NCBI GenBank assembly: GCA_963794325.1
Contig: CAWCDG010000005.1
Location: 160,001 to 224,000, forward strand
Direction: 5' to 3'
Length of the DNA: 64,000 bases
DNA from: an uncultured delta proteobacterium
Lineage (GTDB): Bacteria; Desulfobacterota; Binatia; Binatales; Binataceae
Shown here: piece after piece, positions 1-64,000 of the stretch
How the letters are laid out: each line of letters opens with the position of its first letter
How positions within the stretch are numbered: the first letter of the stretch is position 1
Made by a program: the position numbers and the translations under genes
The notes under the pieces: generated by a model
What the model saw: only the letters and a program-made list of their open reading frames with translations
Database searches by the model: none
What the model was told of the DNA's origin: nothing

Positions 1-482
1 AACTTGACGTACTTGCCCTCGAACGACGCGGCGTCTTCGGTCCACAATTTGCGCATCGCGGCGACAATCTCGGCGGTCTCGGTCCATCTATGGGGGAAAT
101 CGACGCCGAACAGATCGCTCTCTTCGCGCAGCCATCCTGCGCCGATGCCGAACAGCACGCGGCCGCCCGAGTATGCGTCCAGCGTCGCGAACTGCTTGGC
201 GAGCGCGAGAGGTTCATGCTCGGGCACGAGGCAGATACCGGTGGCGAGTTTGAGATTCTTGGTGACGGCGGCGGCCATGCTGAGGGAGATCATCTGATCG
301 GCCATCGTGAAGTACTGCGGCGGAATCGGACCGCCGGTGGGGAATAGCTGCTTGGGATTCGCGGGCATCGCGGGATGCTCAGGGACCCAGATCGATTCGA
401 AGCCGAGCGATTCGGCGACGCGCGCGAATTCCGCGGGGTGAGCATTCTTGCCGGTGAAGGGAGTGAGTAGTCCGATTTTCAT
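1..482 (-). CDS. LLM-class (F420-dependent-type) oxidoreductase, runs off the window edge
   Basis: Missing from the ORF track. Manual translation from ATG at 482 gives MKIGLLTPF...AESLGFESIWVPEH...KLATGICLVPEHEPLALAKQFATLDAYSGGRVLFGIGAGWLREE, typical of the luciferase-like superfamily. AGGAGG RBS upstream. Confidence 0.9.
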   Translation of the reverse strand, partial: MKIGLLTPFTGKNAHPAEFARVAESLGFESIWVPEHPAMPANPKQLFPTGGPIPPQYFTMADQMISLSMAAAVTKNLKLATGICLVPEHEPLALAKQFATLDAYSGGRVLFGIGAGWLREESDLFGVDFPHRWTETAEIVAAMRKLWTEDAASFEGKYVK

Positions 483-518
483 GGTGGCCTCCTCGTTTCT
501 AAGGAAGAAAAGATCCCC

Positions 519-685
519 GATTCTTCGTGCGCTCAAGAATGACACAAAAAAAAGAGGACACAAGAAATCGACGTTGCTCAGATGTCGCTTGAATCCAGAA
601 CCCTCACCGCCGGCGGCTACGCCCGCCGGCCGCCTCTCCCGTGAAATGACGGGCGAGGTAAGATTCGCTGCGCTCAGGAGGACAC
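519..685. repeat. Two degenerate direct copies of a GATTCTTCG..GCTCAGAATGACAC-type palindromic repeat (519-545, 661-685)
   Basis: gattcttcgtgcgctcaagaatgacac and agattcgctgcgctcaggaggacac; same family as the pair at 47363-47451. Confidence 0.6.
601..658. repeat. CCCTCACC-(hairpin)-CCTCTCCC..GGGxGAGG palindromic repeat
   Basis: ccctcacc gccggcggctacgcccgccggc cg cctctcccgt gaaatg acgggcgagg; same architecture as the copies at 8213, 9366 and 55316. Confidence 0.7.
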
Positions 686-810
686 AAAAAAAGTTCTCAC
701 GGGGACGAAGTCCCGCATCCTGTCTTTTTCACTGGGTGCAGGGGTCACCCCTGCCCAAGGGTGTGGAACCCACGGTGGGTTCCGCATTCAATCAAGTGAT
801 TTACCCTTCC

Positions 811-1287
811 CTACTCCCAGCCGAAGAAATCTTTTGCGGCGATGAATTTTGCGACGCCGGCGGCTTCGCCTGCCAGGCGGTCGACTTCCTGATCGCCGAC
901 CATGGTTGAGGACGTCAGATCGACGCCGTACATGTCGGCTAGCTCCGTGATCATGCCGCCTTTCGGCTTGCGGCATGCGCAGTGGTCGTCGTCGGTGTGC
1001 GGGCAGATTTGCCATGCCGTCAGAATGCCGCCGAGCTGGTCGTCGAGATCCTCCAATGCGGCTTCCACGTTTTCCGCTTTAAGGCGGCCGCGCGTGATTC
1101 CCGCCTGGTTGGTGACGACAAACATCAGATGGTTGTGCATGGGGCGGAGTTTTTCGGCTACGCCGGGCAGCAGTTCGATTACGATGTTGCCGTTGGCGTC
1201 GAGCGGAATTTCGCGCGACTCGTTGAGCTTGACGAGAGTGCCGCCGAGATCGAAAAACAGCGCCGAGTTGCCATTCGGATTGGCCAT
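811..1287 (-). CDS. HAD-IIIA phosphatase, GmhB/histidinol-phosphatase-like
   Basis: FFDLGGTL, VVTNQAGI, CPH..DDHCACRKPKGGM (Zn site) and MVGD..D motifs; start placed at ATG 1287. Confidence 0.85.
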   Translation of the reverse strand: MANPNGNSALFFDLGGTLVKLNESREIPLDANGNIVIELLPGVAEKLRPMHNHLMFVVTNQAGITRGRLKAENVEAALEDLDDQLGGILTAWQICPHTDDDHCACRKPKGGMITELADMYGVDLTSSTMVGDQEVDRLAGEAAGVAKFIAAKDFFGWE

Positions 1288-1303
1288 TGAAAAAAGCCTT
1301 CGC

Positions 1304-2686
1304 CTAGGCGTGGCGCCAGTCAACGTGGTCGCGAACGTGGGCGAACACTTCGTCCAGGATCTCGACACCCGCCTCGGCTTGCGCTTCAGTGATCACGAGC
1401 GACGGGTTGATTCGAATCTTGGGGAAGTAGGCCATCGTGACCAGCCCACGCTTGAGGCATTCGGCGAAGATCAGCTCGGTGACCTTCTTGCCGAGCAACT
1501 CCTTGGTTTCGAGATCGCGCACCAGCTCGACGCCGATCAGGAGACCCTTGCCGCGGACGTCGCCGATGAACTCGTATTTTTCTTTTAGCTGTACGAGCCG
1601 CGACAGCATCATCGCGCCAACTTTGCGCGAGTTCTCGACCAGGTGCTCGCGCTGAATCGTGCCGATCGTTTCCGAGACCGCGACTGCCGCGAGCGGATTT
1701 CCGCCGTAGCTCGACGATGACGCGCTCGGCTTGCCGAACGGTTCCGCCTTCCCCAGCTCGTCGCTCAGCAGGACTCCCGACACCGGGAAGCCCGAGCCCA
1801 TCCCCTTGCCGACGGTGACGATATCGGGGCGGGTGCCGCTGTGCTCGACGCCCCACCATTTTCCGGTGCGCCCAAAGCCGGTGATCATTTCGTCGGCGAT
1901 CAGCAGCGCGCCGAAATCCTTGGCGACGGATTTAACCGCAGGCAGCCAGTCGTCGGGCGGGATGACGTTGCCGGCGGTGCCCTGCATCGGCTCGGCGACG
2001 ATCGCGGCGAGCGACCCGCCGCTGCTCATCTTGATTTGCTGGCGCGCGAAATCGACGCAGTACAGTCCGCAGTCGGGATACTTCAGCTTGAAGGGGCATC
2101 GATAGCAGTCGGCGTAGGGAACCGTGTACTGGCCGCCTTGCAATGGGCCGTAGCCTTGCTTCGATTCGTCACCGATGAGTCCGAGCACGCCGCCGGTCTT
2201 GCCATGGAAGCCGCCCCAGAAGCTGACAACTTCATGATGGCCGGTTGCGGAACGCGCGAGCCGGAGCGCGGCTTCGACCGCCTCCGCGCCGCCGCTATAT
2301 AGATGTGCGCGATTGAGTCCCGCGGGCGCGACTTCGGCCAGCGCCTTGAAGGCGGCCGCGCGCTCTTTGGTCGCGAAGGTGCCGACCGTCAGCCGCGCCG
2401 CCTGTTTGGACAGCGCCTGCGCCATCCCGGGATGCGCATGGCCGAGACTGGCGACCGCGACGCCCGCAAAGAAATCGACGTAGGTGTTGCCGTCGGCGTC
2501 GGTGAGGGTCGCGCCTTCGCCGTGGTCGAATGCGAGGCCGGCCAGTAGCGAAATTCGCTGGCGGCCGGGGGCGATATACTTCTGTTCGAGGTCGAAGATC
2601 TCTTTCGATTTTGGTCCCGGAACTGCGGTCTTGATCGAAGGAAGTTTTCCGTTGTTACTGTTACCAGTGGTTGTCGTGGTCTTCAA
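1304..2686 (-). CDS. Class III PLP aminotransferase (GabT-like)
   Basis: SGGAEAVEAAL, GGFHGKT, EPMQGTAG, LIADEMITGFGRTG, TVGKGMGSG (PLP lysine). Confidence 0.92.
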   Translation of the reverse strand: MKTTTTTGNSNNGKLPSIKTAVPGPKSKEIFDLEQKYIAPGRQRISLLAGLAFDHGEGATLTDADGNTYVDFFAGVAVASLGHAHPGMAQALSKQAARLTVGTFATKERAAAFKALAEVAPAGLNRAHLYSGGAEAVEAALRLARSATGHHEVVSFWGGFHGKTGGVLGLIGDESKQGYGPLQGGQYTVPYADCYRCPFKLKYPDCGLYCVDFARQQIKMSSGGSLAAIVAEPMQGTAGNVIPPDDWLPAVKSVAKDFGALLIADEMITGFGRTGKWWGVEHSGTRPDIVTVGKGMGSGFPVSGVLLSDELGKAEPFGKPSASSSSYGGNPLAAVAVSETIGTIQREHLVENSRKVGAMMLSRLVQLKEKYEFIGDVRGKGLLIGVELVRDLETKELLGKKVTELIFAECLKRGLVTMAYFPKIRINPSLVITEAQAEAGVEILDEVFAHVRDHVDWRHA

Positions 2687-2727
2687 TTGATGGCGGTCCG
2701 AATCCTTGTTTGAATTTCCGGCGCGGT

Positions 2728-3555
2728 CTAACGCGGGCGGCCGAGCAGACTTATCGCACGGCGCGCGATCGCGCGAGCAGCCGGCGCGCGCACCCGACTG
2801 TAGCTGGGCCAGTCGTTAAAATCGATAATCGCAAACTGATCGCCGCTCAAGACCGCGTCTCCGCCCCATGCGCCCAAGCCCAGCGCCCCGGCTGCCGCGG
2901 AAGCCGCTTCCGACAACGCGCGGACACAGGCCTCGGGGATTTCCTTTTCGTTGTCCTCGGGATGCACGCTGAAATGAGAGCCGCCGCTGACGCCGTAAAA
3001 TTTTATGACGCGGCCGACGACCTCCTGCTGGAGGTAGGCGAAGCGGATTCCTCGACGCGCGAAATCGGCGAGGATCGTTTCGATTTCGGTGCGATCGGCG
3101 GCGCGCTGCACGTCCTCGGGACCGAGCGCGTGCAAGTCCCCGCGCTTGACGAATACGCCCGCCGACAAATCCAGTCCCGCGAGCTTACGCGAGTCGAGTG
3201 GCTCTTCGGCCGGGACTAGCGCGCCTGGCGGAGTCGGCACTCCGGCGCTTTCGAGTCCGGCCGCGAGCAAGTCGCGGTAGCAATTGCGAATCGAGAGCGC
3301 GGAATTAATCGGGATTGCGCCGGCCTGCTCGACTTCGGCCAGCCGCTTGAGAGCGCGCGGCCCCTGGCACATCGGCAGCACGAGATCGGCGCGGATTGGC
3401 GGGCCTGACGCGAAGCTGATCGCGTCGACGGTCTGGACCTCGACGCCCTCGCGCTTCAACTCCGCCATCGTGGCGTCGAGAATCGCGGCGTCGGCCTCGA
3501 CCTTCCCGGGTGAAAACTCGGGTTCCCGATAAATTCCCAAAGCTCGATGGCTCAT
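2728..3555 (-). CDS. ATP-grasp fold protein, ITPK1-like motifs
   Basis: VFVKRGDLH, LQQEVVGRVIKFYGV, LGLGAWGGDAV, IIDFNDWPSY; overlaps the upstream gene by ATGA. Confidence 0.7.
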   Translation of the reverse strand: MSHRALGIYREPEFSPGKVEADAAILDATMAELKREGVEVQTVDAISFASGPPIRADLVLPMCQGPRALKRLAEVEQAGAIPINSALSIRNCYRDLLAAGLESAGVPTPPGALVPAEEPLDSRKLAGLDLSAGVFVKRGDLHALGPEDVQRAADRTEIETILADFARRGIRFAYLQQEVVGRVIKFYGVSGGSHFSVHPEDNEKEIPEACVRALSEAASAAAGALGLGAWGGDAVLSGDQFAIIDFNDWPSYSRVRAPAARAIARRAISLLGRPR

Positions 3556-4277
3556 GGCATCTTCCGTATTGCCAGGCGCGCGGCGTCGAGGTCTGACGCT
3601 TCATCCACGTCGATCGAACCTTCAAGCTCGATCGCATCCAGGCGCATCCCGCGTTCGATGATCAGCGCCAGGAAGCGACGGAGCGCATCGAGTCCCGCGC
3701 GTCGCGCGTCGGCGGCCAAGTCGAAAACCCTGGTCGACAGAACATAGAGTCCCGCCGTGACCATAGAAGTCTGACCTTCGCCCAGCCGCAGGATCAAGCC
3801 ATTCTGTGTTACATCGGCGAAAAGCGGCTTGGCCTCGCCGCGCCATTGCGTGACGGCCAGCACGCCAGCGAAATTTTTATCGCCACATTCCTCGATTTTT
3901 CGAATCGACTCATTAACAAAACTCACCAATTCCATCTGTGGAATTACAGCGTCCACGGTCGATGCGATAAACCATCCGGGCTCGAGCAGCTCGCCGAGTG
4001 CGAGCATCGTTTCCATCGAGTTGGCAGTATCGCGAACGACCAGGCAGAGCGCCGGTGGAATCTCGAGCACCATTTCCTTCGCGCGGCGCGCCGTTTCGGA
4101 ATTGATCACCGCGACGACCGATGACGCACCAGCGTCGAGGAGCGCGCGCGCTTGCCGCGAGAGCATCGCCTCGCCGCCGAGCTGGACGAGCGGCTTGGGG
4201 ATGTCGTCGCGGGTCGAGATGCGCAAACGATCGCCTCGGCCGGCGGCGATGATCGCTCCTTGAAGTGCGATCACCAT
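3552..4277 (-). CDS. Nucleotidyltransferase (NTP_transferase; IPCT/LicC-like)
   Basis: AIIAAGRGDRL...PKPLVQLGG N-terminal motif and C-terminal IDVDEASDL. Confidence 0.85.
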   Translation of the reverse strand: MVIALQGAIIAAGRGDRLRISTRDDIPKPLVQLGGEAMLSRQARALLDAGASSVVAVINSETARRAKEMVLEIPPALCLVVRDTANSMETMLALGELLEPGWFIASTVDAVIPQMELVSFVNESIRKIEECGDKNFAGVLAVTQWRGEAKPLFADVTQNGLILRLGEGQTSMVTAGLYVLSTRVFDLAADARRAGLDALRRFLALIIERGMRLDAIELEGSIDVDEASDLDAARLAIRKMP

Positions 4278-4999
4278 TCGATCAGCGCAACTTCGTCGAT
4301 ACTTCGGATGGTGACGTCGGCGTCGGCGGAATCTTCATCGCGTCGCGGCTCGCTGCATAGCCAGACGGTGCGCATGCCAAGCTTGCGTGCAGGTGCACAA
4401 TCCTTGCTGAGCGAATCGCCGATCATTGCAACCGATTCGGGCGCACATTGTAATTTTTTCAGTGCGGCCTGGTAGATTCCAACTTCGGGTTTAAAAATTT
4501 TGACGCTCGACGAATCAGCGACTGCCGCGAAGAATCGATTCAGCCGCGCTTCTTCGAGGACGCGATCGAGATTTCCGTAGAAGTTGGACACGATGCCCAT
4601 CTTGAAACGGTCTTTTAATGGACCGACGACTTCACGGCTGTGCGAGAGACCGGCCGACGTCTCGCGGACGAAGGATTTGGTGACAGCCTCGACGAATCGA
4701 TGACGCCCGCCCGCGCCGGAATCGTCGAGTACCTTGCGCAGCGGATCGGGACCGCTTTTCCGCAGGTATTCGAATTGATGGCCGACGAGGAAGCGCACCA
4801 GGTCGGTCATCCCGAAGCGCGCGACGACTCTGGTGGCGCCGTAGCCGATTCGCGTCGCATGATCGAAGGCCGGGTCGAGTTCGACGCGCGAGATTTCGAT
4901 TCCGGCGTCGCGGTAACTGGCCAGAAAGCGGTCAAGCCAATGCGCAGGCCCGTCAAGCGTGCCGCCGAAATCGAACAGGAGAGCCGTGATCGTGGCCAT
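4271..4999 (-). CDS. HAD-family hydrolase (class IA)
   Basis: LLFDFGGTLD, GIVSNF, KP..IY, MIGDSLSKDCAPARKLGM. Confidence 0.9.
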   Translation of the reverse strand: MATITALLFDFGGTLDGPAHWLDRFLASYRDAGIEISRVELDPAFDHATRIGYGATRVVARFGMTDLVRFLVGHQFEYLRKSGPDPLRKVLDDSGAGGRHRFVEAVTKSFVRETSAGLSHSREVVGPLKDRFKMGIVSNFYGNLDRVLEEARLNRFFAAVADSSSVKIFKPEVGIYQAALKKLQCAPESVAMIGDSLSKDCAPARKLGMRTVWLCSEPRRDEDSADADVTIRSIDEVALIEW

Positions 5000-5230
5000 G
5001 AAGGGCCAAGTCTATCAGCCGGATTGAGCATCCTCCAGATTCGGTTTCCATCGTTGCTGACCGATCAAACAGGCACTTTTTTGGATAAGAAAAAGACTGG
5101 CCTCGGATGAAAGACGAACTCATAATCAGGGAGTGAGGTTAGTAGCACTACTACTTCCTCTGGCATTACCGCTGTGTTACGGTGGCGCGAGCAACCGAGA
5201 TGGGGGAAACCGGGTTTTAACGAGACGCCA

Positions 5231-6412
5231 TTGATTGAAACTGCTCTAATCGCTGCACCTGACCGCGCGGATAATGCGGTCTTCGGACGCCCGCTTTTGG
5301 AGCGGCTGATGATCAACTGCGAGCGTGCCGGGATTAGACGGTTTGTGGTGGCAGCACCACACAATCGTCATCCGGATGTCGCGCGCGCGATGGGCCGATT
5401 CAAAAATTTGAACACAGTCTCGATGGTCGAATCGTTCGGCGAGATTCTAAATGGCGGTGCGCAGAATTTGGGCATCGACGCGTCGTCGCCGTGCGTGTCG
5501 TTTTCGGGGAACCTGGTATTCGCGAAGTCGCAGCTGAAACGAATACTCGACGCGCATGCCTCCAATCCGCAGTCGATGCATCGGACCGTAAGCGCCGATC
5601 ATGACCACGGCGGGGAAATCGTGACCGGTCCGATCGGCGAGATTCTAAAGAGCGGCGGCATCTCGAACACGGTGTCGATGCCGTCGGCGAGCCTGCTGCC
5701 GTTCGCGCTGAACGGACGCCCTCAGGATCGCGAGGAGGCCGAGCTGCGGCTGGCGAAGTCGATTCGCGAGGAATCGGCGCATAAGGACGCTCCGATGGCG
5801 CGATGGGTGGACCGCAAGATTTCGTGGCGAATCAGCTACTGGCTGGCAACGCAGACGCGCGCCACGCCGAACATGGTCACGGTTACGAATACGATGTTCG
5901 GGCTTTTGTGCGCGTGGATGTTCTCGGTGCCGAATTACTGGATGCGGCTGTTCGCGGCGATTTTCTTTTTGATTTCGATCACGATCGACGGGGTTGACGG
6001 AGAATTGGCGCGGCTCAAAATGATCGAGAGCGATTTCGGCGGCAAGCTCGATGTCTTTACCGACAATATCGTGCATGCCGGGGTATTCGTCGGGCTGCTG
6101 GTCGGATGCTACCGCGTCGAATATAGCCGCGCTTACCTGTATCTGATCCCGATACTACTCGGCGGATTTGCGGCGTGTGCTTATGCGACGTGGCGCGCTT
6201 TCGAAATAAAGGGCGAGCAGGCGGCCCAGTGGCTGGACAAAGTTGATCGATGGAGCGGGCGCGATTTCGCGTACTTGCTCGTGGTATTAGCCTTAATCAA
6301 TCGGATAGAGTTCTTCGCGTGGGGAACAGCCTTCGGCAGCTACGTGTTTGCCGCAGTGCTGATATGGATCACCGGCCAAACCGAATCGTCAATGAAGACT
6401 GAGAGCTTGTAG
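5231..6412 (+). CDS. CDP-alcohol phosphatidyltransferase with a degenerate N-terminal nucleotidyltransferase-like domain
   Basis: TPNMVT and DGVDGELAR...GGKLDVFTD signature, C-terminal TM helices, N-terminal GRPLLERL..AGI. Start uncertain (5174 or TTG 5231). Confidence 0.85.
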   Translation: MIETALIAAPDRADNAVFGRPLLERLMINCERAGIRRFVVAAPHNRHPDVARAMGRFKNLNTVSMVESFGEILNGGAQNLGIDASSPCVSFSGNLVFAKSQLKRILDAHASNPQSMHRTVSADHDHGGEIVTGPIGEILKSGGISNTVSMPSASLLPFALNGRPQDREEAELRLAKSIREESAHKDAPMARWVDRKISWRISYWLATQTRATPNMVTVTNTMFGLLCAWMFSVPNYWMRLFAAIFFLISITIDGVDGELARLKMIESDFGGKLDVFTDNIVHAGVFVGLLVGCYRVEYSRAYLYLIPILLGGFAACAYATWRAFEIKGEQAAQWLDKVDRWSGRDFAYLLVVLALINRIEFFAWGTAFGSYVFAAVLIWITGQTESSMKTESL

Positions 6413-6443
6413 GAAGGAACTGAGGCCTGCAGGCGGAGGAAGT

Positions 6444-7775
6444 ATGAACGGCAAGAAGCCACGAATTCTTTTGGTGCAACCAACCACCGTCCATCTGGAC
6501 GGCACGCCGCACAAGACGCGGTGGCGGCTGATCATGGGGCTGATGATTCCGCTGATGGCGGGACTCACGCCTGACGATTACGACGTGACGCTGTGCGACG
6601 AGCGCCTCGAGAACATCAACTTCGACGGCGGATGGGACCTGGTCGGCATGACGACGACGATTGGCGCGTCGTTGCGCGCGTACCAGCTCGGCGACGAGTT
6701 CCGCAAACGCGGCATCCCGGTCGTGTTCGGCGGCTTCCATGCGACGCTGCAGACCGAAGAAGCGCTGCATCATTGCGACGCAGTCGTGAAGGGCGAGGCC
6801 GACCTGGTCTGGCCCGAGCTGCTGCAGGATTGGCGCGATGGCAAGCTCAAGCAGGTTTACAAGGCCGACAAGGTCCACGATCTGAAGAACCTGCCGCGCC
6901 CGCGTCACGAGCTGCTCAAACTGAATCGCTACCTGTTCAAGGCGGTGCCGGTGCAGGCGAGCCGCGGATGCCCGTACCGATGCTCGTTCTGCGAGATCCC
7001 GGTGTTCTACGACGGCGCCTATCGCACGCGGCCGATCGAGGACATCGTCGAAGAGATCAAGCAGGTCATGAAGGTGACCGGCTTCAAGCGCTTCCAGTTT
7101 ATCGACGATCAGATCACCGGCAAGCACAAGTTCGCGCGCGAGCTGTTCAAGGCGCTCGAGCCACTCAACATCCGCTTCTCATGCTTGTGGACGATCAATT
7201 CGAATCACGACGACGAGCTGCTCGACCTGGCGGCCAAGGCGGGAATCTTCCACGTCAATATCGGCGTGGAATCGATCAGCCAGGACAGCCTGCTGTCGAT
7301 GAACAAGATTCAGAATCACGCGAACCAATACAAGAAGCTGCTCAAGAAGATGGAGAAATACGGGATCTACTACTCGCTGAATTTCCTGTTCGGGCTGGAA
7401 GAGGATCGTCCAGGGGTCTTCGACGACACGCTGAAGTTCCTGCACGAGGTCAAAGCGCCCGAGGCGTTCTTCAACACCGTCACGCCGCGCGTCGGCACGC
7501 CGATGCGCACGCAGCTCGAGAACGAAGGCCGCGTGATTATCCCTGACGCGGATTTGTACACGAATAACTTCCGTTGCATGTTCGTGCCCAAGAACATGTC
7601 GCCGCAGGAAGTCGAAGAAGGCGTGTGGCGATGCACCAAGGAGTTCTACTCGCTGAAGTCGATGTTCCGCCGGCTGCTGATGCCACCGGGCAAGTTCACC
7701 TGGCAGGGCCTGACCGAGAACATGCTCTTCTACTGGGGTGCGAAGCGTCAGATCGATCCGGTTGACTACTATTAG
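6444..7775 (+). CDS. B12-binding radical SAM protein
   Basis: N-terminal cobalamin-type domain (DLVGMT..VVFGGFHAT..GEAD) and SRGCPYRCSFC CxxxCxxC motif. Confidence 0.9.
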   Translation: MNGKKPRILLVQPTTVHLDGTPHKTRWRLIMGLMIPLMAGLTPDDYDVTLCDERLENINFDGGWDLVGMTTTIGASLRAYQLGDEFRKRGIPVVFGGFHATLQTEEALHHCDAVVKGEADLVWPELLQDWRDGKLKQVYKADKVHDLKNLPRPRHELLKLNRYLFKAVPVQASRGCPYRCSFCEIPVFYDGAYRTRPIEDIVEEIKQVMKVTGFKRFQFIDDQITGKHKFARELFKALEPLNIRFSCLWTINSNHDDELLDLAAKAGIFHVNIGVESISQDSLLSMNKIQNHANQYKKLLKKMEKYGIYYSLNFLFGLEEDRPGVFDDTLKFLHEVKAPEAFFNTVTPRVGTPMRTQLENEGRVIIPDADLYTNNFRCMFVPKNMSPQEVEEGVWRCTKEFYSLKSMFRRLLMPPGKFTWQGLTENMLFYWGAKRQIDPVDYY

Positions 7776-7787
7776 GCCGACTCGGAT

Positions 7788-8102
7788 TTGATCCTAAAGA
7801 CCCTTGCGATTCTGATACTGGCCGCAGCGCTCGAAGTAGGCGGGGATGCGCTGGTGCGGATAGGACTGCATAGCTACGGCTACTCGCTGGCAGCCGGTGC
7901 GTTCGCGCTGTTCGCATACGGAATCCTGGTCAATCAAAGCGGCGTCGATTTCAACCGCCTGATGGGAATCTACATCGCGGTGTTCTTCGTGGTGTCGCAG
8001 GCGATCTCGTTCCTGTTCTTCAAGCAAATCCCCGACGACAAAATAATTCTGGGCGGAGGCTTCATAGTAACCGGCGGCCTCGTGATTTTGTTGATGACGT
8101 GA
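7788..8102 (+). CDS. Small 4-TM membrane protein (YnfA/SMR-like)
   Basis: 104 aa, four hydrophobic segments, AALEVGG with a membrane-embedded Glu. Confidence 0.65.
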   Translation: MILKTLAILILAAALEVGGDALVRIGLHSYGYSLAAGAFALFAYGILVNQSGVDFNRLMGIYIAVFFVVSQAISFLFFKQIPDDKIILGGGFIVTGGLVILLMT

Positions 8103-8120
8103 ATCCGGCTCCTTCCGCTC

Positions 8121-8262
8121 CCTCGCCCCATGTGGGGAGAGGGTTGGGGTGAGGGACATTTGTGCGGCGCGGTTCTCTGTTGCGCCGCACATCCGGAATC
8201 TTCAGCAAATTTGGTCCCTCACCCGCCGCTCGAAGACGAGCCGCGACCTCTCCCCACGTGGA
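8121..8262. repeat. Inverted pair of GTCCCTCACC..CCTCTCCC repeats enclosing a hairpin
   Basis: 8121-8157 cctcgccccatgtggggagagggttggggtgagggac; inner hairpin tgtgcggcgc..gcgccgcaca; 8213-8259 ggtccctcacccgccgctcgaagacgagccgcgacctctccccacgt. Confidence 0.75.
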
Positions 8263-8460
8263 GGCAATGATTTCGCTTCCCTCAAGGAAGAGACAAAGAG
8301 TGAGCATCGGCGGCGTTGCACTCTGTTCCGCAACCTAACCCCTACCTGCTCCGTCACCAGACCAAAACTTCACGTCGCATCGATTCGCGCATAGAATCGA
8401 ACGCGCAGAAACCTCTGATCTGTCGGTGAACGCACTTCTTCCGAAAAGCGAGACAAATTC

Positions 8461-9318
8461 ATGATCGAAGCAAAGTACACTCTGGACTACAAACTGATCG
8501 GTACTCAAATCGATCGACTGCTCGAAAGTGTCGTCAATAGGGCTGAGCGAGAATGGCCAAAATCATCGGACCCACCCACTAACGAGGCTTATACGGTAAT
8601 GATTGGCACTTTGCGGAGTGTTGCGAATACCTTTAAGACGGTCCGATACTTGTGCGCAGAAAAATCTCCAGATTGGCGTCACCGTCCGGAGCTCGCTCTC
8701 GCAACACCGCCGCTCGTGCGAACAATTCTCGATTCGTTCTACACGGTTGTTTTTGTATTTGAGGATATTCGTCCTCGTTCGGAATGGTACATGCATTCGG
8801 GATGGAGGGAACTTGCGGAGTATGTTGATCGAGTCAAGCGTGACTACGGTTCAGATCCAGTCTGGAAGGAATACTTAGACGAAACCGTCCCCAGATTGGA
8901 GCAACTTAGAATTATGATCGGTAGGCCGGAAAGCGAGCTAAGGAAGACGATTTGGTGGCCGACACCTCCGCAAATGAAAAACTTTGCTTTGCGCGCTGAT
9001 ACCATCAAGTTTTTCGAATATTTGCGCGATTGGTATTACAAAGAGTTCTCAGCTGTTTCGCATCTTAGCTTGCCAGGTCTCATTCAATCCGTAACGCCGT
9101 TAATGCAAGGTGTCGATGTAGCGAAGGTCGAACAGTTACGCGGTTACTACTTTAAGCAGGTCACAATTTTGTTGATGGCTATCTATTCCGAGTTTGAAGC
9201 TGAGTTAACGCCCGGGGTCTCGGCGGATCTCAAATACGTGTGGCAAATGTTGCACCAGCACTATCCGTTCGCCAAAGAGATTTATCAGCACCGCAACTAC
9301 GATTCCCGACTCAGTTGA
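8461..9318 (+). CDS. Hypothetical protein, possibly DUF5677/HEPN-like
   Basis: 285-aa ORF, visibly more AT-rich than neighbours; helical-looking, with LVRTILDS and YYKEFSAVSH motifs. Family call tentative. Confidence 0.6.
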   Translation: MIEAKYTLDYKLIGTQIDRLLESVVNRAEREWPKSSDPPTNEAYTVMIGTLRSVANTFKTVRYLCAEKSPDWRHRPELALATPPLVRTILDSFYTVVFVFEDIRPRSEWYMHSGWRELAEYVDRVKRDYGSDPVWKEYLDETVPRLEQLRIMIGRPESELRKTIWWPTPPQMKNFALRADTIKFFEYLRDWYYKEFSAVSHLSLPGLIQSVTPLMQGVDVAKVEQLRGYYFKQVTILLMAIYSEFEAELTPGVSADLKYVWQMLHQHYPFAKEIYQHRNYDSRLS

Positions 9319-9365
9319 TTTCGCGGCGGCGCGAGCAGCCCTCTGTCGCATTCGATTTCCTCTAA

Positions 9366-9422
9366 GGTCCCTCACCCGCCGCTCGAAGACGAGCGTCGAC
9401 CTCTCCCCACGTTGGGAGAGGG
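9366..9422. repeat. Direct copy of the 8213 repeat
   Basis: ggtccctcacccgccgctcgaagacgagcgtcgacctctccccacgttgggagaggg; 45 of the first 47 nt match 8213-8259. Confidence 0.85.
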
Positions 9423-9430
9423 AATGCGGG

Positions 9431-10785
9431 GTACAGACCGGGAGGATCGGTAACAGAATAGACCGGCAGGATGGGTAACAGATTGAATGCTACGGCAGGA
9501 GGAGCGAAGCGATGCCGTGGCGGGAGGTCTGTTCGATGGACGAGAAGATGCGGTTGATGGTGGCGCTGTCGGCCGAAGAGGAGAGCGTGACGGAGCTGTG
9601 CGAGGACTTCGGCATCAGCCGCAAGACCGCGTACAAGTGGTGGGCGCGTTACCGGCAGTTCGGCCCTGAGGGACTGAAGGAACGATCGCACGCGCCGGCG
9701 CTGGTGCCATGGGCGATATGCGACGCCCAGGCCGAGGCGATCATCGCAGTGCGCCGGGCGCATCCGAGTTGGGGACCGAAGAAGCTGCGCGCCAGACTCA
9801 GCCAAAGCGCGCCCAACCAGAGCTGGCCGGCGCCGAACACCATCGGAGAGTTGCTGCGCCGCGAACAACTCAGCCAGCCGCGCAAGCGGCGGCGCAGCGC
9901 GCGACCGTCGCCGATCCCCTTGCGCACGGCATTGGCGCCCAACGACATCTGGTGTACCGATTTCAAGGGCCCGTTCCATACCCAGGACGGCATGCGCTGC
10001 GATCCCTTCACTCTGACCGACGCCTACAGCCGCTACCTGTTATGCGTCAAGGCGGTCAATAAAGCTGGCTACGACGACTGCCGCAGCGAGCTGGAGCGGG
10101 TGTTTCGGGAGTACGGCCTGCCACGCGCGATCCGCTCGGATAACGGTCCACCGTTCGCCTCGAGCGGGGTGACCGGACTCAGTCGGCTGTCGGTGTGGTG
10201 GCTAAAGCTCGGCATCATGCCGGAGCGGATCGAACCGGGCAGGCCAGAGCAGAACGGGCGGCACGAACGGATGCACAAGACGCTCAAGGCCGAATGCGCC
10301 AGTCCGCCGCAAGCCGACCGTGGCTCGCAGCAGAATCGCTTCGATCAGTTCCGCGAAGAGTTCAATCAGCAGCGGCCACACGAGGCGCTGGGTCAGACCG
10401 CGCCGGCGACGCACTATACACCGTCGCCGCGCAGCTATCCGTCCAGGCTCGAGGATCCCGCCTATCCGGCCGACTACCAGCCGCGGCGCGTGCGCCACAC
10501 CGGCGATATCAAATGGCAGGGGGAATCGGTCTTCCTGAGCGAGACTTGAGCAATGAGGTAGTAGGAATAGTTGAAACCGATGAGGGAGATGCGGTGGCCT
10601 ACTACGGACCGCTGATACTCGGGCTCATCGACGGCGTCAGCTTAAAACTGCGCCGCCTGCAGCCTGCCAGCAGTTCCACAGTCGGGCGAGGGGGGCAGCC
10701 CCCCTCGCGCTCCTCCCCGTCAAACTCAGAAATAGTGTTACCTATCATGCCGGTCTAAAGTGTTACCGATCATCCCGGTCGCTCA
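9431..10785 (+). mobile_element. IS481-family insertion sequence
   Basis: Imperfect inverted ends with internal repeats: left gaccgggaggatcggtaaca..gaccggcaggatgggtaaca, right tgttacctatcatgccggtc..tgttaccgatcatcccggtc. Possible CGGG duplication (9427-9430, 10786-10789). Exact ends uncertain by a few nt. Confidence 0.85.
9512..10758 (+). pseudogene. IS481 DDE transposase, frameshifted near 10545
   Basis: MPWRE.. HTH start, WCTDFKG, IRSDNGPPF, EQNGRHERMHKTLK. Stop at 10549; the expected tail LSNEVVGIVETDEG..YYGPLILG continues in another frame. Confidence 0.8.
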
Positions 10786-10789
10786 CGGG

Positions 10790-11635
10790 CTACGGGTGAA
10801 GCACGACGTTGTCGATCAAGCGGGTTTTGCCGACGCGGGCGGCGATCGCGATCAGGATTGGACGATCGAGCGACGGGTGGCGCGCGAGAGTTTCGGCGTC
10901 CACGGCTTCGACATATTCGATCGTAATGCCTTTCATTCGCTTCAGCACGCGGGTTGCCGCGAAGACGATTTCCTCGGCGCAGCATGGGTCGGTGCGATGC
11001 TGGTCGCGGGCGGCGCGGAGCGCGAGGCTTAGTGCGAGTGCGTCTTCGCGCTCGGTTGGCGACAGGTATGCATTGCGCGAGCTCATCGCGAGCCCGTCTT
11101 TTTCGCGAACGATCGGTACGGGTAGGATTTCGACGTCGAAGTTCAAGTCGCGGACCATCTTCTGAATCGCGCGGAGTTGCTGGAAATCTTTTTCGCCGAA
11201 TACGGCGATATGCGGTTTGACGATGTTGAAGAGCTTGGCGACCACCGTCGTCACGCCGCGGAAGTGGCCGGGGCGATGCGCGCCGCACAGACCCTCAGTA
11301 ATCTCGCCGGCGTCCACCCAGCTTTGCGCGTCAGGCGAGTACATCGCAGCGGGCTCGGGCGCGAACACTACGTCCACCGGCACAGTCTCGAGCATCGCGC
11401 AGTCGCGCCCGAAGTTGCGCGGGTAGCGCGCGAAGTCCTCGCCGGGACCGAACTGTGTCGGGTTGACGAAAATCGACGCGACCAGAACCGACGACTGACG
11501 GCGGCCTTCGCGCATCAGGGTCAGATGACCGTCGTGCAGAAAGCCCATCGTTGGAACGAGTGCGATTCGTTCGCCACTTTGACGAGCGCTTTCCGCGTAG
11601 CGGGTCATTTCGTCGGGCGAGGTAATGACGTTCAT
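10790..11635 (-). CDS. panC: Pantoate-beta-alanine ligase
   Basis: VPTMGFLHDGH, SIFVNPTQF, RPGHFRGV, FGEKDFQQ, GLAMSSRN, RLIDN. Confidence 0.97.
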   Translation of the reverse strand: MNVITSPDEMTRYAESARQSGERIALVPTMGFLHDGHLTLMREGRRQSSVLVASIFVNPTQFGPGEDFARYPRNFGRDCAMLETVPVDVVFAPEPAAMYSPDAQSWVDAGEITEGLCGAHRPGHFRGVTTVVAKLFNIVKPHIAVFGEKDFQQLRAIQKMVRDLNFDVEILPVPIVREKDGLAMSSRNAYLSPTEREDALALSLALRAARDQHRTDPCCAEEIVFAATRVLKRMKGITIEYVEAVDAETLARHPSLDRPILIAIAARVGKTRLIDNVVLHP

Positions 11636-12471
11636 CGCGAGGCCCTCCTTGATTCGGCGTAGCAGTGTTCCGGCGCGGGGAACGCGCGCTCCTTCACTTC
11701 GCGCACGTAGGCTCGCGCAGCGGACGCCGCGTCATTCCACAGATGCGCGAACGGCTTGGCGAAGCGCGGGGCGCACGACTCGTAAAGCCCGAGCATGTCG
11801 TGCATCACGAGCACCTGGCCGTCGCAATCGGGACCGGCGCCGATGCCGATAGTCGGGATGGTGATGCTGGCGGTTATCTCGCGCGCCAACGAGGGCGGCA
11901 CACCTTCGACCACGATCGCGAATGCGCCCGCGGCCTCAAGCGCGGCGGCGTCTTCGAGCAGTCGCTCGCGGCATCCTGCGGCGCGTCCGGATTTGCGGCC
12001 TTGCACGCGATGCCCACCCATCCGATGTATCGATTGCGGCGTCAGTCCGACGTGGCCCATCACCGGAATATCGACCGCCGCGATTCGCGCGACTGCGCCG
12101 GCAATCGCGACGCCGCCTTCGAGCTTCACCGCCTCGGCGCCGCCTTCCTTGACGAGACGGCCGGCGTTGCGCAGGGCGTCTTCGGGGCTGATTTGATACG
12201 AGAGAAACGGCATGTCGGCGACCACCAGCGCGCGGCGTCGCGCCCGGGCGACCGCGCGAGTGTGATAGATGACCTCGTCGATCGTGACGGCGAGCGTAGT
12301 GTCTTCGCCGCGCACCGCCATCCCGAGGCTATCGCCGATGAGAAGCACGTCGACGCCGCAGTTGTCGAAAATTCTCGCGAACGGAAAGTCGTACGCGGTC
12401 AGCATCGTGATCGGCTGCCGCGCGGCCTTCATGCGGGCGAGATCGGGCACGCGAACTTTTTCTTGCGTCAC
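11632..12471 (-). CDS. panB: 3-methyl-2-oxobutanoate hydroxymethyltransferase
   Basis: MLTAYD, LIGDSLG, VADMPFLSY, AVKLEGG, GHVGLTPQ, IGIGAGPDCDGQVLV; GTG 12471 follows GGAG. Confidence 0.97.
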   Translation of the reverse strand: MTQEKVRVPDLARMKAARQPITMLTAYDFPFARIFDNCGVDVLLIGDSLGMAVRGEDTTLAVTIDEVIYHTRAVARARRRALVVADMPFLSYQISPEDALRNAGRLVKEGGAEAVKLEGGVAIAGAVARIAAVDIPVMGHVGLTPQSIHRMGGHRVQGRKSGRAAGCRERLLEDAAALEAAGAFAIVVEGVPPSLAREITASITIPTIGIGAGPDCDGQVLVMHDMLGLYESCAPRFAKPFAHLWNDAASAARAYVREVKERAFPAPEHCYAESRRASR

Positions 12472-12506
12472 TTTTTTCTCCGAGCGCTCAGTTGCTCTCA
12501 CTTACT

Positions 12507-12546
12507 AAAAAAGAAAAACGGGGCTGCCGCGCGACCGGCAACCCCG
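12507..12546 (-). terminator. Intrinsic terminator/attenuator in the panB leader
   Basis: Minus strand CGGGGTTGCCG-gtcgcg-CGGCAGCCCCG followed by TTTTTCTTTTTT. Confidence 0.85.
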
Positions 12547-12574
12547 CATCAGAGCGTCCTCGAATGAACGAGGG

Positions 12575-12632
12575 CTCGAATCACTCGGAGTCCCGGTCCT
12601 TATCGGATCCAGGCGCGAGCAGACTACGAAAC
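12575..12632 (-). ncRNA. pan-type cis-regulatory RNA motif
   Basis: Minus strand CGCCTGGATCCgataaGGACCGGGAC hairpin with bulged purines, 5' of panB and upstream of a terminator; matches my recollection of the pan motif. Confidence 0.7.
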
Positions 12633-12693
12633 CTAAATGTCCTCTCTCAGCACCGTCTCGCCGGGAAAAAATCTTCCTCGACGGACCGGTTCA

Positions 12694-12724
12694 ATTATAT
12701 AGAGAAAGCGGACGCGCGCGTAAA
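12694..12724 (-). promoter_or_regulatory. Putative sigma-70 promoter of panBC
   Basis: Minus strand TTTACG-19 nt-TATAAT; spacer is long. Confidence 0.4.
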
Positions 12725-12763
12725 GCGGGAAATTGCGCGCGAGCATTGCGAGTGATGATCAGC

Positions 12764-12845
12764 AACCTAACCCCTAACCCCTTCCCGAGCGGGAAGGGGG
12801 ACCGGATTGGGGAGAGTAACCTCTTCCCGAGCGGGAAGGGGAACA
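12764..12845. repeat. Tandem palindromic repeats, CTTCCC..GGGAAG variant
   Basis: aacctaacccctaaccccttcccgagcgggaagggg followed by aacctcttcccgagcgggaaggggaac. Confidence 0.75.
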
Positions 12846-12861
12846 ATCGCGGAGGCTTCGA

Positions 12862-13686
12862 TCAGTTGGTGGCTTGGAGGATGGTGGTGGGGACTGGCAT
12901 CGTCACCTGGACGCGTTTGCCGTCGCGCAGGATGCTCAGGTAAACGACCTCGCCGGGTTGCAGATCGTGCATGCGATCCTGGAAGTCGAGAAAGTTCGTC
13001 ACGCGCGAGCCGTCGACGCCGATGATCATGTCGTAGCTCTCGCCGACTTGCATGTAGTCGAGCGCGGGAATCACCACCACCGACAAACCGCCCGAGAAAA
13101 CCGCACCCACCATCGCAGCCGCCGCGAGCGCGTCGTGGACAGTGTGATTGTAGGGGCGCAGACCGACTGCCGCGGCCGGGCTGCCCTTCGCGACGGTAGT
13201 GATCAGCAGGCCGTCGGCCTCCTCACCGGTCTTGAGCGAGCGCTTCGCTTCGCGCAGTTGCATTCCAAACGGAGTCGAAAGCTCGCCCTCGCTATCGAAC
13301 TCCTGCAAGGCTTTGAGCTGCTCCGGCGGCATCCCACTCTGCTCTTCCTGGTAACGCGCGACTTCGCTGCCGTCGTTGGAATCAGGCCCGCCACTCGCTG
13401 ACTGCTGCTGCGAGGCGTCAGGACTGGCGGGCGCAATCTCCGTAGCGCCGGACGGCGTGGGGTCATTGTCGAGCGGGGTCGCAACCATGTTCGACGGGCC
13501 GCTGGCGGTTGGGCTTGCGGCTGCAGACGCGGCTGCGATCCTCCAGGTGTCGGATGCGGTGGTATCGACGGCGGATTGCGCGGATGCGACAGAGCTAACT
13601 AGCAGGACCAGCAGCATCGCGGCGAGCGATGCGGCGAGCGCGCGATACTCACGCGGCTTGCTAGCTAAGGCTCCAGCGCTTTTCAT
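12862..13686 (-). CDS. Exported PDZ-domain protein
   Basis: Signal-like N-terminus, low-complexity linker, GLLITTVAKGSPAAAVGL...DMIIGVDG..V..LSILRDGK. Confidence 0.7.
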   Translation of the reverse strand: MKSAGALASKPREYRALAASLAAMLLVLLVSSVASAQSAVDTTASDTWRIAAASAAASPTASGPSNMVATPLDNDPTPSGATEIAPASPDASQQQSASGGPDSNDGSEVARYQEEQSGMPPEQLKALQEFDSEGELSTPFGMQLREAKRSLKTGEEADGLLITTVAKGSPAAAVGLRPYNHTVHDALAAAAMVGAVFSGGLSVVVIPALDYMQVGESYDMIIGVDGSRVTNFLDFQDRMHDLQPGEVVYLSILRDGKRVQVTMPVPTTILQATN

Positions 13687-14542
13687 GCTCCACCACGCGG
13701 CCCTCTCGCTCGAGCTTCTTCAGATGAGAGCGGATCGAGCTGGCGGCCGCGGCGTGCAGATACTCCGGATAGTCAACGTATATCTTCTTGACGATTGCCA
13801 TCGCGTCGAGCGGTCCGGCATCGCCGGCGAGCGCCTCGAGCACCTGGCGTTCGCGCAATTCGCGATGAGCAATGTACTCGCCGATCTTTTCTTTCGGATT
13901 GCGGATGACCGGTCCGTGCGCCGGATAAATCGTCTCGAGGTCGAGCGCGAGCAGGCGCTTCAGCGAGTCCATGTACTCGCCCAAATCGCCGGTATCGTCC
14001 GGAATAACTGTGGTACCCGCACCCAGCACGACGTCCCCCGTGAACAGCGCGCGCTCTTCCTCAAGGTAGTAGCACAAATGATCGGGGGCGTGACCAGGGG
14101 TGAATACCGCGCGCAGGGTAGCGCCTTCGGTGTGCACGACAGCGTCGTGGCCGATCGGGGAAATCTCGCCGGCCGGGGCGTCGTGGCCCGCCCACGGCAT
14201 CTTCAGCACTTCCATCTCGCCGAATTTTTCCGTGACCTGCCTGACGCCTCCCAAATGATCGACGTGCGCGTGAGTGAGCACGATTCGCTCGATCTCAGTC
14301 GCGCCGGAAAGTTCTTTGAGACCGGCCTCGAGCAGGTCAGGGTAAATCGCGACGCCCTGCCCCGTGTCCAGGAGTATCGGACGCTTCGAGGTGCCGACGA
14401 TCCAGGTGTTGGTGCCGGGTCCGGTGAACGGACTCGGATTCTGGCCGAGCACAGTCGCGACGCGCGGCGAGACGCGCTGGTAGTCCGGCATCTTGAGACC
14501 GATCATCGAATCGGTCACGACTCTGCCCTGCTTGCTCATCAA
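13661..14542 (-). CDS. MBL-fold metallo-hydrolase (LACTB2-like)
   Basis: NPSPFTGPGTNT, THAHVDHLGG, TPGHAPDH, FTGD, YPAHGP and a C-terminal winged-helix-like segment. Confidence 0.9.
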   Translation of the reverse strand: MMSKQGRVVTDSMIGLKMPDYQRVSPRVATVLGQNPSPFTGPGTNTWIVGTSKRPILLDTGQGVAIYPDLLEAGLKELSGATEIERIVLTHAHVDHLGGVRQVTEKFGEMEVLKMPWAGHDAPAGEISPIGHDAVVHTEGATLRAVFTPGHAPDHLCYYLEEERALFTGDVVLGAGTTVIPDDTGDLGEYMDSLKRLLALDLETIYPAHGPVIRNPKEKIGEYIAHRELRERQVLEALAGDAGPLDAMAIVKKIYVDYPEYLHAAAASSIRSHLKKLEREGRVVEHEKRWSLS

Positions 14543-14557
14543 AGGTCCCTTTAATTC

Positions 14558-15328
14558 CTAGCGCCGGTTGCGCTCAAATATCAGCCGCAATCCTTTCAAT
14601 GTCAAAAACTCGTCGACCTCTTCAATCGTTTCGCTTTCGGGCGCGATCAGTTCGGCGAGGCCGCCGGTCGCGATTACGCGCGCTTTTTCGCCGCGCTCTT
14701 TCAGGATCCGCGCGACCAGGCCGTCGACCAGCGCCGTGTAACCGAAGATAAGCCCCGACTGGATCGAGCCGACCGTGGTGCGGCCGACCGCCTCGCGCGG
14801 GCGGACCAGCTCGACGCGATAGAGCTTCGCGGCGTGCTCGATTAACGCGTTCATCGAGACGCCAAGGCCTGGCGCGATTGCGCCGCCGGCGTATTCGCCC
14901 TTGCCGGTCACGTAGTCGAACGTCGTCGCAGTGCCGAAATCGACGACGATTGTCGCGCATGCGTAGCGCTCGTAGGCGGCGACCGCGTTGACGATTCGGT
15001 CCGCGCCAACCTCCTTCGGATTTTCGTAGAGGATCGGCATCCCGGTTTTAATTCCCGGGCCGACCATCAGCGGCGAGCAATGGAAATAGCGCTCCGCGAG
15101 TTGCTCCATCACCTGGTTGAGCGGAGGGACCACGCATGCGATCGCGACGCCTTCAGGCTTGACACCGCCCTCGAGACCGGCGCCGGCGAGAAGAGTGTTG
15201 AGCAGCGCGCCATGCTCGTCCGTCGTGCGATCGGGAACAGTCGAGATGCGCCAGTGATTGCGCAGCCGCTCGCCTTCGTAAATTCCAATCACGGTATGGC
15301 TGTTGCCAACGTCAACCGTTATCAGCAT
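14558..15328 (-). CDS. coaX: Type III pantothenate kinase
   Basis: [38 protein letters not shown]. Confidence 0.95.
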
Positions 15329-15427
15329 GACAAATCCCCGTCCGATCGGCTTCGTCGATAGCGACGCGATCGGGCACAGATAATAGCGCGCTGACTCGAG
15401 GTAAAAGAAACGGCCGCGACGCGGGGC

Positions 15428-16054
15428 TTAGTGATGGAATCCGAACGGACTCGACGCCATCCCCATCATTGGACTGCCCGCGGGACGCGCGAACGCAGAC
15501 ATCGTAGGAGGATTCATCCACGGCCCCTGGCTTAGCGGAGGGCGCGCAGCCTGGGTCAGAGGGCTGCTCATCGGCACATAGGCAGATGCGGGAACCGGCG
15601 ACGGCGGCACTGCCGTTCGCGCCACAGTTACCGGATAAGGGTACGGATACACCGCGTACGGAATCGCATAGACTTGCTGGTTCTGGTAGTCGTTCGCGTC
15701 GCCCCAGTCTTGATCAGGCGAGTCGGAGCTGGCGGTGTCGTCATCGTACACCGACGGCGGAGAACCCGGCTGCGGAGCGTTGATGGTCTGATCGTTGGGG
15801 TCATCACCGGCGCTCGCAGTTGGAGCGTTGCACGGGGCTGAAGGGTCGTCCCCGGTGCACGCCGTCTGGGGAATCTCGAGGACCTTGTCGGCCGATGCCG
15901 CGTCCTCATCTATCATCGGGCCAGTGCGATCCCAACTGGCATCGACGCTGGTGCCGGTGACGGAATCGGGATCGTCCTGCGAAAAGGCTGAGCGCGCATT
16001 CACAAACAAGGTGAGCGCGAGCGCTGAACAGATTGCGATGATCACTCGCTTCAT
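15428..16054 (-). CDS. Secreted low-complexity hypothetical protein
   Basis: Signal peptide MKRVIIAICSALALTL, then D/P/S-rich sequence. Confidence 0.65.
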   Translation of the reverse strand: MKRVIIAICSALALTLFVNARSAFSQDDPDSVTGTSVDASWDRTGPMIDEDAASADKVLEIPQTACTGDDPSAPCNAPTASAGDDPNDQTINAPQPGSPPSVYDDDTASSDSPDQDWGDANDYQNQQVYAIPYAVYPYPYPVTVARTAVPPSPVPASAYVPMSSPLTQAARPPLSQGPWMNPPTMSAFARPAGSPMMGMASSPFGFHH

Positions 16055-16155
16055 GAATCGACAGTACCACTCGATTCGAGGAGCGCCAAGACGAAATCTG
16101 TAGCGCGCAAGGATAAGGTTTGCACGCTCGCCGCGAGCGGCTAAGATTCCGCGTT

Positions 16156-16900
16156 ATGTCAGAAGCAAAAGTCGCATTGGTAACCGGCGCAGGCCGCGGC
16201 ATCGGCCGCGACATCGCGCTCCGGATGGCAAAAGAAGGATACGCGGTCGGGCTGATCGCGCGGACCAAGTCGCAACTCGACGAAACCGCCGAGCTGATTC
16301 GCGCGCAAGGCGGCAAGGCGGTCGTGACGCCCACTGACGTATCGAAACGCGAGCAGGTCGTCGCGGCGGTCGAGATTGTCGAGCGCGAGCTCGGACCGAT
16401 CTCCGTGTTGATCAACAACGCGGGCGCATACCTGCGCAAACGGTTCACTGAAATCACCGAAGAGGATTTCGACTTCCAGCTCAAGGTGAACGCCTACGGG
16501 CCGTTTTTCTGCACGCAAGCCGTCATCGGCAAGATGGCCGAGCGCAAAGCGGGGACGGTGATCTTCGTGCTGGGATCGGAGTCGCGCAGCGGACCGGCGC
16601 AATACTCGGCGTACAATGCGTCGAAGCTGGCGCAGCGGGCGATCGCGGAGTCAGTGGCCTACGAGTTCATGCATCTCGGGAGTGCATGCCGCCGCGCTCG
16701 ACGTCGATGGGGCGGTGGACAGTGCGCGAGTGCGCGAATCGATGCCCGATGTGGATCCATCGCATTTCGTTCCGCCGGCGGCGATATGCGATGAGATCGT
16801 GCATCTGATCAATCAGTCGAAAAGCGCGTGGACGTTTCAGGTGGACCTGCGAGCGTTCGTGCAATGGCGTCCGCGCGTCGCGCCGAAGAAAAAAGTCTGA
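16156..16900 (+). CDS. SDR-family oxidoreductase (apparent +1 frameshift near 16680)
   Basis: TGAGRGIG, NNAG, YNASK; the C-terminus GVHAAALDVDG..AWTFQVDLR lies in a second frame after ctcgggagtg. Confidence 0.85.
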
Positions 16901-17002
16901 CCGCCCGCGCACACGCGGGCAGATGCGTGGTGTTAGTTTCAAAATCGCTACGGTCGGTCCAAAAATGGCGCAGCTACCACGAATCAGAGCTTCTGGTTTT
17001 AT

Positions 17003-17164
17003 AGTGGGGCGGGCCGCCGTGCCCGCCATGGATGCGCGGGCGTCCGTGCCCGCGCTTACCAATGAATGACTCATCTAACTTCTACCGCAGACGCCTGCCA
17101 ACACTACCGCGAGCGGGAGGCTATATATTTCGGAGGGAAGGCGGGCACGGCGGCCCGCCCCACT
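17003..17164. repeat. REP-like inverted doublet
   Basis: agtggggcgggccgccgtgcccgcc (17003-17027) is the exact reverse complement of 17140-17164; a related hairpin lies at 17034-17055. Confidence 0.85.
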
Positions 17165-17227
17165 GAACCCAGGACACTTCCGCCAGGTGTGGTCTTGTCG
17201 CCATCGAGAATATAATGTTCGACGCGT

Positions 17228-17304
17228 CGGGGTGTGGCGCAGACTGGTAGCGCACTCGCTTGGGGTGCGAGTGGTCGCCGGTTCAAATCCGGCCACCCCG
17301 ACCA
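17228..17304 (+). tRNA. tRNA-Pro (GGG)
   Basis: CGGGGTG/CACCCCG acceptor stem, anticodon arm ctcgc-ttGGGgt-gcgag, GTTCAAATC T-loop, encoded CCA; TATAAT at 17211-17216. Confidence 0.97.
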
Positions 17305-17539
17305 ATTCATCACCATCCCTCCACCGACGAGACTGGCGTCTCGTACAGCACTTGACGCTCGCGAGACTGATCGGGGAAAATGGCGTCACGGCGCCGACCG
17401 GTCGCCGAGCTGTGGAACATCCGCCCCAGCCGGGGTTCCATTGGCGAAGGGGAAACTGCCCTCACGGTCGTCGATGTCCAGGCCATCTCTCTTAATACCG
17501 CGTCGCTGGGGGACGAGGGTGTAAAGAGGAGGCTTGTCC

Positions 17540-18607
17540 ATGACCAAGCACGGCAGTTTCAAGAAGGTTGTCCGGCGCCACGCGCACGACACCGGTCAGC
17601 GCTACACCGAAGCGCTCACCGACCTTGAAGGGCTCCAAGCCCGGATGTTTCACCAGCCCGTGGGTGAGCGTCTAGTCGCCCATCTCCGGGATCACTACGG
17701 CATCGACGCGGTCGCCGCGACGAAGGCCAGTCAGCACCATGACCACGTCTTTCGCGTTGACCGCCGCGACGGCGACCCGTGGATTGCGCGCGCGTTCTCG
17801 CCGGCCCGCCCGCGGGCCGGCGTCGAAGGCGACGCGGCGATCATGCGGTTTCTGGAGCGGCAGGACTACCCGGCGGAGCGGCTCGCGACCGACGACGCGG
17901 TGTCGGCGTTCGACGACTCGACCGTCCTCGTCACCCGATTCGTCCCCGGCGGGCCGCTCCCGGTGGCCGTCGGACACGAGGGCAGCGAGAAGTTCGCCAT
18001 CATGGGTGACCTGCTCGGACGGCTGCATACCCTGCCGTTCGACGAGTCCATCAGCCGCCCCGGTGGGGCGAGCGGCGATGATCCCAGCCGCGAGGGCAGC
18101 CCGCGTCAGGACCTCATGGCGGCCCTCGCGTTCCTCGACGCGGTCCACACGAAGGTCGCTCCGGCCGAGCGCGAGCGATTCGAGCGGCTCCGCGACCAGG
18201 TGCGCTCGGCCGACTACGGCCAGGGCCTGCCCGAGGCGTTGCTGCACGGCAACCTCCTCCACGCTCCGGATCACGTGATCGTGGGCGAGCAAGGGCCGGT
18301 GGCCATCAACTGGAAGGCAGCCGGATGCGGCCCGCGCCTGGTGGACTTTGCCTGGCTTATGTGGGGCACCTGGGGCAACGCGGACTGGATCAAGCTGGCC
18401 GTAGGCGCGTACCGCCAGCACGTCGAGTTGACCGACGACGAGCTCGAGCGGCTCGAGGCGGTGATGTACATACGGCCGCTGTACCTGGGTTGCTTCAGCT
18501 ACCGGCGTGACCTGGTCAACGGCCGCCCGCCCAAAGAAGTGTGGGGCTTCGTTAACCCCGAGCACATCGGCGCAATCGCAGCCGCGACCCGAGCCGCCTT
18601 CCGCTGA
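17540..18607 (+). CDS. APH/choline kinase-like phosphotransferase with a short N-terminal helical domain
   Basis: LLHGNL (HGD variant), AINW, LVDFA; N-terminal MTKHGSFKKVVRRHAHDTGQRYTEAL; GAGGAGG RBS. Confidence 0.75.
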   Translation: MTKHGSFKKVVRRHAHDTGQRYTEALTDLEGLQARMFHQPVGERLVAHLRDHYGIDAVAATKASQHHDHVFRVDRRDGDPWIARAFSPARPRAGVEGDAAIMRFLERQDYPAERLATDDAVSAFDDSTVLVTRFVPGGPLPVAVGHEGSEKFAIMGDLLGRLHTLPFDESISRPGGASGDDPSREGSPRQDLMAALAFLDAVHTKVAPAERERFERLRDQVRSADYGQGLPEALLHGNLLHAPDHVIVGEQGPVAINWKAAGCGPRLVDFAWLMWGTWGNADWIKLAVGAYRQHVELTDDELERLEAVMYIRPLYLGCFSYRRDLVNGRPPKEVWGFVNPEHIGAIAAATRAAFR

Positions 18608-18777
18608 CTGCGCGCGGTTTCTTCGGCTCAGCTACGCGCGCGCGAGCCTCCGGAAAAATGTGCCCACTTTTGTTCCGCCCTCCGGATCGTCGGGTAAAAT
18701 TTTCTCAGTTCCAAAAGCCTTTGAATGGCGCGGGTTCGCGTTCCAAGGATTGTCTACGCCTTCAGTGCGAAAATCGA

Positions 18778-18793
18778 TGGCATAGTTTTCGCT
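18778..18793 (+). promoter_or_regulatory. Putative sigma-54 (-24/-12) promoter
   Basis: TGGCATagtttTCGCT, GG-N10-GC, about 90 nt upstream of the GT4 gene. Confidence 0.55.
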
Positions 18794-18880
18794 TCTTTTG
18801 CGCGCAAATACCTTTGATTTCGAAGCGCTGCTTGCGCTTACAAGGGGAATTTTCTTGCGGCATCAAGTGAGCGCGGAGAG

Positions 18881-20005
18881 GTGAAATTGGATACCAACGG
18901 AAATTTTGGAAGCGCCAGTCGTCGACGCCTGCGCATCGCGCAGATTGCTCCTCTATATGAGAGCGTGCCGCCCCGATTGTACGGCGGCACTGAGCGCGTG
19001 GTGTCGTATGTTACCGAGGAACTTGTGCGACGCGGCCACGAGGTAACGCTGTTCGCGGCGGGCGATTCGCAAACCCGCGCGAATCTCATGCCCGCTTGTC
19101 CGCAAGCACTGCGTCTTATGGGAAAGCCTGACCTCGGGTCATCGTTGCAGTTGGCGATGCTGGCGGAGGTCTTCGAATCTGCTCGCGACAATTTCGACAT
19201 CGTGCATTCGCACATCGACTATTGGTCATTTCCGTTCGCGACCCTGACCGGAGTGCCGACGGTTTCCACGATGCATGGACGCCTCGACATCCCCGACCTT
19301 CATCCTGTTTATCATCGATTTCCCGAGGCCGCGCTGGTGTCGATCAGCGATTCGCAGCGCGCGCCGTTGGCGAATATGAATTGGGCAGCGACCATATATC
19401 ACGGCATGCCGCGCGACATGCTTCGTTTCAATCAACGAGGCGGAAAGTATCTCGCGTTCATCGGACGCATATCGCCCGAGAAAGGCATCGAAACCGCGAT
19501 CGAGGTGGCGCTCAGGTCGGGAGTGCCGCTCAAGATTGCAGCCAAGGTCGACGCAGTCGATCGTGAATACTTCGCCGAAATAATCAAGCCTCGGATCAAG
19601 CCGCCGATGATCGAGTACATCGGCGAAATCGACGACCTGCAGAAGAGCGAGTTTCTCGGCAACGCACTTGCGTTGCTCTTCACGATAGATTGGCCCGAGC
19701 CCTTCGGCCTCGCGATGATCGAGGCACTCGCGTGCGGCACACCGGTCATTGCGCGGCCGTGCGGAGCGGTTCCCGAAGTGATCAGATCGGGCGTCACTGG
19801 ATTTCTCGCAAAGGAACCCGACGACTTGATCGCCGCCGTCGGCAAAATCGATTCGATTCCGCGCGAACGGTGCCGGCTCGAGTTCGAGGAACGCTTCACC
19901 TCGGAAGTGATGATCGCGAAGTACGAACGCGTTTATCATCGCTTGATCGGGCTGGACGCGGCCGAGCCGGAGTTCCAAACGCAGCACGCGGCTATTGGCC
20001 GATAG
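18881..20005 (+). CDS. Glycosyltransferase family 4
   Basis: RIAQIAPLYESVPPRLYGGTERV, GRISPEKG, EPFGLAMIEALACGTPV. Confidence 0.92.
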   Translation: MKLDTNGNFGSASRRRLRIAQIAPLYESVPPRLYGGTERVVSYVTEELVRRGHEVTLFAAGDSQTRANLMPACPQALRLMGKPDLGSSLQLAMLAEVFESARDNFDIVHSHIDYWSFPFATLTGVPTVSTMHGRLDIPDLHPVYHRFPEAALVSISDSQRAPLANMNWAATIYHGMPRDMLRFNQRGGKYLAFIGRISPEKGIETAIEVALRSGVPLKIAAKVDAVDREYFAEIIKPRIKPPMIEYIGEIDDLQKSEFLGNALALLFTIDWPEPFGLAMIEALACGTPVIARPCGAVPEVIRSGVTGFLAKEPDDLIAAVGKIDSIPRERCRLEFEERFTSEVMIAKYERVYHRLIGLDAAEPEFQTQHAAIGR

Positions 20006-20074
20006 ACGGCCGGTGATAGACTGCCTTTGATCGGAGCGCACGCTCTGGAATCGTCGCGCCTTCGACACCACACC

Positions 20075-22285
20075 ATGGCAGAACGCAGGGCAAGCGAGCC
20101 GGCGCAGACCGTCGTCAAAGTTGGATCCGACTATTACGTGCTGGCCTCGTCGCTCGCCTCGCGACGCGCGAGCGAGGTGCTCGCAAACGGGCGAAGTTTC
20201 GCGGTCTTCGAGACCGCCGGCGATATCATAGATTCGCCGCTCGAGGCTCTCGGATTTTTCAACAGCGACACGCGGCATCTGAGCCGCTTCGAGATGCTGA
20301 TTGCGGGCGCCGAGCCTTACTTTCTGAACTCCTATCTGAGCGACGATCGCGCGCAGTTCCGCGCCACGCTCACCAACGCTGATCTGGGAAAAAAGGGGCA
20401 GCCGGATTGGCTGCCACGCAATTCGATCAGGGTGAATCGCGGATGGGTGCTCGAGGGCGCCTCGCTGTACCATAGGCTGACGCTGCACAATTATCTTGGC
20501 GCAGCGGTGGAAATCGAGATCGATTTTTACTACGCCGTCGATTTCGCCGATGTCTTCGAAGTACGCGGCCTTCGCCGCAAGCGTCGCGGCGAAATGTTGA
20601 ATCCCTCGGTTGACGGCGCCGGAGTCGAGCTGCGCTATCGCGGTCTCGACAACAAGGTGCGTTCGACCGAGATTCGCTTTGATTCAACGCCCACCGAGAT
20701 AAACGAGCATCGCGCGGTATTCGCGCTACGTCTCGAACCGGGCGAAAACCGCGAGCTCGAATGTCGGGTCACAGCCTCGGGACAATCAGAACCAATTTCC
20801 GGCCGCACTTCGCATAGTGCCGCCAACTTCGTATCGGCGCTCGAAGCACGGCAATCCGAGCTGTCTGCGTTCGAGAGCGGACGGGCGCGAATATCGGCCA
20901 GCAACGGCGAGTTCGCGTCGATGATTCGCCGGTCTGCAGTCGATCTCACTTCGCTTGTCGCAGACTGCGACGAGCGCGGCGCGTTTATCATGGCCGGCGT
21001 TCCGTGGTTCGCCACGCTCTTCGGCCGCGACAGCATAATCACGGCGATGTCGGTCTTGCCGTTTCATCCTGAAATCGCGGCGCGAACGCTGCGGACGCTG
21101 GCGCGCCTGCAGGGCGATACCATCGACGAGGCGCGCGACGAACAGCCGGGCAAAATCGTGCACGAGATGCGCAGCGGCGAGATGGCCGCAACCGGCGAGA
21201 TACCGTTCGGCCGCTATTACGGCAGTGTCGATGCGACTCCGCTTTTTCTCTGGCTGTACGGACGATGCGTCGAATCGACCGGAGACCTCAATCTCGCAAA
21301 CGAGTTGTGGCCCAACGTCGAACGCGCAATCCAGTGGATCGAGCGATGGGGAGATCGCGACGGCAGCGGTTACGTCAAATACAAGCGCGAAACTCCGCGC
21401 GGTCTGGCCAACCAGGGCTGGAAGGATTCCGAGGACGCGATTTTTCACAGCGACGGCGAGCTTGCTCGTCCTCCAATCGCGCTCGCGGAAGTTCAGGGCT
21501 ACGTCTATGCGGCGTGTACCAGCGTAGCCTCGGTCGCGGCCCGTCTCGGGCATCTACAGGAAGCGAATCGGTTGACCATGCGCGCCGCGTCGCTGAAGCG
21601 ATCGTTCGAGCGCGACTTCTGGCTCGAGCCCGAGGGGATGATCGCGCTGGCGTTGGACGCCGACGGACGCCCATGCCGCGTGATGACCTCGAACGGCGCT
21701 CATTGCCTCGCGACCGGCATCATCGAAGGCGAGCATGCGGCCGCGATGTGCAAACGATTACTCGCCGACGATATGTACTCCGGCTGGGGCATCCGCACGC
21801 TCTCGCGCAACGAACGGCGCTACAATCCGATGAGCTATCACAACGGTTCGGTGTGGCCGCACGACAACGCGATGGCCGCACTCGGACTCGCTCGCGCGGG
21901 CGACTATGTTGGCGTCGTCAAAGTGGTCGAAGGTCTGTTCGATGCGTGCGATCAGCTGAAAAACTCCAGTTTGCCCGAACTGTTCTGCGGCTTCCGGCGC
22001 GAGGTGAGTCTCGGCCCGGTGCCGTATCCGGTCGCGTGCTATCCGCAAGCATGGTCGGCGGCGAGCGTATTCATGTTGCTACAAGCGATGCTCGGGATGC
22101 GCGTGTTAGGATTCGAGCGTCGCGTCGTCTTCGACACGCACCTGATTCCCTCGTGGCTGGATTGGCTCAGTATCGACGGACTGCGAGTCGGCGACGGCCG
22201 CGTCTCGTTCGTGCTGCGGCGGTCTCCCAACGGCGCCGCGATCGAAGTGAAGGAAAAATCCGGCGGCGTCCGCGTCGAAGTCTGA
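20075..22285 (+). CDS. Amylo-alpha-1,6-glucosidase / glycogen-debranching enzyme (GDE_N + GDE_C)
   Basis: AGVPWFATLFGRDS, EQPGKIVHE, NQGWKDS, YHNGSVWPHDN, LPELFCG, PQAW. Confidence 0.9.
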   Translation: MAERRASEPAQTVVKVGSDYYVLASSLASRRASEVLANGRSFAVFETAGDIIDSPLEALGFFNSDTRHLSRFEMLIAGAEPYFLNSYLSDDRAQFRATLTNADLGKKGQPDWLPRNSIRVNRGWVLEGASLYHRLTLHNYLGAAVEIEIDFYYAVDFADVFEVRGLRRKRRGEMLNPSVDGAGVELRYRGLDNKVRSTEIRFDSTPTEINEHRAVFALRLEPGENRELECRVTASGQSEPISGRTSHSAANFVSALEARQSELSAFESGRARISASNGEFASMIRRSAVDLTSLVADCDERGAFIMAGVPWFATLFGRDSIITAMSVLPFHPEIAARTLRTLARLQGDTIDEARDEQPGKIVHEMRSGEMAATGEIPFGRYYGSVDATPLFLWLYGRCVESTGDLNLANELWPNVERAIQWIERWGDRDGSGYVKYKRETPRGLANQGWKDSEDAIFHSDGELARPPIALAEVQGYVYAACTSVASVAARLGHLQEANRLTMRAASLKRSFERDFWLEPEGMIALALDADGRPCRVMTSNGAHCLATGIIEGEHAAAMCKRLLADDMYSGWGIRTLSRNERRYNPMSYHNGSVWPHDNAMAALGLARAGDYVGVVKVVEGLFDACDQLKNSSLPELFCGFRREVSLGPVPYPVACYPQAWSAASVFMLLQAMLGMRVLGFERRVVFDTHLIPSWLDWLSIDGLRVGDGRVSFVLRRSPNGAAIEVKEKSGGVRVEV

Positions 22286-22289
22286 TCTC

Positions 22290-23702
22290 CTAGCGCTCCT
22301 GCGTCGAATCTTTTGCTGATGGCGTCGGGGTTTCGCTGGGAGTCGGTTCTTTCGTCGGAGTCAGCGTATCGGTCGGCGTCGCCGACAGCGTCGGAGTTGT
22401 CGAGGGAGTGGGCGACAATGTTGGGGTGAGGCTCGGCGTGAGGGTCGCAGTTGCCGACGGTGTTGGCCGAATCCAGGTAATCGGCTCGCGTCCAAAGATG
22501 AGCGTAGCGCTTTGTCCGGCGCGTGCTTCGGTCATTTGACCGGTGGTCACGAATCGGTCCGCCTTGGGATCGAAAATTTCGGCGCTTGATAGCGGCTTAT
22601 AGTCCGGGTCCCATCCGCCGGCGATCAGCACGGTCCCGTCCGGCAACAGCGTGGCCGAATGTCCAGAACGAGCTTCGACCATCTCGGGTCCCACCACGAA
22701 CTGGTGCGATTCCGGGTCGTAAAACTCGGACGATTTGTCGCCGCGTCCGCCGGCAATCAGCACCCGTCCGTCGGGGAGAAGCGTCGCCGTATGTCCGGCG
22801 CGGCTCTGCGTCATCTTCGGGCCGGCGCTGACGGTTTGGCTCGATTGGTCGAAGATTTCGGTGGTGGTGTCGACCGCACCGCTCCTCGCGAAAGGACATC
22901 CACCCGCGATGAGAACGTGGCCATCCTCGAGCAGCGTCGCAGTGTGATACAGGCGATTGTCGCTGAGCTTGCCGGCGAACTGAAACTTCCCACTGGCGGG
23001 ATCGTAAACCTCGACTTTCTGGAATCCCCCGCCCGCGATCAGTACGCTGCCGTTGCGCAGCAGCGTCGCGGTCTGGCCGTGACGGCTCGACGCCATCGCG
23101 CCGGTTTCGGAAAAAGTATTCGATGCCGGATCGTAAAGCTCGGCCGCCGGTGAGTCGCCTCCGACAATTAAGACTTTGCCGTTATCCAAAGTCGTGAGAG
23201 TCGGCTCGTCGCGGGAATATTTCATGCTCGGCGCCACGACGAATTTGCCGTCGCCCGAATTGAAAATCTCGGCGGAATGCAAAATCCACGGCATTGCCGG
23301 TCCGGGAAATACGTTCAGCGGGACGAGCAGCGTATTGATGCCGCCCACGATTAGAACCTTGTCGATTGCGATCGCAGCCGCTGAGAACTGGTCGCGCCGC
23401 TCGTTCATCGGGGCGATCGGCATGAAGCGGTGTAGATCAGGATCGTAAATCTCGGCGGAACTGAGCACTCCCGGACTTTCTCCCATCGGCCGATCGACAT
23501 AACCGGTGCCGCCCGCAATCAGGACAATCGGTTTCAACGCGGCGGGTGTGATCGTCGATGTAGGCGATGCTTTGTGCGCGATGCCGGTGTCCTCGCCTTC
23601 GACAGCGAAGACCGTGACGGAAAAAATTCCGAGAGCGATCCCGCACAGAAGGATCGCGCGCATGCTCCGGGCAGCGACTGAAATTTCGACGCGTTGTCTC
23701 AT
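22290..23702 (-). CDS. Secreted kelch/galactose-oxidase beta-propeller with Pro/Thr tail
   Basis: Repeated GHTATLLxDGxVLIAGG..AEIYDP units, signal peptide, TP-rich C-terminus. Confidence 0.85.
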   Translation of the reverse strand: MRQRVEISVAARSMRAILLCGIALGIFSVTVFAVEGEDTGIAHKASPTSTITPAALKPIVLIAGGTGYVDRPMGESPGVLSSAEIYDPDLHRFMPIAPMNERRDQFSAAAIAIDKVLIVGGINTLLVPLNVFPGPAMPWILHSAEIFNSGDGKFVVAPSMKYSRDEPTLTTLDNGKVLIVGGDSPAAELYDPASNTFSETGAMASSRHGQTATLLRNGSVLIAGGGFQKVEVYDPASGKFQFAGKLSDNRLYHTATLLEDGHVLIAGGCPFARSGAVDTTTEIFDQSSQTVSAGPKMTQSRAGHTATLLPDGRVLIAGGRGDKSSEFYDPESHQFVVGPEMVEARSGHSATLLPDGTVLIAGGWDPDYKPLSSAEIFDPKADRFVTTGQMTEARAGQSATLIFGREPITWIRPTPSATATLTPSLTPTLSPTPSTTPTLSATPTDTLTPTKEPTPSETPTPSAKDSTQER

Positions 23703-25117
23703 CCCCTCACCTTGTCTGCGGCTTGGCGGGTGGTTTCGGTATCGGTTGGCCAGGGGTTATGTCGTACTTCGTTCCATTGATCTTCGAGCGCCGATTGCTC
23801 GAGCGTCAGGCCGCGGGTTTCATCGATGAAGAGCCCGAAGATCACGGCGCTTGGAATTCCTAGCAACGCGAGGTAGCGAATGACGCTCGCGAGTCCGCCG
23901 AGCGGCCCGATCAACGCGGCGATCAGAACCTGTGCGAGCATCGAGAATGCGGCCGCGGTTATTCCCTGTGCGCCGATCATTGTGGCGCGCAGTGCAGCGG
24001 GGAAAAGTTCGGTCGCCGCGGAATTCGCGCCGACAGTCATCACGTCGGACGCGACCTTGAACCAGCAATACACCGCGACCAGCCATATGAACGGCCAGCT
24101 CACGAATGTGGGCGGTCCGAGATAGAACGCGAAGGCGCCGAGCCATGCCGCGCCGCCCAGATAAACTACGGTCGGCACTCGACCGAACCGTTCCGACATC
24201 CACGCGCCCAGCGGAAATCCGATCATCCCGACTACCATGCCGGTGACTACCAGCGTGCTTGCGGCTACCGGCGAGAGGCCCAGAATCGAAACCGCTTGAT
24301 AGTAGAGCCAGCCGTTCACGGCCGTGCCGGCGATCGTGTCGAGCGCGGCGCAAGTCAGCAACGTGATGGAGCGGCGTCGATAGATCGGATGAAAAATATC
24401 GTAGAAGTGAGTGCGCATCGCGGTTCCGCTCGATTTTGCGCTCGTCCATTTCGATTGCGCCGGCAGCATCATCGCGACCGGCACTGCCAGAATTATCCCG
24501 GCTACCGACGGCGCCAGGAGCCAGCGCCACGAATAGTTCCACGCCAAAAGCGCGGGGATGATCAGGTAGCCGAGTACACCGCCGACAGCGCTGGCCAAGG
24601 CCGCGGCCGCTTGTCCGCGAGCGCGCTGTTTCACCGGAAGTTCTTCGGCGAGCAACACGATCGCCGACGAGACTGATCCGCCGAGCAGTGCGGAAACCAT
24701 TATCTCGCATGCGGCGAATGCGTTAGCCGTCGGCGACAGCGCTGCTCCGGCACAGAACAGCGGCGCGAGTATCAAGGCGCTGAGAATCACCAACCGGCGT
24801 CCGACTCGATCAGCGAGGCGTGCGAGCAGGAGCGAGCCGAACGCCGATATCGCCATCCACGCAAAAAGCCTCGCGAGCTTGCCCTCATCGAGCGCGAAAC
24901 TCTTCGCTATCCACGGCGACGCGATGCCGACGATCGACAGCGTGTAACCCTGGTACAGCAATAAAATAACGATAGCGGTGACGGTGGTACTGGACCTCGG
25001 ACTGCTGCTTTGTGACGGGCGCGCAGAGTGCGCGGAAGTCGCGCTCTTTGCCGTCCTTTTAATCTTTTGCCTAGCCACAAAGCACTCCGCAGCGAATTCA
25101 AGCGAAATCCGAGCCAA
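23699..25117 (-). CDS. MFS transporter
   Basis: About 12 TM segments, LADRVGRR and SERFGR loops, ELFP..R, ETRG; start uncertain. Confidence 0.85.
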   Translation of the reverse strand: MARISLEFAAECFVARQKIKRTAKSATSAHSARPSQSSSPRSSTTVTAIVILLLYQGYTLSIVGIASPWIAKSFALDEGKLARLFAWMAISAFGSLLLARLADRVGRRLVILSALILAPLFCAGAALSPTANAFAACEIMVSALLGGSVSSAIVLLAEELPVKQRARGQAAAALASAVGGVLGYLIIPALLAWNYSWRWLLAPSVAGIILAVPVAMMLPAQSKWTSAKSSGTAMRTHFYDIFHPIYRRRSITLLTCAALDTIAGTAVNGWLYYQAVSILGLSPVAASTLVVTGMVVGMIGFPLGAWMSERFGRVPTVVYLGGAAWLGAFAFYLGPPTFVSWPFIWLVAVYCWFKVASDVMTVGANSAATELFPAALRATMIGAQGITAAAFSMLAQVLIAALIGPLGGLASVIRYLALLGIPSAVIFGLFIDETRGLTLEQSALEDQWNEVRHNPWPTDTETTRQAADKVRG

Positions 25118-25262
25118 CGCCTCGCGCTAGCTTCGAAGCGGCAATCACTCACTTTTCGAAATGGGTTAATCGCTCGACGATTTGGAACGTCTAAAATTTC
25201 ACACGATCCGCCCGCGATAGAGATTTAGAAGCAAATTCCGTCGCGTAATCAGGCGTGGCGAC

Positions 25263-25278
25263 AGGCATACACGTTGCT
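25263..25278 (+). promoter_or_regulatory. Putative sigma-54 promoter
   Basis: AGGCATacacgTTGCT, GG-N10-GC, upstream of ABC exporter-glgE-treS-glgB. Confidence 0.65.
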
Positions 25279-25350
25279 TTTCCATCAAGGCGAAAGTTTT
25301 TCTCCTCGCCAGCGCACCCCTCCACGCCAGGTATTTGTTGAGGTATTTGT

Positions 25351-27246
25351 ATGAACCCGGACGAGGAAAAAATTTCCAAGTCGGTAATTTTTAGATTCGC
25401 CGGATGCCTCAGGCCGTATTTGCGTTTGGTGATTGGCGCGGCGCTGATGGGGATCGGTAAATTTACCCTACCTCTCGCGTTTCCACTCGCATTTAAATAC
25501 GTAATCGACGTTCTGCTTACTTCGCCGCCCAAGTTTGACGGCTTGATGCATCTCATCGACCGTTGGTGCGTTAGTCTTACTGCGCTAGCTGGTTATGTAG
25601 CGACACCTACCAATAAGTTAGCGGCGCTAAGTGTAGTAATGCTTGCACTCTACGCGCTTCAATCTGTCGCCAGTTTTTATCGTAACTATTGGGCTGGTCT
25701 TGCCGGCAACAAGTTGATTTTCGATCTTCAGCGTCGTTTGTTCTCGCATATGCAAAGTCTGCCGCATTCGTTCTTCGATCAGAATCCGAGCGGCGTCATC
25801 GTCTCGCGAGTTCTCAACGACGTTCAGCAGGCGAACGAACTGGTAGCATCAGCGCTCATCGACGTATGGATGGACGCAGTGTCGCTGACGCTGGTAATTG
25901 CCGCATTGCTGGCGCTCAACTGGCATCTCGCACTCGTGGCGCTTTGCATCTCGCCGCTATGGGTCGCCTTCATGCGGTTCTTCTCGCCGAGGATCAAATC
26001 CGTGAGCCATCGGATGCAGGAAGCCGTCGCCGAGATTTCCGGCGAAGTTCACGAACGCGTCGTCGGCGCGAGCACGATCAAATCTTTTTGCCGCGAGGAC
26101 CTCGAGGTCGAGCAATTCCGCGGTCAGACCGAGCGTCTGCTCGAGCGCACGATCGACAAGGTGAGACTCGCCGCGCGCCAGGAGATGCTGATTCAGCTGC
26201 TGACTCGCGCCGCACCGACCGTCGTCATCTGGGTGGGCGCGCTCATGATCATTCGCGGCACGATGACGCTCGGAACGATGGTCGCGTTTTTCTCGTACCT
26301 CGGATTTCTCTACCTGCCGCTTGAGCGATTCGCGCAACTGTCGGTCGTGGTTTCCGCTTCGATGGCTGCGATCGAGCGCATCTTTGCATTTCTCGATCTG
26401 AAACCCGAGATAACCGATCATGCGCTCAGTCGTCCATTCGCCGTGCGCAACGGCACCGTTCAGTTCGACGATGTGTCCTTTGCGTATGCCGCGCGCAACG
26501 GCAATTCCAACGGTCTCGTGCTCGACGGCCTGAACCTGCATGTTCCGGGCGGATGCCGGGTTGCGCTGGTCGGTCGTTCCGGAGCCGGCAAAACCACGAT
26601 GGCGAGTTTGATTCCGCGCTTCTATGAAGCGACCCGCGGGCGCGTCCTGATCGACGGCCGCGATGTACGCCACTACACCCTGAAGTCGCTGCGCGAGCAC
26701 GTCGCCATGGTCGCGCAGGACGCACTCCTGTTCAGCGCCAGCATCAGAGATAACCTGCGCTATGCGCGCCCCGAAGCGACCGACGCAATGTTGCTGCGAT
26801 CGCTCGAAATGGCCAGCCTGCGAGAGTTTGTCGACAGCTTGCCGGAGGGACTCGATACGATCATCGGCGAGCGCGGCTTCAAGATTTCGGGCGGACAGCG
26901 CCAGCGCCTTGCGATTGCGCGCGCGTTCCTGAAGGACTCGAAGATAGTCATCCTCGACGAAGCTACCTCGGCGGTTGACTCGGAATCGGAGAATCAGATT
27001 CACCGGGCAATGGAGCGCCTGATGAGCGGGCGCACCGTGTTTATGATTGCGCATCGCCTGCGCAGCGCGGTGACGGCCGACCTGATTGTCGTCATGGGCA
27101 ACGGCCGTATCGTCGAGACCGGCAAGCACGCGGACCTGATGCGCGGCGGCGGCGCGTACGCTCGGCTCTTCAACGAGCAGGCGCGGGGTCTGTCGCTCGA
27201 ACCGCAGCCGGGGGCCGGCTACCGCTCGCGAATAGCGTCGCTCTAG
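25351..27246 (+). CDS. ABC exporter, fused TMD-NBD (MsbA/Sav1866-like)
   Basis: N-terminal TM domain, GRSGAGKT, ISGGQRQR, ILDEATS, IAHRL. Confidence 0.92.
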   Translation: MNPDEEKISKSVIFRFAGCLRPYLRLVIGAALMGIGKFTLPLAFPLAFKYVIDVLLTSPPKFDGLMHLIDRWCVSLTALAGYVATPTNKLAALSVVMLALYALQSVASFYRNYWAGLAGNKLIFDLQRRLFSHMQSLPHSFFDQNPSGVIVSRVLNDVQQANELVASALIDVWMDAVSLTLVIAALLALNWHLALVALCISPLWVAFMRFFSPRIKSVSHRMQEAVAEISGEVHERVVGASTIKSFCREDLEVEQFRGQTERLLERTIDKVRLAARQEMLIQLLTRAAPTVVIWVGALMIIRGTMTLGTMVAFFSYLGFLYLPLERFAQLSVVVSASMAAIERIFAFLDLKPEITDHALSRPFAVRNGTVQFDDVSFAYAARNGNSNGLVLDGLNLHVPGGCRVALVGRSGAGKTTMASLIPRFYEATRGRVLIDGRDVRHYTLKSLREHVAMVAQDALLFSASIRDNLRYARPEATDAMLLRSLEMASLREFVDSLPEGLDTIIGERGFKISGGQRQRLAIARAFLKDSKIVILDEATSAVDSESENQIHRAMERLMSGRTVFMIAHRLRSAVTADLIVVMGNGRIVETGKHADLMRGGGAYARLFNEQARGLSLEPQPGAGYRSRIASL

Positions 27247-27353
27247 TCGGATTTCTCGACACCTGCCTGAAACGTGAGTACGTGGTAGGATTGGCCGGTG
27301 CGCTGATTTTCCAGGGACCTAATCACGAACTGAACTTTTCTTATTCGCCGGCG

Positions 27354-29342
27354 ATGCCTTCCTATCAAGCACCAACTGATTCCCGGCTCGCCTCGTCCGG
27401 GCGGCGGATGAGCCACATCATAATCGAAGACGTGACACCCTCGGTTGACGGCGGCCGTTATCCGGCCAAGCGGATCGCCGGTGAGCCATGCGTCGTCGAA
27501 GCGGACATCTTTCGCGACGGACATCAAGTGTTGCGTGCCGCGGTCAAATGGCGCCGCAAGAGCGACGAGGTTTTCGACGAGGCACCGATGGCGGCGCTCG
27601 ACAACGATCGATGGCGTGGCGAGTTCATCCCTACCGACAACGCGCGCTACGTTTTCACGATCGAAGCATGGACCGACCTGTTTGCCTCGTGGCTCGCGGA
27701 TTTCACCAAGAAAGTGAAAGCCGCGCGACCGGTCGCATCCGATATTCTGGAGGGGATCGCACTCGTTGAGAAAATGATCTCGAGTGCGCGTGGATCTGAT
27801 CGTGCTTCGCTCGAGCGAGTGCTCGCGCAATTGCGCAAGACGAACGACGGAGCGGTAGCGCTCGCGGCGATCAGCGATGCGGAGATTTCCACTGTCGCAG
27901 AACGCGTCGGCGAGCGCTCTGGTCTGACGAGATTCGAGCCGACGCTGGAGCTGGTCGTCGATCGCGAGAAGGCTCGCTACGGCACCTGGTACGAAATGTT
28001 CGTACGCTCGCAAGGGATCGAACCCGGGAAATCCGGCACCTTCCACGACGCCGAGCGCCGGCTGCCCGAACTGCGCGACCTCGGCTTCGATGTAATTTAC
28101 CTTCCCCCGATTCACCCAATCGGTCACACCAATCGCAAGGGTCCCGGCAATTCTCTCAACGGCGCGTCGAATTCTCCGGGCAGCCCGTGGGCGATTGGCA
28201 GCGAGGCTGGTGGACATACCGCGATCGATCCGTCGATTGGCACGCTCGGCGATTTCGATCGCTTCAACGCCGCCGCCAACCGCCTGGGAATGGAGGTTGC
28301 GCTCGATTTCGCGATACAGTGCTCGCCCGACCATCCATGGGTGCGTGAGCATCCGAATTGGTTTCAGCATCGGCCCGACGGCAGCATCAAGTACGCGGAG
28401 AATCCGCCGAAGGAATACGAGGATATCTATCCGATCGATTTCGACACTGCCGATCAGCGGGGCTTGTATGAAGCGCTGCTGGGGGTGCTGAGATTCTGGC
28501 GCGATCACGGGGTGAAGATCTTTCGCGTCGATAACCCGCATACCAAGCCGGTGCAATTCTGGAACTGGCTAATCAATGAAGTACAGACTGCCAATCCGGA
28601 AGTGATTTTTCTGGCGGAAGCGTTCACGCGTCCGAAGATGATGAAGGCGCTGGCCAAGGCGGGCTTTACTCAGTCCTATACCTACTTCACCTGGCGTAAT
28701 AGCAAGTTCGAACTGACTGACTATTTGACCGAGCTCACACAAACACCGATGAAGGAGTATTTTCGGCCTAACTTCTTCACCAATACTCCCGACATTCTCT
28801 CGCCGGTGCTGCAGACTGGCGGGCGGACTGCTTTCAAGATGAAGCTCGTGCTCGCCGCAACACTGTCACCCTCGTACGGTATCTACAGCGGATTCGAATT
28901 GTGCGAGAACCGGGCAGTGCCGGGCACCGAAGAATACCTGAACTCCGAGAAGTACGAAATCAAAGTGCGCGATTGGAACCAGCCCGGCAACATCAAGGAG
29001 TTCATCGGGCGCGTCAACGCGATTCGGCGCGAGAACCGCGCGCTGCAACAGTTTCTTAATCTCCAGTTTCTAACCACCGACAACGACCAGATCCTCTTTT
29101 ACGCGAAGACTACGCAAGACAAGCACAACGTCATCCTGATCGCCGTCAATCTGGATCCGCTGAACGCGCACTACTGCACCGCGTTCGTACCGCCGGAGGT
29201 GGTTGGAGTCGCGCCGGGACGCAGCTATCGAGTCACGGATCTACTGACCGGCGCGAAATATGTGTGGTCTGATCGTAACTACGTGCGGCTCGATCCCAAT
29301 GTCGAACCAGCGCACATTCTGCGCGTTGAAGAGCGCCTCTGA
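27354..29342 (+). CDS. glgE: Alpha-1,4-glucan:maltose-1-phosphate maltosyltransferase
   Basis: ADIFRDGH, WYEMFVRS, YAENPPKEYEDIYP, FRVDNPHTKP, AEAFTRP, SEKYE; start uncertain (27282-27408). Confidence 0.95.
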   Translation: MPSYQAPTDSRLASSGRRMSHIIIEDVTPSVDGGRYPAKRIAGEPCVVEADIFRDGHQVLRAAVKWRRKSDEVFDEAPMAALDNDRWRGEFIPTDNARYVFTIEAWTDLFASWLADFTKKVKAARPVASDILEGIALVEKMISSARGSDRASLERVLAQLRKTNDGAVALAAISDAEISTVAERVGERSGLTRFEPTLELVVDREKARYGTWYEMFVRSQGIEPGKSGTFHDAERRLPELRDLGFDVIYLPPIHPIGHTNRKGPGNSLNGASNSPGSPWAIGSEAGGHTAIDPSIGTLGDFDRFNAAANRLGMEVALDFAIQCSPDHPWVREHPNWFQHRPDGSIKYAENPPKEYEDIYPIDFDTADQRGLYEALLGVLRFWRDHGVKIFRVDNPHTKPVQFWNWLINEVQTANPEVIFLAEAFTRPKMMKALAKAGFTQSYTYFTWRNSKFELTDYLTELTQTPMKEYFRPNFFTNTPDILSPVLQTGGRTAFKMKLVLAATLSPSYGIYSGFELCENRAVPGTEEYLNSEKYEIKVRDWNQPGNIKEFIGRVNAIRRENRALQQFLNLQFLTTDNDQILFYAKTTQDKHNVILIAVNLDPLNAHYCTAFVPPEVVGVAPGRSYRVTDLLTGAKYVWSDRNYVRLDPNVEPAHILRVEERL

Positions 29343-29351
29343 GTTCCGATC

Positions 29352-32300
29352 GTGGCCACAAACCATCAGCCAGAGAATGGTTCGCCGCCAAATCCCTTGT
29401 GGTACAAGGACGCCATCTTCTATGAATTGCGCGTCCGCTCATTTTACGACAGCAATGCTGACGGAGTCGGCGACTTCCCCGGTCTGACTGCGAAGCTCGA
29501 CTACCTCCATTCGTTGGGCGTCACCACGCTCTGGCTGCTTCCCTTTTATCCTTCGCCGATGCGCGACGACGGATACGATATTTCCGACTATATCAACATC
29601 CATCCTTCGTGCGGGACGTTGCGCGACTTCAAGATATTCGTTCGCGAGGCCCATCGCCGCGATCTCAAGATAGTCACTGAGTTAGTATTGAATCATACTT
29701 CGGATAAGCATGAATGGTTTCAACGCGCGCGCCGTTCACCCGCCGGAAGTATATTTCGCGATTACTACATCTGGAGCGACACGCCCGAGCGCTACAAGGA
29801 TGCGCGAATAATCTTTCAGGACTTCGAGCCGTCCAACTGGTCATGGGATCCGGTTGCCAAGGCGTACTACTTCCATCGCTTTTACGCTCATCAGCCGGAT
29901 TTGAACTATGACAATCCCGCGGTCATCCGGGAAATTCGGCGAGTGATTTCGTTCTGGCTGGGTCTCGGCGTCGACGGCCTCCGCCTCGACGCGGTTCCTT
30001 ACCTCTTCAAGCGCGAAGGAACCAATTGCGAGAATCTGCCCGAAACGCACGCATTCCTGCGTGAATTGAGATCTTACATCGACTCGAAATTCCCCAATCG
30101 CATGTTGCTGGCCGAGGCAAACCAATGGCCCGAAGACGCGGTCGCGTATCTGGCGGAAGGCAAGGAATGCAACATGGCGTTCCACTTTCCGTTGATGCCC
30201 CGGATGTTCATGGCGGTGCGAATGGAGGACCGATTCCCGCTCACCGACATCTGGGCGCAAACCCCGGAGATCGATCCTGCATGCCAGTGGGCACTCTTTC
30301 TGCGTAATCACGACGAGCTGACGCTCGAAATGGTTACTGACGAGGAGCGCGACTACATGTATCGCGCTTATGCGCAGGACGCGCGAATGAGAGTCAATCT
30401 GGGTATTCGCCGGCGGCTCGCGCCACTGCTCGGCAATCATCGACGTACTATTGAACTGAATAATGCTTTGCTGTGTTCATTGCCGGGGACGCCGGTCATT
30501 TACTACGGCGATGAAATCGGAATGGGCGACAATGTGTACCTCGGCGATCGCGATGGAGTGCGTACTCCGATGCAATGGAGCGCGGACCGCAACGCCGGAT
30601 TTTCCGCGGCCAATCCGCAGCGGCTGATCCTGCCTGTGATCATCGATCCCGAGTACCACTACCAAAGCGTCAACGTTGAGGCCCACGAGAGCAATCGCCA
30701 TTCGCTGCTGTGGTGGATGCGTCGTCTGCTCGCGCTGCGCAAACAGGTCAAAGCATTCGGCCGCGGCACGATGGAATTTCTGAGCCCTGAAAATTCACAT
30801 GTGCTGGCCTTCATCCGCGCCTACGAGGACGAAAAGATACTGGTAGTCGCCAATCTCTCGCGATTCGTCCAATACGTCGAGCTCGATCTCGCAAAGTTCA
30901 AGGGAACGACACCGGTCGAGTTGTTCGGCCGCACGCCTTTCCCGCCAATCGGAGATCTGCCTTATCTGCTCACGCTCGGGCCGCATGGTTTCTTCTGGTT
31001 CTCTATTGAGCAGCCTAAGACCGCTGACGCCGCCGACCGAACTGAATACGAAATTCCGCGCCTCGAGATGAATGCGAGCTTCGACGGCTTCATGCGCGGT
31101 GAAACCCGGCAACACCTAGAACGCCTCTTGCCCGCTTACTTGCGGCATTGCCGGTGGTTTCGCTCGAAGTCCCGACCGATAACTGCGGTCCGAATCGCCG
31201 AGACGATTCCGATGGCGGAGGGGCCAGCCGTCCCGCACCTTACTCTCTTGAACGTCGAATACACGAACAGCGAGCCGGAGACTTACCTGTTGCCATTGGC
31301 CATCGCCACCGGCGATCGAGCGCGCGAGGTGCGGTCGCGATGGCCGCAGCAAGTCATCGCCGAAGTGACAAGCTCGCGACGCAACGGCGACGGCGAGGGA
31401 ATCCTGTTTGATGCGGCAGTCGATCCGGATTTTCTGAGCACGCTGCTCGAGATAATCGCGCGGCGCCGGCGTCATCGCGGCCCGGTGGGCGAGCTCGTGC
31501 CGGGAATCACCCAGGCATTTCATCAGTTGCGCGGCGATCCCGAAACGCCGCTCGAACCGCGCGTTTTGAAGACAGAGCAGAGCAACAGCTCGATCGCTTA
31601 CGGTGACCGCTTCATCATCAAGCTTTTTCGATGCATCGAAGATGGTTTGAATCCCGACCTCGAGATCGGACGCTTCCTGACCACCCATGCGCTGTTGTCT
31701 CACGTCCCGCCGCTGGCGGGATGGATTGACTACAGCACCGGAAACGGCGAGCGAAAGAATCTCGCTGTGCTCCAGGGCTTCGTGCCCAATGAAGGCGACG
31801 CGTGGCAATTCACGCTCGGCGAATTGCATCGCTATCTCGAGAACGCAGCCACCAGGTCGGAGCTGCCGCCCTCCACCGACAAGACTCTCTACGAGTTACT
31901 GACGGTGAATGAGCCTGATCCGCTTGCGGCCGAGCTGATTAGTCACTATCTCGGTTCGGCGCGATTGATGGGCAAGCGTCTCGCGGAACTTCATCACGCG
32001 CTTACTTCCACAACCGATGATCCGGAATTCGCGCCGGAGCCCTACTCGACGCTCTACCAGCGCTCGACTTTTCAATCGATGCAGAATCTCCTCGCGCGAG
32101 TGATGCGCCTGCTCAACAGCCGCGCGTCGATCGTTCCGAAAGAGCTGCGCGAGCAGGCGCAACTGATCTCCTCGCATCAGCGCGACATCGTTGCGCGATT
32201 CGATGCATTCCTTCGCTGCCGCCTGACGATCGATCGGATGCGTATTCACGGCGACTTGCATTTAGGCCAGCTTCTGTACACCGGGCGCGACTTTGCGATT

Positions 32301-32762
32301 ATCGATTTCGAGGGCGAGCCGGCGCGTCCGCTGAGCGAGCGCCGTCTCAAGCGCGCCGGATTGAGAGACGTGGCCGGGATGTTGCGATCGTTTCACTACG
32401 CCGCGCTCACCTCCACAATCGAAGCCCTGAGAATCGGAGCTCTGGGCAAGTTCGATTTTGCCCACATGAAACCGTGGGCCGACTTTTGGCGGAACTGGTC
32501 TTCGTGGGCATTCATGAAAGGCTACCTGGAAGGTGGCGGCCACGCTTCGTTCATGCCGAAAAGCGATAGTGAACTCAGAATCGTGCTCGACGCCTTCGTG
32601 ATGGACAAGGCGATTTACGAACTTGGCTACGAACTAAACAACCGCCCCGACTGGCTATTGATCCCATTACTCAGTCTTGGCCAATTGCTTGGCATCGAAA
32701 GTACTAATACGCAAAACCTGATCTTCCCCAATCCTGGTATCCATGAAAGTCCGCGAGCATGA
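29352..32762 (+). CDS. treS: Trehalose synthase fused to maltokinase (TreS-Mak)
   Basis: WYKDAIFYE, NHTSD, RLDAVPYL, EANQWP, RNHDELTLE; C-terminal EQSNSS, IHGDLHLGQ, DFEGEP, DVAGMLRSFHY. Confidence 0.95.
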   Translation: MATNHQPENGSPPNPLWYKDAIFYELRVRSFYDSNADGVGDFPGLTAKLDYLHSLGVTTLWLLPFYPSPMRDDGYDISDYINIHPSCGTLRDFKIFVREAHRRDLKIVTELVLNHTSDKHEWFQRARRSPAGSIFRDYYIWSDTPERYKDARIIFQDFEPSNWSWDPVAKAYYFHRFYAHQPDLNYDNPAVIREIRRVISFWLGLGVDGLRLDAVPYLFKREGTNCENLPETHAFLRELRSYIDSKFPNRMLLAEANQWPEDAVAYLAEGKECNMAFHFPLMPRMFMAVRMEDRFPLTDIWAQTPEIDPACQWALFLRNHDELTLEMVTDEERDYMYRAYAQDARMRVNLGIRRRLAPLLGNHRRTIELNNALLCSLPGTPVIYYGDEIGMGDNVYLGDRDGVRTPMQWSADRNAGFSAANPQRLILPVIIDPEYHYQSVNVEAHESNRHSLLWWMRRLLALRKQVKAFGRGTMEFLSPENSHVLAFIRAYEDEKILVVANLSRFVQYVELDLAKFKGTTPVELFGRTPFPPIGDLPYLLTLGPHGFFWFSIEQPKTADAADRTEYEIPRLEMNASFDGFMRGETRQHLERLLPAYLRHCRWFRSKSRPITAVRIAETIPMAEGPAVPHLTLLNVEYTNSEPETYLLPLAIATGDRAREVRSRWPQQVIAEVTSSRRNGDGEGILFDAAVDPDFLSTLLEIIARRRRHRGPVGELVPGITQAFHQLRGDPETPLEPRVLKTEQSNSSIAYGDRFIIKLFRCIEDGLNPDLEIGRFLTTHALLSHVPPLAGWIDYSTGNGERKNLAVLQGFVPNEGDAWQFTLGELHRYLENAATRSELPPSTDKTLYELLTVNEPDPLAAELISHYLGSARLMGKRLAELHHALTSTTDDPEFAPEPYSTLYQRSTFQSMQNLLARVMRLLNSRASIVPKELREQAQLISSHQRDIVARFDAFLRCRLTIDRMRIHGDLHLGQLLYTGRDFAIIDFEGEPARPLSERRLKRAGLRDVAGMLRSFHYAALTSTIEALRIGALGKFDFAHMKPWADFWRNWSSWAFMKGYLEGGGHASFMPKSDSELRIVLDAFVMDKAIYELGYELNNRPDWLLIPLLSLGQLLGIESTNTQNLIFPNPGIHESPRA

Positions 32763-34983
32763 CGAGCAGATCGCGAAATCCGGCGACTCGGCGGTCTCCA
32801 ATATTCCAGCCGGCGAACTGAAGCGACTACTGGCCCTCAGGCATCACGACCCGCATTCGATCCTCGGCGCGCATCCGACAGTCCGCGGCGTGACTGTGCG
32901 CGCGTATCGTCCCGACGCTCAGAAAATATTCCTGCTGGTTGACGATGAGCCCCCGCGCGAGATGCTCAAGCGGCCGGAACCCGGCCTGTTCGAAATACTG
33001 GTATCCGGCCGGAGCCAGGTGTTCCCGTATCAGCTGAAGGTTCACTACTCCGGCGATCTTGCCGTGACGATCCGCGAGCCCTACCCATTTCCGCCGACGT
33101 TGGGCGAGCTCGATCTGTACTTATGGGCCGAGCAAAAACACGAGAGGATCTGGGAAAAGCTGGGCGCTCACGTTCGCGAGCTCGAAGGCGTACAGGGGAC
33201 ATCGTTCGCAGTGTGGGCGCCTGATGCGGATGGCGTCAGTGTTGTCGGCGATTTCAATGGCTGGGACGGCCGCCTCGACATGATGCGGATGCTCGCCAAC
33301 TCCGGCGTCTGGGAAATATTCGTTCCCGATCTCATGGCCGGCACGAAATACAAATATGAGATCCGTACCAAAGCCGGTGGACTGACTATTAAGGCCGACC
33401 CATTCGCATTCGCAACTGAATGCCCACCCGCGACTGCGTCGAGGGTATATCATTCCGATTACTCATTTGATGACGCCGCCTGGATGACCGAGCGCAACAA
33501 CCGGGATCCGCTGCGCAAACCGGCCGTCGTATATGAGATGCATCTCGGCTCGTGGCGCCGCGTCCCCGAAGAAGGCAACCGACCGCTTACGTATCGCGAA
33601 CTCGCTTCGCAACTCGTCGAGTACCTGGTCGACGTCGGCTTCACTCACGTCGAATTTCTTCCCGTCATGGAGCATCCGTTCACCGGTTCCTGGGGATATG
33701 AGACGACCGGCTACTATGCCCCGACTGCCCGTTACGGATCGCCCGACGACTTCCGTTACCTGATCGATCGCCTGCATCAAAATGGTATCGGCGTGATTCT
33801 CGACTGGACCCCCGCTCATTTTCCCACCGACGCATTCGGGCTCGGGCGCTTCGATGGCAGCGCACTCTACGAGCACATGGATCCGCGCCAGGGATTCCAT
33901 CCGGAATGGAACACTTACATTTTCAATTTTGGCCGCAACGAAGTGCGGAGTTTTCTGCTCGGCAGCGCGAGGTACTGGATCGAAGAATTTCATGCCGATG
34001 GGATTCGCGTCGACGCCGTCTCGTCGATGCTCTACCTCGACTACGGACGCAAAACCGGCGAGTGGGTTCCAAATGTTCACGGCGGCAACGAAAATCTCGA
34101 GGCCATTTCATTTCTCAAAGAGCTGAATCTGCAGGTCTACGCTCGCCATACCGGCGTGATGATGATCGCCGAGGAGTCCACGTCATGGCCCGCGGTCAGC
34201 CGTCCGGTGTATGTCGGCGGTCTTGGTTTCGGTTTCAAGTGGGACATGGGATGGATGCATGACACGCTCGACTATTTCAGTAAGGAGCCGATCTACCGCC
34301 GATTTCATCACCGCGATCTGACGTTCGGATTTGTTTACGCGTGGTCCGAAAATTTCATGCTGCCGCTGTCCCACGACGAGGTCGTTTACGGCAAGCGCTC
34401 GCTGCTCGACAAGATGCCGGGCGATCGATGGCAGAAGTTTGCCAACTTGCGCGCCCTGTTCGGCTACATGTGGGCGCATCCTGGAAAAAAGATTCTCTTC
34501 ATGGGTGGCGAGTTCGGCCAATGGCGAGAATGGAATCATGACACCAGCCTCGATTGGAATCTGCTCGACGAGCCTGACCATCGCGGCTTGCAGAACCTGG
34601 TTCGCGATCTCAATCGCATCTATCGCGCCGAGCCGGCGCTGTGGGAAGCCGATCATCAACCCGCGGGTTTCCAATGGATCGACGCCAACAATTCCGACGA
34701 GGACGTGATCGCCTTCATGCGTATCGCGCCGTCGAGCGGCCGCAGAGTGATTTGCGTATGTAACTTCGCACCGGTCGTGCGCACCGGATATCGCGTCGGC
34801 GTTCCCGCGTCCGGCGTATATCGCGAAATTCTGAACAGCGATTCGACCCTGTACGGTGGAAGCAATCAGGGCAACGCTGGTGCAGTCACCGCGGAACAAT
34901 TTCCGTGGCATGGCCTTCCCCATTCTCTGTCACTCCACCTGCCGCCGCTCGGGACTGTATGGTTCGAGGTCCCCGCGCCGTAA
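32743..34983 (+). CDS. glgB: 1,4-alpha-glucan branching enzyme
   Basis: FAVWAP, YEMHLGSW, SWGY, RVDAVSSMLY, AEEST, LSHDEVV. Confidence 0.96.
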   Translation: MKVREHDEQIAKSGDSAVSNIPAGELKRLLALRHHDPHSILGAHPTVRGVTVRAYRPDAQKIFLLVDDEPPREMLKRPEPGLFEILVSGRSQVFPYQLKVHYSGDLAVTIREPYPFPPTLGELDLYLWAEQKHERIWEKLGAHVRELEGVQGTSFAVWAPDADGVSVVGDFNGWDGRLDMMRMLANSGVWEIFVPDLMAGTKYKYEIRTKAGGLTIKADPFAFATECPPATASRVYHSDYSFDDAAWMTERNNRDPLRKPAVVYEMHLGSWRRVPEEGNRPLTYRELASQLVEYLVDVGFTHVEFLPVMEHPFTGSWGYETTGYYAPTARYGSPDDFRYLIDRLHQNGIGVILDWTPAHFPTDAFGLGRFDGSALYEHMDPRQGFHPEWNTYIFNFGRNEVRSFLLGSARYWIEEFHADGIRVDAVSSMLYLDYGRKTGEWVPNVHGGNENLEAISFLKELNLQVYARHTGVMMIAEESTSWPAVSRPVYVGGLGFGFKWDMGWMHDTLDYFSKEPIYRRFHHRDLTFGFVYAWSENFMLPLSHDEVVYGKRSLLDKMPGDRWQKFANLRALFGYMWAHPGKKILFMGGEFGQWREWNHDTSLDWNLLDEPDHRGLQNLVRDLNRIYRAEPALWEADHQPAGFQWIDANNSDEDVIAFMRIAPSSGRRVICVCNFAPVVRTGYRVGVPASGVYREILNSDSTLYGGSNQGNAGAVTAEQFPWHGLPHSLSLHLPPLGTVWFEVPAP

Positions 34984-35070
34984 CCGGATCTTTCGCGGTT
35001 ACGTCTACACAGCAGTGACTGTGTGGGAGGGTGTGTGTTGCGGCTACATCAAATTCGCGAGCGACGAGAC

Positions 35071-35535
35071 TTGCGCACGTTTGTGCTAGCGATGGTTGCA
35101 GTTCTGAGCGTATGGGCGATGCCCACCGCATCCGCCTTCGCCACTTTTTCGCCTTCGTTCGGCTACCACCCCACAAGCACCAAAGTTGATTCGCCGATCC
35201 AATTGGCTCAAGCAGATACTCCGCCGGGCATCGGCAGCCTCAATGACTACATGCATCAGCAGGGTGATGGATCTTCGACCTCAGCGGTTCCGCCGCCGGC
35301 ATACTCTCCGCGGCCCATCCCGCCGCAGAACTACTACCCTCAGGGCGCGCCATCGCAGGAATGGAACTACGGTTACGCTGACCCGAACGCGCAACGCTCG
35401 GCGCTGATCGGCGCCGCGGTCGTCGGTGCTCTAGCCGTTGGACTATGGGCGTGGCAGCAACACGAGATACGGCAGCAGAGTCAGCGATATGTTCCCGCAC
35501 GCAGACGAAATAACCGTCGGCCTGCCATCGAATAG
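35071..35535 (+). CDS. Hypothetical exported/membrane protein
   Basis: Signal peptide from TTG 35071, Pro-rich middle, C-terminal TM segment with basic tail. Confidence 0.55.
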   Translation: MRTFVLAMVAVLSVWAMPTASAFATFSPSFGYHPTSTKVDSPIQLAQADTPPGIGSLNDYMHQQGDGSSTSAVPPPAYSPRPIPPQNYYPQGAPSQEWNYGYADPNAQRSALIGAAVVGALAVGLWAWQQHEIRQQSQRYVPARRRNNRRPAIE

Positions 35536-36597
35536 TTAGGCAGCATCGCCGCGCGGCTCGATCCGCCGACCTGTCGACAGATCGAAAAGATGCACGCGCG
35601 CTGGATCAAAATACAGTTTCAGATGCGCACCGACTTCGACCCTTCGCGGCAATTCCGCACGAATCGAACTGTTTCCAAGCTTCGCGTATACGATGTAAGT
35701 CGCGCCTGAGAATTCCACGCTCTCGACGATGACCTCGATCGCAGTGCTGCCCTCGCCTTCTTCCAAACGCAGATCATTCGGCCGAATTCCGACCTTGATT
35801 CGCGCGGGACTGCCTTCCGGCGGCTTGATTTTGAAATCGATGCCGTCGACCGTTAGACTTCCGGTAGCTGCCGTCTCCGCAACAAAGAAGTTCATCGGCG
35901 GATTGCCGACGAACGACGCCACGAACTCGCTCTGCGGACGATCGAAAACCTCCTGAGGTACTCCGACCTGCTCGACTCTTCCTTGGCGCATCACGACCAG
36001 GCGGTCCGCGAGCGCGAGCGCTTCGACCTGATCGTGCGTCACGTAAACGAACGTGCGTCCAGTTCGGCGCTGGAACGTTTTCAGCTCGATCCGCAACGAC
36101 GCACGCAATTGCGCGTCGAGGCTCGCGAGCGCCTCGTCCATCAGGATAATGTTCGGCTCGCGCACCAGCGCTCGAGCAAGCGCGACGCGCTGTCGCTCGC
36201 CACCTGATAGCTCTCGCGGAAAACGCTTGAGATCGACGGTGAGTCCAGCTTTTGCAGCGCTCGTTTTGACGCGCCGTTCCGTTTCGTCGCGCGCGACGTG
36301 CCGGAGCTTCAATGGAAACGCAATGTTCTGAAACACCGTCATGTGCGGATAGAGCGCGAAATTCTGAAACACCATCGCAATCGACTCGCGATGCGTCGTG
36401 TTCGATCCCCCGATTTGAATCTCGCCGCTGTCGGGATATTCAAGGCCCGCAATCATCCGAAGCAAGGTGGTTTTTCCACACCCCGAAGGGCCGAGCAGCA
36501 CCACGAATTCTCCGCTCCGCACCGACAGAGAAACATCAAAAACGCCTCCGCCAGAAGGGAAACTGCGCGTCAGGTTGCGAACCACGAGGTCAGCCAT
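35536..36597 (-). CDS. Sugar ABC importer ATPase (MalK-like)
   Basis: GPSGCGKT, FQNFALYPHM, LSGGERQR, YVTHDQ, TOBE-like C-terminus. Confidence 0.92.
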   Translation of the reverse strand: MADLVVRNLTRSFPSGGGVFDVSLSVRSGEFVVLLGPSGCGKTTLLRMIAGLEYPDSGEIQIGGSNTTHRESIAMVFQNFALYPHMTVFQNIAFPLKLRHVARDETERRVKTSAAKAGLTVDLKRFPRELSGGERQRVALARALVREPNIILMDEALASLDAQLRASLRIELKTFQRRTGRTFVYVTHDQVEALALADRLVVMRQGRVEQVGVPQEVFDRPQSEFVASFVGNPPMNFFVAETAATGSLTVDGIDFKIKPPEGSPARIKVGIRPNDLRLEEGEGSTAIEVIVESVEFSGATYIVYAKLGNSSIRAELPRRVEVGAHLKLYFDPARVHLFDLSTGRRIEPRGDAA

Positions 36598-36605
36598 GAC
36601 GCGCC

Positions 36606-37445
36606 TTATCGCGAACTCCCCGCGGTCAAAGCTCCCCGCAACGACGGTCCCAGCGCGACCACCACGCAGATGGCCGGGATCATCATCAAAAGCGCAAGCG
36701 CACTTGCGGGGCCAACGTTACCGAACACGGTGTAGTAATAGAGCAGCGGCGGAAGCGTGCGATTTGTCTGCTGCACGAGCAGCGCAAATCCAAATTCATC
36801 CCAGCTTAAGATGAAGCACAGGATCAGCGCCGTCGCGATCGACGCGCGCGCCATCGGTAGATCGATTGTCAGAAATATTCGCAACGGAGATGCGCCGTCG
36901 ATCCACGCCGCTTCTTCGATCTCCAGCGGAATCGCGACGAACGCCGCGTACATCGTCAGTGCAGCCGTTGGAATCGCAATCGCGGCGTGAACAATGGCCA
37001 GCCCGATTCCAGTTGGCGAATCGTAAATTCCAACTGTCGCCAGAATCATCCCGAGCGGAATCGCCACGGCGATCATCGGCAACAGCCGGATGCCCGATAC
37101 CGTGGAAAAACCGACGCGCTGAGCTATCGAGCTGCGCGCCATCGCGTGCGCGAGCATCGCACCCAGCAGAGTTGCAATTGCGGCCGATATCAGTGCGACG
37201 CTCAGGCTTCTCAACACCGCGCTGCGAAGTTCGTTGACCCCAAACACGCTGATGAAATGCGAGAGCGTCAGATGATGCGGCACCCAATGCGGCGGCCAAG
37301 CAAAGGTCTCGAGCTCCGGAGTCACCGATTGCTTGGCGAGAAGGTAGAGCGGCACCGCGGCGCCCACAATGACGAACGCGTTTAAGGCAAAGCGCGCGGC
37401 CCGCAGACTCCGATCGGCGGTATCGCTTTTCATTCGAGGGTTCAC
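36606..37445 (-). CDS. Carbohydrate ABC permease
   Basis: EAA loop IEEAAWIDGAS; SWDEF. Confidence 0.9.
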   Translation of the reverse strand: MNPRMKSDTADRSLRAARFALNAFVIVGAAVPLYLLAKQSVTPELETFAWPPHWVPHHLTLSHFISVFGVNELRSAVLRSLSVALISAAIATLLGAMLAHAMARSSIAQRVGFSTVSGIRLLPMIAVAIPLGMILATVGIYDSPTGIGLAIVHAAIAIPTAALTMYAAFVAIPLEIEEAAWIDGASPLRIFLTIDLPMARASIATALILCFILSWDEFGFALLVQQTNRTLPPLLYYYTVFGNVGPASALALLMMIPAICVVVALGPSLRGALTAGSSR

Positions 37446-38293
37446 GTCAGCGCTCCGTCGTCGCGCGAGAATCGGCGCGCCGTAATGAAGCCGCAGATTC
37501 CGATCATGGTGACCATCAATGCCAGGATCATGGACGCCGCCATAGCTTCGTGCGGTTTCTGCGCGTCATCCCACAAGCTGTACGAATAGGTCGACAGCAC
37601 CGGAACACCCTCTGGCCCAGTGAGTACAAGCACCGTCGAGAAAATCCTCAGCGCGTCGATGCCGCGCAGGATCAATGCGCCGACGATTGCCGGCATCAGC
37701 ATCGGAATCGTCACGAACCTGAAAGTGGCGAACGTTCCGGCGCCGTCGAGCCGCGCGGCTTCGTAGAGTTCGGCAGGGATCGTTTGCAGACCCGCCATCA
37801 ACATCAGCATCACGATCGGGGTTACGTGCCACGCGTCAACCACGATCACCGTGAGCATCGCGAGCGGGCTGCGCGGGCTGAGCCATGGCAGCGGATGCAT
37901 CCCCGCCATCGCAATCGCGCCGTTCAAGTATCCGCGCGGGATGAAGATATAGCGCGCGAGTGTGAGGATAACGATCTCGGGAATCGCAAACGGCAGTATC
38001 GCCGCAGTCTCGATTATTGCGGACCGGCTGCGGCGCGCGGTAAGCGTCAATGCCAGCGCGAGTCCGAGCACAAATTCGACGATGACGCTTCCGAACGGTA
38101 CCAGCAGATTGTTCGCGAGCGCTCGCCAGAACATCGAATCGTCGAAGATAATTTTGTAGTTGGCGAGCGAGGGACCATTGTGATCGAAGGAAAGAACGAG
38201 GCCGTTCAACGCGGGCAATACCAGCATCGCGAACATGAAAATGCACGGCAGCACCACAAAGATCGTGCGGAGCCTCTTTGAGGCGGCATTCAC
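37442..38293 (-). CDS. Carbohydrate ABC permease
   Basis: AGLQTIPAELYEAARLDGA; GTG start overlaps the binding-protein stop. Confidence 0.9.
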   Translation of the reverse strand: MNAASKRLRTIFVVLPCIFMFAMLVLPALNGLVLSFDHNGPSLANYKIIFDDSMFWRALANNLLVPFGSVIVEFVLGLALALTLTARRSRSAIIETAAILPFAIPEIVILTLARYIFIPRGYLNGAIAMAGMHPLPWLSPRSPLAMLTVIVVDAWHVTPIVMLMLMAGLQTIPAELYEAARLDGAGTFATFRFVTIPMLMPAIVGALILRGIDALRIFSTVLVLTGPEGVPVLSTYSYSLWDDAQKPHEAMAASMILALMVTMIGICGFITARRFSRDDGALT

Positions 38294-39486
38294 AACGGAG
38301 ACCCTGGAGCGGCATTTGCGCAGTCGCACCGGTCGTGCACATTGGAGATGCTCGACGCGATCGCGGACGCCGGCTGGACGTCATCGAATAGCACCGCGCG
38401 AATCGTACGCCGCCACTGGTCGCTGAGGTCGGCGTAGCAATCGACCGTCGGACGCGCTCGCACAAAAGGTTGCATCGCGGTGTAGCCCGCATAGAGTTGC
38501 GCGTCTTCACTACCCGGCGCCGGCGGCACACTCCCATACCAGTCGAGCTCGCGGCTCAGCTTCGACTGCGTATCAGCCGTCAGCAGGTACTCAATGAATT
38601 CCGCGGCGAGCTGCGGATGCGGCGCGGAATTCGGAATCGCCAAATAGCCGCCGCCGAGAACAGTTGCTCTGCCGTCGGGCCCTGCCGGAATCGGCGCGCT
38701 GAGATTCACGTTGGGGGCCAGCCCTTTCGCGTGCAGATAGCCCATCGCGAACGGCCAGTTGAAATGAATCCAGACCGCACCGCGAGCCTGCGCTTCGAGT
38801 ACCGACATCTCGCGAAACACCGCGGACTCGTCGTTCAGATCGGGCGCGAGTTGCCGCAGAAAGTCGAGCGCCCGGATCGAACCGGGCGAATCTGGCGCGC
38901 ATTCGTTACCGCCTGCCGTCCACACGAACGGCATCACGTCGCAAATCGCGCCTTCGTAGCGCGCGCCCTTCAGCGCTAGCTTGCCCGGATGCTCGCGCGC
39001 GAAACGCTCGAGTTCGTTCCAGGTCGCAGGCGGATTCGGGACCTCGATTCGATTGTAGATCATCGCCTGCCACATCAACCGATGCGGAACAAAGTAGAGC
39101 TGCCGATCGATCGTCGCCGCATCCCACGCTTCTTTTGAAAACAACGATCGCGCGGTCGGCGACACCAACTTGTCCAGCGGTTGCGCATAGGTATGCGCCT
39201 CGCCCAGCATCGCCAGATCGAGTTCGATAAGGTCGAGCGATCCACGACTCCCCGCCTGCACCCGCATCGCCTGCAGTATGTCGGAGTAAGTCTGTGCCAG
39301 CACTTTCACCCGCACGTGATGCTGCGATTCGAATTCTTTTACGAACTCGCCATATCGTGCGGCTTCATCGGGGAAGACTGCGAGCGCAATATTGAGTTGG
39401 TCAGGCGCCGGCGAGGTGCGGCATCCGCCAAGGAGCATCGCAAGCACCAGGGCCAGAAGTCGCGTCGATGTGCTCACGAGATACAT
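38290..39486 (-). CDS. Sugar ABC solute-binding lipoprotein
   Basis: Lipobox-like LLGGC, PATWNEL, FNWP, TVLGGGYLAI. Confidence 0.85.
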   Translation of the reverse strand: MYLVSTSTRLLALVLAMLLGGCRTSPAPDQLNIALAVFPDEAARYGEFVKEFESQHHVRVKVLAQTYSDILQAMRVQAGSRGSLDLIELDLAMLGEAHTYAQPLDKLVSPTARSLFSKEAWDAATIDRQLYFVPHRLMWQAMIYNRIEVPNPPATWNELERFAREHPGKLALKGARYEGAICDVMPFVWTAGGNECAPDSPGSIRALDFLRQLAPDLNDESAVFREMSVLEAQARGAVWIHFNWPFAMGYLHAKGLAPNVNLSAPIPAGPDGRATVLGGGYLAIPNSAPHPQLAAEFIEYLLTADTQSKLSRELDWYGSVPPAPGSEDAQLYAGYTAMQPFVRARPTVDCYADLSDQWRRTIRAVLFDDVQPASAIASSISNVHDRCDCANAAPGSPL

Positions 39487-39504
39487 CAGTTCGCATCGGT
39501 TCGA

Positions 39505-41301
39505 TCAATTCTCCGATCGATGTTCCGCAGGACCCCGGACCGGCATGAGATTGTGCGCCGTGTTGACCAGCGAGACATGGCTAAAAGCTTGCGGAAAATT
39601 TCCGAGCTGGCGGCGAAGAACGGGATCGTATTCTTCGGACAGCAGGCCGACGTCATTGCGCAGATTGAGCAGGCGGATGAATAGCTCGCGCGCCTCCTGA
39701 TTACGTTCGGCCATCGCGTAGTTGTCGGCGAGCCAGAAGCTGCACGGCACGAACGCTCCCTCACCCGGCGGGAGGCCGTCGACGCTGGTCTCAGTCGGGT
39801 ATCTGAGCACCAGGCCTTTGTAGATAAGTTCGCGCTCGATTGCAGCGACTGTCGAAACTACCCGCGGATCATTTGCAGGCAAAAACCCGACCAGCGGGAT
39901 CATCAGTAGCGACGCGTCGAGACCCTTCGATCCGTAGTACTGGACGAACGCATTACGGTCTGCATCAAAACCACGGGTGCAAACGTCGCGATGAATCTCG
40001 TCGCGCAGCGCTCGCCATCGATCGATCGGGCCTTCGGCGAAGCCGTGCTGAATCTCCTTCACCGATCGATCGACTGCCACCCACGACATCACCTTCGAGT
40101 GCGTGAAATCTCGGCGAGGGCCGCGCACCTCCCAGATTCCCTCGTCAGGTTGCTTCCATCCCGATTCGAGAAAATCCATCAGCGCGGTTTGCAGCCGCCA
40201 CGCGTCGTCGTTGCGTTCCAGCTTGTATTTTCGCGCGACGTGCAACGTGTCGATAACTTCACCGTAGACGTCGAGCTGGAACTGCTGATGCGCGGCGTTG
40301 CCAACCCGCACCGGCGTGCTTTTCTCATAGCCAGAGAGCCACGGCAACTCTATTTCAGTGAGCATTCGCTCGCCCGCGACTCCGTACATGATCTGAGTAT
40401 CTTGCGGATGACCTGCTATTGCTCTGAGTAGCCATTCGCGCCACGCGCGCGCCTCATCCATATAGCCAGAAATCAATAGTGCGTAGAGAGTAAAAGTAGA
40501 ATCGCGAAGCCAGCAGAATCGATAATCCCAGTTGCGCGGACCGCCGAGACTTTCGGGAAGCGAAGTGGTCGGCGCCGCAAGGATACCTCCAGTTGGACTA
40601 TACGTGAGAGCCTTTAGCGTGATCAGCGACCGCACTACCGCTTCGCGCCATTCGCCCTGGCAAGTGCAGCGAGATGCCCAATCGCGCCATCGCTGCTCGG
40701 TAGTCGATAGCATGTTGAGCGTATCGGCGTCGCCCGGCTCCTCTTCGTGCGAAGGATAACTGGTCAACCGGAACGTCTCAGTTTGACCTTCGCCAATAGT
40801 GAATTCAGCAAATGTCGTATAGTCTTTGCTCTTCAAAGGTACCGCAGTTCTAAAGGCAATCGCGCTTGGCCCCGATACTGCGCTGATACCATAGTCGCGT
40901 TTTCGCACCCACGGGAGCGTGCGGCCATAGTCGAATCGGAAGATGATTTCCATGCGCATCGGCACCTGCCCCCGGATGCCTTTCACGATTCGAATCACAT
41001 CGACCTGCTCGGGGCGCTCGGCGACCGGCATGAAATCGATCACGGTCGCCACGCCGCTTTCAGTCTCGAATTCTGTTTCGAGCACAAGCGTATCTTTCCG
41101 ATACTTCCGCCGGACCTGCTTGACGCCGCCATCGGGCGCCAGCAGCCAGCGTCCGTTGGACTCGTCTCCGAGAATCGCCGCGAAGCATGCCCCTGAATCA
41201 AATCGCGGCAGACATAACCAGTCGATGGAACCGGAGCGATCGACGAGCGCCGCCGTGCGCAGGTTTCCGATCAGTGTGTAGTTCTCGATCGGGCTGCTCA
41301 C
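39505..41301 (-). CDS. GH15 glucoamylase/trehalase
   Basis: IDWLCLPRFDS, AAPTTSLPE, WDYRFCWLRD, QLDVYGE, GIWEVR, GNFPQAFSH. Confidence 0.92.
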   Translation of the reverse strand: MSSPIENYTLIGNLRTAALVDRSGSIDWLCLPRFDSGACFAAILGDESNGRWLLAPDGGVKQVRRKYRKDTLVLETEFETESGVATVIDFMPVAERPEQVDVIRIVKGIRGQVPMRMEIIFRFDYGRTLPWVRKRDYGISAVSGPSAIAFRTAVPLKSKDYTTFAEFTIGEGQTETFRLTSYPSHEEEPGDADTLNMLSTTEQRWRDWASRCTCQGEWREAVVRSLITLKALTYSPTGGILAAPTTSLPESLGGPRNWDYRFCWLRDSTFTLYALLISGYMDEARAWREWLLRAIAGHPQDTQIMYGVAGERMLTEIELPWLSGYEKSTPVRVGNAAHQQFQLDVYGEVIDTLHVARKYKLERNDDAWRLQTALMDFLESGWKQPDEGIWEVRGPRRDFTHSKVMSWVAVDRSVKEIQHGFAEGPIDRWRALRDEIHRDVCTRGFDADRNAFVQYYGSKGLDASLLMIPLVGFLPANDPRVVSTVAAIERELIYKGLVLRYPTETSVDGLPPGEGAFVPCSFWLADNYAMAERNQEARELFIRLLNLRNDVGLLSEEYDPVLRRQLGNFPQAFSHVSLVNTAHNLMPVRGPAEHRSEN

Positions 41302-43068
41302 TCGACCCCTCCCGTTGATCGATCTGGGTCTCTAGGCGTCAGGATCGCGACGGTGACCGGTGATAGATCGATCATGGAGCCATCTATTCGAGCGCCGGGC
41401 TTCGACGCGAGCGCAATTCGCAGCTTAGTAACATCTTGCGCGAGCGGTATGCGCCCAGGAGTCCGAGCGAAGTTGCAAATCACTATTGCCGCTCCGCGCT
41501 TGACGCGTATCCATTGCGCCGCTTCGTCGAAGCTGACTGCCTCGGGATCGAGCCGGCCGTTCTCAAAATCCGGCACGCATCGGCGAAGAGCCATCAGTTG
41601 CCGATACCATTCGAAAATCTCGCGATGCTCCCCGCGCTCGCGCTCGTCCCAATCCAGCCTGGATCGCTCGAATGTCTGGATTGCCTGCGGATCGGGAACC
41701 TCAGATTCATCGGCGACGAAATGTGCGAATTCCGCTCGGCGGCCTTTGCGTACAGACTCAGCAAGCGCAGGATCCTGATGATCGGTGAAATACTGAAACG
41801 GGCTCGACGCGCTCCACTCTTCGCCTTGGAATAGCAGCGGGATAAACGGCGAGGTCATCAGGATCGCTGCGGAAATCTTGAGTTGATCAATCGTCACCAG
41901 ATGCCCAATACGGTCGCCCTTCGCGCGATTACCGACCTGATCGTGATTCTGCATGAACACAACAAATCGATGGGCCGAAAGCCCGAGCACCGGCCTGCCA
42001 TGCCTGCGCCGCCGGCTCTTCGAATACGTACCGTCGTAAACGAAGCCGCGCGTAAGACACTTCGCGAGCTGCGCGATCGATCCGAAGTCGCCCAGGTAGC
42101 CGGCGGTTTCGCCTGTCAGGATAGTATGCAGCGCGTGATGAAAATCGTCGTTCCATTGCGCGTCCAGGCCGTAGCCACCCGCCTCGCGCGCGCGTGACGA
42201 TGCGCGGCTGGTTGAGATCGCTTTCCGCGATCACAATCAGATGACGCCCCACTTCGGCTTCGAGCTGATCGACCTCCGCGCCGAGTTGCTCGAGAAAATG
42301 AATCGCGGAGGCGTCGAAAATCGCGTGAACCGCATCTATCCGCAGCCCGTCGACACGATAGTCGCGCAGCCACATCAATGCGTTGTCGCAAAGAAATCGC
42401 CGGACCTCGTCGCTGTCCCGGTCGTCGAGATTAACTGCGTCGCCCCACGGCGTGCGATAGCGATCGGTAAAGTAGGAACCGAATTTCGCCAGGTAGTTAC
42501 CCTCCGGACCAAGGTGGTTGTATACGACATCGAGAATGACACCGAGGCCGTGACCATGCGCCGCATCGACGAAGCGCTTCATCGCGTCGGGGCCGCCGTA
42601 CAAATGATGCGGTGCGAAGAGATCGACGCCGTCGTAGCCCCATCCGCGCTCACCTGAGAACTCGGCCACCGGCATCAGCTCGACGTGCGTTACGCCTAGA
42701 TCGCGCAGATAGCCCAACCGCTCGATAGCAGCGTCAAAGGTGCCCGCGGGCGTGAACGTGCCGATGTGGCATTCGTAAATGATCGCAAACGATAGAGGCG
42801 CCGGCTGCCACTTCGTACTGCGCCACTCGAACGCCGAATGATCCACGGGCCGCGAGAATCCATGCACGCCGCTGGGCTGATACGGCGAACGCGGATCAGG
42901 CAACGGCGGGCCGCCATCGATGCTGAAGGCATAATCAGCGCGGGCCAATTCGGGACTCAGTTCAGCATGCCACCATCCGCCGTTTCCGCGACGCAGCGCG
43001 ACGCGCTCATTTGCCGTCACCATCGCGACACTCGCCGCCGACGGCGCCCACACGCTGCGCCGATTCAC
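41298..43068 (-). CDS. treZ: Malto-oligosyltrehalose trehalohydrolase (apparent frameshift near 42190)
   Basis: VWAP, WGYDGV, DVVYNHLGPEGNY, RIDAVHAI; second frame carries DAQWNDDFHH, QNHDQVGNR, LFQGEEW. Confidence 0.9.
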
Positions 43069-43070
43069 TG

Positions 43071-45719
43071 CTAGTTCCCTTCACGCGCGAGCAACACAAC
43101 CGGAAATCGGCGCATCAGCTCGGTAAGTTTTATGTGACTAGGGCGCAATCGATCGCCGGTCAGGTGATTCCTCCATTCGCCGCGCGGCAATTCTACTTCA
43201 GTGTCTTGCCAATCGCCGCCGAGCTTCGCCACCAGCCGCGGCGCAATCGCCACGACTGATTCGCCGCGAATGAACGCGACGACGTGATCGCGACGCGCTC
43301 CGCGAACCTCGAGTGGCTCGACTCCAGCTTGCGGGCCGAACCACGCCGGATGTTTCTTGCGCAGCGCCAGACCCTGCCGAATCAGCCACAGCTTGGGCAC
43401 GCCCTCGTCGAAACGCTTCATCACCTGTTCGGGCGTTGCTTTTCTGAGATCGGCCAGCATTCGCCGGCGCAGGTCGAAATCCTGCGGCCGCCGATTGTCG
43501 GGATCCACCAACGCGAGATTCCATAGCTCTGTGCCTTGATAAAAGTCGGGCACGCCGGGCGCGACAATCTTCAACAACGTTTGTGCGAGCGAATTTATCC
43601 GCCCGGGGTGAATCAGCAACCCAACAAAGTTCGTCAGCGATTCAATGAAATCGGAGTCGTCGTAGATGCCGTCGATGAATTTCCGTACCGCCTCCTCGTA
43701 CACCGGCACCGGGTCGGTCCACGACGTATATACTTTGGCTTCGCGCTCCGCCTTTTCCGCGTAAGCGAGCATTCGCGATTTTTCGATCGGCCACGCACCG
43801 ACCATCGACTGGTAGATGTGATATTCAAAGTTTCGATCCGGCATCTCACCGGTGCGATGGCGTTCGTTTATCGCGGCCCATTCAATTACCGCACGGCTCC
43901 ATCGCTCGCGTTCTTCCGAAAGAAGAAAGAGGCGCGCCCGCACGTCTTCGCTGCGCTTGGTGTCGTGCGTCGACGTCGCCAGCATCGTGTGCGGCCAGTG
44001 ACTATGCATCCTCCGGCACCACGCGATGAATTCCGCGGGCGTGACGCCAAAACATTCCGGATCACCGCCGACTTCGTTGAGCGCCAGCATCCGGTTGAAG
44101 GAATAGAAAGCGGTGTCCTCGACACCCTTGGCCATGATGGCGGCGGAAATCTGCTGAAAGCGAAGAGCCAACTCCGCGCCCATCTTTCCGCCGGCCCGGA
44201 GACTCAGGATGTCGCGAAGGAAATCGAATAGGCGCGCGTCCAGATCTGATCGGTATGCCTTGGCGTCATCGATGGCAGCCGAGATTTGACACTCATCTTC
44301 CGTAGCAACTTCGCTCGGCTCGCGAACGTAGGTGCGATATACGGGCAGGGATGCCATTGTCGCGCGAATGACCTCGTGGGCTTCGTGCCGCGTGTAATCG
44401 CGATGCAGGCGGTCAGCCTCGCAAAGGTCCAGCAGCATCGCCGTCAGCGTGTTGATCTCGCTGCCCAGCGTATCGCGCATAGCAAATTGTTTGCGGGCAC
44501 GAACCAGCGCACCGTAGTCGGCCGACTCCCCGGTAAATTCACGGTAGAAGTCCGTCAACGGCTGTGCGCCCTCGGGATCGACGAACAATCGACCTACGAC
44601 GTTCAGAAAATCGTAACCAGTGGTGCCTTCGATTGCCCACGATTCACGAAGACTCTCAGAGCCAAGGAGAATCTTCTCCGCGACGATCCAGGTGTCGGGG
44701 CACGCTGCCCGCAAGCGCTGAAAATATTGAAGCGGATCGCGCAATCCGTCGGGATGATCGACCCTCAGTCCCGACACACGGCGCTCGGCAGCCCATCGCA
44801 TCACCAATTGATGGGTCGCGTAGAACACCCGCTCGTTTTCGATCCGGAGACCGACCAGTGAGTTGATATCGAAGAAACGCCGGTAACCGAGATCGCGCGC
44901 GGCCATTCGCCAATACGCGATGCGGTAGTTCTGCTGCTCGAGAAATTCGTGCAGCCGGTCGGGATCGGCATTCAGTTGTGAGACGACTTCGTCAATCGCG
45001 TTCGCGGCCACCCGGTCCTCGCGCAGCAGCTTTGCGAGCATTTCGGCCAGCAGCTTCTGATCGCGATGCCGCCGCGTGATGCTCACGAGATCAGTCGAGG
45101 CCGGCGACGGTAACGCGTCGAATCCGTCCGCGAGAAATGCGAGCGCTTCGCTTCCGCACTTCAGCGCCGCCGGCGCAAGGATCTGCCACAACGACCGCGG
45201 CGCTACCGGGAACACTCGATGACCGTCGTGTACTTCGAACTTGTCGCTGTCGCGAACGACCTTCAATTTTCCAGCCGCGAGCAGGACCCCGTATTGGTCC
45301 TCGAGCACTGGCATCAGCACTGTATTGTGGATGCGCCGCTCCGGCGGTTCCCAATCGACGTCGAAGAACTCCGCGAACGCGCTCGACGGCCCGTTTTCCA
45401 GAACGTCCCACCACCATGGATTCTCGCGATCGATCGCCATGTGATTCGGCACGATGTCGAGCAGATTGCCCATGCCGGATCTTTCGAGCGCGGCGCACAT
45501 TCTGTCGAAGGCGGGATCGCCGCCCAACTCCCGGCTCACTTTCGAGTGATCGACGACGTCGTAGCCGTGAGTGCTGCCCGGCGCGGCTTGAAACAAAGGC
45601 GAGCAATAGAGATGGTCGATACCCAGTTCTTCCAGGTACGGAATAATCTTCGCCGCATCGTCGAAGCCGAACTGACTATTCAACTGGATGCGGTAAGTGG
45701 ATAGCGGTTCACGCAGCAC
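43071..45719 (-). CDS. treY: Malto-oligosyltrehalose synthase
   Basis: STYRIQL, GSTHGYDV, DIVPNHM, YRRFFDI, RVDHPDGL, STHDTKRSED, LVDPDNRR. Confidence 0.96.
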   Translation of the reverse strand: MLREPLSTYRIQLNSQFGFDDAAKIIPYLEELGIDHLYCSPLFQAAPGSTHGYDVVDHSKVSRELGGDPAFDRMCAALERSGMGNLLDIVPNHMAIDRENPWWWDVLENGPSSAFAEFFDVDWEPPERRIHNTVLMPVLEDQYGVLLAAGKLKVVRDSDKFEVHDGHRVFPVAPRSLWQILAPAALKCGSEALAFLADGFDALPSPASTDLVSITRRHRDQKLLAEMLAKLLREDRVAANAIDEVVSQLNADPDRLHEFLEQQNYRIAYWRMAARDLGYRRFFDINSLVGLRIENERVFYATHQLVMRWAAERRVSGLRVDHPDGLRDPLQYFQRLRAACPDTWIVAEKILLGSESLRESWAIEGTTGYDFLNVVGRLFVDPEGAQPLTDFYREFTGESADYGALVRARKQFAMRDTLGSEINTLTAMLLDLCEADRLHRDYTRHEAHEVIRATMASLPVYRTYVREPSEVATEDECQISAAIDDAKAYRSDLDARLFDFLRDILSLRAGGKMGAELALRFQQISAAIMAKGVEDTAFYSFNRMLALNEVGGDPECFGVTPAEFIAWCRRMHSHWPHTMLATSTHDTKRSEDVRARLFLLSEERERWSRAVIEWAAINERHRTGEMPDRNFEYHIYQSMVGAWPIEKSRMLAYAEKAEREAKVYTSWTDPVPVYEEAVRKFIDGIYDDSDFIESLTNFVGLLIHPGRINSLAQTLLKIVAPGVPDFYQGTELWNLALVDPDNRRPQDFDLRRRMLADLRKATPEQVMKRFDEGVPKLWLIRQGLALRKKHPAWFGPQAGVEPLEVRGARRDHVVAFIRGESVVAIAPRLVAKLGGDWQDTEVELPRGEWRNHLTGDRLRPSHIKLTELMRRFPVVLLAREGN

Positions 45720-45971
45720 GGCGCATTACGACCAGCGATCGCGATTCAATATTTATCTTTGTGCCGGCGGATCGCTGCCATTGGTCCTCGGCGGGCGCAT
45801 CCCCGTTCCTCGTGTCCAGCACCCTGGTCCAGCTCTGACCCCGTATTTCAGGAGGTAGCACGAACTCCACAGGTTCCCAATGAGCGTTGAAGAAAAGTTT
45901 ACCCCCGCCCCGTCCCCGTTCGCCCCTTGCGGGTAAGGGTTCCCGGGCATCGTTCTGATCGTGCCGTTCAT
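45709..45971 (-). pseudogene. glgX: Internally deleted glgX/treX remnant
   Basis: GlgX-like N-terminus PGNPYPQGA..DGAGVNFS joined out of frame to GlgX-like C-terminus FNAHWEPVEFVLP..WTRVLDT..SRSLVVM, in the usual glgX position before treY. Confidence 0.75.
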
Positions 45972-46033
45972 CGGGCAATGGACATCTCGTTCAGTTTGGA
46001 AGTTTGAGTCAAAAATTTTTCCCGGCCTGAATC

Positions 46034-46050
46034 AGCAAGAGCAAGGCCAA
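46034..46050 (-). promoter_or_regulatory. Putative sigma-54 promoter of the glgX'-treY-treZ operon
   Basis: Minus strand TTGGCCTtgctcTTGCT, GG-N10-GC. Confidence 0.6.
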
Positions 46051-46297
46051 TAAAAGGTTCCAAACCTCTTAAGTTTTTTCGAGATCGACAAGTAATATTT
46101 ACAAATTTTGAAGCAGCTATGAATAAATTACCTGGCCAGGAAACCTCAATCGGTTGCGCCTCTCACCTACGCCAACTTTTGCGAGACCGTGATGGAATCC
46201 GCGCAGGCTGCGATATGTAACTAATCCTAGTTAAGAAAAAACTACTGATTTCACGGGTGCGGCTGACCGCTGTTCACGTTACGCCTACGCAATTTCG

Positions 46298-46313
46298 CGG
46301 CACATTGATTGCT
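46298..46313 (+). promoter_or_regulatory. Putative sigma-54 promoter, divergent from the one at 46034
   Basis: CGGCACattgaTTGCT, near-consensus -24/-12. Confidence 0.65.
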
Positions 46314-46383
46314 TCTTTGCCGTTGAATCGATCGTAAAGAACAGCTTGAACGCCCTGTCGAGCATCGATGGAGAAATGGTCAA

Positions 46384-46690
46384 ATGCCCGGAGCAGGCGC
46401 GGCTGACTTCGTCAAAACCTCGTCTGTTGAGGATTGTAACTACGCCGCGGTGATCCTTGCGGGAGGCGACGGCGTTCGTCTCAGTTCCTTCAGCCGCGAG
46501 GTCTTCGGCTATCACCTCCCGAAAGAATTCTGCCCCGCTGTTCGAGGGCAAGACCTTGCTCGAGCAGACAATGTACCGGGTCTCGCTGCTCGTACCTCCC
46601 TCGCAAACGTTGACGGTGCTGAATCGCGCCCATCGCCAATTCTATTCTCCGTTACTCAACGGAACTGCTACCAGCAACCTGTATTTTGGG
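46384..46690 (+). pseudogene. Truncated mannose-1-phosphate guanylyltransferase-like fragment
   Basis: AVILAGGDGVRL...PKEFCP, then after a +1 shift LFEGKTLLEQTMYRV..TVLNRAH; similarity is lost after about 100 codons. Confidence 0.7.
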
Positions 46691-46701
46691 AGGAAACCAA
46701 A

Positions 46702-47004
46702 GTGTCCGCAGAAGCCAACCCTTCGCAGTTACCGGCGGTCAAGAACAGATCAGTCGAAGCAAAGCGGTTCAGGATCATAAGTGAGAAATACACCGGCCCA
46801 GACTTACGTGAATTTCCGATCGCATCCACCGTCCCGAGCATGCCCCTGGCTATCCGCGACGAAGTCCTCGACCTATACGCGTTTCTCTTCTGCCAGGGCG
46901 GATTTCGGCATCTTGGCATGACCTTCGAACAATTCCTGCTGGTGCTCGCGACTTTCAAGCCGGCCGACTTGACGGCAACTATCAAAGAAACAATTGGGTA
47001 TTGA
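46702..47004 (+). CDS. Small hypothetical protein (100 aa)
   Basis: GGGAGG RBS followed by GTG at 46702; open frame to 47004. Confidence 0.55.
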   Translation: MSAEANPSQLPAVKNRSVEAKRFRIISEKYTGPDLREFPIASTVPSMPLAIRDEVLDLYAFLFCQGGFRHLGMTFEQFLLVLATFKPADLTATIKETIGY

Positions 47005-47025
47005 ATCTTAAGCGTAGGCGGATAG

Positions 47026-47250
47026 ATGAATAGAAACAGCGTGGCGACAATCGGCCATTTCACTAAAGACGAACCCGGCTTGCTCGACGGCCAGTGGCAC
47101 TATGTCAGCGTAAGCTATGGCGGCAAGCAGATGGGATTACTGGTCGAGACCGACGACGAAGATGAGGCATGGCAGGAAGCAGAAGACCTGCGCCGCGCCT
47201 TCGGCGCCGACGCCAGAATCACCGCCGTCCAGAAAGTCGTCGTCCAATAA
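47026..47250 (+). CDS. Small hypothetical protein (74 aa)
   Basis: Follows the previous ORF closely with host-like codon use. Confidence 0.5.
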   Translation: MNRNSVATIGHFTKDEPGLLDGQWHYVSVSYGGKQMGLLVETDDEDEAWQEAEDLRRAFGADARITAVQKVVVQ

Positions 47251-47362
47251 TCTTGTCCGCGCTTCGGACGTCCTGGCCTGCCCACATTTTCTTTTTCGCC
47301 GAATCCAAGGCTTGAAGCATAAGATGTCCTCACCGCTAACGCCGGACGCCGGAGTGTCTGTC

Positions 47363-47451
47363 GAGATTCTTCGCTACAGCAGCTTTCACTCAGAATGACA
47401 CGAATGGCGGGCTCGGCTTCTTGTGTCATCCTGAGCGCAGCGAAGGATTTC
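47363..47451. repeat. Inverted pair of TGTCATCCTGAG..CGAAGGAT-type repeats
   Basis: gagattcttcgct..ctcagaatgacac versus gtgtcatcctgagcgcagcgaaggatttc. Confidence 0.75.
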
Positions 47452-47544
47452 GCGCGGCAGCGCGCTTCGCACCGACACCCGTCAAATCGCCCTGGGTTGT
47501 CACAGCATTTTTGCTATGTTTGGAAAAATACCTGAATCGATGAC

Positions 47545-48300
47545 TTACGGGGACGTAGCAACCAAAAACTCCATCACCACTTCCTTGAATCGCGGATCAC
47601 CCGGGGCCGTCATATGGTCGCGGCCTTCGAGCATCACCAGCCGCGCTCCCGGGATCATTGTCGCCAAAGGCTTGGGATCGCCGATCGCGTTGTCGTTGGC
47701 TCCTATGACGATCAGCACCGGCAGCCGCACTGCCGCGAGCCTGGCGGGATCGAACGGCGACCGTTCCGCGTCAATCAGCGCGGCCAGCGCCTTCAGGTCG
47801 TTGGGCATCGACTCTGCAAATCGCCGGTACGCTTTTGCCACCGGACTCTTGATCGTCGCGGGATCGTCGGCGCGATAAGCCTCTGCAATCGCGTCGCGAT
47901 CCGCTTTGTCCTCGAGCCCGTCGTCGTATGCGATTCCACCGAGCACGATCGCGCGGAAGCGCTCCGGACACGACAGCATTAGCTCGATCGCGATGCTCGC
48001 GCCCATCGAGTAGCCGATCAGGATCGCGCGCTCGATTCCAAGATGGTCCATCAGGCGCGTCACGTCGGCACCCATACTCGCGTAACCGTACGCCTCGGGC
48101 GCATGCGGCTGGTCGCTCAGTCCATGCCCGCGAACGTCGGGCGCAATCACCCGATACCTCTCCGACAGCGTGGCCATCCACCCGGTGCCGCCCCAGTTAT
48201 GCGCCGCCGTCGAAGCAAAACCATGCACCAGCACGACGGCCTCGCCCGCGCCAACGTCCTGATAGTGAATCCTGACGCCCACTGAATCGAAATACGGCAT
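47545..48300 (-). CDS. Alpha/beta hydrolase
   Basis: LVHGF, DVRGHGLS, GYSMG nucleophile elbow, C-terminal Asp and His. Confidence 0.9.
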   Translation of the reverse strand: MPYFDSVGVRIHYQDVGAGEAVVLVHGFASTAAHNWGGTGWMATLSERYRVIAPDVRGHGLSDQPHAPEAYGYASMGADVTRLMDHLGIERAILIGYSMGASIAIELMLSCPERFRAIVLGGIAYDDGLEDKADRDAIAEAYRADDPATIKSPVAKAYRRFAESMPNDLKALAALIDAERSPFDPARLAAVRLPVLIVIGANDNAIGDPKPLATMIPGARLVMLEGRDHMTAPGDPRFKEVVMEFLVATSP

Positions 48301-48351
48301 CGCGAAATCTCCTCGCCTGATACCTTAATCGTTGGCCGTCGTATCTGTATA

Positions 48352-49011
48352 ATGATGCAGACGATGGCGATTGACCTCGAAAGTGCGCGAGAGCGGATGG
48401 TGCTCGAGCAGCTCGAACGCCGCGGCATCAAAGATCCGCGCGTGCTCGAGGCGATGCGCACCGTACCGCGCCATCGATTCCTTCCCGCGGAGCTTCACGA
48501 TCACGCCTACGACGATGGTCCGCTGCCGATTGGCGACTCGCAGACCATCTCGCAGCCCTACATGGTCGCGCTGATGAGCGAAGTCGCCGAGCTCACCGGC
48601 ACCGAGAAAGTTCTCGAAGTCGGCACCGGCTCCGGCTACCAGACCGCGGTGCTCGCGCGCCTCGCGCGCATCGTCGTTTCGGTCGAGCTCAACGCTCATC
48701 TTCACGATCGCGCCCGTGTGATTCTCAATTCGATTGGCGTCGGCAACGTCTATCTTCGATGCGGCGACGGTTCGGACGGATGGCCCGAAGAAGCGCCGTT
48801 CGACGTGGTGATGGTAACGGCGGCGATGCCCGGCATCGCGCTGCCGCTGCTGAATCAACTGACGCCGCAAGGCCGTTTGATAGCGCCGATCGGCGAAGAC
48901 GAACTCCAGACCCTGGTGCGTATCAGCCGCAGGACGGGTCGCTGGAACGAGGAATATTTCGGCGAGTGCCGATTCGTAAAGATGACCGGCAAGCTCGGCT
49001 TCCAGGATTAG
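48352..49011 (+). CDS. pcm: Protein-L-isoaspartate O-methyltransferase
   Basis: VPRHRF, QTISQPYMV, VLEVGTGSGYQ, GW.EEAPFD. Confidence 0.95.
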   Translation: MMQTMAIDLESARERMVLEQLERRGIKDPRVLEAMRTVPRHRFLPAELHDHAYDDGPLPIGDSQTISQPYMVALMSEVAELTGTEKVLEVGTGSGYQTAVLARLARIVVSVELNAHLHDRARVILNSIGVGNVYLRCGDGSDGWPEEAPFDVVMVTAAMPGIALPLLNQLTPQGRLIAPIGEDELQTLVRISRRTGRWNEEYFGECRFVKMTGKLGFQD

Positions 49012-49049
49012 CGTACTGACATTTCGTATTTCACGGGACCCGCAGGGAT

Positions 49050-49853
49050 GTGGTGCGGGGCGGTGACGGAGCGGCGGATGACGTGATCGAGGCGGGGACT
49101 AGCAGACACACGCGATGGATCTCGCGCGCGAGCGCGGTGGTCGCGATCGCGATTTCAATCGCGCTGGCCGGATGCGGCGATAGCACGCCGCCTTCGAGCA
49201 GACTCCCGATTGGTCCGCAACGCCCAGTCACTCACGTCGTCGCGCCGGGCGAGACTGTCTATCGTATCGCTACCGAATACGGGGTCAGTGTCGGGCGCCT
49301 CATGACGGCGAACGGGATCGGCGATCCGCGCGAGTTGCGCGTAGGCGAGGTGCTGACGATTCCCGGCGCATATCGCGCTGTTTCGATCGGCACAGCGTCC
49401 AGCGGAGTGCATCGATATGCCGGCGAGCGCGCATCGCGGCAATTCTCATGGCCGGTGCAGAATGGAGTGGTATCGTCGGGATTCGGAATCCGCAACGGCG
49501 CGATGCACAGCGGCGTCGACATCGCTGCGCCCGTCGGCACTCCGGTTCTTGCCGCGGACAGTGGCACTGTGATTTTTTCGGGCACCCTCCACGGTTACGG
49601 CAACACTGTGATCATCCGTCACGACGACGAGTACGCTACGGTTTATGGGCATAACTCGCGCAATCTTGTGGTCGAAGGCGCGCGAGTCTCACGCGGACAG
49701 GAGATCGGCGAGATCGGACGCACCGGACACACCACCGGCGCCAATCTCCATTTCGAAGTGCGCCACGACAACCTCGCCCAAGATCCGCTCGCGTATCTGC
49801 CAGAGCCCGCGACCTCCGATGGAATCAGCTTTGCCGCGGCCGGCGGCAGCTAG
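49050..49853 (+). CDS. LysM + M23 peptidase lipoprotein (NlpD-like)
   Basis: Lipobox LAGC, LysM HVVAPGETVYRIA, HSGVD, YGH, LHFEVR; follows pcm. Confidence 0.88.
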   Translation: MVRGGDGAADDVIEAGTSRHTRWISRASAVVAIAISIALAGCGDSTPPSSRLPIGPQRPVTHVVAPGETVYRIATEYGVSVGRLMTANGIGDPRELRVGEVLTIPGAYRAVSIGTASSGVHRYAGERASRQFSWPVQNGVVSSGFGIRNGAMHSGVDIAAPVGTPVLAADSGTVIFSGTLHGYGNTVIIRHDDEYATVYGHNSRNLVVEGARVSRGQEIGEIGRTGHTTGANLHFEVRHDNLAQDPLAYLPEPATSDGISFAAAGGS

Positions 49854-49908
49854 TATCTTTGACCACCGCACGCGCGACGCGCGCGACGCCACTGCGATGG
49901 AATCAAGG

Positions 49909-50430
49909 ATGACTGCCGAAGAAATCAAAAAGCTCATTCGCAACATACCGGACTTTCCGAAGCCCGGAATAATGTTCAGAGACTTCACTCCGCTGATCGC
50001 CGACGCGCGCGGTTTCGCGGCGGTGGTCGATCAGTTGGCCGAGCCTTATCTCGGTAAAGTTGACGCCGTCGTCGGAATCGAATCGCGCGGCTTCATCATC
50101 GGCGCGCCCGTCGCGTATCGATTGGGCGTGGGCCTCGCAATCGCGCGCAAGCCCGGCAAGCTCCCCTTTCATACTTACGATCAGGCGTACGATCTGGAGT
50201 ACGGCAGCGCGTCGTTGCAGATGCATCAGGACGCGCTTGCCGGCAAAGGTCGCGTGCTCCTGGTTGACGACCTGCTGGCGACTGGCGGCACTGCGTCCGC
50301 GGCGATACAACTGATCAATAAAATCGGTGGCAACGTGATCGGATGCGCATTCGTGGTCGAGCTCAACGCGCTCAACGGACGCGCTCGTCTCGCACCAGTA
50401 AACTGCTTCTCGCTGATACACTATGATTAA
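49909..50430 (+). CDS. apt: Adenine phosphoribosyltransferase
   Basis: IPDFPKPGIMFRD, GIESRGF, RKPGKLP, LEYG, VDDLLATGGT. Confidence 0.96.
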   Translation: MTAEEIKKLIRNIPDFPKPGIMFRDFTPLIADARGFAAVVDQLAEPYLGKVDAVVGIESRGFIIGAPVAYRLGVGLAIARKPGKLPFHTYDQAYDLEYGSASLQMHQDALAGKGRVLLVDDLLATGGTASAAIQLINKIGGNVIGCAFVVELNALNGRARLAPVNCFSLIHYD

Positions 50431-50433
50431 ACA

Positions 50434-51357
50434 ATGCGTACTCCGGCCGACAATCACGCACCGAGCGCGGATGCTCATGCACAATCGGATCAGCGCCGCC
50501 TCCTGATCGTCCTCGGCGTCACGTCGGCATATTTCGCGACCGAACTCATCGGCGGCTACCTGACCGGGAGCCTCGCGCTGCTCTCCGATGCGGTCCACAT
50601 GCTCACCGACATCTGTGCGCTATGCCTCGGCATGCTGACGCTGTGGATTTCGACGCGGCCCGCCTCGTCGGCGAAAACCTACGGCTACCTCCGCGCTGAG
50701 ATCCTCGGCGCACTGCTGAATGGACTCTTCCTTTGGGTGCTCGTTGTCTTCATCTGGATCGAGGCGTTCGGACGGCTCAGAAACCCGCGCCCGGTTTCGG
50801 GGCTGGCCGTGATGGCGATCGCTATCGTCGGCATCTGCGTCAACACCTTCTCCGCGTGGATGACCTCTGCCGACGCGGCCGGCGGTCACCGACACGGAAT
50901 GGCTATGCGATCGGTCTTCGTGCACGTCGCTTCCGATCTCATCGGCTCGATCGGCGTGCTCGCGTCAGGCGCACTGAACTATTTCACCGGATGGATGCAG
51001 GCCGACCCCGCAGTGAGCATATTTATAGGATGCCTGGTGCTGTACGGCTCGTGGGGCCTGGTGCGCGAGGGCGTCGACATCCTGATGGAATCGGTGCCGC
51101 GACATATCGACCTCGACGAAATGCGCACCGACCTGCTGGCGGTCAGCGGCACCGAAGAAGTTCACGACCTTCACGTCTGGTGCCTGACAACGCGGCAAAT
51201 AGCGCTATCGGCGCATGCGGTGGTCGCAGCGGGCGCGGATCGCGATCGAGTGCTCGCCGACATGTGCCATCTGCTGCAGACCAAGTTCGACATCCATCAC
51301 CTGACCTTGCAACTCGAATGCGACAATCGACGCCCTCACGAGCCGGAACATTTCTGA
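50434..51357 (+). CDS. Cation diffusion facilitator (CzcD/ZitB-like)
   Basis: SLALLSDAVHMLTD, TYGYLRAE, HVASD, VHDLHVW. Confidence 0.92.
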   Translation: MRTPADNHAPSADAHAQSDQRRLLIVLGVTSAYFATELIGGYLTGSLALLSDAVHMLTDICALCLGMLTLWISTRPASSAKTYGYLRAEILGALLNGLFLWVLVVFIWIEAFGRLRNPRPVSGLAVMAIAIVGICVNTFSAWMTSADAAGGHRHGMAMRSVFVHVASDLIGSIGVLASGALNYFTGWMQADPAVSIFIGCLVLYGSWGLVREGVDILMESVPRHIDLDEMRTDLLAVSGTEEVHDLHVWCLTTRQIALSAHAVVAAGADRDRVLADMCHLLQTKFDIHHLTLQLECDNRRPHEPEHF

Positions 51358-51361
51358 TCGT

Positions 51362-51997
51362 ATGAATACTGGAAAAACCATCTTCTACGACCTCAACACG
51401 CAGCGCGATTTCATCCTGCACGACGGCAAATTTCACATCGAAGGCGCCGAAGATCTCATACCGAAGTGGAAAGCGATTACCGATCTCGCACGCGAGGAGC
51501 AGGTCCGCGTCGTATGCTCGGTCGATTGTCATGTCGCCGGTGACCCGCAGCTGAAAAGTTGGGGCGGACCGTATCCCGATCATTGCATGGCGGGCACTCC
51601 CGGCCAGGAAAAAATCGACGAAACCAAACCGCTCAATCCGTTAACGCTGGAAAACCGCGAATACACGGCCGACGAGATTCAGAAAGTTCTCAATCACCCT
51701 GGAGAGATCGTTTTTCGGCGCCAGCAATTCGAAAAGCTTGCGGACAACCCCCACCTGAGCGCGATCCTGCGGCTCGTCCTGCACCCCTACACCGACATCG
51801 TGATGTACGGCGTGTACACCGAGGCATGCGTCGCGCGCGAGATTAGCGGGCTGATGGGCGTCGGCCCGAAACTCCATATCATCACCGACGCCGTCGCCGT
51901 TGCCGGGGAGGAAACCCCAACCTTCCACGAAAAATTGCAGCAGGAAGGCGTCGATCTGCTCTCCTTCGACGAATTGAAACTGCGGATCCTCAACTGA
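51362..51997 (+). CDS. Isochorismatase/nicotinamidase-family protein
   Basis: DLNTQRDF, VDCH, PDHCMAGT.G, GVYTEACV. Confidence 0.85.
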   Translation: MNTGKTIFYDLNTQRDFILHDGKFHIEGAEDLIPKWKAITDLAREEQVRVVCSVDCHVAGDPQLKSWGGPYPDHCMAGTPGQEKIDETKPLNPLTLENREYTADEIQKVLNHPGEIVFRRQQFEKLADNPHLSAILRLVLHPYTDIVMYGVYTEACVAREISGLMGVGPKLHIITDAVAVAGEETPTFHEKLQQEGVDLLSFDELKLRILN

Positions 51998-52891
51998 TGG
52001 CCACCTCTGAACCGCTCGAGCATCGTTCCGATGACGATCGCGCGCCTGAGTTCTACGAAGATCCGTGGGTTGCGCCGCCGTTTCAGCCGATCCGGGCGAT
52101 CGGCGCACTCATCCTGATCGCAAGCGGCTTCGGACTCTACGAATACGTGCTGGTGTCGTTCTGGTCGGTGCCTTGGATGGGCATCCACGATCGAATCCCA
52201 TGGCCCGCATTCGCGATCCTCGCAGCCGCGATCGTGTTGTCGATCGCAGGACTCCGACTCGCGCTGGGGCTCCATTCGCCGCACGCCAAACTCGGATTCG
52301 GCCTGTTCGCATTCCTGGCATGCATCGTAGTCGGAGCAGGCGGCGGCCGATTCGTCAGCTACGCGATGCGCGCGACCCTCAATCCGCCCTTCACATTGAA
52401 GCTGGCGGTCGGACAACGATTCCCAGGTTTCGCGCTTACCGATCAAAACGGCTCGATTCACCACGGCCCGGCTTCTTCCGGCGCCGACGCGACGTTGATC
52501 TATGTCTATCGCGGCGACTACGACCCCTTCGCGCGCTTCGAACTCGCAGAACTAACTGCGCACGGCGAGCGACTTTCGCCGCGCCGGCATCGATACGCTC
52601 GCTATCAGCACCGATCAGGTCGAGCGATCGAAGATGCTTGCAGGATTTCTCCGCACGAGAATCCCAATGCTGAGTGACACCAGCGAATCGCTCGTCGCAC
52701 AGCTCGGTCTCGTGCAACACCATCGCAACGGCGAGCCTGACAACGCGATACCGGCATTTTTTATCGTCGATCGAAATGGCGTCGTGAGATGGATCTTCAC
52801 GTCACCGTACTATCGCGAATTGCCGCGCCCCGACGCGCTCCTCGACGCCGCGAAGTCGATCATCGCATCGCCGCCAGCATCGCCGCAGTAG
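51997..52891 (+). CDS. Membrane-anchored AhpC/TSA-like redoxin (apparent +1 frameshift near 52565)
   Basis: Three TM helices, VGQRFPGFALTDQNG, YRGDYDPFA; second frame AISTD...LSD..PAFFIVDRNGVVRW. Confidence 0.7.
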
Positions 52892-53523
52892 CAATCGCAG
52901 GCGAGTCGGCGCCGAATATCGCTCCGATCGAAGCAACCCCCGCCGGCCGCGCAGTCGCATCGGGCGACGCAAACAACTCACTCGCGCGCTCGGGCGTAAT
53001 TCCTCCGAGCGCAAAAACCGGAATCGCGCCCGCGCGGCACGCAGCCTCGAGTCCGCTCGCGCCCCATGCAGGACCTGTGGCTGGTTTCGAAATCGGATCG
53101 AAAATCGGCCCGAAGACTGCGAAGTCAGCACCCTCGCGCGCGGCACCAGACACATCAGGCGGCGAATGACTCGACACACCGATGAGTTTTTCGGTCCCCA
53201 GCAACCGGCGCGCCATACTGACGCCAATCGAATTGAACGGAAGATGAACCCCGTCAGCGCCCGCCGCAATCGCCACATCAACCCGCTCGTTCACAATCAG
53301 CGGCGCCCCCGCCCGACGTACATATCTCGCGAAGCCGGAGCGCCAGCTCATAGAGTTCGCGCGCCGGCAAATCCTTCTCGCGAAGCTGCAACGCAACAGT
53401 TCCAGGCGGCGCGGCCGACAGCGCCGCCTCGCACGCGGTGATCAGATCGCCACCCTTTACAACATGCCGATCAGTAATAAGGTAAAGCCGAAACGTCAGC
53501 CGCGGTTGGCGCAAGTCATTCAC
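52860..53523 (-). CDS. thiE: Thiamine-phosphate synthase (apparent frameshift near 53312)
   Basis: LYLITDR..LQLREKDL in one frame; LIVNERVDVA..ADGVHL..GVSSH..FALGGI in the other. Confidence 0.9.
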
Positions 53524-53530
53524 ACCTCTT

Positions 53531-53566
53531 GTTCCCCTTCCCGTTCGGGAGTAGGGGTTAGGTTAC
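53531..53566. repeat. Palindromic repeat between thiG and thiE
   Basis: gttccccttcccgttcgggagtaggggttaggttac is a reverse copy of the 12764 type. Confidence 0.65.
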
Positions 53567-54354
53567 CCTATCAACCCCGTCAACGGACTTGATGCGGTCG
53601 CATAAAGCTTCCGCTCGATTCTCCCCGCGCGATACGCAATCCTGCCCGCCTCGACTGCGAGCTTCATCGCTCGCGCCATCGCAATCGGATCCTTTGCGCC
53701 CGCGATCGCGGTGTTCATCAGGACGCCGTCGCATCCGAGTTCCATCGCGACCGCCGCGTCCGACGCGGTGCCGACGCCCGCATCGACGATCACCGGCACC
53801 TTCGCCTGTTCGATAATGATCGCGAGGTTGAATGGATTGCGGATTCCCAGCCCCGATCCAATCGGCGCCGCCAGCGGCATCACCGCGACGCATCCAATTT
53901 CCTGAAGGCGCAAACAGCTGACCGGATCGTCGGTGATGTACGGCATCACCTTGAATCCCTCTTTGACGAGCACGCGCGCCGCTTCGAGCGTCGCGGCGAC
54001 ATCCGGAAACAGCGTCTGTTTATCGCCAATCACCTCGAGCTTCACCAACTCGCCGACTCCAACCTCGCGCGCGAGCCGGCAAGTGCGAATCGCCTCCTCG
54101 GCCGTGAAACATCCGGCGGTGTTGGGCAGAATCTGATACCGCTTTGGATCAAGGTAATCGAGCAGATTTTCCTTGCCGCGATCCGTGATATTCACGCGCC
54201 GCACGGCGACCGTCACGATTTCAGCGCCGCTCTCTTCGACCGCCGCCTTGGTCTCGGCAAAATCGCGATACTTGCCAGTCCCGACAATCAGCCGCGACTT
54301 ATATTTCCTGCCACCTAGTTCAAAGTGTGTATCGTTCATTTTCTCAGTGTCCAT
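53563..54354 (-). CDS. thiG: Thiazole synthase
   Basis: [45 protein letters not shown]. Confidence 0.97.
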
Positions 54355-54381
54355 TCCCTGCGGTAGCGGTACTGAAACGAT

Positions 54382-54600
54382 TCAGCCGCCACCGACGAAA
54401 TTTATTATCTCCACCTGATCCCCCACTCTCACAACCGTCGCGTCGTAATTAGCCTTCGGCACAATCTCGCGATTGATCTCGACTGCGACGCGCCCGCGCC
54501 GCATCTTCAGGCGCTCGAGCAACTCGGTCAGTGGCGTATCGCCGCTGACCGGATACGAGTCCCCGTTGAGTATAATTGAACTTGCGATGGAGTCCGGCAT
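54382..54600 (-). CDS. thiS: Sulfur carrier protein
   Basis: VAVEINREIVP, C-terminal FVGGG. Confidence 0.95.
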   Translation of the reverse strand: MPDSIASSIILNGDSYPVSGDTPLTELLERLKMRRGRVAVEINREIVPKANYDATVVRVGDQVEIINFVGGG

Positions 54601-54662
54601 TATTGAGCCGCTTCCCCGGTGTGGAGAAGCGGCCCAGGCGCAGCCGCGAACGTTGCGCCATT

Positions 54663-54748
54663 GGCTTCCCTACGCCGGCATTACCCGGATCAGGTTCGAG
54701 GGGTTCTCCCGAGGGAGCTCTCAGTGCGTGTTATGCACACCCCCAGCC
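54663..54748 (-). ncRNA. TPP riboswitch
   Basis: Minus strand GGGGTG..CTGAGA..CCCTCGAACCTGATCCGGGTAATGCCGGCGTAGGGAAG, upstream of thiSGE. Confidence 0.95.
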
Positions 54749-54757
54749 TGCGATCCG

Positions 54758-54786
54758 ACTATACGACTCCCGCCGCGAACTGTCAA
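54758..54786 (-). promoter_or_regulatory. Sigma-70 promoter of the thi operon
   Basis: Minus strand TTGACA-17 nt-TATAGT, ending about 10 nt before the riboswitch. Confidence 0.85.
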
Positions 54787-54795
54787 AAATCCGCT

Positions 54796-55355
54796 CTTCG
54801 CCTCTCCCGTCGGGAGAGGATTTAAGGAGAGGGACTTTATTCAGCGCGCGGCTTCGCGCGCGATTCAAGATTTTGGTTCCTTGCGTGCCTTGTGTTCTTC
54901 TCCGAAACTGCAAAATTCCCGCAATCATGCCCTCGTCCGAAGCATCTCACGAAACTGCGCGCAGACTACGCCGTGAGCAAACTCCTGGGGAGCAGGTCCT
55001 CTGGCGGCATTTGCGAACTAAACGCATGTGCAACGTGAAATTCCGCCGCCAACATCCTATCGGTCCGTACTTCGTCGACTTCTGCTCGATTCAACGAAAA
55101 TTGATCGTCGAGATCGATGGCGGACAGCACGCCGAACGATCCGCCGAAGATGAGGTTCGCAGCTCCTTTCTCAAATCGTACGGCTACCGCGTGCTGCGAT
55201 TTTGGAATCACCAGGTGTTGGAGAGCATCGACGAAGTGCTGGCTGAGATCGAGAAATTCCTGGGCGCAGATTCTTCAGAATCTTGAATCGCGCGCGATGA
55301 CGCGCGCTGAATAAGGTCCCTCTCCTTAAATCCTCTCCCGTCGGGAGAGGGGAAC
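54796..55355 (+). mobile_element. Putative 560-bp DUF559 mini-element
   Basis: 72-bp inverted repeats 54801-54872 and 55279-55350 (4 mismatches); direct repeat AAAATCCGCT at 54786-54795 and 55356-55365. Confidence 0.7.
54927..55286 (+). CDS. DUF559 / Vsr-like endonuclease-domain protein (119 aa)
   Basis: ARRLRREQT..E..LW..LR, KFRRQHPIGPYFVDF, LIVEIDGGQH, D..R..FL...GYRVLRFWN. Confidence 0.92.
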   Translation: MPSSEASHETARRLRREQTPGEQVLWRHLRTKRMCNVKFRRQHPIGPYFVDFCSIQRKLIVEIDGGQHAERSAEDEVRSSFLKSYGYRVLRFWNHQVLESIDEVLAEIEKFLGADSSES

Positions 55356-55457
55356 AAAATCCGCTGCTATGCTTGAGGCTTTGTGGGTGTCGGAATGGCG
55401 GACTCGAGTGCCACTATGCTAATCCGAAATCGATCCCAGGACCTGACAGGAGCCGCT

Positions 55458-56225
55458 ATGCCAGCTGCATCGGAGATCCTTGACCAAATAATCGACGGGG
55501 CGGGATTCGTTCTGATCCCGAAACTGATCGATGCGGCCGATGCGGCGCAGGCGCGCTCGCTGGCATTGGAAGTTGCCGCCTCGCCGTCTGCGGCCTATTT
55601 CGGCAAACTCAACGAAAAGATTCGCCAGCAGCACGTTCGCGGCCTGCTCGCGCACGGCGAGATTTTCGAGCGTCTCGTGCAGCATCCTGCACTAATCGAA
55701 ATCGCCGAGGCGATGCTCGGCGACGACATGACGCTCGGTGCCTACTCCGCACGAATTCTGCATCCGGGAGCGATCGAGATGGGCGTGCATATCGACTATC
55801 CGTACTGGGCGATGCGCGGGCCGTTCACATTGCGGCCGCCGCTCATGATGCAAGTCATTTGGCTGCTGCAGGAATTTACTGAAAAGAACGGCGCAACGCT
55901 GGTCGCGCCGCGCAGCCAATTGCGATGCGCCCGGCCGAATCGCGAGGCCTTCGCGCGCGAGGCCATCAAAATAACCGGCGCTGCCGGCGACGCGATCATT
56001 TCGCATGGATTGCTATGGCACGACACTTCGCAAAATCACACCAACGAGCCGCGCGTCGCTCTCTTGATCAACTACGGTATGAAGGTGATTCGGCCGCTCG
56101 ATTCCGAGATCGCAAAAGTTCCGCCCGCCGTCCTGCAACGCGCGACGCCTAAACTCCGCCAGTTGCTCGGACTGGAATTCGGCAATTCACTCGCCCGCGA
56201 TCTGACCAGAGGCGGCCTGTACTGA
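55458..56225 (+). CDS. Phytanoyl-CoA dioxygenase-family Fe(II)/2OG enzyme
   Basis: HID (HxD), NGAT..PRS, LWH, R; AGGAG RBS before ATG 55458. Confidence 0.85.
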   Translation: MPAASEILDQIIDGAGFVLIPKLIDAADAAQARSLALEVAASPSAAYFGKLNEKIRQQHVRGLLAHGEIFERLVQHPALIEIAEAMLGDDMTLGAYSARILHPGAIEMGVHIDYPYWAMRGPFTLRPPLMMQVIWLLQEFTEKNGATLVAPRSQLRCARPNREAFAREAIKITGAAGDAIISHGLLWHDTSQNHTNEPRVALLINYGMKVIRPLDSEIAKVPPAVLQRATPKLRQLLGLEFGNSLARDLTRGGLY

Positions 56226-56234
56226 GATGCCCTG

Positions 56235-56735
56235 ATGGAAGAGGCAAAGCTTGGACCGTACGTGGTAAAGCGCCGGGACGGTGGATTGGAATTCGTCCCG
56301 TCCTCGATGCTGGCCATCTTCATGCTCGTGGGATTCAGCGCGGGAGCCGCGCTTTTCCTGTGCATCTCGATTCACTTTTTTCGGCATCCGCTGATGTTGT
56401 TTGGACCAACTCTCCTTCTAGCAGGATGTCTGATTGCCGCGATGGCGATACGCGCCTGGCGCACCCGCGGCACTCCGCTAAAAGTTGAAAATGGAGGCCG
56501 AGTCAGCTACGGCCAACGCGAACTATGCGCCGCAGGCACCGTTCGATGCGTCCGGATCGTCCCCTCGGTCGGCGGCGAAGGAGGCGAGTGCGACGTGCAA
56601 CTGGAGCAGGTAGACGGAAAGTTAGTGTCGATACCCTCGCAATACTTCGCCGGCTTCGGGTCGTACGCGCACGCGCGCCCGTTCGCCGCAGAATTCGCAA
56701 AGGCATTAGGAGTCCAAGTCACTGAATCGCACTGA
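56235..56735 (+). CDS. Hypothetical 2-TM membrane protein
   Basis: Two hydrophobic helices followed by a beta-rich domain. Confidence 0.6.
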   Translation: MEEAKLGPYVVKRRDGGLEFVPSSMLAIFMLVGFSAGAALFLCISIHFFRHPLMLFGPTLLLAGCLIAAMAIRAWRTRGTPLKVENGGRVSYGQRELCAAGTVRCVRIVPSVGGEGGECDVQLEQVDGKLVSIPSQYFAGFGSYAHARPFAAEFAKALGVQVTESH

Positions 56736-56764
56736 CGACGCTGAAGCGGGAGGATGCGCATATC

Positions 56765-58016
56765 GTGATCTCAGAAGCGCTTGCGAAGATTGCCAGGGAG
56801 CGCGGATGGTCCGACGAGTTGACCCATCGGATTGCCGCAGCACGCGTGCCGCTTTCGTCCCTCTATTCATGGACCTGGTTTGAACTTTCGCCCGAGCAGA
56901 CTGCGGCGCAGCTTGGATGGTACGAGCGGATGACGACCGGCGACCTGCGCGGGCGCGACGCTACCTATGCCGACAACGAGGAGTTCTCGGCGATGTGGTC
57001 CGACTCCCCCGAGGAAGTCGCCGGATGGGAAATTATCGTCGAGCGCGGGCCTGACGCTTTCGCGCAATTCAGGCTGCAGCAGAATGTTCAAATTCCGATC
57101 CTGTTGCTCGGTCCTGAAATCGTCGCGTGCTGCGCGTTCTCGCGCCGCAAGGTGCTGATCGATGGGCGCCCCTTCTCGGTGCAATACGGACAGGCGCTGC
57201 GTGTGAGGCGCGCCTATCGCCGGCTTGGCTACGGAGACCAGGTCCGCCGGCTCGCGATGCCGCCGGGAATTGCGCGGCCGTCAGTCGGCCAATACGACAT
57301 CATGCGCTCACAAAACTTTCGCGGTGGTAAATTGGTGGCAGAAGTACAGCCCGCAGTTTTTCGAGAATACACCCACTCGCGAAGGCTCGGTGCCGGGTCT
57401 CTCGATTTCCATTGCGCAATTCCCCGCCGACGCGTGCGCCGATGCCGATCGCGCAATCCGCCCAGCGCGGCGCGAGGATCTGGCCGCGTGCGCGACGCTC
57501 ATTAATCGCACTCACGCCGGTATGGATCTGTTCCGGCCTTACAGCGCAGAGTTTCTCGAAGATGTGCTCGACGAAGGCTTCTGGGGCGATCGGCCGAAGA
57601 CGACCGGCAACCCCCAGATAGACTGGTGGAAGAGCGTTTACGGATGGACCGACTACGTTGTGCTCGAAGAGGCGGGACGTATCCGCGCGTGCGGCGGCCT
57701 GTGGGATCGCGGCCGCGATATGCGCGAGCAGTGGCGTCGTATCGGCGGCGATGAGCATCGCTCGATCGCGATCGGCTGCGTGCTCGATTTCGGATACGAC
57801 GACGGCGCCGAGGAGTGCATGGCGCGTCTGCTCCGACGGATGATCGGGCGCACGCATGAGCTGGGTCGCGACTACCTGGCGATTCCGATCGAGCATCTGC
57901 CAAAGCTGGTCGCGATGATGGAGAAGTCGCGTCCCGAACTCGACACGCGCGCCTTGCGCTGGGGTCTCAAGGAGCCGCCGATCACCCGTCCGTACACGGA
58001 CCTCCGCTATTGGTAG
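56765..58016 (+). CDS. Hypothetical protein with GNAT-like segments (apparent +1 frameshift near 57317)
   Basis: LRVRRAYRRLGYG resembles the acetyl-CoA motif A; second half begins IRPARREDLAACATLIN. Confidence 0.6.
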
Positions 58017-58047
58017 TCGAGCGCGCCTTTTTTCGCCGAGAGCCGTC

Positions 58048-58533
58048 ATGAGTACCACGCATACAATCATCGTCAACGGTCAGCCGCACCGGGTGACCGT
58101 CGATCACTACGAGACTCCCCTGCTCTACGTCCTGCGCGACGACCTGCGGCTCAAAGGGACTCGCTTCGGATGCGGCAACGGGAGCTGCGGTGCATGCACG
58201 GTGCTGATCGAAGGCCATGCGCAGCGCTCGTGCGAGCTGCCGGTGTGGTCCGTCGAAGGCAAATCGATCACGACAGTCGAGGGCCTCGGCACGCTCGACC
58301 GGCCACATCCACTGCAGCGTGCGTTTATCGATTTCCAGGCCGGCCAGTGCGGCTACTGCCTGTCTGGAATCATCATGACGGCGGCGGAGTTGATCGGAAG
58401 CGGTGGTGAGCCTTCGCGCGAGAAAATCGTCGCGGCGCTTGACGCCAATCTCTGCCGATGCGGCGCGCATACGCGAATCGTCAAGGCGATCGAAGCCGCG
58501 TGGAAAGCGTCAGTCACGGAAGGCGCGCGATGA
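58048..58533 (+). CDS. [2Fe-2S] small subunit, xanthine dehydrogenase family
   Basis: GCGNGSCGACTV, QCGYC, NLCRCG. Confidence 0.93.
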   Translation: MSTTHTIIVNGQPHRVTVDHYETPLLYVLRDDLRLKGTRFGCGNGSCGACTVLIEGHAQRSCELPVWSVEGKSITTVEGLGTLDRPHPLQRAFIDFQAGQCGYCLSGIIMTAAELIGSGGEPSREKIVAALDANLCRCGAHTRIVKAIEAAWKASVTEGAR

Positions 58534-60656
58534 CTCCGGCAAAACTACCGTGGAGCATCGAGGAGAATCCGCTGCTCAGCCAGTGGGTCGATTTCAGCGA
58601 ACCCGGAATCGCGCGAGTGTTTTCAGCCAAGGTCGAACTCGGCCAGGGAATCGTCACCGCGATCGCACAAATCGCCGCCGCGGAACTCAGGCTCCCGATG
58701 TCGAAGGTGGTCGTCGTGTCGGGTGATACGCGTAGCTGCCCGAATGAAAGCTACACCGCGGGCAGCATGTCGATCGAAGTCGGCGGCACTTCCATGCGGA
58801 TGGCGTGTGCCGAGGCGCGCCGTGCGATCGTCGAGCGCGCCGCTATCATGCTCAAGGCCGACGAGTCGCGCATTGCTGCTGAGGACGGGCTTATCCTTCT
58901 CGACGGGGCGCCGTCGAAGCTCGATTACTGGAATGTCGCTCGCGAGATCGATTGGCAGATACCGATCACGGGACAGGCGCCATTCGCTGCGCTCGTGGAC
59001 TCAACTTCGCTCGGCAAGAGCATCGCGCGTCTCGACCTTCCCGCGAAAGTCACCGGCGCCTCATTCATCCACGACCTCGAATTGCCGGGAATGCTGCAAG
59101 GACGGGTGTTGCGGCCGCCGTCCTACGGCGCGCGGCTGGAGTCACTCGACACGTCGGCGGTCGAGCAGATGCCCGGAGTTGTCAAAATCTGGCGCAGCGG
59201 CGATTTCGTCGGCGTCTGCTGCGATCACGAATATCAGGCCGTCAAGGCGCTCGAAGCGATCAGCGCAGGCGCACGATGGTCTGAGAGCGAGGTATCAGCC
59301 GACTCGCGGAGCTGGCGCGAGCTGCTGCCGACGCTTCGCTCGATCGATTCGGAGACCGAGGCCGGTGAGCGTCCGGTCGCGGCTTCAAACCTGCGACGCC
59401 TGTCCGCGACCTATTCGCGTCCGCCGATAGCGCACGCGTCGATGGCGCCGTCGTGCGCGGTTGCGGTTTATGACGAGCGCGGTCTGACGGTATGGACACA
59501 TTCGCAGGGCGTCTTCCCGCTCCGCGGCGCGCTCGCGAACGCTCTCGGAATCGACCAGTCGCACGTCGCGGTGATTCACCAGCAGGGCGCCGGAGTCTAC
59601 GGGCACAATGCGGCAGACGATGTCGCGCTCGACGCTGCCTTGCTCGCGCGCCAGGTTCCGTCGCGTCCGGTGCGTATCCAATGGACCCGCGAGGACGAAC
59701 TCGCATGGTCGCCGCTGGGCTCGCCGATGGCGATAAAGATCGAGGGCACGCTAAGTCCAACCGGCGACATCGTCGATTGGTCGAGTCAGATCTGGAGCGG
59801 ACCGCACGGCCAGCGCCCGCGCCCGCACGGACCCGTCAACCTGCTGGCAGCCGCGCATGTCGATCCGCCGATCCCGTTCCCGGAAGCGTACGAGGTTTTG
59901 TCGAGATTTGCCGGCGGTGCTCGAAATTCCGAGCCGGCATACGACCTTGTTCACCGGAAGATCGTTTTGCACAGCCTGCCAGGCCTGCCATTTCGGACCT
60001 CCGCGCTGCGCACGCTGGGCGGCTACGCGAACGTGTTCGCAACCGAGTCGTTCATGGATGAACTGGCCGATGCCGCGGGCGTCGATCCAGTCGAGTTCCG
60101 CCTTCGCTACTTGTCGGATCCGCGTGCGCGCCGGGTAATCGAGACTGTGATGAAGGTTGCGGACTGGCAGTTCAATGGCGAACGCGGCAAAGGACGCGCG
60201 GCGGGAATCGGTTTCGCACGATACAAGAACACCGCGGCATACGTGGCCGTGATCGCTAACGTTGAAGTTGACCGGGACGTGCGCGTGTCGAGGGTTGTCG
60301 CGGCGGTCGATGCGGGCCTAGTGATCAACCCGAACGGAGTAATCAATCAAATCGAAGGCGGCATCGTGCAATCGATCAGTTGGACGCTCAAGGAGCAAGT
60401 CTTGTTCGACGGCCACCGCGTGACCACCCGCACCTGGGATCAATATCCGATTCTGCGCTTCGATGAAGTCCCGGAACTGGAGGTAGAACTGATCGAGCGT
60501 CCCGACTCGCCGCCTCTCGGCGTGGGCGAGGCAGCGCAGGGCCCGGCCGCCGCGGCCGTCGCGAATGCCGTCGCGAGGGCGCTCGACTTCCGGGTGCGAG
60601 ACCTACCGATTACGCGCGAGCGCATTGTCGCTGCCGGTACTTCCTTTTCGGCCTAG
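58530..60656 (+). CDS. Molybdopterin-binding subunit (IorB/NicB-like)
   Basis: KVELGQGI, TAGSMS, QWTREDE, LRTLG, QIEGG, GVGE. Confidence 0.9.
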   Translation: MTPAKLPWSIEENPLLSQWVDFSEPGIARVFSAKVELGQGIVTAIAQIAAAELRLPMSKVVVVSGDTRSCPNESYTAGSMSIEVGGTSMRMACAEARRAIVERAAIMLKADESRIAAEDGLILLDGAPSKLDYWNVAREIDWQIPITGQAPFAALVDSTSLGKSIARLDLPAKVTGASFIHDLELPGMLQGRVLRPPSYGARLESLDTSAVEQMPGVVKIWRSGDFVGVCCDHEYQAVKALEAISAGARWSESEVSADSRSWRELLPTLRSIDSETEAGERPVAASNLRRLSATYSRPPIAHASMAPSCAVAVYDERGLTVWTHSQGVFPLRGALANALGIDQSHVAVIHQQGAGVYGHNAADDVALDAALLARQVPSRPVRIQWTREDELAWSPLGSPMAIKIEGTLSPTGDIVDWSSQIWSGPHGQRPRPHGPVNLLAAAHVDPPIPFPEAYEVLSRFAGGARNSEPAYDLVHRKIVLHSLPGLPFRTSALRTLGGYANVFATESFMDELADAAGVDPVEFRLRYLSDPRARRVIETVMKVADWQFNGERGKGRAAGIGFARYKNTAAYVAVIANVEVDRDVRVSRVVAAVDAGLVINPNGVINQIEGGIVQSISWTLKEQVLFDGHRVTTRTWDQYPILRFDEVPELEVELIERPDSPPLGVGEAAQGPAAAAVANAVARALDFRVRDLPITRERIVAAGTSFSA

Positions 60657-62908
60657 CTGTTCAGTACAGCGGTGGCCTGGTTCAAACGGTCGCTGTAGGC
60701 GTTAAGCGCATCCGCCGTAAGCTTGGCGTAGCGGTTGGCATCGGACCATCGCCGGTCTTCGATTGCCTCGCGCACTCCGGGTAAGGTCTTCGCTTCATAA
60801 CCGGTGTAGCGGCCGGGCGCATAGACCAGGTTCTTGTACCAGCTTCGGCCGGGTAGGCCCACATCGGGAGCTAAGGTCTGATCGATGTTCAGAATCAAAG
60901 CTTGTACTTGCGCTACCTGAGAGGCGGATAGGTGTGACCCATTTTTCGATAATGCCTCGTCATAGGCCTTAGCGCTGCGCTTCAACCGATCGACGGCGTC
61001 TTCGAGAGTTGCGAACTCGATGTGCGGCACACGATCGAAGGCGGTGGGCAGGCCGCTTGGTTTGGTGGGATCCGCGGCTATCTGGAACGCGCGATCATGC
61101 AGCAGCTTGGCCTGCGTCTCAGCCTCGTCGCGCTCGTCGTCGGCTAGCTTCTTCACCTGATCCAGATAGTCGGAGACTGCATTGGCGAAAGCAGTTGCGT
61201 TTTGGACAGGAAGGTCGGAATCGGCAACGCGCAACACAATTCGCCCTACGGTCTTCGCCAACATCGCGTCATACACGAAGCCGGGATCGACGAAGCGGGT
61301 GTGATGCTCGAAAGTGTCGTAGCGAGAGTGATAGACGCCGCCTGAGTGTCCCTCTTCGTAGAACCCTACGTCGAGCACCGGTATGCCCAGGTGATCGATG
61401 AAAGTTGAAAAGTCAGAACCCGACCCAAGCGCCTCGATCGGGAAGTCCTTGTCCGGGTCTGCGGCGATCCTGGCCTCGGCCCTGAGGTGCTCGTTAGCAG
61501 TCGGCGCTAGAGCACCTACGCGCATCTTCGCGCGCAGCCTTTGTCCGACGGAGACACCTGTTTCAGGATCAACTACGTCAGCGGCGACCTGGTTAAGCAG
61601 ATGCTGGAAGTCGTGGCTGCCAGCTACACCTAGAATGCCCCTTTCGTTCGAGTCGGAGTTTATGTATAGGACTGCTTTCCGCTTGAGCTCGCTTGCGTGT
61701 TCCTCCGCCCATTCAGTCGAACCCAGCAACATAGGTTCCTCGGCGTCCCAACTGGTGTAAACGATCGTGCGGCGGGGCTTCCAACCTTGTTTTGCGAGTC
61801 CTCCGAAAGCCTTGGCCTCGGCGAGCAGCGCAACTTGACCGGATAACGGGTCGCTGGCGCCGAAGACCCATCCGTCGTGATGATTGCCGCGGACTATCCA
61901 TTGGTCCGGCCACATCGAGCCCTTCATCATTGCGATGACGTCGTAGATCGGCTGTTGTTGCCAATCGGACTTCACCGCCAGATGGACCAGCGCCGGGCCC
62001 GGTCCTGTTCGATAGGTTATTGGCAGCGCACCGCGCCAGCTTTGCGGAGCGACAGGACCTCCCAACGCTGCAAGAAAGACCTGTGCGTCCGCATAAGATA
62101 TAGGTATCGTCGGAATCTTCATGATGGTCGCCGCGTCCGACATCTGGAGGCGTTTGGCGTCTTTGGTCGCACCGATACCGGGCGTCAAAGGATCGCCTGG
62201 GTAGAGACCCATATCGAGCACCGAGCCGCGTTGGATACCACGCGGCGGACGCATAGGACCGTTAGGATAGGTCCCATCGATCGAGTAGCCGTCCTGGGCG
62301 GGGTCGGAATATATGATGCATCCGATCGCACCGTGATCGTACGCAAGCTTGGGTTTCAATCCGCGCCACCCGCCGCCGTAGCGTGCGATGACGATTTTTC
62401 CTTTGACGCTTACGCCCAACCGCTGGAGCGTCTTGTAGTCGTCGAGCATCCCGTAATTGACGTAAACCAGCCCGCCAGTGACATCGCCGTCGCTCTGGTA
62501 GGCGGCATAAGCAGGGAGCGCAGGATCGGTGGCAGTAGAGCTGGAGTCACCGGGAATTGGCGGCTCCTGCAGTGTAGCGCTGAACTTTTGAGGGCCGACC
62601 AGTTCCAGGGTCTCACTTACAGGCTTGGGATACAGCACCCAGAACGTTTCGATGTGCGCATCCCAGCCCCAGTCATTGAACCATGCAAGGATTTGATCAG
62701 CGTTCGACTTGTCATGAGGAGAGCTGACGTGGTTCGGCTGAGCGGCAAGTAACTTCATCCAGTCGCGCATCTCATCCGGATGAATAAGCGCATCGAAGTT
62801 GCGCTCGAGAGTCGCCTCATCAGATGAAACCGGAGTGGGTGCAGCGAATACCGCGCTAATACAAAGAAGGAGCGCCGCGGCAAACGGGATGGCGAACTTT
62901 GAAGCCAG
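60653..62908 (-). CDS. M28 glutamate carboxypeptidase II-like peptidase (PA + TfR dimerisation domains)
   Basis: YVNYG, RGNHHDGW, GASDP, WDAEE, GSGSDF, YHS. The frame stays open upstream of ATG 62770 through a signal-like peptide; start uncertain. Confidence 0.88.
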   Translation of the reverse strand: MASKFAIPFAAALLLCISAVFAAPTPVSSDEATLERNFDALIHPDEMRDWMKLLAAQPNHVSSPHDKSNADQILAWFNDWGWDAHIETFWVLYPKPVSETLELVGPQKFSATLQEPPIPGDSSSTATDPALPAYAAYQSDGDVTGGLVYVNYGMLDDYKTLQRLGVSVKGKIVIARYGGGWRGLKPKLAYDHGAIGCIIYSDPAQDGYSIDGTYPNGPMRPPRGIQRGSVLDMGLYPGDPLTPGIGATKDAKRLQMSDAATIMKIPTIPISYADAQVFLAALGGPVAPQSWRGALPITYRTGPGPALVHLAVKSDWQQQPIYDVIAMMKGSMWPDQWIVRGNHHDGWVFGASDPLSGQVALLAEAKAFGGLAKQGWKPRRTIVYTSWDAEEPMLLGSTEWAEEHASELKRKAVLYINSDSNERGILGVAGSHDFQHLLNQVAADVVDPETGVSVGQRLRAKMRVGALAPTANEHLRAEARIAADPDKDFPIEALGSGSDFSTFIDHLGIPVLDVGFYEEGHSGGVYHSRYDTFEHHTRFVDPGFVYDAMLAKTVGRIVLRVADSDLPVQNATAFANAVSDYLDQVKKLADDERDEAETQAKLLHDRAFQIAADPTKPSGLPTAFDRVPHIEFATLEDAVDRLKRSAKAYDEALSKNGSHLSASQVAQVQALILNIDQTLAPDVGLPGRSWYKNLVYAPGRYTGYEAKTLPGVREAIEDRRWSDANRYAKLTADALNAYSDRLNQATAVLNS

Positions 62909-62913
62909 GCGGC

Positions 62914-63912
62914 TCAGGCGCGCAACCCCGCCAGACAGCCGGTAGCATCGAGGACTGTATCCAGCGCTCGCTTGTCGCCAACAGCCTTATACTTATCGCG
63001 CAGAGTCACCAGCGATTTGGCGTGATACTTCTGCGGCTTCTGCGTCCAGGTACGGCCGTTTAGTTCCACACTGAATTCTTCCTTACTGTTGGCTATCGCT
63101 GACGCGTTGGCGACGGTCCACGGCATGAAGAGTCGTCCTACCTGCCGCTCGAGTAGAGGGGTCAAGGTCGGGGCCAGGCTTGACCACTGCTCAAAGTCGC
63201 CTTCGGCTCTCGGCCACAGCATTCGGTGGATCCATGCGAGCGTATTCGGCGTGGTCGCGTTGATGATCGCGCCGGGCGTCGGATCGGTCCACGCATTGTA
63301 GAGCTGCCCCCACATCCCAAAGTCTCCAAAACTGGGACGATTACCGAACAGGTATGCCCGCTTGGCGAGATGCGGCTCGAGGATTGTGAGAGTATCGCGG
63401 AAAGATTCCTCGATTTGCGGCGCGGTCTGCGGATTCGATCCGACAAAAGAAACGCGCGGCACCATCCGTTCGCGAACCATCGCGATCCCATTGGCGAGCT
63501 GCGCTTCGTCCACCCCCGGCATCATCGATTGTGCGATTCGCCCGGCGGCCGAGAGAATGTCAGCCTCACGCGCCCATCGATAATGGAACATCCACTTGTT
63601 GCCCCATTCGTCACCGAACTCTTCGAGCAATGCCGAAATGAATTTTGTAGTTGGATCGCTCGGATGGATCGAAGGCTCGGGATGACTCGCCTCGACGAAC
63701 TCGATGATCGGTGTAGAATCCTGAATGCCCTTGTTGTCGGGCGTCACGACCAGCGGCACGAGCGGCAGCTTCTGGTATTTCTGATACTCGCCGTCGGCGT
63801 CGAGACTGCGCGGGATCCATCGGTGCGGGATGTTCTTGTAGCGGAAGTACGAACGGACCTTCACGGAATACGGCGAAAGCTCGATGCCGTGGATATGATA
63901 TTCGCTTGCCAT
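62914..63912 (-). CDS. Glutathione S-transferase family protein
   Basis: SPYSVKVR, VP, QDSTPII, YLFGNRPSFGDF. Confidence 0.88.
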   Translation of the reverse strand: MASEYHIHGIELSPYSVKVRSYFRYKNIPHRWIPRSLDADGEYQKYQKLPLVPLVVTPDNKGIQDSTPIIEFVEASHPEPSIHPSDPTTKFISALLEEFGDEWGNKWMFHYRWAREADILSAAGRIAQSMMPGVDEAQLANGIAMVRERMVPRVSFVGSNPQTAPQIEESFRDTLTILEPHLAKRAYLFGNRPSFGDFGMWGQLYNAWTDPTPGAIINATTPNTLAWIHRMLWPRAEGDFEQWSSLAPTLTPLLERQVGRLFMPWTVANASAIANSKEEFSVELNGRTWTQKPQKYHAKSLVTLRDKYKAVGDKRALDTVLDATGCLAGLRA

Positions 63913-64000
63913 CGATGACTCCTTTCAATGTCGGGAAACTTTCGTTCTGGCGATCAGTCCTCGTTGCTTCATGCGCCACACGAGGAGGTCGATTCGATCC

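Follow-up and report, generated by a model that had tools for sequence, protein, structure and literature searches.

A conserved divergent gene cluster in Binataceae resembles a predicted bacterial inositol-type lipid pathway, with a proposed amination of the head group

Seven intact genes arranged as two divergent operons occupy positions 811–7775 of a 64-kb sequence from an uncultured soil member of the Binataceae (a Candidatus Binatus/Binataceae genome); this entire 64-kb stretch is referred to below as the window. The question raised by this locus is what compound its gene products assemble. An initial annotation had read the genes as an undescribed pathway for an (amino)cyclitol-phosphate lipid or solute, an interpretation that is partly supported by the results presented here. 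We consider it moderately probable that the seven genes represent, in Binataceae, a version of a widespread predicted Kennedy-type pathway, in which a cyclitol-phosphate head group made in the cytoplasm is passed to a membrane CDP-alcohol phosphotransferase.

The seven open reading frames called in the initial annotation were recovered by ORF and domain checks at the positions given in Table 1. The genes are separated by overlaps of 7 and 4 nt and gaps of 41, ∼16, and 31 nt, spacing that fits two operons. The divergent region between them had no Rfam match at E ≤ 0.1, and no sigma-70-like site was called in it. Trehalose and α-glucan genes are also present in the window as general context.

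Table 1. Features of the divergent seven-gene locus (window positions; domain scores in bits)
Feature	Positions	Strand	Evidence
HAD-IIIA hydrolase, GmhB/HisB-N-like (GmhB/histidinol-phosphatase-like)	811..1368	-	TIGR01656, TIGR01662
Class III (omega-type) PLP aminotransferase	1304..2686	-	PF00202 314.5
ATP-grasp enzyme, unnamed family, 275 aa	2728..3555	-	AlphaFold model, Foldseek, profile search of PDB
NTP-transferase (nucleotidyltransferase)	3552..4277	-	PF12804 36.2, PF00483 26.3
HAD-IA hydrolase	4271..4999	-	PF13419 57.4, PF00702 55.5
Divergent intergenic region, 174 bp	5000..5173	.	between both operons
CDP-alcohol phosphotransferase, AF2299/DIPPS type	5174..6412	+	PF01066 52.3
B12-binding-domain radical SAM enzyme	6444..7775	+	PF04055 66.3, PF02310 29.1

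We compared 80 loci, 18 from Binataceae and 62 from other lineages; among the latter, 24 contain the aminotransferase gene and 38, mostly from Bacteroidota, do not. A locus was considered well covered when its sequence extended at least 4 kb to either side (13, 14, and 28 loci in these three groups, respectively). The arrangement was found again in the 18 Binataceae loci at protein identities of 42–92%, with the complete seven-gene set in 12 of the 13 well-covered ones, and it is far from chance. Of the 18 Binataceae loci, 17 carry the minus-strand five-gene arm (13 of 13 well covered), 16 the CDP-alcohol phosphotransferase gene (12 of 13), and 15 the radical SAM gene (12 of 13). The initial annotation had named a failure of the two arms to co-occur in other genomes as grounds for discarding its proposal; in the Binataceae they do co-occur. 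When 11 long representatives of the ATP-grasp family were scanned for fusions, eight joined NTP-transferase to ATP-grasp, one of them (P0161) being a HAD–NTP-transferase–ATP-grasp protein, and one (P0234) joined ATP-grasp to a CDP-alcohol phosphotransferase part that aligns with residues 185–407 of the window transferase (E = 6e-22). These natural fusions tie both arms together. The arms can also separate, as in L014, which has the five-gene arm with the other arm absent within 10 kb; in L016, unrelated genes come after an ATP-grasp gene.

The core of the cluster extends beyond the Binataceae. Among the 38 loci without the aminotransferase gene, NTP-transferase, CDP-alcohol phosphotransferase, HAD-IA, and inositol-phosphate synthase (MIPS) genes were found in 36, 35, 35, and 20, respectively, and the gene order in Bacteroidota is NTP-transferase, ATP-grasp, CDP-alcohol phosphotransferase, HAD, MIPS. 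A putative, unproven "alternative inositol lipid cluster" of three named genes plus MIPS is described for Bacteroides (Phocaeicola) vulgatus and Prevotella by Heaver et al. 2022 (PMC9246714), and the order in L028 and L042 (NTP-transferase, ATP-grasp, transferase, LPG_synthase_TM, HAD) agrees with the spacing of BVU_RS13095/13105/13115 given there. The Bacteroidetes inositol-lipid cluster that the initial annotation had cited is real and homologous to the locus studied here (PMC9246714).

The ATP-grasp protein, as a single sequence, matched no Pfam or NCBIfam model. An AlphaFold (AF2) model from 111 relatives had a pLDDT of 96.9 and gave Foldseek matches to Ddl, LysX/ArgX, PsnB, DcsG, and ZmITPK1 (E = 1e-13 to 1e-11), and a profile search of the PDB returned ITPK4 (1.5e-7), PsnB (1.8e-7), ITPK1 (1.5e-4), and RimK (2e-4). 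Together, these results identify the protein as a true ATP-grasp enzyme. Its family comprises 859 representative clusters at E ≤ 1e-3, spans several phyla, and has an NTP-transferase neighbor in most of the 80 loci. We propose that the protein is an ITPK-like kinase of a cyclitol or cyclitol phosphate. The lowest E-values in two separate searches, the PDB profile and Pfam, fall on ITPK-type inositol-phosphate kinases, with an IDxN(D)xPSF/Y Mg-site motif in common; five of the 111 family members match Ins134_P3_kin (PF05770; best 3e-5), a model that the window protein itself does not match. ITPK1 is described as phosphorylating I(3)P1, the MIPS product (PMC6900528).

It is unlikely, in our view, that the ATP-grasp protein is instead a ligase that attaches a carboxylate (e.g., an amino acid) to a head-group amine or hydroxyl, in which case the phosphate needed for CDP activation would come straight from MIPS. 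Kinase and ligase are not told apart by the fold, since Ddl, LysX, and PsnB score equal to or above ITPK1 in the Foldseek comparison, and the top matches there, VanA-type enzymes included, are ligases. RimK aligns over the full length, whereas the ITPK matches in the PDB profile are confined to the C-terminal third; three of the 111 members match RimK and five ATPgrasp_ST in Pfam, and one source labels relatives as "glutathione synthase/RimK-type ligase-like." In addition, LPG_synthase_TM, the membrane region of aminoacyl-lipid synthases, is a neighbor in 30 of the 62 non-Binataceae loci. A kinase is favored over a ligase not only by the E-values above but also by the equal conservation of the ATP-grasp gene in the 38 loci without the aminotransferase, clusters that offer no amine for ligation and no evident carboxylate substrate. 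The fusions to NTP-transferase likewise fit successive kinase and cytidylyltransferase steps, which are consecutive in Kennedy-type pathways.

The NTP-transferase has a loop of the GxGxR type (AAGRGDRL) and matches the IPCT half of IPCT/DIPPS weakly but over the full length (31.4 bits), and we propose that it is a CTP:cyclitol-phosphate cytidylyltransferase. The CDP-alcohol phosphotransferase consists of a degenerate nucleotidyltransferase-like cytoplasmic domain (residues 1–∼200) and a membrane catalytic domain (∼205–412) in which the motif D-x2-DG-x2-AR-x8-G-x3-D-x3-D is intact; this motif is invariant in A2. In hhalign, residues 34–132 of the N-terminal domain matched the NTP-transferases of the clusters (probability 78%, E = 1.8e-5), with the match starting past the position of the glycine-rich loop. 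The best relatives of the transferase in the PDB are AF2299 (2.4e-14) and IPCT/DIPPS (3.7e-6), and IPCT/DIPPS is its top NCBIfam match (71.8 bits; cut-off 580).

This kinship with makers of soluble phosphodiesters counts against a lipid product. A DIP-like compatible solute based on an aminocyclitol would result if the CDP-cyclitol were joined to a phosphorylated soluble alcohol and a HAD protein then stripped off the extra phosphate, as in DIPP to DIP. Retention of the IPCT-like N-terminal domain, the second phosphatase-like gene carried by 15 of the 18 Binataceae loci, the occurrence of LPG_synthase_TM in 0 of these 18, and the trehalose and α-glucan context are all consistent with such a solute. 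We nevertheless regard a soluble product as doubtful. In 5 of the 18 Binataceae loci, the divergent gap contains a gene for MlaC, a periplasmic lipid carrier, immediately upstream of that for the transferase, and the clusters of relatives are embedded among Mla and LPG_synthase_TM genes (8 and 11, respectively, of the 24 non-Binataceae loci with the aminotransferase). These neighbors count for a lipid over a solute, the transferase scores far below the IPCT/DIPPS cut-off, and the homologous Bacteroidota cluster tracks a lipid, the inositol sphingolipid PI-DHC, reported from HPLC-MS detection in two species without the BT-like cluster (PMC9246714).

The initial annotation would have given up its proposal had the aminotransferase been a plain GABA or ornithine enzyme unlinked to the other genes. 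The enzyme reaches no NCBIfam equivalog cut-off (best 358.6 versus 552), and its best PDB match is 251 bits, with cluster-linked orthologues from other phyla at 404–597 bits. In 41 of the 80 loci, drawn from at least five phyla, its gene is the next one after that for ATP-grasp (17 of the 18 in Binataceae plus 24 in Verrucomicrobiota, Gemmatimonadota, Ignavibacteriota, and Syntrophobacteraceae), so the aminotransferase is not a stray enzyme of that kind. A GFO/IDH/MocA dehydrogenase gene is present in 14 of 14 well-covered non-Binataceae loci with the aminotransferase versus 0 of 28 without it; for six such dehydrogenases, IolG is the best or second-best NCBIfam match (61–104 bits; cut-off 355). 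MIPS of either type occurs in 7 of the 24 non-Binataceae aminotransferase loci (e.g., L050 and L030), and MIPS, GFO/IDH/MocA, aminotransferase, and ATP-grasp genes are clustered together in L050, L018, L021, L024, and L080. The aminotransferase–dehydrogenase pairing fits a conversion of inositol to inosose to inosamine, and the aminotransferase is proposed to aminate a keto-cyclitol.

In the window, MIPS of either type was found neither by phmmer (E ≤ 1e-5 and E ≤ 1e-3) nor by Pfam analysis of the ORFs, as the initial annotation had noted, and no GFO/IDH/MocA gene was found within the 64 kb. Elsewhere in the Binataceae, a short-type MIPS gene lies ∼9 kb from the cluster in one locus (L017, 1 of 18), and a MocA gene is near the cluster in 4 of 13 well-covered loci. 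Because both genes are mostly missing near Binataceae clusters, the cyclitol and the keto step for this lineage are borrowed from relatives. The earlier cyclitol proposal draws indirect support from the MIPS and GFO/IDH/MocA genes of related clusters, but nothing in the window names the polyol.

The radical SAM enzyme contains the motif CPYRCSFC; its B12-binding domain scores slightly under the Pfam cut-off (29.1 versus 32.1) and is called in homologues among the matches listed. Its scores on NCBIfam models are far under the cut-offs (BchE, 105 versus 481; HpnJ, 82 versus 577.6; AprD4, 55 versus 500), so it belongs to neither the HpnJ nor the AprD4 family; AprD4, which forms a ketone on an aminoglycoside via dehydration, is its nearest PDB entry (1.6e-10). 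Median identity to Binataceae orthologues is 88%, compared with 48–78% for the neighboring genes, and proteins from Geobacter, Nitrospirota, and Elusimicrobia are ∼55% identical. The enzyme may catalyze C-methylation, dehydration, or rearrangement of the head group.

A head group other than a MIPS-made six-carbon cyclitol, either a different aminated polyol or a carbocycle that the radical SAM enzyme itself would generate through HpnJ-like ring formation or contraction, would explain why MIPS and dehydrogenase genes are missing from Binataceae clusters in which the radical SAM gene is so regularly kept. Consistent with this idea, a true HpnJ equivalog (739 bits; cut-off 577.6) heads the homologous cluster in L020 (from Desulfoferrobacter suflitae DRH4, a cultured carrier of the aminotransferase variant), MIPS is followed by HpnJ-like radical SAM genes (177 bits) in four Bacteroidales loci, and AprD4 is the nearest solved relative of the window enzyme. 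The low HpnJ and AprD4 scores of that enzyme make this explanation improbable, as do L013 and L022, where MocA and radical SAM genes are both present; moreover, absence of MIPS from a 20-kb neighborhood is not absence from the genome.

The HAD-IIIA protein exceeds the cut-offs of TIGR01656 (86.2 versus 84.15 bits) and TIGR01662 (70.3 versus 44.6), and its nearest PDB entries are heptose-1,7-bisphosphate phosphatases (E = 6e-15 to 1e-14), with which it has a CPH..C.CRKP motif in common. Assignment as a GmhB equivalog was rejected (84.3 versus a cut-off of 178). Its probable start is the ATG at 1287, which is conserved among orthologues and would give a protein of 158 aa, and its gene occurs in 0 of the 62 loci outside Binataceae. 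The HAD-IA protein has orthologues in 71 of 80 loci and is orthologous to the "BV HAD" type gene found in Bacteroidota clusters. In ordinary HAD phosphatases the Asp+2 residue is the general acid; this position is Gly in motif I of both HAD-IIIA (FDLGGTL) and HAD-IA (FDFGGTLD), and FDxGGT is at least 90% conserved among 66 HAD-IA orthologues. Because both proteins are without this acid, the label "phosphatase" may be wrong.

An ordinary phosphatidylinositol-type pathway, with the aminotransferase, second HAD, and radical SAM genes as neighbors serving unrelated jobs (amino-acid metabolism, heptose/histidine metabolism, and separate lipid or cofactor modification), would suit the generic look of the aminotransferase on family models, the distant radical SAM relatives and different rate of radical SAM evolution, and the parted arms of L014, but is very improbable given the placement of the aminotransferase gene and its dehydrogenase partner outside Binataceae, the HAD-IIIA gene that comes after the aminotransferase gene in 15 of the 18 Binataceae loci, and the position of the radical SAM gene, 31 nt behind the transferase gene here and adjacent to it in 15 of 18.

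We return to the Kennedy-type pathway, whose product is probably an aminocyclitol-phosphate head group destined for a lipid. Set against the observed gene identities, folds, intact catalytic motifs, synteny, fusions, and aminotransferase–dehydrogenase pairing elsewhere, the substrates, step order, nucleotide, and acceptor that we infer would be as follows. An inositol phosphate from a synthase encoded elsewhere would be oxidized to a keto-cyclitol, a step for which other phyla have the GFO/IDH/MocA dehydrogenase, and the class III aminotransferase would convert the ketone to an aminocyclitol (inosamine). The ITPK-like kinase would then set the phosphate destined for the diester, the NTP-transferase would form the CDP-aminocyclitol, and the AF2299/DIPPS-like transferase would place the phospho-aminocyclitol on an alcohol, the likeliest acceptor being a lipid of the diacylglycerol type. 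Auxiliary phosphates would be removed or moved by the HAD proteins, and the B12-radical-SAM enzyme would modify the head group further. By calculation, exchanging OH for NH2 would lower the head-group mass of a PI-type lipid or solute by 0.984 Da.

Parts of this predicted pathway can be compared with known systems. AF2299 of Archaeoglobus fulgidus and the IPCT/DIPPS protein of di-myo-inositol-phosphate synthesis, the closest solved relatives of the transferase, have in common with it a nucleotidyltransferase-like cytoplasmic domain and a six-helix CDP-alcohol domain with the catalytic motif. The N-terminal domain of the window transferase is, by eye, without the glycine-rich nucleotide loop (AAPDRADN, versus AAGRGDRL in the separate NTP-transferase), and, unlike in IPCT/DIPPS, the active cytidylyltransferase is predicted to be encoded separately, with an aminotransferase and an ATP-grasp enzyme among its partners. 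Scyllo-inosamine is made in aminocyclitol antibiotic and rhizopine pathways by an inositol dehydrogenase, an aminotransferase, and a kinase in turn, the same logic that we propose for L050, L018, L021, L024, and L080. The aminotransferases there are of the DegT/StsC type and the kinases have other folds, whereas here the aminotransferase is of class III, the putative kinase is an ATP-grasp enzyme, and the product would go on to a CDP-alcohol phosphotransferase. To our knowledge, no inositol-type lipid with an amino group on its head group has been described. HpnJ and AprD4, B12 radical SAM enzymes acting on cyclitol/aminoglycoside moieties, have the same domain make-up as the window enzyme. 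ITPK1 and ITPK4, known from eukaryotes and Asgard archaea, have the ATP-grasp fold, the C-terminal Mg-site motif, and a genomic link to inositol-phosphate synthesis in common with the window family, and ITPK1 takes inositol monophosphates, according to PMC6900528; the window family is bacterial, shorter (∼275 aa), and alignable in sequence over the C-terminal third only.

The locus can also be compared with the Bacteroidota cluster of PMC9246714, where the NTP-transferase, HAD-IA, and CDP-alcohol phosphotransferase genes are homologous and the same Kennedy-type logic via a CDP-cyclitol is proposed. As this core has been in print as a prediction since 2022, only the aminotransferase variants, the Binataceae additions, and the ATP-grasp component can be called undescribed. 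The main text of PMC9246714 does not use the words ATP-grasp, ligase, aminotransferase, or dehydrogenase, and in the Bacteroidota loci L028, L042, L068, and L038, the ATP-grasp family lies between the NTP-transferase and transferase genes. Beyond the Bacteroidota cluster, the window has an aminotransferase, a second HAD, and a B12-radical-SAM gene, with no adjacent MIPS, and its transferase is of a different subtype (∼412 aa with an N-terminal domain), against which the Bacteroidota transferases score 23–48 bits. Overall, the cluster resembles a little-studied bacterial pathway for inositol-type membrane lipids, in a variant form that would add an amino group to the head group.

By ORF listing, translation, and family scans, we found that all seven genes that the initial annotation had placed in two divergent operons at 811-7775 are present, five in a minus-strand arm and two in a plus-strand arm (Table). 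The 7- and 4-nt overlaps between genes and the short remaining gaps are consistent with co-transcription. The arms are separated by a divergent gap of 174 bp, in which an Rfam scan of positions 1-11000 found no match and no riboswitch. The sole Rfam signal in that range, an "antizyme frameshift element" at 8108-8161, was below threshold (29.3 versus 40 bits) and was taken as chance. A promoter and terminator scan gave a site count not above that of shuffled sequence, and a terminator-like hairpin at 717-698, past the HAD-IIIA gene, was given no weight.

Table. Coordinates and identification of the genes in the divergent cluster
Gene product	Position	Strand	Basis or remark
HAD-IA	4271-4999	minus	ORF list, translation, family scans
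NTP-transferase	3552-4277	minus	loop AAGRGDRL
ATP-grasp protein, 275 aa	2728-3555	minus	no family hit for window sequence
Class III aminotransferase	1304-2686	minus	PF00202, 314.5 bits
HAD-IIIA	811-1368	minus	probable start, ATG at 1287 (alignment with 14 orthologues)
CDP-alcohol phosphotransferase, 412 aa	5174-6412	plus	PF01066 over residues 231-387
Radical SAM protein	6444-7775	plus	CPYRCSFC; starts 31 nt 3' of transferase

By its best protein matches, the organism belongs to Candidatus Binatus/Binataceae. The other genes of the window are housekeeping genes (panCB, coaX, GlgE/TreS-type α-glucan genes, transporters, and thiamine genes). The statement that the window lacks an inositol-phosphate synthase (MIPS) held over the 64 kb, in which no GFO/IDH/MocA (MocA) dehydrogenase was found either. 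Genes for GlgE, a TreS-Mak fusion, and GlgB (the α-glucan pathway from trehalose) lie at 27282-34983 and are followed at 35.5-45.7 kb by a sugar ABC transporter and by GH15 and α-amylase-family genes; this region appears to serve routine carbohydrate storage and compatible-solute metabolism. An IS481-family insertion sequence (9436-10780) separates the radical SAM gene from panC and has 45-nt terminal inverted repeats (9436-9480 and 10736-10780, 87% complementary) and a transposase (9512-10549) that scored 221 bits against NF033577 (cut-off 224). At three loci of the survey described below (L011, L013, and L015), panC closely adjoins the radical SAM gene. The stretch 8000-9500, with a GC content of 0.51-0.52 against about 0.60-0.65 in its surroundings, is possibly another small insertion. 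Within it, a 285-aa ORF (8461-9318) that matched nothing in Pfam or NCBIfam is bracketed by 24-nt inverted repeats (8119-8142 and 9400-9423). Just 3' of the HAD-IIIA gene, an F420-type luciferase-like (LLM) oxidoreductase gene (3-563, minus strand; TIGR03619, 162.7 bits, cut-off 166.9) runs off the window. An LLM gene is also present within about 1-8 kb in loci L004, L007, L008, L015, and L017, and its position could reflect either mere synteny or a stand-in for the dehydrogenase absent from the window.

A scan with a 111-sequence alignment of the ATP-grasp family (A1), taking one genome per species, gave at least 594 confirmed matches, and the best 80 loci, to which all locus counts below refer, were kept for a neighborhood survey. 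Their ORFs were queried with all seven proteins of the cluster and with others drawn from the loci, and MIPS was counted in both its long and its short type; Pfam scans covered 10 diverse loci as well as the flanking regions of 12 Binataceae loci. With at least 594 matches, the best 80 of them from several phyla, the core pathway reaches far beyond Bacteroidota.

Eighteen of these best 80 of at least 594 loci are from Binataceae. The NTP-transferase, HAD-IA, and aminotransferase genes are each present in 17 of them, the CDP-alcohol transferase in 16, and the HAD-IIIA and radical SAM genes in 15 each; in the 13 loci flanked by 4 kb or more on each side, the corresponding counts are 13 for each of the first three, 12 for the transferase, 13 for HAD-IIIA, and 12 for radical SAM. 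The co-occurrence of both arms in other genomes is thereby borne out. One exception (L014) has the five-gene arm and lacks the other arm within 10 kb, and in another (L016) the ATP-grasp gene is at a contig edge with unrelated genes after it. In the window, as in several Binataceae loci, panC/panB border the cluster, which points to a stable chromosomal site. A HAD-IIIA gene 3' of the aminotransferase gene is a Binataceae trait (15 of 18 loci; all 13 well-covered ones), and within the best 80 of at least 594 loci HAD-IIIA and the window-type radical SAM gene are found in Binataceae only.

Outside Binataceae, the best 80 of at least 594 loci include 24 with the aminotransferase (Verrucomicrobiota, Gemmatimonadota, Ignavibacteriota, Syntrophobacteraceae, and related MAGs), again with this gene found directly 3' of the ATP-grasp gene. 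A MocA dehydrogenase is present in 20 of these 24 and in all 14 that have flanks of 4 kb or more at each end, together with the CDP-alcohol transferase in 18, LPG_synthase_TM (the membrane region of aminoacyl-lipid synthases) in 11, Mla genes in 8, and MIPS in 7 (6 of the long type and a short type in L030). Ignavibacterial loci such as L050 have the order NTP-transferase, MlaE/F/D, LPG_synthase_TM, transferase, ATP-grasp, aminotransferase, dehydrogenase, HAD, and MIPS. The other 38 of the best 80 lack the aminotransferase and are mostly from Bacteroidota, plus Melioribacter and Ignavibacterium; they contain the NTP-transferase (36), transferase (35), HAD-IA (35), MIPS (20), and LPG_synthase_TM (19), and none has the dehydrogenase. 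MIPS within 10 kb was found in 1 of the 18 Binataceae loci (L017) versus 20 of these 38, and a MocA dehydrogenase lies near the cluster in just 4 of the 13 well-covered Binataceae loci among the best 80 of at least 594. Cultured bacteria with the aminotransferase-free type include Sphingobacterium multivorum, Dyadobacter spp., Parabacteroides leei, and Duncaniella muris. In Duncaniella muris DSM 103720 (L043:9244-15325), both inositol-lipid routes are represented by interleaved genes, which run NTP-transferase, ATP-grasp, PgpA, a 272-aa CDP-alcohol transferase, PAP2_3, a 314-aa CDP-alcohol transferase, and HAD, with a patatin-like phospholipase gene adjoining.

The structure model of the 275-aa protein reached a pLDDT of 96.9 with A1 (37 from the single sequence) and shows the three domains of the ATP-grasp fold, including its conserved Lys and Mg-binding Asp/Asn positions; K137, K185, and N247 are invariant in A1, and D233 and D245 are at least 90% conserved. 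We regard the assignment to the ATP-grasp fold as certain. Foldseek matched at least 500 ATP-grasp structures (TM 0.6-0.74), and its E values of 1e-13 to 1e-11, common to D-Ala-D-Ala ligases, LysX/ArgX, PsnB, DcsG, and maize ITPK1, do not tell kinase from ligase. A phmmer search of PDB with the single sequence returned nothing at E<=10. The A1 profile matched Arabidopsis ITPK4 (1.5e-7), PsnB (1.8e-7), and ITPK1 (about 1.5e-4) among PDB sequences, and RimK at 2e-4 and weaker with a full-length alignment. The matches to ITPK4 and ITPK1 are confined to positions about 179-272, the C-terminal third, where the ITPK4 alignment shows a common motif around the Mg-binding D-x-N. Among the 111 members of A1, Pfam assigned 5 to PF05770 (ITPK; best 3e-5), 5 to ATPgrasp_ST, and 3 to RimK, and gave no match for the window protein. 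The sequence thus leans weakly toward inositol-phosphate kinases, a lean that does not settle kinase versus ligase.

An exhaustive representative search of the ATP-grasp family gave 859 clusters at E<=1e-3. In a tree of 77 of 81 sequences (L001, L004, L060, and L063 were left out because their ORF lengths were aberrant), the Binataceae fall into a single clade (100/100), which a quick tree groups with Syntrophobacteraceae-type loci (SH-aLRT 97). A long branch (100/100) parts these two, with Verrucomicrobiota and Gemmatimonadota, from the Bacteroidota/Ignavibacteriota clade, and the topology mostly tracks taxonomy. The ATP-grasp sequences of two loci labelled Bifidobacterium (L041) and [Ruminococcus] lactaris (L062) nest in Verrucomicrobiota and Prevotellaceae clades, respectively, where gene order is similar, and these loci are likely mis-binned or contaminant contigs.

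Natural fusions were found in a Pfam scan of 11 long ATP-grasp family members. Eight of the 11 join an NTP-transferase to the ATP-grasp domain, and one of these (P0161, 802 aa) is a HAD, NTP-transferase, and ATP-grasp fusion; one other (P0234, 700 aa) has ATP-grasp followed by a CDP-alcohol transferase, the latter aligning with residues 185-407 of the window transferase (28% identity, E 6e-22). The remaining 2 had no Pfam match. These fusions tie the soluble enzymes together and tie the two arms to each other.

The aminotransferase has the class III fold and is not a plain GABA or ornithine enzyme (TIGR00700, 261.1 versus 506.65 bits; TIGR01885, 222.4 versus 378.4 bits), an identity that would have counted against the proposed cluster; it is also below the acetylornithine-type cut-off (TIGR00707, 264.7 versus 410.05). 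Six dehydrogenases tested from the non-Binataceae aminotransferase loci had IolG as best or second-best NCBIfam hit, at 61-104 bits (cut-off 355). The product described as a "GmhB-like HAD" belongs to the HAD-IIIA subfamily (70.3 versus 44.6 bits), and the likeness to GmhB did not extend to either GmhB equivalog model (NF006506, 84.3 versus 178; TIGR00213, 59.5 versus 149.6). Its motif I reads DLG rather than DxD, with DL[AG]GTL conserved across 15 orthologues, and in HAD-IA the motif FDxGGT is at least 90% conserved in 66 orthologues across phyla. Both HADs therefore have Gly (or Ala in orthologues) two positions after the first Asp, which is unusual, as HAD phosphatases normally carry a second Asp there. 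This substitution suggests that both enzymes may catalyze a reaction other than simple hydrolysis.

Within Binataceae, the radical SAM protein is conserved far better than any other cluster member, with a median identity to orthologues of 88%, compared with 78% for the aminotransferase, 65% for HAD-IIIA, 60% for ATP-grasp, 54% for the transferase, 51% for the NTP-transferase, and 48% for HAD-IA. It has the CPYRCSFC motif and a PF04055 match (66.3 bits), and its score for the B12-binding domain PF02310 is 29.1 bits (cut-off 32.1). PF02310 is precomputed in most of 120 listed homologues and likewise in 68-91% of members of the four look-alike clusters listed. Relatives at ~55% identity occur in Geobacter, Nitrospirota, and Elusimicrobia, the diol dehydratase AprD4 is its closest relative of solved structure (1.6e-10), and no curated family cut-off was reached. 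Radical SAM genes recur in related clusters, as an HpnJ equivalog in L020 and as HpnJ-like genes after MIPS in four Bacteroidales loci. The L020 gene (L020:7088-8548), from the cultured sulfate reducer Desulfoferrobacter suflitae DRH4, is directly upstream of HAD, NTP-transferase, ATP-grasp, aminotransferase, and MocA genes, and its vicinity includes MlaC, a second radical SAM gene, and a long-type CDP-alcohol transferase.

The CDP-alcohol phosphotransferase belongs to its superfamily at 52.3 bits (PF01066, cut-off 22). Its catalytic motif D-x2-DG-x2-AR-x8-G-x3-D-x3-D is intact, reading DGVDGELARLKMIESDFGGKLDVFTD, with residues invariant or nearly so in the transferase alignment, and its sequence places it with the AF2299/DIPPS type. 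The 200-aa N-terminal domain is akin to the NTP-transferase fold from residue 34 onward only (hhalign against the NTP-transferases of the cluster, probability 78%, E 1.8e-5). Residues 1-200 gave no Pfam or NCBIfam NTP-transferase match, and by eye the glycine-rich loop is absent; we read this domain as a putative vestigial cytidylyltransferase domain. Paralogous long-type CDP-alcohol transferase genes (244-256 bits) lie 3' of the radical SAM gene in L007 (1996-3171) and L009 (796 onward).

The constant core, a kinase-like ATP-grasp protein, a nucleotidyltransferase, a CDP-alcohol phosphotransferase, and a HAD, is most likely a Kennedy-type head-group layout in which a cyclitol would be phosphorylated, activated with CTP, and transferred. 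The ATP-grasp enzyme is a conserved component absent from the published prediction of this route and is probably a kinase. The MIPS product is a 3-phosphate and PI-type lipids are 1-linked, so a kinase would be needed although MIPS yields a phosphate ester. The 3-to-1 switch could proceed by dephosphorylation and re-phosphorylation or by a bisphosphate later trimmed by the HAD, either of which would use all four proteins. ITPK1 is reported to take both I(3)P1 and I(1)P1 as substrates (PMC6900528). Outside Binataceae, the dehydrogenase and aminotransferase would form the classic oxidize-then-transaminate pair and, where MIPS is encoded alongside, an inosamine would result, with amination on the free or the CDP-linked cyclitol. 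The gene content of this sub-variant predicts an amino-substituted cyclitol head group. The initial annotation had proposed a CDP-activated, aminated, and possibly methylated head group for a new polar lipid or osmolyte; this is now a reasonable and better-grounded hypothesis, not a proven one.

The head group could end in a soluble compound, as the transferase has its nearest relatives among enzymes producing soluble phosphodiesters, the cluster includes a second phosphatase-like gene, and the Binataceae loci among the best 80 of at least 594 lack LPG_synthase_TM. Set against this, MlaC is directly upstream of the transferase in 5 of those 18 loci (L001, L004, L007 as fragments, L009, and L012), PlsY adjoins an arm in L006, and clusters of other phyla among the best 80 contain Mla and LPG_synthase_TM genes; Bacteroidota carriers of the related "alternate cluster" produce the inositol lipid PI-DHC, according to Heaver et al. 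2022 (PMC9246714). We therefore favor a lipid, judging it about twice as probable as a solute. In L007, an IS1595 transposase breaks the MlaC region. An F420 (CofC/CofF-like) or cobamide nucleotide-loop analogy, raised by the adjacent LLM gene and a CobY hit (E 0.0036), was rejected because the core accompanies MIPS in Bacteroidota and just 6 of 19 Binataceae sequences (the window and the loci among the best 80 of at least 594) have an LLM gene nearby. A phosphonate pathway (PbfA- and PhpK-like sub-threshold hits) was rejected because the window ORFs scanned include no PEP-mutase-type gene and relatives occur with MIPS, and hopanoid side-chain genes (HpnO/HpnJ-like) because scores are far under cut-offs.

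Inositol lipids are thought to be rare among bacteria, and Binatia are common in soils. Taking the lipid reading further, we consider it possible, if rather doubtful, that at least five phyla (Binatota, Verrucomicrobiota, Gemmatimonadota, Ignavibacteriota, and Thermodesulfobacteriota) make undetected phospho-inosamine membrane phospholipids by a Kennedy-type route, that the kinase represents a large bacterial sister family of eukaryotic/Asgard ITPK, and that in Binataceae the highly conserved, putatively B12-dependent radical SAM protein takes over or extends head-group chemistry (deoxygenation, C-methylation, or ring rearrangement) to give a lineage-specific lipid. If true, amination of the head group would make an anionic lipid zwitterionic, with a bearing on membrane charge, cationic-peptide resistance, and soil lipid biomarkers, and bacteria would gain an ITPK-like kinase family relevant to the origin of eukaryotic inositol-phosphate signaling.

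The cluster differs from the known systems closest to its parts. Against the bifunctional IPCT/DIPPS model NF041135 (cut-off 580), the window transferase scored 71.8 bits and the separate NTP-transferase 31.4, and the N-terminal domain of the transferase appears not to be a competent fused cytidylyltransferase. Against the HpnJ model TIGR03471 (cut-off 577.6), the window radical SAM protein scored 82 bits and the L020 protein 739. Full-text searches of open-access papers and preprints returned nothing on phospholipids with inosamine, aminoinositol, or aminocyclitol, no follow-up to the alternative pathway, and no study of inositol metabolism in Binatia. The cluster had been called undescribed; its core is not, being in print as a prediction, and the term stands for the ATP-grasp gene, the aminotransferase/dehydrogenase variant, and the Binataceae additions, which were not found in open-access papers or preprints. 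In PMC9246714, the alternate cluster, which adjoins MIPS in many Bacteroides and Prevotella, consists of an NTP-transferase (BVU_RS13095), a CDP-alcohol phosphatidyltransferase (BVU_RS13105), and a HAD hydrolase (BVU_RS13115); this second ("alternative") bacterial inositol-lipid route is a prediction, with its inositol lipid product unproven even there, and the main text does not contain the words ATP-grasp, RimK, ligase, aminotransferase, or dehydrogenase. All three of its genes have counterparts in the window (NTP-transferase, CDP-alcohol phosphotransferase, and HAD-IA), the Bacteroidota NTP-transferase and HAD orthologues scoring 59-98 and 77-107 bits against the window proteins. In contrast to that cluster, the window has no MIPS in 64 kb, and its transferase has 412 aa with the 200-aa N-terminal domain, whereas the Heaver-type enzyme has about 305-320 aa and no such domain; Bacteroidota transferases scored 23-48 bits against the window transferase, compared with 356 for that of L065. 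In two Bacteroidota loci (L028 and L042), the order NTP-transferase, ATP-grasp, transferase, LPG_synthase_TM, and HAD fits the gaps in the BVU_RS locus-tag series, from which we infer that BVU_RS13100 is a putative ATP-grasp gene.

Follow-up and report, generated by a model that had tools for sequence, protein, structure and literature searches.

The window, that is, the whole 64-kb stretch of Binatia DNA analysed here, carries one copy of a widespread unit in which a DUF559 gene of about 110-120 aa lies between two inward-facing structured repeats, hereafter called arms. The ends of the unit, at the outer arm tips, are sharp, and it occurs in varied contexts in related genomes, alongside gene-less arms that are found singly or in pairs. 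Judged by its block pattern, the arm motif is probably the repeat published as BoxC, PIT element, TMECO triplex or G-quadruplex-hairpin repeat, and the arrangement of a DUF559 gene between BoxC repeats is, as far as our literature searches go, undescribed. The features of the locus, and of one gene-less copy elsewhere in the window, are as follows.

8119..8198, plus strand: gene-less arm module, intergenic (arm HMM E 3e-10; 86% to the right arm of homologous locus L017)
54758..54786, minus strand: sigma-70-like promoter of the thiS-thiG operon, upstream of a TPP riboswitch; part of the neighbouring operon, not of the element
54786..54795, plus strand: left copy of the 10-nt direct repeat AAAATCCGCT, 1 nt beyond the left arm, overlapping the first base of the thi -35 hexamer
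54797..54875, plus strand: left arm, a module of ~80 nt with triplex-type motif, GC hairpin and conserved inner tail (nhmmer 54798-54878, E 4e-19)
54801..54833, plus strand: BoxC/PIT/TMECO-type motif of the left arm, with C-block CCTCTCCC, 3-nt loop, G-block GGGAGAGG, 6-nt loop and mirror G-block GGAGAGGG
54844..54861, plus strand: second hairpin of the left arm, a GC-only 7-bp stem conserved across Binatia-type arms
54927..55286, plus strand: gene for a predicted DUF559 (YcjD-like, Vsr-like PD-(D/E)XK) nuclease of 119 aa (ATG at 54927, stop at 55284-55286)
55276..55354, minus strand: right arm, the left-arm module inverted (nhmmer 55275-55354, E 1.5e-20)
55290..55307, minus strand: second hairpin of the right arm, beginning 4 nt past the DUF559 stop codon (from ssDNA folding)
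55318..55351, minus strand: BoxC/PIT/TMECO-type motif of the right arm (from the motif pattern search)
55356..55365, plus strand: right copy of the 10-nt direct repeat AAAATCCGCT, 1 nt beyond the right arm

The two arms (54797-54875 and 55276-55354; 79 nt each, with 400 nt between them) are 92% complementary. A first-pass annotation of this DNA had proposed a 72-nt core (54801-54872 and 55279-55350) identical at 68 of 72 positions, and alignment returned the corresponding 4 mismatches. The two hairpins that it had described in each repeat were recovered as well: each arm, as single-stranded DNA, folds into CCTCTCCC-3 nt-GGGAGAGG and a GC-only stem, with z-scores of -3.6 to -5.0 against 200 shuffles. 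When up to 3 mismatches were allowed, the 19-nt hairpin was found twice in the 64-kb window, both times in the arms (expected 0.02). The stop codon of the gene (55284-55286) lies within the right arm, as had been claimed, and the G+C content of the element is 55%, vs 60-61% in the 2-kb flanks. Counts of pairs with both sides changed in hairpin 1 largely represent a 1-nt register shift in the alignment, and hairpin 2 has one compensatory change at each of three pairs; covariation was not used as evidence. A search of Rfam with the element gave only a chance-level match (E 0.43), and a promoter scan detected no sigma-70-like promoter for the DUF559 gene inside the element.

The 119-aa product, which had been assigned to DUF559 from the outset, matches Pfam PF04480 with E 5.1e-42 (142.6 bits, cut-off 20.6; profile positions 4-108 of 109 aligned). 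Its description as a non-DDE, non-HUH nuclease agrees with Pfam, which reported DUF559 alone and no DDE, DEDD, HUH/Y1, serine or tyrosine transposase domain; a second match, to REase_MTES_1575, fell below its own cut-off, and Pfam Vsr (PF03852) was not matched at E <= 0.01. According to Pfam and an AlphaFold2 model (pLDDT 83.8), the protein is a single domain, a bare nuclease core in which no DNA-binding or strand-transfer domain is recognised. The suggested restriction-endonuclease-like fold is supported by Foldseek searches with this predicted model as the query, in which the best match was 3HRL (E 3e-8, TM 0.70/0.87; sequence match E 1e-29), followed by 3R3P, the catalytic domain of I-Bth0305I (TM 0.75-0.77, E 7e-5, 26-27% identity), and, weakly and behind 3R3P, by 1VSR (E 0.04, TM 0.46). 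3HRL is NGO0050 of N. gonorrhoeae, which, like YcjD of E. coli, is uncharacterised and belongs to the same DUF559 family as the 119-aa protein; the latter differs from YcjD, however, in scoring 99 bits against NCBIfam PRK09767, below the equivalog cut-off of 218 bits, and in that the ycjD locus is degenerate.

Residues D51, E62, D64 and D75 are invariant in all 79 DUF559 sequences compared, and H68 is present in 78 of the 79; by analogy with Vsr and I-Bth0305I, these five would form the catalytic set. From this invariance and the presence of an in-frame stop in only 1 of 81 DUF559 genes, we conclude that the protein is under selection and has a predicted nuclease active site. The PADLOC 'homing endonuclease' model gave a weak match (E 2.5e-4), and a homodimer prediction (score 0.03) gave no answer and is neutral on binding. 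As a separate observation, a 236-aa TTG-started ORF at 54576-55286 is a mis-called ORF that carries an arm-derived extension.

Homologous loci, which were picked by protein similarity only, were scored for inverted repeats flanking the gene. The scores exceeded the 99th percentile (31) of 419 shifted-position controls in 66 of the 79 scorable loci and the control maximum (35) in 61, with no significant flanking repeat in 13. These loci span Binatia, Proteobacteria, Chloroflexota, Nitrospirota, Planctomycetota and Neisseria, and arms are present at both Neisseria loci L065 and L076. The position of the gene between inverted arms is a family trait of these DUF559 relatives. A search with the strict consensus returned 91 motifs in 601,122 nt, 60 of which abut a DUF559 gene and face inward (30 upstream, 30 downstream), while 13 abut it facing outward and 18 are located elsewhere. 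Between the G-blocks, a TTA or CTA loop is found in 10 of 22 upstream arms vs 2 of 22 downstream arms (Fisher p = 0.016), and the CC loop class also differs between upstream and downstream arms (Fisher p = 0.048). A left/right asymmetry like that of the E. coli type A plus type B pairs was considered and rejected, being a tendency only (loop A+T sign test, 10 vs 4, p = 0.18). Several copies of the gene can occur in one Binatia genome, as illustrated by L002 and L006, which come from the same assembly.

The limits of the unit coincide closely with the arm tips. With 200-nt flanks added, the element occupies positions 201-758 of the query, and homology with L002, L003, L004 and L007 starts at 196-205 and ends at 758-763; the gene and its inverted arms are a discrete unit, with homology limits within 5 nt of the arm ends. 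The window flanks match the flanks of no other locus, and the neighbouring genes are thiS and a PhyH-family gene here, Amidase_3 in L003 and an alpha/beta hydrolase in L002. One element is found at different genomic sites with unrelated flanks, in copies that are 66-79% identical in DNA, and because identity is only at this level no copy is a recent copy of another. At the protein level, the window copy is 80% identical to L001 and 79% to L003, L001 and L003 are 77% identical to each other, and L001 and L004, which share both flanks, only 71%. Two copies at L002, 95% identical, stand in tandem; this pair looks like a segmental duplication, because 16-17 nt of the left flank is repeated too. 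Both flanks are shared between species in seven sets of loci, and the gene is rare on plasmids (39 of 72,556 records), as are its homologues in phages (3 of 50,697 records), which argues that many copies are old, vertically inherited and not actively mobile.

The motif shared by the arms, a C-block/G-block hairpin followed by a second G-block, equals the TMECO consensus given in Table 1 of Holder 2015 (PMC4666352; available portions), which consists of a C-block, a loop of 3-6 nt, a complementary G-block, a loop of ~3 nt and a second G-block. This three-block design of C-block, complementary G-block and mirror G-block is common to the published repeat and the arms, and solo copies as well as inverted pairs are known from both, whereas the arms here sit in a longer module of ~80 nt with a second GC hairpin. 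In the arms of the window, at 54797 and 55354, the blocks are 8 nt long and the second loop is 6 nt, a variant that retains an exact mirror G-block. Neither arm is detected with the strict pattern; relaxing it recovers the right arm, and a looser pattern recovers both. Folded as single-stranded DNA, the common 'mismatch' variant of the motif is able to form a hairpin with a G-T wobble.

The motif is conserved in several hundred bacterial genomes and has been studied as a triplex/G-quadruplex former and a source of genome instability. As described in the available portions of Holder 2015 (PMC4666352), it forms a stable triplex in vitro as a single strand, and the double-stranded motif gives duplex DNA with no triplex signal. 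The same portions report rearrangement-prone TMECO loci in E. coli and a lack of mobility genes close to the motifs, cite earlier work in which PIT elements had no in vivo effect and no promoter or terminator activity, and state the origin and spread of the repeat as unknown. The repeat has also been published as a G-quadruplex-hairpin-duplex switch (Kaplan et al. 2016, PMC5100583; available portions). A term look-up in the available text of Holder (PMC4666352) and Kaplan (PMC5100583) gave 0 occurrences each of 'endonuclease' and 'ycjD', and our searches found no literature tying the BoxC/PIT/TMECO repeat to DUF559, with the search on 'BoxC' swamped by words such as 'boxcar'.

Arms also occur apart from the gene. 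An HMM of the arm module had 45 matches in 80 loci and the 64-kb window, 38 beside a DUF559 gene and 7 solo. Three of the matches fall in the window, two flanking the DUF559 gene and one being a clear solo arm (8119-8198), which at 8120-8155 fits the strict published consensus exactly and is followed, to about 8262, by a degenerate inverted partner. The E. coli K-12 genome combines 23 motifs, some of them in 5 inverted pairs (motifs from the available portions of Holder 2015, PMC4666352), with a single DUF559 gene, ycjD. TMECO no. 9 ends 168 nt downstream of the ycjD stop codon, and the degenerate state of this locus is seen in one outlying motif in direct orientation and the remnant of a second gene copy. 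Of 5,426 E. coli genomes, 2,048 lack ycjD; in these the entire segment, including TMECO no. 9, has been replaced, leaving no clean junction. Among Azospirillum records matching the locus, 7 of 7 retain the gene. A gene-less arm pair between hrpB and mrcB of E. coli occurs as three alleles, including a short and a collapsed one.

We give about an even chance to the reading that this is a selfish or semi-autonomous unit, whose predicted nuclease acts on its own arms and which spreads by break-and-repair copying. The nuclease would recognise its arms as an interrupted palindrome in duplex DNA, or as a hairpin or triplex in a single-stranded arm, and would nick or cut there. The break would be repaired by copying from another arm-bearing copy, and such copying would maintain the unit and spread both the unit and its gene-less derivatives. 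The process would be homing-like or recombinational copying, not strand transfer by a transposase, against which stand the single domain of the protein and the duplications missing at 66 other loci (see below). More tentatively, and at somewhat less than even likelihood, DUF559 (YcjD-like) nucleases may be the missing enzymes behind the BoxC/PIT/TMECO repeats, in which case gene and arms would be the autonomous version of an element of a new class, mobile or able to maintain itself, and solo or paired BoxC copies its gene-less derivatives; the non-B structure read by the enzyme would then be a hairpin, an intrastrand triplex or a hairpin with a G-T wobble.

In our best reading, the unit would be REP/RAYT-like in its logic and, by analogy with the EDxHD enzyme I-Bth0305I, homing-endonuclease-like in its chemistry. 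According to the available portions of Taylor et al. 2011 (PMC3239194), I-Bth0305I, a homodimer with a pseudopalindromic cleavage site, carries N-terminal NUMOD/HTH DNA-binding regions and resides in a phage group I intron. Its Vsr-like catalytic domain (3R3P) is the best characterised structural match to our predicted model, the acidic/histidine active-site set of EDxHD enzymes is conserved in the DUF559 proteins here, and the arms would offer a palindrome-like target. Unlike such enzymes, the present protein is a bare 119-aa core encoded in an intergenic chromosomal spacer, with no NUMOD/HTH and with homologues in 3 of 50,697 phage records.

Several points count against this best reading, among them the age and vertical inheritance of many copies. 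Arms were not significant at 13 of 79 loci, and the 64 kb hold 1 clear solo arm. Physical linkage and shared history alone would keep gene and arms together, whatever their function, and the symmetric 10-nt repeat at the present locus is not predicted by the repair-copy model. The duplex motif had no triplex signal and PIT elements no in vivo effect in the available portions of Holder 2015 (PMC4666352). Finally, VsrA of Caulobacter suggests that at least some DUF559 members serve in host repair.

Such a role for the whole arrangement is doubtful, although it survives best among the alternatives: DUF559 would be a Vsr-like mismatch or damage endonuclease, and the BoxC-type arms would be passive and unrelated to it, fragile or recombinogenic sites or expression insulators that by chance capture or bracket the gene. 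VsrA, which carries a DUF559 domain, behaves as a methylation-linked endonuclease tied to a cytosine methyltransferase, and it triggers an SOS response in cells that lack the ScmA methyltransferase (PMC12907096; available portions), and Vsr belongs to the same fold superfamily as the 119-aa protein. Strong protein conservation and the long-term retention of position across species also agree with host repair, as do the rearrangement-prone TMECO loci of E. coli (Holder 2015, PMC4666352, available portions; three hrpB-mrcB alleles). PIT elements, however, had no promoter or terminator activity in work cited in the available portions of Holder 2015 (PMC4666352), and no DNA methyltransferase domain was found in the 51 larger ORFs of the window. 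The likeness to Vsr is itself limited to a weak fold match (E 0.04, TM 0.46), and the protein had no match to Pfam Vsr. Neither the 60 inward vs 13 outward motifs, nor the recurrence over phyla at 66 of 79 loci, nor the left/right loop difference (TTA/CTA in 10/22 vs 2/22, p = 0.016) would result from an association by chance or at a hot spot.

REP/RAYT systems consist of a small nuclease gene bracketed by inverted palindromic repeats, which are also scattered without the gene, and RAYT genes are mostly chromosomal and often vertically inherited. The comparison is apt because the arms, inverted copies of which flank the DUF559 gene, belong to a dispersed structured repeat that is also found without it. 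The present unit differs in its enzyme (a predicted Vsr-like PD-(D/E)XK nuclease, not HUH/Y1 of the IS200/IS605-like kind), in its repeat (a hairpin plus mirror G-block, not REP) and in the sparseness of solo copies (1 in 64 kb), with several gene copies per genome possible. The first-pass annotation had envisaged a minimal selfish element comparable to REP/RAYT; this holds as regards the discrete unit, the packaging at 66 of 79 loci and the dispersed gene-less arms, and is not supported as regards an insertion sequence recognised by its duplication. A closer parallel, in which the nuclease would act on the folded arm in single-stranded DNA at replication forks and mobilise mainly gene-less arms in trans, its own gene being inherited vertically, seems unlikely to us. 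It is consistent with the inverted structured repeats around the gene, as with RAYT genes, with the 23 motifs vs one gene in E. coli, with the vertical inheritance indicated by the seven syntenic sets and with the stable folding of the arms as single strands, but a PD-(D/E)XK nuclease has no HUH or Y1 chemistry and alone cannot rejoin strands. The stable single-strand triplex formed in vitro (Holder 2015, PMC4666352; available portions) would also suit it, whereas whole gene-bearing units with sharp ends at different loci, and several gene copies in one Binatia genome (L002 and L006, one assembly), do not.

A classical insertion sequence, in which DUF559 would be a new kind of transposase, binding at the terminal inverted repeats, moving the unit by excision or copying and leaving a 10-bp target-site duplication, is quite unlikely. 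The direct repeat AAAATCCGCT was indeed found beside each inverted repeat, as had been claimed, at 54786-54795 and 55356-55365, which is 5 nt beyond the 72-nt core and 1 nt beyond the full 79-nt arms. The 64-kb window holds these 2 copies in total (expected 0.21; at least 2 copies in 2 of 100 shuffles), and an exact repeat of at least 10 nt just outside the arms has a frequency of 0.0003 in a cross-paired null of 67 loci. The left copy touches the -35 box of the thi promoter without breaking it, again as claimed, the overlap being its first base only; this promoter (-35 TTGACA, 54786..54781; -10 TATAGT, 54763..54758) matches at 11 of 12 positions and precedes the TPP riboswitch (54650-54754, minus strand, 78 bits). 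Terminal inverted repeats, a sharp-ended unit in different contexts, gene-less derivatives and the 95% identity of the two L002 copies are further likenesses to insertion sequences or MITEs, yet the 10-nt flanking repeat is found at the present locus alone. At the 66 other loci where arms were significant, no flanking repeat reaches 9 nt, and the sole 8-nt repeat among them is asymmetric, with offsets of 10 and 1. The check proposed for other DUF559 loci was borne out in its inverted repeats (66 of 79 loci) and not in its 9-10 bp duplications (0 of 66 other loci), and a target-site duplication was rejected as a family trait, with only the present one of 67 scored loci having a 10-nt repeat. 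Filled and empty alleles of the E. coli hrpB-mrcB arm pair showed no clean duplication, the L002 tandem pair looks segmental in view of its repeated 16-17 nt of left flank, and the 119-aa protein is a nuclease core with no recognised transposase, DNA-binding or strand-transfer domain; the insertion-sequence reading by way of a target-site duplication is not supported, given the missing repeats at the 66 loci and the E. coli alleles. In the preferred reading of spread by break-and-repair copying, the 10-nt duplication would be a by-product of one insertion, through staggered-break fill-in or microhomology, and not a hallmark, and the insertion would have survived because the thi promoter was left intact.

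A programmed inversion switch, in which a recombinase would flip the segment between the arms, is scarcely credible: 'DUF559 domain-containing protein' has an odds ratio of 14.3 among predicted inversion targets (Milman 2023, PMC9881135; available portions) and 79-nt arms at 92% identity could recombine, but flipping would leave the gene product unchanged because the whole gene lies between the arms with only 11 nt of its 3' end overlapping, the unit has no recombinase gene and adjoins thiS and a PhyH-family gene, and gene-less or solo arms would go unexplained.

The packaging of the DUF559 gene between the arms hints at a source of the BoxC repeat. The DUF559 family is very large and has a solved structure and, to our knowledge, no established function. 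Its proposed link to BoxC gives both a concrete hypothesis, and E. coli K-12, which has ycjD and 23 mapped motifs, offers a system to test it. Should the nuclease service the repeats, the REP/RAYT arrangement would have been invented a second time, independently, from a different nuclease superfamily. For annotation, the unit would account for the low-complexity N- or C-terminal extensions that mis-called ORFs, such as 54576-55286, take from arm sequence. The link, if true, would also account for the scoring of DUF559 as 'programmed inversion targets' (Milman 2023, PMC9881135; available portions), and would explain the solo and paired BoxC copies, puzzling in E. coli genomics since the 1990s, as derivatives of the unit.

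The DUF559 gene of the window is enclosed by two inverted repeats (arms) of 79 nt with 92% complementarity. The first-pass annotation had described 72-nt inverted repeats around a lone nuclease gene, and this description held: 68 of 72 positions are identical inside that core (54801-54872 and 55279-55350), ORF and Pfam searches returned DUF559 as the sole gene inside the unit of gene and arms, and its stop codon lies inside the right arm. Two hairpins per arm, also as claimed, were predicted by folding as single-stranded DNA (z-scores -3.6 to -5.0); the 19-nt outer hairpin has no further copy in the window with up to 3 mismatches allowed. The direct repeat reported outside the arms was recovered as well, 1 nt beyond each full arm.

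Features of the DUF559 locus, and a gene-less arm copy, in the window
54382-54600, minus strand: thiS, of the neighbouring operon thiS-thiG-thiE
54650-54754, minus strand: TPP riboswitch ahead of thiS-thiG-thiE, 78 bits
54758-54786, minus strand: sigma-70-like promoter, 11/12 consensus positions, -35 hexamer end at 54786
54786-54795 and 55356-55365, plus strand: direct repeat AAAATCCGCT, only two copies in the window
54797-54875, plus strand: left arm, from the inverted-repeat alignment
54927 (ATG) to 55284-55286 (stop codon), plus strand: DUF559 gene, 119 aa, Pfam DUF559 E 5e-42
55276-55354, minus strand: right arm, from the inverted-repeat alignment
8119-8198, plus strand: solo gene-less arm module, HMM match, intergenic, 86% identity to an arm of locus L017

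The unit (G+C 55%, flanks 60-61%) lies directly upstream of the thi -35 box. Since the -35 hexamer ends at 54786, the left copy of AAAATCCGCT overlaps just its first base. A TTG-started ORF of 236 aa (54576-55286, plus strand) reads across the left arm and continues in the DUF559 frame; gene-calling software could list it as a long protein whose low-complexity N-terminus is arm-encoded.

The closest relatives of the protein (90-92% identity) are mostly on short metagenome contigs, the named ones being Candidatus Binatus. For the wider family we used the best 80 of 361 relatives from a scan of species-representative genomes (43-80% identity, many phyla); these loci were picked by protein similarity alone, so their flanks are unbiased by the selection. 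The 350-nt upstream flank of each gene was aligned with its reverse-complemented 350-nt downstream flank, and the same alignment at 419 positions displaced by 1.4-3 kb provided controls (mean score 21.5, 99th percentile 31, maximum 35). Inverted repeats at other DUF559 loci, which the first-pass annotation had suggested scoring, exceeded the controls' 99th percentile in 66 of 79 scorable loci and their maximum in 61 (L044 was too short to score). A DUF559 gene between inverted repeats is a trait of the family. The arms of L056 are exceptionally long (3723-3968 and 4417-4662; 246 nt, score 462). At L017 (4001-4339) the DUF559 frame carries one in-frame stop and both arms are well preserved, possibly a pseudogene within an intact arm frame.

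The motif common to the arms across phyla consists of a C-rich block, its G-rich complement and a second G-rich block, each separated from the next by a short loop, with the G-rich strand pointing inward on either side of the gene. The arm motif is that of a published repeat: it matches the TMECO consensus in the available part of Holder et al. 2015 (PMC4666352), where the earlier names BoxC and PIT element also appear, and in the excerpted text of Kaplan et al. 2016 (PMC5100583) the motif is presented as a G-quadruplex-hairpin-duplex switch. A strict pattern, run over 601,122 nt (8.4 kb of the window and all 80 loci), found 91 motifs: 60 beside a DUF559 gene and inward (30 upstream, 30 downstream), 13 beside a gene and outward, and 18 elsewhere; about one tenth of this sequence falls in the zones that were scored as gene-adjacent. 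The window arms are a variant in which the blocks are 8 nt and the second loop 6 nt long; the strict pattern finds neither arm, a relaxed one the right arm and a looser one both. Their second G-block is an exact mirror of the first, as required by a purine-motif triplex. In Binatia-type elements the motif forms the outer part of a conserved module of ~80 nt, which also has a GC-only hairpin. Elsewhere in the window, at 12770-12850, a different C-block/G-block hairpin (CCCCTTCCC ... GGGAAGGGG) occurs twice and is a further variant of the motif class; one copy is preceded by TAA-spaced C-tracts, and a similar hairpin occurs at L007 (7070-7107).

E. coli offers an independent check. Its one DUF559 gene is ycjD (1351407-1351760), which 3,378 of the 5,426 complete genomes of the species carry; TMECO no. 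9 ends 168 nt past its stop codon, and between the two sits a C-terminal remnant of a second DUF559 copy. The K-12 locus (1351204-1351760) has a degenerate motif at the ycjD end and TMECO no. 9 in direct orientation, without inversion. An arm pair in the hrpB-mrcB spacer exists as three alleles: the full pair in K-12, its absence in ST131-like genomes (~104 nt shorter), and a single hairpin in an O111:H8 strain, the form that deletion between 9-nt direct G-blocks would give. No clean duplication was seen at any of these allele junctions.

The limits of the unit were examined by comparing it, with 200 nt of flank per side (unit at query 201-758), with the other loci. Homology with L002, L003, L004 and L007 starts at query 196-205 and ends at 758-763, which places the ends of the unit at the arm tips. 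None of the other loci has flanks that match those of the window unit, and the genes adjoining DUF559 units vary. Protein identity is 80% between the window and L001, 79% between the window and L003 and 77% between L001 and L003; L001 and L004, at just 71%, have both flanks in common. Copies of one sub-lineage thus occupy different loci, with the caveat that there are several copies per genome and that metagenome-assembled genomes are incomplete.

Copies also occur without a gene: an HMM of the arm module gave 45 matches, of which 7 stand alone and the other 38 adjoin a gene. The solo module of the window has a degenerate inverted partner behind it, the two lying within 8109-8262 in the spacer between ORFs 7788-8102 and 8461-9318. 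The C-block of the solo module is a G-containing "mismatch" variant, predicted in the single-strand fold to pair with the second G-block via G-T wobble, with the first G-block looped out. An ORF with HTH and integrase-core domains (rve, rve_3), a DDE-type transposase, lies ~1.2 kb from this arm (9512-10546, plus strand).

Rearranged units were also observed. After the intact unit of L001, there is a second, internally deleted DUF559 copy (4431-4662); its right arm breaks off just ahead of the outer hairpin, at the start of an IS110-family (DEDD) transposase gene (4666-5817). IS110-type elements are known to target palindromic repeats. L002 (3850-5040) has two complete units in tandem with 95% identical proteins; the duplicated segment takes in 16-17 nt of left flank and the right arm of the first unit is disrupted, a pattern suggestive of segmental duplication whose breakpoint fell in an arm. 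Motif arrays beside the gene, resembling BIME-like clusters, comprise five alternating inverted pairs at L012 (4645-5338) and three direct copies with a 237-nt period at L048 (4642-5149).

The 9-10 bp duplications sought at other DUF559 loci did not appear: of the 67 loci whose arms are significant, the window locus alone has a direct repeat of at least 9 nt in its flanks. As a cross-paired-flank null gives a frequency of 0.0003 for a direct repeat of at least 10 nt, the 10-mer is unlikely to be chance, yet it is no family property. Many copies of the unit are old, as indicated by seven sets of loci from different species with both flanks in common within each set, and by how seldom homologues turn up in plasmid records (39 of 72,556, most of them chromids) and phage records (3 of 50,697).

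The nuclease is intact and conserved. D51, E62, D64 and D75 are invariant in 79 aligned sequences (L017, with its in-frame stop, and L028 left out), and H68 is present in 78. Among solved structures, sequence comparison yields a single relative, the uncharacterised Neisseria protein 3HRL (E 1e-29), and Pfam Vsr was unmatched. With an AlphaFold2 model (pLDDT 83.8), Foldseek placed 3HRL first, followed by the catalytic domain of I-Bth0305I (TM 0.75-0.77, E 7e-5), a homing endonuclease described in the available text of PMC3239194 as a homodimer that cuts a pseudopalindromic target; the Vsr match was weak (E 0.04). Further Foldseek matches were to the nuclease domains of PvuRts1I and AbaSI, both 5hmC-dependent enzymes, and to mitochondrial ribosome subunits (Toxoplasma, E about 6e-4; Tetrahymena, 0.04). 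No DNA methyltransferase was found among the window's 51 ORFs of at least 120 aa.

No link between DUF559 genes and these repeats was found in the open-access literature searched, largely titles and abstract openings; "endonuclease" and "ycjD" each occur 0 times in PMC4666352 and PMC5100583. DUF559 proteins are enriched among predicted inversion targets in the accessible portion of Milman 2023 (PMC9881135), which shows inverted repeats detected and interpreted differently.

The main rival explanation casts DUF559 as a host repair enzyme, with the arms as bystanders. Long vertical retention of the loci fits this, as does the methylation-linked behaviour of Caulobacter VsrA, as far as the available part of PMC12907096 goes, but an inward orientation consistent on both sides and across phyla argues against it. 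Strand-transfer transposition is less favoured than break-repair copying because the protein is a bare nuclease core, duplications are absent elsewhere and the nearest characterised relative is a homing enzyme.

The data establish how the unit is built and how general this is, that its arms carry the BoxC/TMECO motif (in the window as a variant), that its ends are sharp, that copies without a gene exist and that the nuclease is intact and conserved. Beyond that, we consider the odds about even that the DUF559 nuclease acts through break-repair copying. The nuclease would recognise its own arms and break the DNA at these sites; repair templated by a second copy with arms would then maintain and spread the unit and its derivatives. 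Such a unit of gene and arms would be both REP/RAYT-like and homing-like.
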